From a virus (taxonomy: Duplodnaviria > Heunggongvirae > Uroviricota > Caudoviricetes): a stretch of 23,401 bases of DNA. The stretch lies in the IMG/VR virus record IMGVR_UViG_2667528074_000003, positions 1 through 23,401 of that record; one strand, 5' to 3'. Of the stretch, positions 1 to 23,401 are shown in pieces. A program made the position numbers and the translations under genes. The notes beneath the pieces were generated by a model, which saw nothing but the letters and a program-made list of their open reading frames with translations, was not told the origin of the DNA and did not search any database. How positions within the stretch are numbered: position 1 is the first letter of the stretch; each line of letters starts with the position of its first letter.

Positions 1-615
1 ATGTTAGTTAGTAAAAGCAACGGATTTAACGCTAGCGCAGTTTTGGGTAGTGGAAGTTATAATGAAAATAAATCTTCTAAACACATGGAGCTACTAGCTC
101 ATAGTATTTTAAAATTAATTTGTAAGGAAGCTGCATCAGAGACGTATCGCGGTGCTCTTGAAACTTTACAAAAAATGATGTCTGAATGTATATATCATGA
201 AGGCAACGCCTTTGTCATTATGGGAGTTGGAGAACAATTAAAACGTATTAAATATGAAGTTGGTGAAAATAACTTAAAGGTATTCAACGTACACTTTAAT
301 AATAATCACGAGTTAGTTAGTTCTGGTGAGCCTGACGTAATATGTTTAAGCAAGCAGGTCTGGGAAAATCTTCTCATTAAACTAAAGCTGGAAAACAATG
401 AAAATGTGTTTTCTGAAACTAAAAAATTATCGAATAAAAATAATGACGATCAGTTTTTTGAATGCGCTAAAAGAAATGAACAGAACCTTTTCGATAATAT
501 AAGAAAAAGTGATTTTCATGTTGGTTTACTTAAGCCAAGTAGTACGCGTAGTGTTATTTTAGAAACGCCGCCAAATGTCTGTATGGAATCACGTAATTCA
601 TATGAAAAAAAATAG
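1..615 (+). CDS. hypothetical protein, low-GC; possibly the 5' part of a longer gene split at an A8 tract
   Basis: 204-codon ORF in AT-rich DNA starting at the window edge (true start may lie upstream); ends TAG 613-615 directly after an A8 run (605-612). No recognisable domain. Confidence 0.35.
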   Translation: MLVSKSNGFNASAVLGSGSYNENKSSKHMELLAHSILKLICKEAASETYRGALETLQKMMSECIYHEGNAFVIMGVGEQLKRIKYEVGENNLKVFNVHFNNNHELVSSGEPDVICLSKQVWENLLIKLKLENNENVFSETKKLSNKNNDDQFFECAKRNEQNLFDNIRKSDFHVGLLKPSSTRSVILETPPNVCMESRNSYEKK

Positions 616-629
616 ATGAGATTTCATCT

Positions 630-1373
630 TTGTCAGAGTCAAAGGAACACCCCATAGATATTCAAGAAAAAAAAGATGCGTTTGTGAATGAGTTCAAGGG
701 GATATTATTTGATAAAAATGGAAGGTCTTCAGAGTTTCTACTTAATTTTTATGAATGTTGCTATGAGTTTTTACCAAGAGCGCAGCCTCAGGATAAAATC
801 GAAAGCTATAATTCAGCACTGCAAGCTTTCTCCATCTTTTGTTCATCTACGTTGATACATAATAATATAGGCTTTGATTTCAAATTATTTCCAGAAGTCA
901 AACTGTGTGGGGAAAATCTTGAAACGGTATTCAAATATAAAAATGGCGATGATGTCCGGGAGATAGCCAAAATTAACATTACTCTCCAAAAAGAAGAGGA
1001 TGGTTTATATAATTTAGGTGGATTGGATTTTAAGGGATGCTTCTTTTCTGGACAGAACTTCAGTAACTATGATATTCAATATGTGAACTGGGGAACGTCA
1101 TTGTTTGATCTTGATACTCCGTGTATTTTTAATGCGCCTGCTTACAACAAGAGTAATGAAAAATCATTAAAACCTGTGAGCGAAAACGGTTTAAGTGGAG
1201 TCTTGACTGATCGTAATAATAAAATAAAACTCATCACGGGCGTGGCACCATTCGATGATATTTTATTTATGGATGATGACTTTGATGATAGTTCCTCTGA
1301 GGATGATCCCGTTGAGAATAGTCCTGTTGTGACTAGTCCCGTTGTATCAAGTTCTAAAAGCAGTTTTCAATGA
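630..1373 (+). CDS. hypothetical protein, low-GC, acidic Ser/Asp-rich C-terminus; possibly the 3' part of a frameshifted gene
   Basis: 247-codon ORF with TTG start, no in-frame ATG near the 5' end and no Shine-Dalgarno; one extra A in the upstream A8 tract would fuse it in frame to ORF 1-615. Segment LDFKGCFFSGQNFSNYDIQYVNWG is loosely pentapeptide-repeat-like. Confidence 0.4.
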   Translation: MSESKEHPIDIQEKKDAFVNEFKGILFDKNGRSSEFLLNFYECCYEFLPRAQPQDKIESYNSALQAFSIFCSSTLIHNNIGFDFKLFPEVKLCGENLETVFKYKNGDDVREIAKINITLQKEEDGLYNLGGLDFKGCFFSGQNFSNYDIQYVNWGTSLFDLDTPCIFNAPAYNKSNEKSLKPVSENGLSGVLTDRNNKIKLITGVAPFDDILFMDDDFDDSSSEDDPVENSPVVTSPVVSSSKSSFQ

Positions 1374-1758
1374 TTAATAAATGGCTATTTTTACAAAGAG
1401 ATAATAACGTAGATTGAAACAATATGTATTATTGATTGATTAAACGGGATTATTTTTTACACTACAACCATTTTGCTGCCACTACCAAAGAAAAAGGGGC
1501 TACGCTTTCACGTAACCCCTTGATTTATTTGTTGAGCTGGCGGTGTCTGAATTGGTGCTGTAATTGGTTGAAATATTTATTCTAATGTCTGGTTCAACTT
1601 TCCTTAGCTGCCTGAAAGTTTTTTTGATCTTACCCATCAATAATAGGGTTACGGTACACCACGCCTGACTGATGAACTGCGTGCTCAGGGTTACCTCTTC
1701 AACGTAAAACCGTGGCAGGAGGTCCGGACTGAAAAAACTGCTCAGGACATTATCGGCG

Positions 1759-2016
1759 GTGGACGCACGGGTAGTCTGTAAACCGAACCGACTGGGGCGC
1801 AGTATGTGGCATCTTGTCGTGCTGTTGGAGGAGCTGTGCAAACGTGGTATTAACTTTCGTGCTCTGGCCCAATCTATATTTGCCCAACAATGGGGGGACG
1901 AATGCTGTAAAAGTAAAAGAATCTGCGATCTCAAAGTTATTGTGTTATTTTTATGTGAGCAGAAGATATTCATCAGAAACGATTATGTAAATCATTTTAT
2001 TTTGCCGACGGCCTGA
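1759..2016 (+). pseudogene. remnant of a Pin/Hin-type serine recombinase (DNA invertase), internal fragment only
   Basis: Translation VVCKPNRLGRSMWHLVVLLEELCKRGINFRALAQSIF matches the conserved central block of serine invertases as I recall it (Pin: VVWKLDRLGRSMKHL...ELRERGINFRSLTDSID). No N-terminal catalytic-Ser region or C-terminal HTH; the ORF tail is unrelated. Confidence 0.5.
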
Positions 2017-2285
2017 TTGTCGAAAGAAAAGAATACCCCCGTATTCCCTGAATAGATTGACTTTTTTATCCAACCATACTTCAGCGCACTGCGTTTAAAA
2101 AATGCTTCTTTCTTATGTGGAATATCATCATTTCATCATGATGTCTTTGATGAGCGGTGAACACAATACACTTGCGCTGTCTCTTCAGGATGAATCCCCT
2201 GGTCTGGTGCCTGTGGGCTGATGTTGCAGCAGAGCTAAGGTCGCTTAAACGCTACTCAGTATTCACTTTTCAGAGGATGAAATTT

Positions 2286-5200
2286 ATGAACAGGACCAGT
2301 CCCCATTATTGTCGCCGCTCAGTACTTTCCTTATTGATATCTGCCTTGATATATGCCCCGCCTGGGATGACGGCCTTCACTCCTGATGTTATTGGTGTGG
2401 TAAACGATGAGACTGTAGATGGCAGCCAAAGAGTAGATGAACGAGGTACAACAAATAACACTCATATTATCAACCATGGCCAGCAGAATGTTCATGGCGG
2501 GGTATCTAATGGAAGTCTTATTGAATCGGGTGGATATCAAGATGTAGGAAGTCATAACAATTTTGTGGGGCAGGCTAATAATACAACCATTAACGGAGGA
2601 AGACAGACAATTCATGACGGGGGCATTTCCACCGGTACGATAATCGACAGTGGCAATCAGGACGTTTATACAGGTGGTATCAGCAATGGAACGACAATTA
2701 AGGGTGGTAATTCACACATAAGTGGGGGGACTGCGAATGGAACCATCATTGATGGTGGAGGGCAGAAAGTAACAACTCAGGGGCATGTTGATGGTACAAC
2801 GATAAATAAGTCCGGTTATCAGGACATCACGCAAGGAAGTATTGCAACGAACACAATCATAAATGGTGGACGACAGTATGTTGAACAGAGCACAGTAGGA
2901 ACAACCACCATTAAAAATGGCGGTGAGCAAAGAGTATATGAAAGCCATGCGCTGGACACGACGATTGAAGGTGGAACTCAGTCTCTGAATAATAAGTCAA
3001 CGGCAAAAATACTCAGATCTATTCTGGTGGTACGCAAATTGTTGATTACACCAGCTCCTCGGATGTTATTGAAGTTTATTCCGGTGGCGTGCTTGATGTT
3101 AGTGGTGGTACGGCAACAAATGTTACCCAGCACGATGGTGCAATTTTAAAAACAAACACTAACGGTACGACGGTGAGCGGTACGAATAGTGAAGGTGCAT
3201 TCTCCATCCACAATCACGTGGCAGACAATGTGTTGCTGGAAAACGGTGGTCATTTAGACATAAACGCATATGGTTCGGCAAACAAGACGATTATTAAAGA
3301 TAAAGGAACAATGTCAGTTTTAACGAATGCTAAAGCTGATGCGACCCGAATAGATAACGGCGGGGTAATGGATGTTACCGGAAACGCGACCAATACCATA
3401 ATCAATGGTGGTACACAGAATATTAATAATCATGGTATTGCCACGGGTACCAATATCAACGGCGGAACGCAAAATATCAAGAGCGGCGGGAAAGCTGACA
3501 CGACAATTATATCCTCCGGGAGCCGGCAGGTTGTTGAGAAAGATGGTACGGCAACTGGCAGCAATATTAGCGCCGGAGGCTCGCTGATTGTCTATACCGG
3601 TGGTATTGCACATGGGGTTAACCAGGAGACGGGCAGTGCTTTAGTTGCCAACACGGGCGCAGGGACTGATATTGAAGGATACAACAAGCTCTCTCACTTC
3701 ACTATTACCGGAGGGGAGGCTAATTATGTTGTGCTGGAAAATACCGGCGAACTGACGGTAGTGGCTAAAACCTCGGCGAAAAATACTACCGTTGATGCTG
3801 GCGGTAAGCTGATTGTCCAGAAGGAGGCTAAAACAGATACCACCAGACTTAATAATGGTGGCGTTCTGGAGGTTCAGGACGGTGGTGAGGCTAAGCATGT
3901 TGAGCAACAATCCGGCGGCGCATTAATTGCTTCCACAACTTCCGGAACCCTTATCGAAGGAACCAACAGTTATGGTGATGCTTTCTACATCAGGAATTCA
4001 GAAGCTAAAAATGTAGTGCTGGAAAACGCTGGCTCATTAACAGTCGTCACTGGTTCCCGGGCAGTTGATACGATTATTAATGCCAACGGCAAAATGGATG
4101 TTTATGGAAAAGATGTTGGCACTGTACTCAATAGTGCTGGCACCCAAACAATATATGCCAGTGCCACTTCTGATAAAGCAAATATCAAAGGTGGCAAGCA
4201 AACGGTATATGGATTAGCCACTGAGGCAAATATCGAAAGTGGTGAACAAATTGTTGATGGTGGGTCAACAGAGAAAACACACATCAATGGTGGCACGCAA
4301 ACCGTTCAGAATTATGGTAAGGCAATCAATACCGATATCGTCTCTGGCCTACAACAAATTATGGCAAACGGGACAGCGGAAGGTTCCATTATTAATGGGT
4401 GTTCACAGGTAGTTAATGAGGGCGGTCTGGCTGAAAACTCGGTGCTTAATGACGGCGGCACACTCGATGTGCGGGAGAAAGGCAGCGCAACGGGGATACA
4501 GCAGAGTAGCCAGGACGCTTTGGTTGCAACCACCAGGGCGACGCGGGTCACAGGAACACGCGCGGATGGCGTCGCGTTCAGCATCGAGCAGGGTGCGGCG
4601 AACAATATCCTGCTGGCAAATGGCGGCGTGTTAACCATGGAGTCAGACACCTCTTCTGACAAAACACAGGTCAATACGGGCGGACGGGAGATCGTCAAAA
4701 CAAAAGCCACTGCGACAGGCACGACGCTCACCGGCGGCGAACAAATCGTCGAGGGGGTGGCGAATGAGACAACGATTAACGACGGCGGAATACAAACAGT
4801 TTCAGCTAACGGAGAGGCAATAAAAACAAAGATCAATGAAGGCGGTACGCTGACAGTTAACGATAATGGCAAAGCGACAGATATCGTCCAGAACAGCGGT
4901 GCCGCTCTCCAGACGAGCACGGCTAACGGTATTGAAATCAGCGGTACTCACCAGTACGGCACTTTTTCCATTTCCGGCAATTTAGCGACCAATATGTTGC
5001 TGGAAAATGGCGGTAATTTATTGGTATTAGCAGGTACCGAAGCTCGCGACTCCACGGTTGGCAGCGGTGGAGCCGCCAACGGCAGTTATCGCAGCAACGG
5101 GCTGGGCGGTCACATTGAAACCGGGATGCGATTTACCGATGGTAACTGGAACCTGACGCCGTATGCATCGTTAACGGGGGTTCACCGCTGATAACCCTGA

Positions 5201-5546
5201 ATATCATTTATCCAATGGCATGGAATCGAAATCAGTCGATACCCGCAGTTTATATCGTGAACTGGGTGCAACGCTGAGTTACAACATGCGTCTGGGGAAC
5301 GGTATGGAAGTTGAGCCGTGGCTGAAGGCGGCTGTGCGCAAAGAATTTGTCGATGATAACCGGGTGAAAGTGAATAGTGACGGTAATTTCGTCAATGATT
5401 TGTCGGGCAGACGTGGAATATACCAGGCAGGTATTAAAGCCTCATTCAGCAGTACGTTAAGCGGGCATCTTGGGGTGGGGTATAGCCATGGTGCCGGTGT
5501 GGAATCCCCGTGGAACGGGGTAGCTGGTGTGAACTGGTCGTTCTGA
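2286..5546 (+). pseudogene. AIDA-type autotransporter adhesin gene, disrupted by three homopolymer frameshifts and with a shortened beta-barrel domain
   Basis: RBS GAGGA then ATG 2286; signal-peptide-like N-terminus MNRTSPHYCRRSVLSLLISALIYAPPGMTA; long passenger of ~19-aa repeats (GGxQxVxxGGxAxxTxI); autotransporter C-terminus ending VAGVNWSF. Frame changes at A5 (3005-3009), and G5 (5176-5180); the barrel-like part is only ~150 aa. Confidence 0.6.
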
Positions 5547-5560
5547 CCATCAACGAAAAA

Positions 5561-5576
5561 GCCCACATCTGTGGGC
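5561..5576. terminator. hairpin after the autotransporter stop (GCCCACA..TGTGGGC) flanked by A5 and T3
   Basis: Inverted repeat 5561-5567/5570-5576, 15 nt after stop 5544-5546; short T tract, so terminator function is uncertain. Confidence 0.4.
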
Positions 5577-5706
5577 TTTCATGTCACCAGGAGCCGCGGC
5601 TCCTTTGCGTATCCTTTTATGTCTCTTCACCGTCTGGTCGGTGTCCTGCTGAGACTGCTAACTTCCTGTTTTTATTGGTGTTGTCCTTATACCGTCCAAT
5701 CATGAT

Positions 5707-5733
5707 TGGTGGAGCTGGCGGGAGTTGAACCCG
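5707..5733 (-). other. prophage attachment-site core: 27-nt copy of the 3' end of tmRNA (ssrA)
   Basis: Reverse complement reads CGGGTTCAACTCCCGCCAGCTCCACCA, which is a T-arm plus acceptor-3' strand plus CCA and matches the ssrA 3' terminus as I remember it. Not a complete RNA gene: the sequence beyond 5734 is unrelated. Integrase stop lies 133 bp away. Confidence 0.6.
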
Positions 5734-5865
5734 TGATCGGAATTCACATAGTTTATTGAATATGAACGATTTATTTTTTCACGCAAGGAATTATGTGCAT
5801 TTTACGTACATATTGTTGTCCCTGTAACGTCCTGATTCTGTACAATATTCTGAAATATTTTACCG

Positions 5866-7038
5866 TTACCGGGCTGCAGAAATCGCCGTTTTTCCATCGT
5901 ATTCTGCAAGGTAAGAGCCGTAATGTCTGAACAGCATTTCCGGTCCTTTGTGCCCCATCTGACCAGCCAGCCAGAACAGGTTAACGCCCTGGCTAATGTG
6001 CCGAGTGGCGAACGTATGGCGTGTCTGGTACGGATTGCGATAACGTACACCAGCCTTTTTAAGGGTCGGTACCCAGGCTTTTTTGCGGATCGCATCTGCG
6101 TTTGCCCAGGGAGCTCGAGTTTTCGGATCGCTGAATATGAAGTCGCTTTTTAGCGCCGTGTAGGGCTTTTGTGCCTGAAGAGCTACCAGCGCTTCGTTGT
6201 TCAGTTGTACTTTGCGAGTACCGGCTTTTGTTTTGGTACTTTTGATTACCCCGACTACGCTTGCAGTCTGGACATGTGCTGTGTTGCCGATGAAGTCTAT
6301 ATCTGTCCAGCGCAACGCGCACAATTCCGAGCTGCGTAGTCCGGTATTAAAGGCGAAACGAAACAGATTTTGCCATTCCGGGTAATGACAGGCGTCATAG
6401 ATTGCTGCTGTCTCTGCTGGCGTAAAAGGATCGACCTCGTAATCATCACTGCCTGGTGTGTTGTCCAATACGTGATACCGGCTGGCGCTGACCAGCGTGA
6501 CAGGATTTATTGTTAACAAACCATCGGTCACCGCTTCATCTATGGCGCTGCGCAGAAATGAAAGATTATTGCGGATCGTTTTCAGTTTTGTTTTTCTGCT
6601 GGCGATCCAGTTTTTGAGTACTGCAGGTGTCAGTTCTGATACATGAAATTTATGCAGTGCTGACAGTGCAGACAGGCATTTTTCATACCCTTTAATTGTC
6701 GATGGCGACAGGTTACGGTTCTGGCAGATAGTCAGGTATTCATCCAGGTAAGATTTTATATTTTTGTTTTTTTTCACTCCCCCGAACAGCTCCAGCTTTT
6801 GGGAGTTGGGGAAGTATTTTGCATATTCGAAGGTACCACCGATAATCTGATTTTTTATTTCTCCCAGCAGACGCTCGGCATACTTCACACCGCGCGCGTT
6901 TACTTCCATTCTGGAGAGGGGCTCCCGACACAGAACCCCTTTATATGTAAAAGTGATAACCAGAGTGCTACCAGTTTTATGCTGGCGAATAGTTACTCCT
7001 CTAGGGAGAGATAATGATCCTTGTTCTTTCTTGCCCAT
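5866..7038 (-). CDS. int: tyrosine site-specific integrase (lambda Int family)
   Basis: 390 aa; C-terminal catalytic region with RHTFATRHISQG and LAGQMGHKGPEMLFRHYGSY (conserved His/Arg and catalytic Tyr); GGAG RBS; adjacent to att core and transcribed toward it. Confidence 0.9.
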   Translation of the reverse strand: MGKKEQGSLSLPRGVTIRQHKTGSTLVITFTYKGVLCREPLSRMEVNARGVKYAERLLGEIKNQIIGGTFEYAKYFPNSQKLELFGGVKKNKNIKSYLDEYLTICQNRNLSPSTIKGYEKCLSALSALHKFHVSELTPAVLKNWIASRKTKLKTIRNNLSFLRSAIDEAVTDGLLTINPVTLVSASRYHVLDNTPGSDDYEVDPFTPAETAAIYDACHYPEWQNLFRFAFNTGLRSSELCALRWTDIDFIGNTAHVQTASVVGVIKSTKTKAGTRKVQLNNEALVALQAQKPYTALKSDFIFSDPKTRAPWANADAIRKKAWVPTLKKAGVRYRNPYQTRHTFATRHISQGVNLFWLAGQMGHKGPEMLFRHYGSYLAEYDGKTAISAAR

Positions 7039-7202
7039 TTTGAAATCTCCATTAAGTCGACCCAGCGTTCTTTAACTCCGTCGACTTTTAATACATGTAC
7101 CCCTTCTTTCCATATTCCTCTTTGTATCCGTTTGTTAACGGCATCAACCGTTTCTCCCGCGTCGCGGCAGTAGGTTGATATAGGTACGCAATCCAGCCCC
7201 AT
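6993..7202 (-). CDS. xis: excisionase-like small DNA-binding protein
   Basis: 69 aa, basic, directly upstream of and overlapping int by 46 nt; strong RBS GAGGTGA 5 nt before ATG 7202. Assignment by position and size, not by clear motif. Confidence 0.55.
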   Translation of the reverse strand: MGLDCVPISTYCRDAGETVDAVNKRIQRGIWKEGVHVLKVDGVKERWVDLMEISKWARKNKDHYLSLEE

Positions 7203-7210
7203 ACATCACC

Positions 7211-7357
7211 TCACACAACATTTAGCCCACGGCAGTGGCACCACACTTCAAACATTCGCTTCACAATTTCACGACAATAGAAACCGTCAACATCTCGCGT
7301 CAGGTCATAGCTATTGCCGTAACGCTGGCGTACCCATAGCTCAAACGCTTTATTCAT
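7211..7357 (-). CDS. hypothetical small protein (48 aa)
   Basis: Not in the ORF track (<60 aa). ATG 7357 preceded by AAGGAAG; its stop TGA sits 8 nt before the xis start; translation MNKAFELWVRQRYGNSYDLTRDVDGFYCREIVKRMFEVWCHCRGLNVV. Confidence 0.35.
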   Translation of the reverse strand: MNKAFELWVRQRYGNSYDLTRDVDGFYCREIVKRMFEVWCHCRGLNVV

Positions 7358-7360
7358 TCT

Positions 7361-7603
7361 TTACTTCCTTTTCATGGCACGTAATTTTTTCAGATGAGCT
7401 TCCTGTTCTGTTTCTGCCAGAATTTGTCGGTATTCCTGGTGATCGATCCGTTCAAACGATTCATTAAAATCGTTCATTTTTACCGATTGTGTTTGCCCGT
7501 CCATTCTTCTGTACAACACGGTGTTGTTTATGTAGCGAACAATTTTTACCGGGTAACCGGCACTGTCGGTATACAGTTGTCCTTGATTAATCAGAGCGAA
7601 CAT
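7361..7603 (-). CDS. hypothetical protein (80 aa)
   Basis: Internal start of the 121-codon track ORF chosen because AGGAGA lies 6 nt upstream of ATG 7603; tightly packed with the flanking genes. Confidence 0.5.
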   Translation of the reverse strand: MFALINQGQLYTDSAGYPVKIVRYINNTVLYRRMDGQTQSVKMNDFNESFERIDHQEYRQILAETEQEAHLKKLRAMKRK

Positions 7604-7634
7604 TTTTTCTCCTGCTCTCTGAATAGTGAGAACT

Positions 7635-8018
7635 TCAGAGTCGTATGTTTGTAGCGGGTTTAATACTGATAATTTCTGCTGAGACAAGCATCCCGGCAAG
7701 CCAGAGCTCTCTGGACAGGTCTTCATCCTGGCATATCAGTTCGCCAATATTAATGGTGGCCATGATATCCGTTTCCCCAGTACGCTTATCCCTGACTTCT
7801 TCATAAGGTAGCGTTGCGTACAGGCTTTCAATAGCGCAACTGATAACATCCAGTCCGGTCAGATTGCCGCCGACAGTAACTTCGAATGTTTCGCGGTATT
7901 CCCATAGTCCGAAAGTTAATCGAACGGTTTGTTTTGCCATGCGTCCGCACGACGTCAGATTCGGGTCATAGTTCATTATTTTCGGTTGAGTATTCTGGTT
8001 GTTCATCTGATTTTTCAT
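7635..8018 (-). CDS. hypothetical protein (~127 aa; start uncertain)
   Basis: Track ORF 7635-8081 would overlap the SPFH gene by 35 nt, so the in-frame ATG at 8018 is preferred; no clear SD. A perfect 6-bp GC hairpin (8024-8039) lies just upstream. Confidence 0.4.
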   Translation of the reverse strand: MKNQMNNQNTQPKIMNYDPNLTSCGRMAKQTVRLTFGLWEYRETFEVTVGGNLTGLDVISCAIESLYATLPYEEVRDKRTGETDIMATINIGELICQDEDLSRELWLAGMLVSAEIISIKPATNIRL

Positions 8019-8046
8019 TAACCCGGCGGTTTGCCGGGCATATAAG

Positions 8047-8874
8047 TTATTTAATCTGGATAAATGGTGTATTGGCACCACTGGTCATGTATTGCGGCAG
8101 TGTACCGTTCCACTTGTTGATGGCTTCCAGTTCCATGACGCCTGGGTTCTGGCGCAGAGCTTCGCCGCGTAAACGAATGGCATCGGCTTCTGCCTGGGCT
8201 TTTGTACGAATCGCATCAGCCTGTCCGGCAGCTTCCGCGCGCAGCATGTTGGCTTCCGCTTCGCGCTGTTTTACTTCCTGCTCGCGTTGCAGGGTTTTCT
8301 GGTTCGCCGTGACTTTGGCATTAATGCTGTCGATAACGGTTGGCGGGTATTCCGGCTTACCCACATATGAGAGGCTCATTACCTGAATACCAATGGGTGT
8401 CATTTCTTCCTGAATGTCTTTGAGAGCTGCATCCAGAAGTTCAGACTTACCGCCGTCGATAAATTTGTCGGTGGTCATTTTGCTGGCCAGTCGGTTGAGT
8501 GCATCTGCGATCTTCTGGCGCAGGTCTGTGTCGGTAATGTCATCCACGCCTTTGCGGTAGGTCTGAAACACCGTGGTAACTTTGGATGGATCAACTTTGT
8601 AGGCCACACCGATGTGATAGCCGATGGTTGTACCGTCACTCATCTGGAAACTGAACGGTTCATCGTAGGTCTTCATTTGTTTGAAGGTGGGGAAGATATA
8701 AACTTCAGTATTCCAGCCAGTCCAGTAGCGACCAACACCGACCACCTCACCGACGCCTTTGTCGTCGCCCAGTTTATTTACCTTGATGCCAACATTACCT
8801 GGTTCAACGCGATCGCAACCGACAAGGCCAATGGTCGGAATAACAATGGCTAAAGCAAAAATAACTTTTTTCAT
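8047..8874 (-). CDS. SPFH/band-7 (stomatin-prohibitin-flotillin-HflK/C) domain lipoprotein
   Basis: 275 aa; N-terminal signal with lipobox (MKKVIFALAIVIPTIGLVGC); SPFH-like core; C-terminal Ala/Glu/Arg/Gln-rich coiled coil (QREQEVKQREAEANMLRAEAAGQADAIRTKAQAEADAIRLRGEAL); AAGGA RBS; ATGA overlap with the upstream gene. Confidence 0.8.
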   Translation of the reverse strand: MKKVIFALAIVIPTIGLVGCDRVEPGNVGIKVNKLGDDKGVGEVVGVGRYWTGWNTEVYIFPTFKQMKTYDEPFSFQMSDGTTIGYHIGVAYKVDPSKVTTVFQTYRKGVDDITDTDLRQKIADALNRLASKMTTDKFIDGGKSELLDAALKDIQEEMTPIGIQVMSLSYVGKPEYPPTVIDSINAKVTANQKTLQREQEVKQREAEANMLRAEAAGQADAIRTKAQAEADAIRLRGEALRQNPGVMELEAINKWNGTLPQYMTSGANTPFIQIK

Positions 8875-9059
8875 CTTTTATCCTTAGTGAAAGAAAGACC
8901 CTTGTAAATGGCATAAATGCAGGGCGGGGTCAGAAACGCCAGTGCAAAGCCGGAAATGACTGCTACCGTATCCTTCATGGATATAAGGAACGGGACGAGT
9001 AGTCCGTAAATGCATGCGATAATTGCCAGTAAAATTACTATTCTGAAATACAATCTCAT
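8871..9059 (-). CDS. small two-helix membrane protein, translationally coupled to the SPFH lipoprotein
   Basis: 62 aa with two hydrophobic stretches (IVILLAIIACIYGLLVPFLI and VISGFALAFLTPPCIYAIY); its stop overlaps the SPFH start (ATGA). Weak RBS. Confidence 0.55.
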   Translation of the reverse strand: MRLYFRIVILLAIIACIYGLLVPFLISMKDTVAVISGFALAFLTPPCIYAIYKGLSFTKDKR

Positions 9060-9203
9060 TGGTTTGTTGCATCCCGATATTTTTAACTGACTGACAGCGC
9101 AATAAAGAGAATAATGATTTCTGTTAGTGTCAGTACTGTGGCAAGGATTAAAAACAGTTTTACTCTGCTTAATTCACGGTTGCTTTTCATATAAACGGTT
9201 AGT

Positions 9204-9229
9204 AAAAAAACGGAAGAATTATATTCTTC
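9204..9229 (-). terminator. rho-independent terminator downstream of the 193-aa gene
   Basis: Minus strand reads GAAGAAT-ATA-ATTCTTC followed by CG and T7, beginning 8 nt after the stop at 9237. Confidence 0.5.
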
Positions 9230-9236
9230 TTAATAT

Positions 9237-9818
9237 TTAATGTGTCACTGGTGCTTCTGGTATACCATGAGTATTCAGATCGTGAATCATTTCATCCAGA
9301 AGGAGTTCAAGCCCTTCGCGCCCCATAGCAGAGACAATGAAGCCATTATCAGGATCTGCGATGAGCATTTTTTGATAGAGAAACAGAACTCGCCCCATGC
9401 CTTCATCTTCGCCATATTTTTCAATAAATCCCCATTCGACATGGTTTTGCAGGGCAATGCGAAGTGGCCCCGGGTATATACTCATACAACCATGCTTTCC
9501 CTTATAAATAACTGCGTGATCTGTGGTTCCGTTATCGTTAGGGATATCAATGGTACCGTTCTTGTTTTCCTCTTCACTGATAAACGTCGCCACATACAGC
9601 CAGCGCCATTGAGCAACCTTCATATCGACTGAAAATCTTCCCAGGAATCCGGCATCATCGGCTTCTGCAATACATTGCATGATTCTTAAACCGTGCCAGC
9701 ATGGATTGTCGTACTCACCATCATTAAGACGCTGTACGGCCTCAACATAATCAATGGTTGTACTGTCAATTTTTATGCCATGAGCTGTCGCTTCTGGTTT
9801 GAATTCAAAATTGTTCAT
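9237..9818 (-). CDS. hypothetical protein (193 aa), downstream member of an overlapping two-gene unit
   Basis: ATG 9818 preceded by AAGGAA; start overlaps the stop of the upstream 72-aa ORF (ATGA); no recognisable domain. Confidence 0.6.
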   Translation of the reverse strand: MNNFEFKPEATAHGIKIDSTTIDYVEAVQRLNDGEYDNPCWHGLRIMQCIAEADDAGFLGRFSVDMKVAQWRWLYVATFISEEENKNGTIDIPNDNGTTDHAVIYKGKHGCMSIYPGPLRIALQNHVEWGFIEKYGEDEGMGRVLFLYQKMLIADPDNGFIVSAMGREGLELLLDEMIHDLNTHGIPEAPVTH

Positions 9819-10033
9819 AATGTTTGTTCCTTTGCTGGTGGAATAATCGTGTAACCCGCTCTTTTTGCCATCCACAGAAATGTATCCATGCAACCAACGA
9901 ATTCATTATCCAACAGATGTTTTGAGTAAATCACTTTCCCATTTTCAATGGTCAACAACACTCTTACTTTTTCGTGTATTACCCCCCCCTGCTCAGGCTC
10001 ATTCTGCATTTTATTTCGTGCTGATGTCTCCAT
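9815..10033 (-). CDS. hypothetical protein (72 aa), upstream member of the overlapping two-gene unit
   Basis: ATG 10033 preceded by GGGAGA at 8 nt (the track start at 10048 is an alternative); stop overlaps the next start. Confidence 0.55.
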   Translation of the reverse strand: METSARNKMQNEPEQGGVIHEKVRVLLTIENGKVIYSKHLLDNEFVGCMDTFLWMAKRAGYTIIPPAKEQTL

Positions 10034-10231
10034 TATTTTATCTCCCATAAGCCTTGCGCAAATACAGGTTGGCTATATGAAGATAAGAATCTCCATGTTG
10101 TGCAATGAGGCAGGCAGTTTTATACGATGCCTTATTTTTCAGGAAAGTCATAACTGAGTTCCCTCTATGAATAAAAGTTGTAACAATTCCCGGCGATAAA
10201 ACCGTAATAAACGTTCAGGGCATATTGGTTG

Positions 10232-10597
10232 TTATTGCGCTAATTCTTTTTCGGCAGCAGCATTTGCATATTCACATGCAAAATTCAGAATTTCGCTGCC
10301 AAGTGTTTTTGTTTCATGATTACTGGACATATGTAATACCTGTGTTGCATGCAATAAATGATAAACATTGACCGCAAATGAATCAGGTTCCAGACAAATG
10401 CCTTCATAATCATCTTGCTGTGAGGTTGTTTCTGTCATTGTTCCCGAAGTACATGCGAACCTGTTTTTGACAATACTCTTTCCTCTAATCACTATATCGG
10501 CAACATCTATTGCTTTTATAACCTCCGGGAGAAATTCCTGGTTTGTATAATCAAACTCATCAACACAGAGAACGGTTATGTTTTCGAACTTTTTCAT
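10232..10597 (-). CDS. hypothetical protein (121 aa) whose C-terminal ~65 aa are paralogous to the N-terminal domain of the upstream 153-aa HTH protein
   Basis: ATG 10597 overlaps the stop of gene 10594-11055 (ATGA). Shared block: DSFAVNVYHLLHATQVLHMSSNHETKTLGSEILNFACEYANAAA versus DSFALNIANLLSAVRTFHLLDCARSKELGIEVMEFIHEYALSAA. Confidence 0.6.
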   Translation of the reverse strand: MKKFENITVLCVDEFDYTNQEFLPEVIKAIDVADIVIRGKSIVKNRFACTSGTMTETTSQQDDYEGICLEPDSFAVNVYHLLHATQVLHMSSNHETKTLGSEILNFACEYANAAAEKELAQ

Positions 10598-11055
10598 GCG
10601 CAAGTATCTCCAGCTGTTGGTTTACCGGTTAACAGCCACATCGGATCGCAACCAAGAACATTTGCCAGCGGGATAAGCATACTGATAGTTGGTTCATACT
10701 CTCCGCTCTCCCACTGGATGATGATATCTTCATCGAGATCGAGCAGACTGGCGAGTTCGGCTGTTGTTAAGCCGCAGGCTTCGCGTTGGGTGCGAAGGTT
10801 AACCAGCCAGCTTTTAGGGAAGGATTGTTTTTGTTGTGCAGGAGAAGCCGCAGATAGAGCATATTCATGGATAAATTCCATTACCTCAATGCCCAGTTCC
10901 TTTGAGCGAGCACAATCCAGAAGATGGAATGTGCGTACAGCACTTAGCAAATTTGCAATATTTAATGCAAAGGAATCAAGTTCTAAGCCCTTAAGCGTAA
11001 CACAGCCGCAGTTGATAAAATTAGTTGTTTCTGGAGTTGCGTTTAGTGTCTTCAT
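10594..11055 (-). CDS. two-domain regulator: N-terminal domain of unknown function plus C-terminal XRE-type helix-turn-helix
   Basis: 153 aa; C-terminal HTH LRTQREACGLTTAELASLLDLDEDIIIQWESGEYEPTISMLIPLANVLGCDPMWLL; first gene downstream of the pL-like promoter; RBS GGTGGA. Confidence 0.65.
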   Translation of the reverse strand: MKTLNATPETTNFINCGCVTLKGLELDSFALNIANLLSAVRTFHLLDCARSKELGIEVMEFIHEYALSAASPAQQKQSFPKSWLVNLRTQREACGLTTAELASLLDLDEDIIIQWESGEYEPTISMLIPLANVLGCDPMWLLTGKPTAGDTCA

Positions 11056-11108
11056 ATATCCACCAACAATTTTAAATTGAACTAAATCAAGTTATAATTG
11101 ATGGTGCG

Positions 11109-11137
11109 ATATTATGCTTTGAGAAATAGGCTGTCAA
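11109..11137 (-). promoter_or_regulatory. sigma70 promoter for the leftward early operon (pL analogue)
   Basis: Minus strand: TTGACA, 17-nt spacer, TAATAT, placed between the cI terminator and the 153-aa gene; leader contains palindromes ATCAA-N7-TTGAT and CAATTTAAAATTG. Confidence 0.5.
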
Positions 11138-11165
11138 GAAAAAATTGATATCGTGTGTTTTAGGC

Positions 11166-11189
11166 AGAAAAAAACGGGCAAAGCCCGTT
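11166..11189 (-). terminator. rho-independent terminator downstream of cI
   Basis: Minus strand AACGGGC-TTT-GCCCGTT followed by a T tract, starting 12 nt after the cI stop. Confidence 0.6.
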
Positions 11190-11200
11190 AAAATCAAAGA

Positions 11201-11890
11201 CTAACCAAATCTGTTTATATTGAATGGTACTGATGAGATCACTTTAGACTGGATATAAAGCAGAGCTAACCCCTCTTTTTCGATGCTCCATGGTTGATAA
11301 TTGGGGTTATCAGATAACACCATGATTTTGCTTCCAATTTTTTGAAGTCTTTTCACGTAGCATTCTCCATCAAAACAAAATGCATAAATGCCATCGCCAT
11401 CAAAATAAGTTACTGTCTTATCAAGAAAAAGAAGGTCGCCAGGTGAGATTGTGGGAGCCATACTGTCTCCTCTGGCGTTGCCTATTTCTATATTTTTAAA
11501 TGCTCGGTTTCCAACAAGACGACGGGCATATTCAGGATCAAGTTCTATTGAGCGTACTACATCTATAAAGTCTCCGCGGACATGGGTCCCATTACCGCAA
11601 CTAAATTCAACGTCAAGTACATTAAACACGACGCTATCTGTTCTTGCCTGATGTTTCTCTTGCGAAGAGAAGGTTGGTGAGGTGTCTTCACCTAAGAACC
11701 AGGATTGTGGATAACCGCTAATCTCTGATAACTGCGCAAGCTTATCGCTCCGTGGAAATGTTTTTCCTGTGGTCCAGTACTGCACTGATTGCGCACTCAC
11801 CCCCAGCTTACGGGCCAGCTGAGCCTGAGTCCATCCTTTTGCTTTCAGCATTGCGGCTATTCTATTTTCTGTGTTTTTGACGTTCTTCAT
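11201..11890 (-). CDS. cI: CI-type prophage repressor (N-terminal HTH plus C-terminal S24/LexA-like autopeptidase)
   Basis: 229 aa; HTH WTQAQLARKLGVSAQSVQYW; S24 motifs GDSMAPTISPGD (Ser nucleophile) and CYVKRLQK (Lys); divergent from a cro-like gene. Confidence 0.85.
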   Translation of the reverse strand: MKNVKNTENRIAAMLKAKGWTQAQLARKLGVSAQSVQYWTTGKTFPRSDKLAQLSEISGYPQSWFLGEDTSPTFSSQEKHQARTDSVVFNVLDVEFSCGNGTHVRGDFIDVVRSIELDPEYARRLVGNRAFKNIEIGNARGDSMAPTISPGDLLFLDKTVTYFDGDGIYAFCFDGECYVKRLQKIGSKIMVLSDNPNYQPWSIEKEGLALLYIQSKVISSVPFNINRFG

Positions 11891-12023
11891 GACCAGGTCC
11901 CGTGGGTTTCTTTACAAGGGTAAATCTTTACTTGATTTTAGTGTATTCGATCCTTTTGCAACTTGCATGTTAATTTAAACTTGATGTATTCTTGATTCAT
12001 TAAGTTTATCTTGGTGATTTGTT
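11891..12023. promoter_or_regulatory. immunity-region operator/promoter interval between cI and cro (OR analogue)
   Basis: 133-bp divergent intergenic region with four CTTGAT-type repeats (ACTTGATTTTA, ACTTGATGTAT, TCTTGATTCAT, TCTTGGTGATT) and palindrome TTTACaaggGTAAA; the same ACTTGAT motif recurs in the pL leader. Exact -35/-10 not resolved. Confidence 0.5.
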
Positions 12024-12296
12024 ATGAAAGGAAATGATTACGACGAACTTCGTGCATTAATTGCGCAAAATGCCATAGCGCGAAATCTTGGTGTGACACC
12101 GCAAGCGGTGAATCAGTGGTTTTCAAAAAGCACAATTCCTGCTCGTTTCGTTTTACGGGTATGTGAGGTGGTTGCATGGAAGGTTACGCCTCATGGCTTA
12201 AGGCCAGATCTTTACCCTCACCCTGAAGATGGAATTCCTGATTCGTTACGCAAAACATCAAATCCAAGCTTAGCGCACACGGGGGAGGGGAGGTAA
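12024..12296 (+). CDS. cro: Cro-like small HTH regulator (YdaS/Cro type)
   Basis: 90 aa, divergent from cI; HTH-like LGVTPQAVNQWF; RBS GGTGA 6 nt upstream. Confidence 0.7.
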   Translation: MKGNDYDELRALIAQNAIARNLGVTPQAVNQWFSKSTIPARFVLRVCEVVAWKVTPHGLRPDLYPHPEDGIPDSLRKTSNPSLAHTGEGR

Positions 12297-12302
12297 GGAA
12301 GT

Positions 12303-12431
12303 ATGAACGAAGAACGAATCGAATGCATTCTTGAGGCCATATCAGCCCTTACCGACGAAGAGATTCAGGAGGCAAGGACTGTTGCTGAAAAAACAGCCTT
12401 AGCTTTGGGATTTTCGGTTAATCCTGGTTGA
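12303..12431 (+). CDS. hypothetical small protein (42 aa) translationally coupled to cro
   Basis: Not in the ORF track; ATG 12303 lies 6 nt after the cro stop with RBS AAGGAAG; translation MNEERIECILEAISALTDEEIQEARTVAEKTALALGFSVNPG. Confidence 0.4.
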   Translation: MNEERIECILEAISALTDEEIQEARTVAEKTALALGFSVNPG

Positions 12432-12645
12432 TGGAGTTATCCAGAACGGCAGCGATGTATTCACACATATCCTGTCCTCGCTCCCTCTGCTGTTGCGGCT
12501 GACTTTTCAGGTTTTTAATTAACTCCATTCCGGATGCTGCGAGCTTTATTCGCTCTTGGATGGGAAGGGACGACAGCAATAAACCAAGTAATGCCTCAAG
12601 GCCGTCTAGCTTGGTTTCAACGCTGAATTTAGTTGTATCAGTCAT
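12418..12645 (-). CDS. hypothetical protein (75 aa) convergent with and overlapping the 3' end of the cro operon
   Basis: ATG 12645 preceded by AAGGAAA and by an extended -10 promoter; helical, charged sequence; overlaps the 42-aa ORF by 14 nt. Confidence 0.45.
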   Translation of the reverse strand: MTDTTKFSVETKLDGLEALLGLLLSSLPIQERIKLAASGMELIKNLKSQPQQQRERGQDMCEYIAAVLDNSINQD

Positions 12646-12678
12646 AGGTAATTTCCTTACTGGTTGTGTGAGAACTCC

Positions 12679-12715
12679 AGTATACCACCGAGCCTGAAGT
12701 GGTTAAAAGACAGGC
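12679..12715 (-). promoter_or_regulatory. leftward extended -10 promoter (TGGTATACT)
   Basis: Minus strand TGG-TATACT about 25 nt upstream of the RBS of the 75-aa ORF; weak -35 (TTAACC). Confidence 0.45.
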
Positions 12716-12940
12716 AAATTGAAGAGGCTAACCATGACTCCAGAAGAATTTATCTGCAAACACATAACGGAAAAGCTGGTGGCGGAGGGCTTCCCTGAAA
12801 TTGTTGCCAGGGGGGGGCATGCCGGGGACTGGATTACTACCGCCGTAGCTCGCAGGCCAGCCGCAAAGGAGCGATGTTTAATGATTGCTTGTTTCGTGCG
12901 CGGCAATGGGCACTTGGTCAGACAAATGTTACTGAGCGAA

Positions 12941-12984
12941 AGGAAAAGAAAAAGCCGGGCCGGATTAAGGTGGGCCAGCCCGGC
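12941..12984 (-). terminator. rho-independent terminator for leftward transcripts
   Basis: Minus strand GCCGGGCTGG..loop..CCGGCCCGGC (10 bp including one G-U) followed by TTTTTCTTTTCC. Confidence 0.4.
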
Positions 12985-13129
12985 CTGTCCTGACTTACCT
13001 TTGGAATCAACCTTCAAGGAGCTGTTCCATGATAAACGCCCGATTAATCACTGATCCTGACCGCCAACCGGAGGGCATTAATCACCAGACTGGAAAAGGC
13101 CTCAATCATCTGACTAAAGGACATTGATC

Positions 13130-13441
13130 ATGCTTAACATTAGCAGCACTCAAAAATTAGTCAACCCTTCAGATCCTGTTGGACAAATTCCGGTCGAACA
13201 GTGGTACAGAAGAACGTACGTGGTTTCAGAGTACGCCCGCACTTATACCGAGACAATTATCGGAAAGGCCAAATGCCCCTGTTCCGCAGCTGTGAATGGT
13301 GCGATGGCAATACGTAACGCCAATCCTTCGGTTTTATCCATCCGTTTTATAAGTATTGAGCAGCTTTCTCCTGAAGAAGGAGAGGCCAGCGAGCGCGCCC
13401 TTAACGCCTGGTTTGAGAAACATCCTGAGGAGATTGAATGA
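13130..13441 (+). CDS. hypothetical protein (103 aa) coupled to the downstream Rha-like gene
   Basis: ATG 13130 (the track TTG at 13124 is less likely); stop overlaps the ATG of gene 13438-14148. Confidence 0.5.
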   Translation: MLNISSTQKLVNPSDPVGQIPVEQWYRRTYVVSEYARTYTETIIGKAKCPCSAAVNGAMAIRNANPSVLSIRFISIEQLSPEEGEASERALNAWFEKHPEEIE

Positions 13442-14148
13442 TGAACACCGCAATTTTTAACGACAAAGTATCCATGACCAGCGTTGAAATCGCAGAGCTG
13501 GTTGGAAGTCAACACGGCAATGTCAGAATATCAATAGAGCGTCTGGCAAAACGCGGGGTGATTCAACTTCCTGCAATGCAAAAAGTTGAGAACGAACAAT
13601 CATTTAGCCAAAACAAATTCACAAACGCATATATTTTCGAAGGCGAACAAGGCAAACGCGACAGCATCATTGTCGTCGCACAACTTTGCCCGGAATTCAC
13701 TGCCCGCCTGGTAGATCGTTGGCGCGAACTGGAAGAGCAGGTGCGCAAACCAATGAGCGAAATCGAAATGGTTGCCGCGATGGCTCTTGAAGTAGTTCGT
13801 CAGCAAAAACGCCTCGACAAGATGGAAGAAAAAGTTAGCCACGTTGCCGAAACTGTCGAACAAATCAAAAGAGGCACCATACGCGATGGTTATGCAGGAT
13901 ACCGTCAGCTGGTGGCGAAAACAGGTATGTCAGATGCTAAATGCCGCAATCTGGTGAACGCATATCAGATCCCTACCGACACCCATGAATTTATGACGCC
14001 AGACGGATTATTGTCTCGTCGCGCGATTGTTGCAGTAGAACCCTTCATGTTTGCTTTTCATCGCATGATGAGTGAAGCAGAACCACGAGGTACTCGCTGG
14101 TATCACCCGAAAATGGGCCTGTTTCAGGCGCTGGGCTGGCAGGTGTAA
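13438..14148 (+). CDS. phage regulatory / antirepressor-like protein with N-terminal Rha-type DNA-binding region
   Basis: 236 aa; N-terminal MTSVEIAELVGSQHGNVRISIERL ... RWRELEEQ resembles the N-terminus of phage Rha/antirepressor proteins as I recall them; C-terminal half unassigned. Confidence 0.65.
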   Translation: MMNTAIFNDKVSMTSVEIAELVGSQHGNVRISIERLAKRGVIQLPAMQKVENEQSFSQNKFTNAYIFEGEQGKRDSIIVVAQLCPEFTARLVDRWRELEEQVRKPMSEIEMVAAMALEVVRQQKRLDKMEEKVSHVAETVEQIKRGTIRDGYAGYRQLVAKTGMSDAKCRNLVNAYQIPTDTHEFMTPDGLLSRRAIVAVEPFMFAFHRMMSEAEPRGTRWYHPKMGLFQALGWQV

Positions 14149-14362
14149 TTATGCTCACAGGTAACACATGCAAGTACTCAATCGCTGGTTCCGCGATGGC
14201 AGAGGGCGTCGCGTCCACGTTATACACTGGGAGTCTGAAACACAGCGGGTCATTTACCTGCGTGATGGTTATTCGCATGAATGCTTCAGTCCGTTGTGGT
14301 TGTTTCGTCGTGATTTTGTGGAGTGTGAAGCGCCGCCAGAGTGACGGCGTAATGGTGGAAAC

Positions 14363-14671
14363 TTACACGAAGCGGATCTGGAGTTTTTTTCCTGTTGCGC
14401 GGGCAAATTTTTTCAGTGTGGAAAATGATGGTCCACTGACACCTGACGCCAGATTACTTTCCATTCTGCTGATGACAGTTGCTTTGGTTCCCATACGCTC
14501 AGCGATCTCAGCTTGGGTTAAACCAGCTTCTTTACGTGCTGCCAGCATTTCATCAAGCAACGCAAATTCGTCGGCGATGGCGTCGTATTCTGCTTTAAAA
14601 GCTGGATCCTCCATCCATTTATCAGCCATTTCATCATGTGTAATGGTTGGCGGATTACGTTTACCAGTCAT
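14363..14671 (-). CDS. HigA-like antitoxin (XRE HTH)
   Basis: 102 aa with HTH GLTQAEIAERMGTKATVISRMESN; immediately downstream of and overlapping (11 nt) the toxin gene, the toxin-first order typical of HigBA modules. Confidence 0.8.
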   Translation of the reverse strand: MTGKRNPPTITHDEMADKWMEDPAFKAEYDAIADEFALLDEMLAARKEAGLTQAEIAERMGTKATVISRMESNLASGVSGPSFSTLKKFARATGKKLQIRFV

Positions 14672-14990
14672 GCTTTACCTCCTTCATTCTGGTTTCAGCT
14701 TTTTGGCGTTCGGCTGGTGGGGTTTTCTGGGTCTTCTTGATGAAACTATGCAGCATGATGATGCGTTTTCCTGCCAGGGTGCAGTAAAAGACGCGTGCGA
14801 TGCCATCACTACCTTTAATCCGAAGCTCGAAAAGCCCGTTACCGAAAGCACTGGTATGAGGTTCTCCGAGATTGCTGCCGTATACCTTCATGCGTTCAAC
14901 AAGATGCTGGTATCGGGCACGCATACTCAATGGAAGCTGGTCGACCTCCAGCCTGACCTCTTCACTGTAGTATTCGATAGTGTAGTTCAT
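14661..14990 (-). CDS. HigB/RelE-superfamily toxin (phage gp49-like mRNA interferase family)
   Basis: 109 aa; characteristic motifs NGLFELRIKGSDGIARVFYC and IMLHSFIKKTQKTP. Confidence 0.8.
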   Translation of the reverse strand: MNYTIEYYSEEVRLEVDQLPLSMRARYQHLVERMKVYGSNLGEPHTSAFGNGLFELRIKGSDGIARVFYCTLAGKRIIMLHSFIKKTQKTPPAERQKAETRMKEVKHDW

Positions 14991-14996
14991 GAGTTA

Positions 14997-15020
14997 AAAC
15001 ATAACAAAATGGTTATGTTT
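14997..15020. promoter_or_regulatory. palindromic operator candidate upstream of the toxin gene
   Basis: Perfect 9-bp inverted repeat AAACATAAC-N6-GTTATGTTT ending 7 nt before the toxin start codon; overlapped by a TTGTGC-17-TATGTT promoter-like element on the minus strand. Confidence 0.4.
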
Positions 15021-15671
15021 GCACAATATATTGATTCTGCAATTTCGGGACGTTACACTGTTCCAGCACCTTATAAAGCGGGTGCCGGGATTTGCACCCC
15101 GGAATTGCATACGGCGATATATGACGCGCCAGCGTCTTTTTTATCGTCCGCGCTCACGCACGCCAGAATTATGGTGGGCTGGGTAGGGGAGCCGAAAGGC
15201 TCGCCGGTTTCCGTATGCGCCGGTAGTGCAAACCCTGTTCAGTCCGCCACCAGCGAGATTTGCACCTCCGGTGGTGGAAGTTATCCATTGCATACGGAGG
15301 CTGCCATCATGGCTACAGTCCCAACTTCCCCATTCCTCAAAATTGAGATCGTCAACGGTAAGGCCGTTATTTTTTCCCTGCATGTTGCCTGCCACTTCAA
15401 GCGCATGCACCAGAACATCGTTGACAAAATCGAGTATCTGAACTGCTCGCGTGAATTTTTTACCCGCAATTTCATTCCGGGTACTTATCACATCTATGGT
15501 GACTCTCTGCGTGGTTATTACATCACCCTTGATGGTCTGATGATGCTTCAGCTTGGGTTAAGTCTGCGCACAATGCGGTACTACGAGAGCTGTATTGATG
15601 CATTCCATGAAGCTGAAACCGTCCAGGTACATTCCGCTTTCCGTCGTCATCAACGGGAGGTGCACCTATGA
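15009..15671 (+). CDS. Rha-domain phage regulatory protein, tandem paralog 1 (start uncertain)
   Basis: C-terminal ~110 aa carry a Rha-like winged-helix pattern (SLHVACHFKRMHQNIVDKIEYL ... YYITLDGLMMLQLGLSLRTMRYYESCIDAFHEAE). ATG 15009 has no SD; an internal ATG at 15309 has a GGAGG RBS. The frame stays open upstream only because it is antisense to the TA genes. Confidence 0.55.
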   Translation: MVMFAQYIDSAISGRYTVPAPYKAGAGICTPELHTAIYDAPASFLSSALTHARIMVGWVGEPKGSPVSVCAGSANPVQSATSEICTSGGGSYPLHTEAAIMATVPTSPFLKIEIVNGKAVIFSLHVACHFKRMHQNIVDKIEYLNCSREFFTRNFIPGTYHIYGDSLRGYYITLDGLMMLQLGLSLRTMRYYESCIDAFHEAETVQVHSAFRRHQREVHL

Positions 15672-16333
15672 TCCGCTACCTGAATATTGATTCTGCACTT
15701 TTGGAACGTTACACTGTCTCTGCACCTTATAAAGCGGGTGCCGGGCGTGGAAACCCGAAATTCAATATAGAGCACAACCGCGCTCATGCGGTTTTTTCGT
15801 GTCATGAGCATTGCTACGCCCAAATTATGGTGGGGCGTGCAGGGCCAACTTCGGTTGGGCCGGGTTCTATGTTGACCGGTATTTCCACCCCTGTACGTCT
15901 CACCACCTATATGGTCGTGGAAAGCCTTGGTGGTGAGTTCTTTGAATTCAACATAGGGGCTGTCACCATGACTACCACCACTACCCACCCATTCCTCAAA
16001 ATTGAGATTATTAACGGTAAGGCCGTTATTTTCTCCCTGCATGTAGCCTGCCATTTCAAGCGCATGCACCAGAACATCGTCGACAAAATCGAGTACCTGA
16101 ACTGCTCGCGCGAATTTTTCACCCGCAATTTCATACCGGGTACTTATCACATCTATGGTGACTCTTTGCGAGGTTATTACATCACCCTTGATGGCCTGAT
16201 GATGCTTCAGCTTGGGTTAAGTCTGCGCACAATGCGGTACTACGAGAGCTGTATTGAAGCATTCCATGAGGCAGAAACCAGCGTGAATCATACCGCTTTT
16301 CGCCGTAATCAATGGGAGGCGCGCCATGTGTAA
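15668..16333 (+). CDS. Rha-domain phage regulatory protein, tandem paralog 2
   Basis: 221 aa; ATG overlaps the stop of paralog 1 (ATGA) and is preceded by GGGAGGTG; the C-terminal domain is nearly identical to paralog 1 with mostly synonymous differences. Confidence 0.65.
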   Translation: MIRYLNIDSALLERYTVSAPYKAGAGRGNPKFNIEHNRAHAVFSCHEHCYAQIMVGRAGPTSVGPGSMLTGISTPVRLTTYMVVESLGGEFFEFNIGAVTMTTTTTHPFLKIEIINGKAVIFSLHVACHFKRMHQNIVDKIEYLNCSREFFTRNFIPGTYHIYGDSLRGYYITLDGLMMLQLGLSLRTMRYYESCIEAFHEAETSVNHTAFRRNQWEARHV

Positions 16334-16559
16334 TAACCATTATTCAGACACCTCTGTTACGGTAATTAAAACCCTGATGGATGCACTGATTGACATCTCT
16401 GTTATCGCAGATATGGCGCATAAACACGCCACCAGTGAAACAGAATATGCCGGGGCTGTCGTTCCTCACTCACTGGCTGTTATGCAAATTAGCGCCGATC
16501 AGGCGCTGGAAACAGCCAGCAAAATGCTCATGGCTGATGTGCGGGAGGTACATCCATGA
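16326..16559 (+). CDS. hypothetical protein (77 aa)
   Basis: Start overlaps the end of the upstream gene by 8 nt; part of the coupled operon leading into the replication genes. Confidence 0.5.
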   Translation: MCNNHYSDTSVTVIKTLMDALIDISVIADMAHKHATSETEYAGAVVPHSLAVMQISADQALETASKMLMADVREVHP

Positions 16560-16780
16560 TTCGCCGCCTCGTTAATTCTCTGTATCACCGATACAACTGT
16601 TGCCCCCGTGTGGGGCAGTGGATTGCCACCAGCAACGGTCACGTTCTGCGGGTTTGCCTGGTCAGCACCGAAAGCCAGAAAGTTGTGTGTGAATTACTGG
16701 GGCGTAACTACACCATTAGCTATCCGTTGATGGCGTTTCAGTCCGGAAAAATGTTTAAACGCCTGGGAGGTGCCGTGTGA
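16556..16780 (+). CDS. hypothetical Cys-containing small protein (74 aa)
   Basis: ATGA overlap with the upstream gene; several Cys (CCPRVGQW, CLVSTESQKVVC); stop overlaps the GTG start of the replication initiator. Confidence 0.5.
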   Translation: MIRRLVNSLYHRYNCCPRVGQWIATSNGHVLRVCLVSTESQKVVCELLGRNYTISYPLMAFQSGKMFKRLGGAV

Positions 16781-17754
16781 GCCGGTTAATTAAATTGCTT
16801 GATCGCCCGATTGCTTACAATCCGGCTTTTGCAAAGCTGAAAGCAGGAAAAGTGCGATCGGGGCCGGTTGCGGCTGTTTTTCTTTCACAGCTTGTCTACT
16901 GGCATAACCGTATGGATGGTGGCTGGATGTATAAAACCCAGTCCGATATTTTAGCAGAGACAGCATTAACCCGCGATGAGCAGGAAACTGCGCGTAAGCG
17001 CCTTGTTGCGCTTGGTGTTCTGGAAGAAAAGCTACGTGGTATTCCTGCCATTATGCATTACCGGATTAATACTGAACGGCTTGAAGCACTGCTGATTGAA
17101 CAGGTAAAACCTGATACGAAGGCTGACAGCAACGAGTCCAGCGCCGCAAATATCAAGAATGTGGGAACGCCGCAATCTGAAGCAGGGCAATACCGCGAAC
17201 AAGTTTGTGGAAACCCCGCAAACTGTGGTGTGGAAACACCGCAAACAGTGATGCGGGATCACCGCAAACCGTCATGTGGAAACCCCGCAAACATTCATAC
17301 AGGAGATTACACAGAGAATACTCATGAGATTACTCATGAGACTAAAAACACTATTGGCGCATCCGCTGACGCGTCTGCACCAGCGCGTTCTGCCCGACAA
17401 GAATATTCACCGGAATTTGAACAGGCCTGGCAGGAATACCCCAAACGTGCTGGTGGTAATTCCAAGTCGGCAGCCTTTAAAGCCTGGAAAGCCCGAATCA
17501 GGGAAGGTGTGACACCCGAAACCATGCTTGATGGCGTGAGGCGTTATGCCGCCTGGGTACGTGCCACAGGAAATACCGGCACACAATTCGTGAAGCAGGC
17601 CGCGACGTTTTTTGGACCCGATCGTCACTTCGAAGATTTCTGGCAACAGCCAGCCGCTCCCGGAGGTGGGCGACAGCGACAGATAGATATCCTGTCTGGT
17701 CTTGGTGCCATGTCTGACGAATTCGGTAAATCCAGTGACAACTTAACATTCTGA
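16777..17754 (+). CDS. replication initiation protein (lambda O-like), with origin iterons inside the coding sequence
   Basis: 325 aa; GTG start with GGGAGG RBS; N-terminal winged-helix-like region similar in pattern to lambda O; central linker encodes six phased direct repeats; followed by helicase loader and helicase genes. Confidence 0.75.
   Translation: MSRLIKLLDRPIAYNPAFAKLKAGKVRSGPVAAVFLSQLVYWHNRMDGGWMYKTQSDILAETALTRDEQETARKRLVALGVLEEKLRGIPAIMHYRINTERLEALLIEQVKPDTKADSNESSAANIKNVGTPQSEAGQYREQVCGNPANCGVETPQTVMRDHRKPSCGNPANIHTGDYTENTHEITHETKNTIGASADASAPARSARQEYSPEFEQAWQEYPKRAGGNSKSAAFKAWKARIREGVTPETMLDGVRRYAAWVRATGNTGTQFVKQAATFFGPDRHFEDFWQQPAAPGGGRQRQIDILSGLGAMSDEFGKSSDNLTF
17170..17292. 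repeat. replication-origin iterons: six direct repeats with core CCGCAAAC at exact 23-bp spacing
   Basis: Core 8-mers at 17170, 17193, 17216, 17239, 17262 and 17285 (variants CCGCAATC, CCGCGAAC); best copies TGTGGAAACCCCGCAAAC; followed by an AT-rich stretch (17293-17345). Confidence 0.7.
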
Positions 17755-17764
17755 GGTGACAGCG

Positions 17765-18643
17765 ATGATGACGTTTAACCTGCGTGAACAACAAACAAGA
17801 CTACAGGCGCGGATGGATGAGTTACGGTCTGAGATGGCGTTTGCGGAGACTGGGGAAAAACCGTGGCCTTATCGTTCCTGCCGGATGTGTGAAGGTCGCG
17901 GATATTGCGAAAAACATGGCGAATATCACACGCATATTCTGGTGTGGGGGGATCGTAATGGCGAGGACAGAGAGAAAATTTCACACTGTCCTCACTGCCT
18001 GAGTGCTGAAATCAACGATGTGATTATGGAGTTGTCGTCCCTGAAGGCGGAAGAACTGACTGATAACGCCGGAATTGCACTGCGTTTTCGTGACTGTGAG
18101 TTTGAAAACTATCAGGAGATTAATCCTGACGCAGCCAGAAATCTTGCTGCCTGTCGTCGCTATGCCGAAAACTGGGCGGATGTTCTGGAGAATGGCACAA
18201 ATCTCGTGCTGACTGGCAGTTGTGGCACCGGTAAAAATCACCTGGCGGTTGCGATGGCAAAATATGTCATCCGCAACTATCTCGCCAGTGTTGAGATCAC
18301 CGACGTGATGCGCCTGACCCGGGCTGTGAAAAACTGCTGGCGGAATGACAGCGAAAAAACTGCGGATGAGGTGATTGAGCATTATGCATCACTGGATCTG
18401 CTGATTATCGACGAAGTGGGTGTCCAGTTTGGTAGCGCGGCGGAAATGGCCATTCTTCAGGAAATTATCAATGCCCGGTACGAAAGTATTCTGCCAACCA
18501 TCCTGATCAGCAATCTTTCACCGAAGGCGTTGTGGGCATACATCAGTCCACGTATTGCTGACAGGGTTACGGATGGTGGCCGTAACCTGTTGTCCTTCAA
18601 CTGGCCCAGCTACCGGGCACATACCGGAGGTGTGGCAGCATGA
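17765..18643 (+). CDS. DnaC-like helicase loader (AAA+ ATPase) with N-terminal Cys-rich region
   Basis: Walker A LTGSCGTGKNHLAVAMA (DnaC-type GTGKNHL), Walker B LLIIDEVG; CxxC...CPHC cluster near the N-terminus; RBS GAGGTGA before ATG 17765 (track GTG at 17756 is an alternative). Confidence 0.85.
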   Translation: MMTFNLREQQTRLQARMDELRSEMAFAETGEKPWPYRSCRMCEGRGYCEKHGEYHTHILVWGDRNGEDREKISHCPHCLSAEINDVIMELSSLKAEELTDNAGIALRFRDCEFENYQEINPDAARNLAACRRYAENWADVLENGTNLVLTGSCGTGKNHLAVAMAKYVIRNYLASVEITDVMRLTRAVKNCWRNDSEKTADEVIEHYASLDLLIIDEVGVQFGSAAEMAILQEIINARYESILPTILISNLSPKALWAYISPRIADRVTDGGRNLLSFNWPSYRAHTGGVAA

Positions 18644-20040
18644 TCAGCCAGAACAGTCCGGTCTGGCGTAACGATGATCTGGAAGGTGCTGTTATTGGCG
18701 CATTCTTTTTGCGTGGGGCAGATCCGGAAGTGATGGATATTCTGGCCACACTACCGGCGGACGTTTTTTCTGTACGACCGTACCGGGATATCTACACAGG
18801 CATCTGCAGACAGGCCCGTGTGTCCGGCGTGATTGATCCTGTGCTGTTGTGCAATGAGATGCCGGAACTTGCCCCGGTGATTACTGATACCGGGCGTAAA
18901 ACCTGGGTGAAGTCATCTCTGGAACACTATGTTGCAGCACTGCGACGCAATGCCGCACTGCGTGATGCAGAAAAAACACTGGCCGAAGCATTGCAGAAAT
19001 TACGTGATGCGCATACCTGTGAAGCAGCTGAAGATGCCCTGAAGGATGCTCAAAACATGATGGTCTCATTGTCGACCGAAAAGGGCATTATTCAGCCTGT
19101 ACACATTGATGATGTACTTCCGGAGGTGGTTGACCGTGTTGAATGCCGGAATCAGGGGCTGGAGAAATCCAGGACGTTGATGACCGGTATTGATGAGCTG
19201 GACGCAAAAACAGGAGGCATGGAGCCCGGCGACCTGATATTCATCGCGGCGCGCCCTTCGATGGGGAAAACAGAACTGGCGCTGGATATCATCGACAAAG
19301 TGACTGAACAGGGGCGCGGTGTTCTTCTGTTCACAATGGAAATGGCGAACATTCAGATCGGTGAACGCATGGTGTCTGCTGCCGGAGGAATGCCTGTATC
19401 GCGCCTGAAATCTGTCTCTAACTTTGGTGACGAAGACTGGGCGCGTTTCATTAAGGGTGTGGAGCTGATGACCGGACGCAATATCTGGATGGTGGACCAG
19501 GCGAACCTGACCATTGACGAGATATGCGCAACAACGAAACACCATTTGATTAAACATCCGGAAACGGCACTGGTGGTGGTTGATTATCTCGGGCTGATAA
19601 AAACCCGAACCACGGGGCGTCATGACCTTGCCGTGGGTGAAATCTCAAAGGGACTTAAAGGCCTGGCAAAATCCGGTGGTTTTCCGTTGATTGCGCTGAG
19701 CCAGCTTTCCCGCAGTGTGGAGTCCAGACCAAATAAACGTCCCATGAACTCAGACCTGAAAAATTCCGGAGAAATAGAGGCGGATGCTGACATCATTCTG
19801 ATGCTTTACAGGGATGAAGTGTACAACCCGGATACGCAGGCCAGGGGCATCGCAGAAATTAATATCACGAAGCAACGTAATGGTTCTCTGGGGACGATTT
19901 ACCGACGTTTTTATAACGGACATTTTCTGCCCGTAGACCAGGAAAGCGCACAGGTTCTTTCTACACCAATGCAGCCGTCCAGACCGCGAAGATACAGTAA
20001 CAAACGAACTGACAGCAGTAAGATGGAGCGTTTCTTTTGA
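18640..20040 (+). CDS. DnaB-family replicative helicase
   Basis: 466 aa; DnaB-like N-terminal domain; Walker A ARPSMGKTELALDI; ATGA overlap with the DnaC-like gene. Confidence 0.85.
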   Translation: MISQNSPVWRNDDLEGAVIGAFFLRGADPEVMDILATLPADVFSVRPYRDIYTGICRQARVSGVIDPVLLCNEMPELAPVITDTGRKTWVKSSLEHYVAALRRNAALRDAEKTLAEALQKLRDAHTCEAAEDALKDAQNMMVSLSTEKGIIQPVHIDDVLPEVVDRVECRNQGLEKSRTLMTGIDELDAKTGGMEPGDLIFIAARPSMGKTELALDIIDKVTEQGRGVLLFTMEMANIQIGERMVSAAGGMPVSRLKSVSNFGDEDWARFIKGVELMTGRNIWMVDQANLTIDEICATTKHHLIKHPETALVVVDYLGLIKTRTTGRHDLAVGEISKGLKGLAKSGGFPLIALSQLSRSVESRPNKRPMNSDLKNSGEIEADADIILMLYRDEVYNPDTQARGIAEINITKQRNGSLGTIYRRFYNGHFLPVDQESAQVLSTPMQPSRPRRYSNKRTDSSKMERFF

Positions 20041-20051
20041 ACAACCAGACA

Positions 20052-20294
20052 ATGACTTTTACCCCTGAACAATTACGTAAACAGGCACAGGAAATGTTGC
20101 GACAAGCGGAACAACTGGAAAAAACAGGTGTAACAAAAGATACCATTCGTCGGGATATGGTTCCCGCGCTCAGAGAATTGATGCAGGCGAAACACCGTGC
20201 ACAAAAAGCGGTGGATGAGCTGGTGGATTGTGTGGCAGAGCTGGAAACCAAAGTTGGAAAGTTTGAAAAACTGGTGCATGAGGTGCTGCGCTGA
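20052..20294 (+). CDS. hypothetical small helical protein (80 aa)
   Basis: ATG 20052 (track TTG at 20037 overlaps the helicase stop); stop overlaps the ATG of the next gene; weak RBS. Confidence 0.45.
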
Positions 20295-20677
20295 TGCGTG
20301 ATATTCAGATGGTTCTTGAGCGTTGGGGAGCGTGGGTGGCAAATAATCATGAGGATGTTACCTGGTCATCGATTGCAGCCGGATTCAAGGGGCTTATTCC
20401 TTCAAAGGTTAAATCGCGACCGCAATGTTGTGACGATGATGCGATGGTTATTTGTGGTTGCATGGCTCGTCTGAAAAAGAGCAACAATGACTTGCATGAT
20501 TTGCTGGTGGATTATTACGTTTGGGGCATGACGTTTATGAGGCTGGCGCAGAAGCATAATTGCTCTGATGGATATATCGGGAAAAGGTTACAGAAAGCAG
20601 AGGGAATAATCGAAGGTATGTTAATGGCATTAGACATTTGCTTAGAGATGGATATTGATGTTACTAAGCTTAATTAA
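20294..20677 (+). CDS. late-gene antiterminator Q-like protein (phage 82 / DLP12 QuuD-like)
   Basis: 127 aa at the canonical position after the replication genes and before the late region; N-terminus [14 protein letters not shown] and Cys cluster ([12 protein letters not shown]) match my recollection of DLP12 QuuD; followed by a hairpin-rich leader. Confidence 0.6.
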
Positions 20678-20758
20678 TACGATTATTTTTTAATAAAAAA
20701 CGGGGCGTAAAAACACCCCCAAGATAAAGGGTAATATATAACAGAAAGTTTAGATAGT

Positions 20759-20840
20759 AAGAAGCAGGGCTCTAATGCTTCTTAAAGAAGTGGCTTGAGG
20801 GAGCCACTTATATGCTGAGAAGATAAAACCTTCTCAGCAT
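20759..20840. promoter_or_regulatory. cluster of three consecutive perfect hairpins between Q and the porin gene (candidate late-leader terminator region and porin terminator)
   Basis: Hairpin A 20759-20783 (8-bp stem), B 20788-20809 (8-bp stem), C 20812-20840 (11-bp stem ATGCTGAGAAG/CTTCTCAGCAT); C lies 17 nt beyond the porin stop on the opposite strand. Confidence 0.4.
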
Positions 20841-20857
20841 ATCCTTTATTAACCAGA

Positions 20858-21961
20858 TTAGAACTGGTATACCATACCTACAGCAACGATATCGTCAGTG
20901 TTTACACCAAGAGCTTTAGTAAAGTCATTTTTGTCAAGCAGGTTGATTTTGTAATCAACGAAGGTAGACATATTTTTGTTGAAATAATAAGTTGCGCCAA
21001 CATCAACATATTTGACTAAATCCTGGTCACCAAAAATGCCAAGATCTTTACCTTTTGATTGCAGATAAGCAACAGACGGACGCAGACCGAAATCGAACTG
21101 ATATTGTGCAACAGCTTCGAAGTTTTGTGCTTTATTAGCCACAAAGTAATCTGCGAATTTAGTCATATTCTGGGTTTCTGAATAGGTTGTTGCCAGATAA
21201 ACGTTGTTTGCGTCGTATTTCAGACCTGCAGCCCAGACTTCTGCATTTTCGCCGGAAGCAAATACTCCTGGGAGAAGTTTACCCAATTTGACTTGAGTGT
21301 CGGTACGATCAGATTTCGCATACGTTGCACCAATGCCGAAACCTTCGTATTCATAGGTCGCAGAGAAACCAAAACCATCGCCATTGCCTTTGGTGTAGTT
21401 ATCTAAGCTACTACGATCATGATTATTCTTACCCTGGTACTGTGCAGCAAAATTCAGACCATCAACCAGACCAAAGAAGTCGTTGTTACGATAAGTTGCA
21501 ACACCAGTGGTACGACCAGTCATGAATACATCTGTTTGGGTCCAGGTATCTCCACCGAATTCTGGCAGGACGTCAGTCCATGCACCGATATCGTATGCTA
21601 CACCGTAGTTACGACCGTAATCGACGGAGCCGTAGTCACCGAATTTAAGCCCTGCAAATGCAAGACGGGTTTTATCTTTGGCTGCTCCCTGTTCTTCAGT
21701 ACGGTTTCCTTTGAATTCATATTCCCACTGACCGAAACCAGTCAGTTGATCGTTGATCTGAGTTTCGCCTTTGAAACCCAGACGAGCATAAGTTGTGTCG
21801 CCATCATTTGCATCGTTAGAGGAGAAGTAGTGCTTAGCATTAACTTTTCCGTACAGATCCAACTTGTTGCTGTCTTTATTATAAATCTCTGCTGCCTGAG
21901 CAGACATCGCCATCAGTACTGATGCAGCCACAGCAGAAATTGCCACCGTTAATTTTTTCAT
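20858..21961 (-). CDS. outer-membrane general porin of the OmpC/OmpF/PhoE family (phage-borne NmpC/Lc-like)
   Basis: 367 aa; signal peptide [23 protein letters not shown] then AEIYNKD...; near-colinear with OmpC as I recall it ([38 protein letters not shown], terminal MVYQF); opposite orientation to the phage operons; AT-rich upstream region. Confidence 0.9.
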
Positions 21962-22468
21962 CACGAACCCTTTTTTTTGAACTATTTTTAAAAAATGATG
22001 TCACTGCGCGATAAATATTCATCTAATCAATGTGGTTATTTCAAGAGTCAAGTTTAATTTAGTGATTGATAATATGATCAAGATCTCATTTATGCGCGTT
22101 GGTATAATTTGTTGATATTTTTGTGTAATGCGGAATTTAATTAATGAAATACATTATTTACTCATTTTTCATTGAAAAATAACAATGATGTATTTGATGT
22201 AATATGTGTTATTCGTATGTTTTGTTTTGTTATATTGCATTAACATTTGAGTGGCGTATTTGTGGTTTACGTACGTAAAAATTCAATTATGATGTTAAGA
22301 GTGGTTGCTTCGACTCCTTCCTTAAAACCGCCGTCGGGCTGTTTTTTGTACCCGAAAAACGGCACAGGACGTTAAACGTGCTGGTGGTTGCGAATACTGG
22401 TCTTTCAGCTTGCTGGCTTTTTCGACAAGAGTTATTGGTATGTCACGTTAACCAGAAAGGAAAAAGAC

Positions 22469-22663
22469 ATGCTAAAACAGCAGGATATGACCGAAACTGC
22501 CAGAGTGGTGTTTAATGAATTAAGCGTCACCGAACCGGCGACCGTCGGGGAAATTGCGCAGAATACTTACCTTTCACGCGAACGCTGCCAGTTAATACTG
22601 ACTCAGCTTGTTATGGCGGGTCTGGCAGATTATCAGTTCGGTTGTTACAGACGTCTTCCGTAG
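22469..22663 (+). CDS. hypothetical small protein (64 aa), possibly winged-helix-like
   Basis: ATG 22469 with AGGAAA RBS (track start 22388 has no RBS); precedes the methyltransferase gene. Confidence 0.45.
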   Translation: MLKQQDMTETARVVFNELSVTEPATVGEIAQNTYLSRERCQLILTQLVMAGLADYQFGCYRRLP

Positions 22664-22816
22664 TGAAGGCTTTTTAATTTGTGGTAATGGGCGGCTGGTG
22701 GGTGTTAGCGGCACCTGCCAGCCATCTGCTCATGCGTTGGGGTCACAAGCAAACCTCAGGCCCATCTGCTTTGCGCAAAAGCGGTATGAGCCTATCAGAG
22801 AAGTGCTTATTGATCT

Positions 22817-23401
22817 ATGGCTAATACTGTAAAAATATCCAGTTGTGAGTTAATCAACGCTGATTGCCTGGAATTTATCCGGACCTTACCGGAAAACTCC
22901 GTCGATCTGATAGTCACAGACCCGCCATACTTTAAAGTGAAGCCCGAGGGCTGGGATAACCAGTGGAAGGGCGACGCTGATTACCTGCAATGGCTGGACC
23001 AGTGTCTTGCGCAGTTCTGGCGGGTATTAAAACCCGCCGGAAGTCTTTACCTGTTCTGTGGTCATCGCCTGGCATCTGATACCGAAATCATGATGCGTGA
23101 ACGCTTTAATGTACTGAACCACATTATCTGGGCGAAGCCGTCCGGACGCTGGAACGGGTGCAACAAGGAAAGCCTGCGGGCGTATTTCCCGGCAACAGAA
23201 CGCATTCTGTTTGCCGAACATTATCAGGGGCCATATCAGCCAAAAAATGACGGCTATGCGGCAAAAGGGCGCGAGCTTAAGCAGCACGTCATGGCCCCGC
23301 TGATTGCTTACTTTCGTGATGCGCGTGAATCACTGGGGATAACGTCGAAACAGATAGCGGAAGCCACCGGAAAGAAAAACATGGTTTCGCACTGGTTTGG
23401 T
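22817..23401 (+). CDS. DNA methyltransferase (DPPY motif, N6-adenine-type), 3'-truncated by the window end
   Basis: Not in the ORF track because no stop is reached; open from ATG 22817 to the window end (195 codons); motif IV LIVTDPPYF near the N-terminus. Confidence 0.75.
   Translation, partial: MANTVKISSCELINADCLEFIRTLPENSVDLIVTDPPYFKVKPEGWDNQWKGDADYLQWLDQCLAQFWRVLKPAGSLYLFCGHRLASDTEIMMRERFNVLNHIIWAKPSGRWNGCNKESLRAYFPATERILFAEHYQGPYQPKNDGYAAKGRELKQHVMAPLIAYFRDARESLGITSKQIAEATGKKNMVSHWFG

Follow-up and report, generated by a model that had tools for sequence, protein, structure and literature searches.

An Lc/NmpC-type porin cassette with an IpeX-type 3' untranslated region between Q and the late promoter of a lambdoid prophage

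Gene content and order of the locus

The window, by which we mean the whole stretch of 23,401 nt that was analysed, is a lambdoid prophage encoding an integrase, a CI-like S24 repressor, a Cro/YdaS-like protein, Rha/Ash proteins and a DnaC-like loader. No tRNA genes were identified in its 23,401 nt. The features that frame the locus described here are the following.

18640-20040, plus strand: gene for a DnaB-type helicase, upstream of Q
20294-20677, plus strand: Q antiterminator gene, 127 aa (PF06530, E 1e-53), left border of the cassette
20858-21961, minus strand: porin coding sequence, 367 aa and 1104 nt (Pfam and alignments)
22262-22352, plus strand: pR' and the conserved start of the late leader, right border of the cassette (promoter scan and homology to VT1-Sakai)
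22266-22271 and 22288-22293, plus strand: pR' hexamers, -35 TTTACG and -10 TATGAT, separated by a 16-nt spacer (consensus scan)
22469-22663, plus strand: 64-aa open reading frame (ORF) in the late leader
22653-22670: terminator-like hairpin after the 64-aa ORF (scan)
22817-23401, plus strand: 5' part of a DNA methyltransferase gene with a DPPY motif, running past the end of the window (translation and annotation of homologous loci)

The Q protein is 89% identical to QuuD of E. coli K-12 and about 78% identical to the Q proteins of VT1-Sakai and of 933W-type Stx phages, and it is distantly related to the Q21 structures. On the other side of the porin gene, the block at 22262-22352 was identified as pR' because the annotated late promoter of VT1-Sakai aligns with it. 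The 'putative late promoter', the 'Q-utilization' site and the first terminator of the VT1-Sakai record all align base for base with these positions. The PR' start and the tR' end of Sakai have been mapped by dRNA-seq and Term-seq (PMC7547250); in the window, transcription from pR' would start near 22300. The same block lies upstream of essD in DLP12 and is present in 62 phage records, including those of phages without the porin (phiP27, Stx2a_WGPS2, SfII, SfV and cdtI). The small RNA StxS, which consists of the 3' 74 nt of a 258-nt leader (PMC7547250), was considered for 22262-22352 and rejected, as the window shares only the promoter and the first ~65 nt of that leader. Further downstream, the 64-aa ORF also precedes the methyltransferase gene in phiP27, Stx2a_WGPS2 and E. 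coli EC11, and in EC11 the holin gene or genes and the endolysin gene come next.

In VT1-Sakai pR' overlaps the Q stop codon, whereas the homologous points are 1.6 kb apart in the window. Judged from this alignment, the 1.6-kb unit at 20678-22261 is an insertion whose ends abut Q and pR' exactly, so that the late transcript would run away from the porin gene and never cross it. The order Q, reversed porin gene, pR' is common to DLP12, PA-2-like phages and 80 of 81 porin-bearing prophage loci, and in the same 80/81 count the pR' block lies 330-398 nt from the porin ATG. Other phages carry other cargo in this slot: a GIY-YIG nuclease gene in phiP27, two reversed ORFs in WGPS2 and a reversed 148-aa ORF in PhiR40_1.

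The preliminary description of this DNA had placed the porin gene between Q and the late region, opposite to phage transcription, and had called it a lysogenic-conversion moron. The placement is borne out, and the reading as a moron is supported. The gene is bounded by the Q stop codon (ending at 20677) and the pR' hexamers (22266-22293), its neighbours are adjacent to each other in VT1-Sakai, it has a terminator of its own, and its base composition deviates. The G+C content is 0.36-0.47 in the porin gene and 0.24-0.35 in the AT-rich DNA upstream of it; the helicase gene, the methyltransferase gene and the first part of Q have values of about 0.5.

The automatic annotation of a near-identical E. 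coli locus reads 'porin OmpC', and one could imagine on this basis that the gene is a chromosomal one of the host, an orthologue of ompC or ompD that merely stands beside prophage DNA. Gene order excludes such an orthologue, since phage genes flank the porin gene on both sides and place it inside the prophage, between Q and pR'. In addition, the same cassette is found in sequenced phages, relatives of the porin are encoded in 463 viral contigs, and chromosomal OmpD-type genes differ from it in both their 3' ends and their neighbours. We regard a chromosomal origin as having practically no chance of being correct and treat the gene as part of the phage.

The porin and its family

The porin coding sequence is divided as follows.

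21893-21961, minus strand: signal peptide, 23 aa
20861-21892, minus strand: mature porin, starting AEIYNKD
20858-20860, minus strand: stop codon

The ORF listed on this strand (20858-21964) is a 368-codon frame whose first codon is GTG. The next codon, an ATG at 21961, was taken as the start, because the E. coli EC11 locus, which is 97.2% identical, is annotated with that same 1104-nt coding sequence and because AAGGG precedes this ATG. The Pfam family Porin_1 (PF00267) covers the protein over profile positions 1-337 of 337 (E 8e-152), and residues 25-368 match the solved chains of OmpC, OmpK36, PhoE and OmpF end to end, with E values down to 1e-137. Alignment with OmpF shows the PEFGGD motif of loop 3, the D/E residues of an 11-residue stretch and the K/R/R/R residues of OmpF all retained; these acidic and basic positions we take to be the constriction residues of OmpF. 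Residues 1-23 are identical to the signal peptide of Lc annotated in GenBank J02580, and the C-terminus is VYQF, with Phe as the last residue. Given the full-length profile and chain matches, the signal peptide, the VYQF end and the retained pore residues, the predicted product is an intact general porin with an untruncated barrel. This agrees with the earlier claim of a complete general porin with a signal peptide and a C-terminal aromatic residue; a truncated barrel, for which the preliminary description had allowed, is not the case. The product probably folds as a trimeric 16-strand general porin.

In a MAFFT identity matrix the porin is 93.7% identical to Lc and 93.7% identical to the rejoined NmpC of K-12, compared with 79.0% to OmpD of S. 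arizonae, 66.9% to OmpN, 65.0% to OmpC, 64.7% to PhoE and 61.7% to OmpF. Searches with tblastn gave similar values: 93.2% to Lc of PA-2, 93.4% to the IS5-split NmpC of 434B/DLP12, and 87-94% to the 'OmpD/NmpC' genes of about 36 sequenced lambdoid phages. NmpC of P7 is about 78.5-80% identical (78.5% by tblastn). By these identities the porin is a member of the Lc/NmpC group, and its nearest chromosomal relatives are the OmpD proteins of Salmonella, Citrobacter and Enterobacter. An OmpC orthologue is ruled out by the 65.0% identity to K-12 OmpC, against 93.7% to Lc/NmpC and 79% to OmpD. The product had been described as an OmpC-family porin, and an alignment against OmpC, OmpF, PhoE, NmpC and Lc had been proposed; the alignment upholds the assignment to the general-porin family (PF00267) and replaces OmpC proper by Lc/NmpC as the closest match. 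The 'porin OmpC' of RefSeq is to be read as a name for the family.

A protein identical in every residue is found in E. coli EC11 and six IMG/VR prophage contigs. In data with one genome per species, identities of at least 88% occur only in E. coli and E. albertii, and the region is matched in 4646 of 5426 complete E. coli genomes. The porin differs from Lc at short clusters of positions, including a 2-aa insertion, and these clusters appear to be surface-loop regions if, as we assume, the general porin topology applies. Prophage porins of the Lc/NmpC type are said to have been described from PA-2 and DLP12 in the 1970s and 1980s. A cassette of this type between Q and the late promoter is already known, and it is very common in Escherichia prophages.

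The control region of the porin gene

The DNA between the porin gene and pR' holds the following features.

21965-22260: AT-rich divergent control region, G+C 0.24-0.35
21962-22058, minus strand: conserved 5' UTR and core promoter region, nearly identical in the window, EC11, DLP12 and PA-2
22039-22044 and 22015-22020, minus strand: candidate porin promoter, TTGAAA and GAATAT with an 18-nt spacer (read from the sequence)
22070-22090, minus strand: CRP-like site TGAGA-N6-TCATA, centred 119 nt before the ATG, aligning with the annotated CRP site of PA-2

About 500 bp of AT-rich sequence (21965-22468) had been assigned upstream of the porin gene. Some 300 bp of it (21965-22260) keeps that assignment. 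The remainder (22262-22468) has a G+C content of 0.39-0.46 and belongs to the late promoter and leader of the plus strand, not to the porin gene. Beyond its first ~100 nt, the stretch 21965-22260 is poorly conserved in comparison with DLP12 and PA-2. A consensus promoter scan made no call on the porin strand, the weak TTGAAA-18-GAATAT pair included, and we propose this pair as the porin promoter only tentatively. In the PA-2 record the CRP site (1363-1383) and the lc ATG are as far apart as the CRP-like site and the porin ATG here, suggesting that this site takes part in the control of the porin gene.

AT-rich upstream DNA is a typical target of silencing by H-NS. The porin gene might therefore be intact but silent, either ballast or expressed under rare conditions, with no conversion in practice. 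The G+C content of 24-27% in the upstream region and the lack of a promoter call on the porin strand would fit such a state, and the title of Prilipov 1998 (reference 84 in PMC3333887) calls nmpC quiescent in E. coli B and K-12. What speaks against silence is conservation: the frame, the signal peptide and the pore residues are fully conserved, and even divergent phages share a nearly unchanged 5' UTR and promoter block, a pattern that points to selection. Expression has moreover been reported for homologues. NmpC of prophage Perceval in strain LF82 is expressed 10-fold above the local background (PMC9928086), and in CFT073 both copies are induced at 37 C at the RNA and protein level while ompC falls (PMC12890032). 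A silent gene is for these reasons an unlikely explanation, and we favour expression of the porin in this lysogen, by analogy with these strains.

The 3' UTR is a homologue of the IpeX region

The cassette carries a second element besides the porin, which did not figure in the preliminary description. It comprises the following features.

20695-20857, minus strand: porin 3' UTR of 163 nt, IpeX homologue, aligning with the sequence from stop codon to terminator of DLP12 and PA-2 nmpC/lc
20810-20842, 20788-20809 and 20760-20784, minus strand: three hairpins
20721-20759, minus strand: unpaired linker
20730-20746, minus strand: invariant 17-nt linker core UUCUGUUAUAUAUUACC, the predicted MicC-like seed
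20702-20719, minus strand: terminator stem, with its T-run at 20695-20701 (found by scan)

With a mean column identity of 87% in the alignment with DLP12 and PA-2, this 3' UTR is, by sequence, a homologue of the IpeX region. Three hairpins, an unpaired linker and a terminator make up the fold of all versions, including those of E. albertii, other E. coli and P7. RNAalifold applied to nine distinct sequences gave 46 pairs, 10 of them with compensatory changes, a result that is supportive rather than a statistical proof given that the sequences are few and related. Three of the compensatory changes between the window and the DLP12 type lie in hairpin 1. On the plus strand, hairpin 1 (20810-20842) is terminator-like and may stop transcription coming from Q.

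All of the phage-type loci (84/84) carry the element, and none of the chromosomal porin loci does (0/77), the chromosomal genes ending in a plain terminator. Among 24 distinct 3' UTRs, all 17 columns of the core are unvarying. Rfam holds no family for this 3' UTR, and a scan of the window at gathering thresholds matched only isrK and C4, both elsewhere in the window. A permissive Rfam scan returned a GcvB match at 20694-20862, which was treated as chance (18 bits against a gathering threshold of 42, E 0.39).

Castillo-Keller et al. reportedly mapped ipeX in 2006 between nmpC/lc and its terminator. By the same account, OmpA is unaffected by IpeX, and the repression of ompC is independent of Hfq while that of ompF is not. 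IpeX is cited as an RNA encoded by DLP12 and a repressor of ompC and ompF (PMC5069750, PMC3333887, PMC7177473), and as an Hfq-independent phage sRNA with one annotated target (PMC8313858); one review states that it does not base-pair with its targets (PMC3617542).

Predicted pairing of IpeX with ompC and ompF

Duplexes were computed with RNAduplex between the linker alone and the K-12 ompC segment from -60 to +21, and opening energies were then added. The linker was used on its own because full-length RNAduplex runs gave unphysical duplexes over the whole length. The targets are K-12 leaders, the ompC leader of the lysogen's own host lying outside the window. Over positions -29 to -5 of the K-12 ompC leader, the core is predicted to pair with -21.9 kcal/mol in the window allele and -26.7 kcal/mol in the K-12 allele, compared with -26.5 kcal/mol for the MicC control. 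The duplex of the K-12 allele is bipartite, with 15 bp over AUAUAACAGAGGGUU, which includes the Shine-Dalgarno sequence, and 9 bp over the MicC site; that of the window allele has 15 + 7 bp. Relative to 1000 composition-preserving shuffles, the z scores are -5.9 (K-12) and -3.8 (window), and no shuffle (0/1000) was as strong as the K-12 allele. None of 3994 genomic 81-mers binds the K-12 allele as well as ompC does, and 0.25% do so for the window allele; the same comparison for the K-12 allele with annotated start regions gave 0/47.

The duplexes with ompF are weaker, at -18.6 kcal/mol (K-12) and -16.9 kcal/mol (window), which places ompF in the top 1.2% and 3.4% of genomic windows, respectively. 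The duplex scores of ompA, phoE and the porin's own mRNA were unremarkable, and neither ompA nor the porin mRNA is a predicted target. Once corrected for accessibility, the totals with ompC are -16.7 kcal/mol for MicC, -15.6 kcal/mol for the K-12 allele of IpeX and -10.6 kcal/mol for the window allele, and the window allele with ompF reaches -7.7 kcal/mol. The window allele is thus predicted to pair less well with both ompC and ompF than the K-12 allele. The IpeX of P7 gives a corrected total of -15.8 kcal/mol with ompF, in a near-continuous duplex of 22 bp over -14 to +9.

These predictions suggest that IpeX may be a MicC-like base-pairing sRNA whose core and flanks would bind the ompC leader from -31 to -1, Shine-Dalgarno sequence included, and ompF more weakly, with the P7 copy matched to ompF instead; we consider the chances of this proposal to be even. 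The predicted targets fit the reports that IpeX represses ompC and ompF. It is also quite possible, though we would not put it as high as even, that IpeX lowers OmpC and OmpF without base pairing, for instance by titration of a protein, the complementarity being a coincidence or a relic of MicC ancestry. This is what the review cited above states (PMC3617542), and Hfq independence with a single annotated target (PMC8313858) points the same way; besides, all the sequences compared are AT-rich, which inflates duplex scores. Coincidence sits poorly, however, with the extreme position of ompC for the K-12 allele among shuffles, genomic windows and start regions alike, with a 17-nt core that is invariant while the hairpins vary, and with a divergent P7 copy that has its near-continuous 22-bp match at the start of ompF.

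Base pairing, if it takes place, would supersede the published account, in which IpeX does not pair with its targets, and could explain Hfq-independent repression of ompC but not ompF. It would also provide a simple mechanism by which a prophage swaps the major porins of its host, with a bearing on phage receptors and antibiotic permeability. The predicted pairing is the one point of this analysis that is possibly new.

A model of the cassette

Taken together, the region is very probably a self-contained lysogenic-conversion cassette of the Lc/NmpC type between Q and pR'. A sigma-70 promoter of its own, sited in the AT-rich divergent region and probably controlled by CRP, would drive leftward transcription of the porin gene in the lysogen, and the transcript would stop at the intrinsic terminator 163 nt beyond the stop codon. 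The precursor, to judge from its homologues, would be exported by means of the 23-aa signal peptide and assembled in the outer membrane. OmpC and OmpF would be lowered post-transcriptionally by the IpeX tail of the porin mRNA, whose invariant core is predicted to pair with the ompC leader over the MicC site and further, the Shine-Dalgarno sequence included, and to bind the ribosome-binding site of ompF less strongly. The predicted net effect is that the phage porin replaces those of the host, changing surface receptors and permeability.

Lysogenic conversion by the porin of PA-2 is reportedly classical, and the receptor of PA-2 is said to be OmpC. A changed outer membrane and changed receptor availability, as the preliminary description had proposed for this gene, would correspond to that account and are not new; exclusion of other phages would be a plausible phenotype. 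For annotation, the consequences are that the gene is not ompC, that the borders of the unit are the Q stop codon and pR', and that the unit includes a regulatory RNA.

Comparison with known systems

Among the closest known systems is Lc (protein 2, J02580) of PA-2. It shares with the window 93.7% identity of the porin, an identical signal peptide, the same 5' UTR and promoter block, the spacing of the CRP-like site, an ipeX-type 3' UTR and the reversed orientation upstream of the late and lysis genes. The window porin differs from Lc by the 2-aa insertion and by clustered substitutions, apparently in surface loops. Its IpeX allele differs from that of PA-2 in a hairpin 1 rebuilt by compensatory changes and in two extra G-U pairs in the predicted duplex with ompC. 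In PA-2 the holin and endolysin genes directly follow pR', whereas the 64-aa ORF and the methyltransferase gene stand between in the window.

The DLP12 (qsr') prophage of K-12 has the same module, quuD(Q)-ipeX-nmpC-pR', with Q 89% and the porin 93.7% identical. Its nmpC is split by IS5 near the 3' end, whereas the window copy is intact, and its late region downstream differs from that of the window. OmpD of Salmonella and its orthologues in Citrobacter and Enterobacter are the closest chromosomal relatives, with 74-79% identity. Unlike the window gene, they do not lie between Q and pR', and they end in a simple 3' terminator without the IpeX hairpins or core. P7, which is P1-like, also has a phage-borne porin, NmpC, with an IpeX-like 3' UTR of four hairpins. 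Its nmpC gene lies in a P1-type genome beside ssb and lyz, and its linker is best matched to the start of ompF, not to the ompC leader.

Stx phages of the VT1-Sakai and 933W type resemble the window in Q (about 78%) and have homologous pR' hexamers and a homologous first ~65 nt of the leader. In VT1-Sakai pR' overlaps the Q stop with no insert, and the 3' part of its leader, which yields StxS, has no counterpart in the window. MicC, finally, has a seed similar to that of IpeX (GUUAUAU...CCUUUAU) and an overlapping target in the ompC leader. It is a free-standing chromosomal gene beside ompN, whereas IpeX is the 3' UTR of a phage porin mRNA, and the predicted IpeX duplex differs from that of MicC in having a 5-nt bulge and in reaching over the Shine-Dalgarno sequence of ompC.

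Host flank and accessory genes

Positions 1-5700 of the window are flanking DNA outside the prophage, corresponding to a ypjA/ypjC-type autotransporter region. The identity of this flank to complete E. coli genomes is only about 92%, a value suggesting that the host may not be a typical E. coli but belong to a divergent lineage of Escherichia. The early-left part of the prophage encodes what may be another accessory gene:

8047-8874, minus strand, SPFH/Band 7 family protein gene

Small RNAs and regulatory motifs

The prophage carries the isrK and C4 antisense RNA pair in two tandem copies, each identified by Rfam above the gathering score:

15066-15254, plus strand, isrK and C4 antisense RNA pair, copy 1
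15722-15910, plus strand, isrK and C4 antisense RNA pair, copy 2

Both pairs are located inside or adjoining Ash/Rha-type ORFs (14151-15671 and 15668-16333), and the arrangement looks like a duplicated antirepressor control module of the type found in the immI region of P1.

The conserved 5'UTR of the porin gene contains GCAGUGAC (22000-22012, minus strand), which is one mismatch away from GCAGUGGC, the probable match to the RybB seed. The GCAGUGGC motif occurs in the leaders of ompC and ompF. The targets of RybB in E. coli have been reported to include the nmpC mRNA (PMC3333887).

The nmpC 3'UTR of phage P7 resembles IpeX, a regulatory RNA from the 3'UTR of a phage-borne porin gene:

P7 2617-2800, IpeX-like 3'UTR of nmpC with four hairpins

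The linker of this 3'UTR is predicted to form a near-continuous 22-bp duplex with the start region of K-12 ompF (-14 to +9); the pairing predicted with ompC is weaker.

The interval between Q and the late promoter

In phiP27, Stx2a_WGPS2, DLP12 and VT1-Sakai, the first hairpin downstream of the late promoter pR' is a strong GC stem followed by a U-run. This hairpin (22330-22352, plus strand) is degenerate in the window and in EC11, an E. coli with a near-identical porin locus, both of which fold an A/U-rich stem in its place; the next terminator-like site in the window is at 22653-22670.

The cargo between Q and pR' differs among related phages: phiP27 has a GIY-YIG nuclease, Stx2a_WGPS2 two reversed hypothetical ORFs and PhiR40_1 a reversed 148-aa ORF, whereas VT1-Sakai has none. 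The interval appears to be a general hot spot for inserted cargo, often in reversed orientation.

Follow-up and report, generated by a model that had tools for sequence, protein, structure and literature searches.

M.EcoGII (EGT69837.1) of E. coli O104:H4 C227-11 is an experimentally characterised, prophage-borne N6-adenine methyltransferase of class beta (349 aa), which acts on adenines irrespective of sequence context and, in vitro, blocks numerous restriction enzymes; a role in anti-restriction has been proposed for it (Murray et al. 2018, PMC5778455). Neither this enzyme nor M.EcoGI, from the same strain, is expressed in the lysogen, and constitutive expression of M.EcoGII is deleterious (PMC5778455). 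[quoted passage not shown] Reconstructed ancestors of the M.EcoGII clade stay largely non-specific (PMC11551740). M.EcoGI, identical to M.EcoGII at 333 of 349 residues, is also reported to be non-specific, and the same is predicted for O111 STEC homologues, from which no methylation signal was obtained in culture. An enzyme of the M.EcoGII family is commercially available for footprinting methods on chromatin and RNA. In the accessible literature, we found neither published proof that an enzyme of this kind hypermethylates the DNA of progeny phage nor an explanation of how a harmful methyltransferase stays silent.

Orphan methyltransferases of the Dam type (M.EcoVT2Dam of Stx2 phages, T4 Dam and P1 Dam) are likewise phage-borne, lack a partner and are presumed to protect phage DNA against restriction; they recognise GATC and belong to another family. 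A methyltransferase gene under the control of its own leader is known in ermC, which is regulated by translational attenuation.

An arrangement close to the one described here has been reported in the Stx2e phage phiP27, where a small gene, a spacer and a methyltransferase gene (L23/L24) follow each other downstream of a Q-like gene (Recktenwald and Schmidt 2002). The 45-kb Stx2a phages similarly carry a "transcriptional regulator + DNA methylase" between q and the tRNAs (PMC8456039), and phage 1720a-02 encodes a very similar enzyme (PMC5778455).

The methyltransferase gene and its module

The stretch of DNA analysed here (23,401 nt, hereafter the window) contains a lambdoid prophage, in which genes for integrase, CI, Cro, replication and Q are present. 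The features of its right-hand part are as follows.

20294–20677, + strand: Q antiterminator gene, 127 aa, Q21/Q933W family (Pfam PF06530 Phage_antitermQ, 180.6 bits, E 1.1e-53)
20858–21961, − strand: OmpC/Lc-type porin gene, a moron between Q and the late-promoter block (Pfam Porin_1, 505.9 bits)
22259–22347, + strand: putative late promoter (pR') block, assigned from a promoter-like site and synteny
22469–22663, + strand: small gene for a stand-alone winged-helix protein of 64 aa (ORF from ATG 22469 to TAG 22663; homologues; AF2 model)
22653–22680, + strand: terminator-like hairpin across the stop codon of the small gene (stem 22653–22670), followed by the T-run TTTTTAATTT
22676–22819, + strand: conserved structured leader of the methyltransferase mRNA, ~140 nt (covariance model R1, 126.5 bits)
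22687–22733, + strand: leader hairpin A (covariance and folding)
22740–22816, + strand: leader domain B (covariance and folding)
22817–23401, + strand: N6-adenine DNA methyltransferase, class beta, M.EcoGI/M.EcoGII family, N-terminal 195 codons (ORF, Pfam, PHROG, identity)
22919–22930, + strand: catalytic motif IV, D-P-P-Y, residues 35–38 (read directly from the sequence and its translation)

The ATG at 22817 opens a frame without a stop up to base 23401, and the gene is truncated by the end of the window, with 56% of it inside and ~153 codons missing. When domain limits are taken from PMC11551740, the visible part spans the catalytic half and then ~36 residues at the start of the target-recognition domain. 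Its DPPY aligns with the DPPY of M.EcoGII and with that of solved class-beta enzymes. Residues 29–134 match positions 1–105 of the 221 in Pfam profile PF01555 (N6_N4_Mtase) with 63.1 bits (E 4.9e-17), which exceeds the curated cut-off of 26.7 bits, and the fragment also matches PHROG 6025, "DNA methyltransferase" (E 7.6e-104).

The C-terminal half can be viewed in an intact protein of 348 aa from E. coli EC11 (WP_057780570.1), to which the window fragment is 96% identical. This relative has FMGSG (motif I, FxGxG) at residues 309–313, near its C-terminus, and DPPY near its N-terminus, the motif order of class beta (IV, recognition domain, I); M.EcoGII and M.EcoGI share this order and the N-terminal DPPY. 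A search of PDB sequences returned distant class-beta enzymes as top matches, which aligned in two stretches, one N-terminal and one C-terminal, and no solved structure from the M.EcoGII clade. In NCBIfam, only models of other adenine methyltransferases were hit, all below threshold, so that no equivalog name applies. Together, these comparisons bear out the first-pass annotation, which had described an open frame from 22817 to the window end, running off it, with DPPY near the N-terminus and of the N6-adenine type.

We consider it likely, taking the mechanism proposed below into account, that the frame represents the 5' portion of a partner-less N6-adenine methyltransferase gene of class beta, carried by a phage and belonging to the M.EcoGI/M.EcoGII family. 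This gene would be the last element of a mobile module of three parts, in which the small winged-helix gene and a structured leader precede it. Such a gene call is routine; thousands of genomes have annotated members of this characterised family, and the methyltransferase gene is an ordinary, well-known prophage gene, the finding of which is not new.

Relatives of the module occur across Enterobacterales. Copies of the 933-base stretch from the small gene to the window end, 80–97% identical, are present in 2149 of 5426 complete E. coli genomes (~40%), with up to seven copies per genome, and because of this abundance the observation lies far beyond chance. The closest complete E. coli genome is 97.0% identical, and six loci with an identical porin are 95.6–96.7% identical over the last 1.2 kb. 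Among the described phages, phiP27 shares 93% DNA identity from 22277 to the window end, and phage 1720a-02 is 88.4% identical to window positions 22292–23397, small gene and leader included.

The small winged-helix gene

The small ORF that had been noted ahead of the methyltransferase is a real gene. Its 64-aa product has 334 homologues, and it lies at a fixed distance 5' of the methyltransferase in 58 of the 75 species-representative loci with enough upstream DNA. The AF2 model (pLDDT 91.4) has an H-H-H-wing topology, for which Foldseek found generic winged-helix domains in the PDB (TM up to 0.85). The protein is named "TrmB family transcriptional regulator" in RefSeq, its match to the TrmB Pfam profile being below threshold (18.1 vs 25.6 bits), and it falls into PHROG 331 (E 1.7e-37), where its function is given as unknown. 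The ORF of the window lacks its last codon, where a C-to-T change makes TAG. Relatives carry an equivalent of the hairpin across this stop codon with compensatory changes; the T-run is absent in some of them.

A structured leader precedes the methyltransferase

The spacer between the two genes is a conserved, apparently undescribed folded RNA. In domain B, the basal helix pairs GGUCA-C-AAGCA with UGCUU-AU-UGAUC (13 nt directly 5' of the ATG), while an alternative helix, UCUGCU/AGCAAA, competes with both hairpin A and domain B. In the alignment, 94–95% of cells are paired, compared with 28–43% when the partners are slid, and changes on both sides are found at 11–14 pairs vs 3–9 with slid partners. 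The alternative helix covaries too (CG 17, AU 9, UA 7 and UG 3 at one pair), and the minimum free energy (MFE) of the leader has a z-score of −3.8. RNAalifold on the first MAFFT alignment recovered a partial structure, as the E. coli-type sequences were misaligned across hairpin A and H4, and the up and down fold classes were read from the dot-bracket strings of MFE folds.

Searches of Rfam 15 returned no match to the leader in window positions 20500–23401 at E ≤ 1, where the only hit was GcvB at 20694–20862 (18 bits vs 42); in a Salmonella locus at E ≤ 5, the sole overlap with the leader was P26 on the opposite strand (16 bits vs 36). A pattern scan of IMG/VR tied the leader to one kind of gene. 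Among the matches listed, all 92 genuine leaders precede this methyltransferase gene or its remnant: in 88, the gene starts 51–53 nt beyond the pattern; of the others, two are truncated where their contig stops, one stands ahead of a remnant left by a deletion, and one, a second copy, is followed by a garbled gene. The pattern also gave, among the matches listed, 28 chance matches with neither leader nor methyltransferase gene.

The leader probably serves to control a toxic enzyme. We propose, as a plausible but still tentative reading, that 22676–22819 is an undescribed two-state cis-regulatory RNA that is dedicated to genes of the M.EcoGII family and gates an enzyme harmful to the cell. In such a switch, (G/A)UCAC-AAGCN may have two possible partners, the stretch in front of the AUG in the off state and a UUNGCU segment further upstream in the alternative fold. 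Candidate triggers would be a ligand, the product of the adjacent winged-helix gene, or translation of a short frame in the upstream part of the leader. The short frame starts in the 5' arm of hairpin A and reads MGGWWVL in most relatives; its length is 7, 18 or 45 codons, and it is absent in some Xenorhabdus loci. The design resembles ermC-type translational attenuation and other leaders that sequester the ribosome-binding site, which likewise have a folded 5' leader with a basal helix pairing the pre-start stretch, two mutually exclusive folds (both covarying here) and a short upstream reading frame. However, the two share no sequence relation and the short frame is conserved here neither in length nor in sequence, which limits the likeness to one of logic.

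The same spacer might instead act as DNA, with the small winged-helix protein as a controller comparable to the C proteins of restriction-modification systems and the inverted repeats as its operators. Such a protein has a DNA-binding fold and is encoded directly upstream of the spacer, and one hairpin apex is a perfect palindrome (GCTTTAGC/GCTAAAGC) whose variants are still palindromic (TGTGCACA, TGTCGACA). We nevertheless regard a DNA control region as unlikely, since 13 loci retain the complete spacer without the small gene, and conserved G-U pairs of the + strand (GU 43/53, GU 36/53 and UG 26/53 at three pairs) would be A-C mismatches on the other strand. Moreover, the stem sequences vary freely while complementarity is kept, unlike operator half-sites. 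Known C proteins are of the XRE helix-turn-helix type and not winged helices, and their palindromic C-boxes lie upstream of the gene for the C protein itself, whereas the repeats here lie downstream of the small gene.

Several other candidates in the spacer were rejected. A 45–47-codon frame (22681/22687–22824), which would make the spacer a protein gene, closes after 7 codons in most relatives; a promoter with TGTGAAAAT as extended −10 was dismissed as its TG-to-hexamer spacing is not conserved; and a helix ATCAG/CTGAT beside the ATG was dropped given its uncompensated T/C variation.

Comparison with M.EcoGII

Across the window fragment, 177 of 195 residues (91%) are identical to M.EcoGII and 18 differ, and the closest full-length relative is identical at 295 of 345 positions (86%); the reference sequence was machine-read from a PDF table and likely contains reading errors, so that the true identity may be slightly higher. 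The C-terminal 44% of the window allele, including the SAM-binding motif and most of the recognition domain, lies outside the window. Like the window enzyme, M.EcoGII is encoded on a prophage and has no endonuclease partner. The allele is predicted to methylate adenines with little or no sequence specificity, because of this identity to M.EcoGII and the reported non-specificity of members and ancestors of the clade. This sets it, as a PF01555 enzyme of class beta, apart from the Dam-type orphans.

A sequence-specific orphan enzyme, Dam-like or with another motif, could in principle serve epigenetic control of phage or host genes. Some database records do name such proteins "site-specific DNA-methyltransferase", PF01555 members are mostly site-specific, and 9% of the visible residues differ from M.EcoGII, with the recognition domain mostly outside the window. 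These points are outweighed by the high identity to M.EcoGII, both in the window and in the closest full-length relative, and by the reported non-specificity of M.EcoGI and of the more distant reconstructed ancestors. In addition, lysogen methylomes show no motif from homologues, and a location between pR' and the lysis genes is ill-suited to a regulator expressed in the lysogen. We thus judge sequence-specific control quite improbable and retain the prediction of a non-specific enzyme.

Gene integrity and downstream neighbours

We also considered whether the gene decays downstream of the window, by frameshift, truncation or deletion, in the source genome. Damaged relatives exist: in one locus (L006), whose assembly contains many other split genes, the gene is split into pieces of 161 and 148 aa, and in another (L113), an internal deletion fuses the leader to residue ~283. 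In the window itself, the small ORF has lost its last codon and the hairpin after pR' is degenerate. On the other hand, the 195 codons of the source allele are undamaged and 96% identical to intact genes, the leader scores 126.5 bits with every helix present, and the full 348-aa gene is found in seven of the eight closest loci. A decaying remnant therefore seems to us improbable.

In the closest relatives, what comes next to the intact 348-aa gene is either a set of genes for hypothetical, TerB and DUF3927 proteins or the holin genes themselves, with endolysin and terminase further on. Lysis genes lie 3' of the methyltransferase in phiP27, EC11, the six loci with the identical porin, phage Ayreon (where a holin is next) and most of the 76 species-representative GTDB loci. 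In phiP27, unlike in the closest relatives of the window, tRNAs and stx2e come after the methyltransferase; a tRNA scan detected none in the window and none after the gene in EC11. At the 76 loci, the two downstream ORFs taken per locus (150 in total) are mostly holins and lysozymes. Frequent families among the matches listed are lysozymes, holins, Tad2-like domains and toxin-antitoxin proteins, the Tad2-like (Thoeris anti-defence) domain being present in 11 of the 150 frames.

No endonuclease was found in the 23,401-nt window, and none flanks the methyltransferase gene in the eight close loci. Although the window ends inside the gene and its downstream neighbour lies beyond, an endonuclease just past base 23401, completing a conventional restriction-modification pair, is hardly credible, given the genes that follow in the eight closest loci, in phiP27 and in Ayreon, the absence of any restriction-enzyme family from the 25 most frequent of the 35 Pfam families matched by the 150 ORFs, and the lack of an endonuclease in the upstream part of the window as well. 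Judged by the loci of its relatives, with the source genome read up to position 23401, the methyltransferase would be an orphan late gene, because it occupies a late-operon position and no endonuclease was found in the eight close loci or recognised at the 76 others. The earlier suggestion of a probable orphan phage methylase, with no endonuclease partner visible in the window, thus holds in its relatives, in which neither a broken gene (in seven of the eight closest loci) nor an adjacent endonuclease was encountered.

Late-region context and proposed role

The Q gene has the same orientation as the methyltransferase and also matches PHROG 79, "anti-termination protein Q-like"; PF06530 corresponds to the Q21/Q933W family (bioRxiv 10.1101/651190). 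Q is expected to be the regulator that switches on the late operon containing the methyltransferase. With Q upstream, and holin, endolysin and terminase genes after the methyltransferase in all relatives, the initial assignment to the late region is well founded.

The putative pR' block, assigned by synteny, contains a promoter-like TTTACG-16-TATGAT at 22266–22293, an initial transcribed motif that is conserved (GTTAAGAGTGG) and, at ~22325–22350, a weak hairpin plus T-run. This hairpin is degenerate in the window, whereas its equivalent in phiP27 is clean (CCCGCC-GCCT-GGCGGG-TTTTTT). The same ~90 bp precede the lysis genes in phages without the methyltransferase: in ev243, the block lies ~140 nt before the annotated holin, and in PA-2, between the porin gene and the lysis genes. 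Both phages share the layout of Q, porin gene on the − strand, block and lysis genes, and at one further locus (L021), the block is joined directly to the leader. A scan with the promoter consensus gave fewer promoter-like sites than in shuffled sequence.

This arrangement recalls the lambda unit of pR', 6S RNA and tR' and the antitermination of the Q21/Q933W type, to which the PF06530 Q belongs here as well: a putative promoter block, a hairpin with a T-run and the late genes succeed one another, and morons are inserted between tR' and the lysis genes, as stx is in Stx phages. It differs in that the porin gene separates Q from the block, and pR' is assigned here by synteny only. Late operons of the Q21/Q933W type are expected to have a pR' with a Q-binding element, a sigma-dependent pause site and a terminator. 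In lambdoid prophages, the module occupies the slot that stx has in Stx phages, after the late promoter region and ahead of the lysis cassette.

We propose the following course of events. The gene would be silent in the lysogen, as reported for M.EcoGI and M.EcoGII (PMC5778455) and for the O111 homologues; for the source lysogen, the same is suggested by its place behind pR' and terminator-like hairpins and by the pairing in front of the ATG. After induction, Q would let RNA polymerase that started at pR' pass the terminator-like hairpins into the module, as the position of the genes suggests. The enzyme would then methylate adenines of the replicating phage DNA with little or no specificity, and once packaged, the genomes would be shielded when the next host attacks them with restriction sensitive to adenine methylation. 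The folded leader, whose structure is supported by covariation, may further hold down expression through its pairing with the pre-start stretch; such extra control would be in place because the enzyme harms the cell.

Most likely, the enzyme hypermethylates phage DNA against restriction. The first-pass annotation had offered anti-restriction as one possible role, and support for it comes from M.EcoGII, for which this role was proposed on account of an enzyme that lysogens do not express and that in vitro blocks numerous restriction enzymes. The placement between late promoter and lysis genes, together with the lack of a recognised partner at over 80 loci, favours a phage counter-defence active only in lytic growth, and the conserved leader with its compensatory changes offers a concrete, testable candidate for the silencing control.

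The porin gene lies outside the methyltransferase module. An identical porin protein is encoded on many contigs, and phiP27 has a GIY-YIG gene in the corresponding place.

Family assignment of the methyltransferase gene

From the ATG at 22817, the reading frame stays open for 195 codons through the final base of the window, and the D-P-P-Y motif occupies residues 35-38 (nt 22919-22930). The first-pass annotation had described this frame, with DPPY near its N-terminus, correctly as written, and the exact position of the motif is the sole refinement to that observation. Residues 29-134 match the first half of the Pfam profile N6_N4_Mtase with 63.1 bits (cut-off 26.7), and the frame matches PHROG 6025, ‘DNA methyltransferase’, with an E-value of 7.6e-104. 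The best of 24 phage records matching the last 1.2 kb is the Stx2e phage phiP27 (93.1% identity), whose counterparts L23, annotated as ‘TrmB family transcriptional regulator’, and L24, annotated as ‘DNA methyltransferase’, are flanked by a Q-like gene on one side and the tRNA-stx2e-lysis genes on the other. Over 20600-23401 (2.8 kb), EC11 is the complete E. coli genome closest to the window; it is 98.1% identical and carries an intact 348-residue gene (WP_057780570.1), the product of which is 96% identical to the window fragment. Its FMGSG motif lies near the C-terminus, which gives the motif order of class beta. Matches to solved class-beta enzymes, among them RsrI, CcrM, MboIIA and DpnA, fall into an N-terminal and a separate C-terminal stretch, as fits a variable middle domain.

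The window fragment shares 177 of 195 residues (91%) with M.EcoGII, a characterised non-specific N6-adenine methyltransferase of E. coli, and the EC11 protein shares 295 of 345 (86%), both figures being affected by probable reading errors in the M.EcoGII sequence, which was machine-read from the PDF of Supplementary Table S1 of PMC11551740. Together with the Pfam score, the identity of the window fragment upholds the N6-adenine type proposed earlier. M.EcoGII is a 349-residue prophage enzyme of exactly the same build as the window gene; it methylates adenine in any context and blocks many restriction enzymes, is silent in the lysogen, and does harm under constitutive expression (PMC5778455). 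Phage 1720a-02, named in that study as bearing a very similar gene, is among the DNA matches of the window (88.4%). The catalytic fold of M.EcoGII comprises residues 1-134 and 260-349 and its four-helix recognition domain residues 160-237, and reconstructed ancestors of its clade stay largely non-specific (PMC11551740). By these limits, the window covers the N-terminal catalytic half and approximately the first 36 residues of the recognition domain. The methyltransferase is ordinary: its family is characterised and very widespread, with existing annotations in phiP27 (2002) and thousands of other genomes.

Prophage setting and the putative late promoter region

The gene lies in a lambdoid prophage; features of the window are as follows.

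1-5546: host genes, encoding DUF5507, DUF5508 and an AIDA-type autotransporter in three ORFs
5866 onward: lambdoid prophage
5866-7038, minus strand: integrase
8047-8874, minus strand: SPFH/Band 7 family gene, in the early-left region beside DUF5406 and DUF4222 genes
11201-11890, minus strand: CI-like repressor
18640-20040: DnaB helicase
20294-20677: Q antiterminator, family PF06530
20858-21961, minus strand: OmpC/Lc-type porin (Lc/NmpC-like, 367 aa), between Q and the late-promoter block
22469-22663: small gene, a 64-codon ORF followed by a 153-nt spacer

The prophage also holds a Cro/YdaS-like gene, Rha and Ash genes, a replication initiator candidate and a DnaC-like loader. PF06530 is the Q21/Q933W family (bioRxiv 10.1101/651190). 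The autotransporter pieces (2157-3149, 3089-5191 and 5220-5546, the last being the beta-domain end only) adjoin the integrase, and the gene, which appears broken, may be a pseudogene located at the attachment site or close to it. At 14151-16333, in the early-right region, neighbouring genes of 506 and 221 aa each carry Ash as well as Rha domains and look like a tandem duplication; the EC11 counterpart of this region has a RelE/ParE toxin-antitoxin pair instead.

A promoter-like site, TTTACG-16-TATGAT, is found inside 22259-22347. Phages without the methyltransferase, PA-2, ev243 and lambda hybrids among them, carry this block too; it lies between the porin gene and the lysis genes in PA-2 and ~140 nt upstream of the annotated holin gene in ev243; in both phages the porin gene likewise separates Q from the block. 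Because methyltransferase-less phages share it upstream of their lysis genes, we read it, on the strength of synteny, as a putative late promoter region. With Q upstream and, in relatives, lysis genes downstream, the late-region placement claimed for the methyltransferase is borne out, and the module would be transcribed from the late promoter pR' under Q control. The hairpin following the putative promoter (22325-22350) is degenerate, with ~3 bp, in the window and its closest E. coli relatives, so the small gene could receive more read-through in this lineage; the phiP27 version is a clean 6-bp GC stem with T6. The Ayreon phage has the module (terminator, small gene, spacer and methyltransferase gene) behind a different Q type and ahead of the holin gene. 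The module therefore behaves like a mobile insert that uses the slot of stx, between late promoter and lysis genes. Of 5426 complete E. coli genomes, 2149 contain the 933 bases from 22469 to 23401 at 80-97% identity, and one genome may hold as many as seven module copies. A protein identical to the window porin is indexed in 574 blocks of a public assembly collection.

Downstream neighbours and orphan status

In EC11 and six loci encoding the identical porin, the gene order is Q, porin (opposite strand), a 65-aa gene and the 348-aa methyltransferase gene, followed by hypothetical, TerB and DUF3927 genes, or by nothing, and then by two holins, endolysin and terminase. The exception is L006, a low-quality assembly in which many other genes are split as well: the 65-aa gene is not called, and the methyltransferase gene (8130-9140) is split into 161- and 148-aa pieces. 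In another locus, L113 (2137-2458), a deletion fuses the leader to approximately residue 283 of the methyltransferase; both are decayed copies.

Scanning one genome per species yielded 80 loci at 60-88% identity in Escherichia, Salmonella, Citrobacter, Enterobacter, Klebsiella, Kluyvera, Buttiauxella, Mixta, Rosenbergiella, Photorhabdus, Xenorhabdus, Proteus and Morganella. We took the two ORFs directly 3' of the methyltransferase gene in 76 of the 80 loci (150 ORFs) for a Pfam scan. Frequent families were phage lysozyme (29), six holin families (48 together), a Tad2-like domain (11), DUF7823 (8) and toxin-antitoxin proteins, and no restriction-enzyme family was among the 25 listed of the 35 matched. 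No endonuclease was recognised in the window, beside the gene in its close relatives, or among the families listed for the 76 distant loci, in keeping with the earlier remark that no partner was visible, and the reading as an orphan phage methylase holds. As for its anti-restriction role, which is the one proposed for M.EcoGII, the enzyme would hypermethylate progeny DNA as a counter-defence.

The Tad2-like domain (Thoeris anti-defence 2) is encoded by 11 and DUF7823 by 8 of the 150 ORFs just 3' of the methyltransferase gene (species-representative loci L009-L086), which points to a small group of counter-defence genes in the late operons of certain prophages.

The small winged-helix gene

The small ORF noted ahead of the methyltransferase is present, with 64 codons. 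A C-to-T change creates its TAG stop (22661-22663) one codon early, giving 64 residues versus 65 in relatives (CAG TGA). Its 334 homologues are named ‘TrmB family transcriptional regulator’ or ‘DprA-like winged helix’ in databases, and its Pfam TrmB match is below threshold (18.1 versus 25.6 bits). The AlphaFold model, from 26 sequences, has a mean pLDDT of 91.4 and comprises three helices and a beta-hairpin wing. Foldseek against the PDB returned only generic winged-helix domains, including IclR and MarR regulators, an O-methyltransferase dimerisation domain and SelB RNA-binding domains. The small gene stands at a fixed distance upstream of the methyltransferase gene in 58 of the 75 loci holding upstream DNA, and 13 loci keep the spacer without it.

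A conserved leader RNA before the methyltransferase gene

The leader spans 22676-22819. E. coli-type sequences show stronger conservation in the spacer than in the flanking coding DNA, and the spacer is still present, clearly diverged in sequence, as far away as Proteus and Morganella. Single-sequence folding of leaders from these three groups gave the same architecture in most of 40 sequences. Hairpin A (22687-22733) pairs AUGGGC with GCUCAU below a long stem, GGCUGG...CCAGCC. Domain B (22740-22816) has a basal helix of GGUCA-C-AAGCN with NGCUU-AC-UGAUC, the second strand of which ends 1 nt before the AUG, or at the AUG if the flanking pair forms, and two nested hairpins at its apex. MFE z-scores are -3.8 and -4.0.

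In a MAFFT alignment of the 40 sequences, 94.1% of cells pair, versus 29-43% with slid partners, and 11 pairs are changed on both sides, versus 3-8; none of 500 shuffles reached the observed values. A model-based alignment of 53 distinct sequences gave 94.6% paired and 14 such pairs, figures that carry some bias because the alignment leans to the structure and the structure was derived from the same sequences. Several strongly conserved pairs are plus-strand G-U (in 43, 36 and 26 of the 53 sequences at three of them), which speaks for a sense-strand RNA and against a symmetric DNA site.

The covariance model derived from the alignment gave exactly one strong match per detected methyltransferase locus, and the match always stopped at the ATG; every close relative has one, as do 45 of the 80 species-representative loci. 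The model found none in the Xenorhabdus/Photorhabdus loci (L051-L078), where the spacer is shorter (76-100 nt) and starts with a hairpin over the stop codon of the small gene and the motif GGUGAAA; a second hairpin, followed by a U-run in many loci, resembles an intrinsic terminator. A pattern scan of IMG/VR yielded at least 92 genuine leaders. Among the matches listed, the leader always stands directly before the methyltransferase gene or its remnant: 88 of 92 have the gene 51-53 nt further on, two end at a contig edge, one precedes a deletion remnant, and one is a second leader copy within its stretch, ahead of a garbled methyltransferase gene. No Rfam 15 family matches the leader, and none of the papers searched mentions M.EcoGII together with ‘riboswitch’. 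Of everything described here, just the leader RNA may be new, as a lead of moderate probability.

Covariation is also seen in a competing helix, UUNGCU with AGCNAA (one pair is CG in 17, AU in 9, UA in 7 and UG in 3 sequences). Forcing it raises the predicted folding energy by 0-2.6 kcal/mol in several sequences, so two leader states are plausible; in the window-type leader the cost is ~10 kcal/mol. The leader would act as a brake on translation or transcription.

A nearly invariant GATC (Dam site) lies at 22810-22813, right before the methyltransferase ATG (…TGATCTATG). The leader segment GGTCAC/GATCAC, complementary to the pre-ATG stretch, resembles the 3' end of 16S rRNA, so this pairing may mimic the anti-Shine-Dalgarno interaction. 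Finally, a short frame (22687-22824) of 45 codons, or 47 from a GTG at 22681, begins at the invariant AUG in the basal part of hairpin A and ends 5 nt past the methyltransferase ATG. From the same AUG, most relatives have 7 codons only (MGGWWVL), with two Trp codons within the 5' arm of hairpin A, and Proteus has 18; the frame might encode a leader peptide, or nothing.
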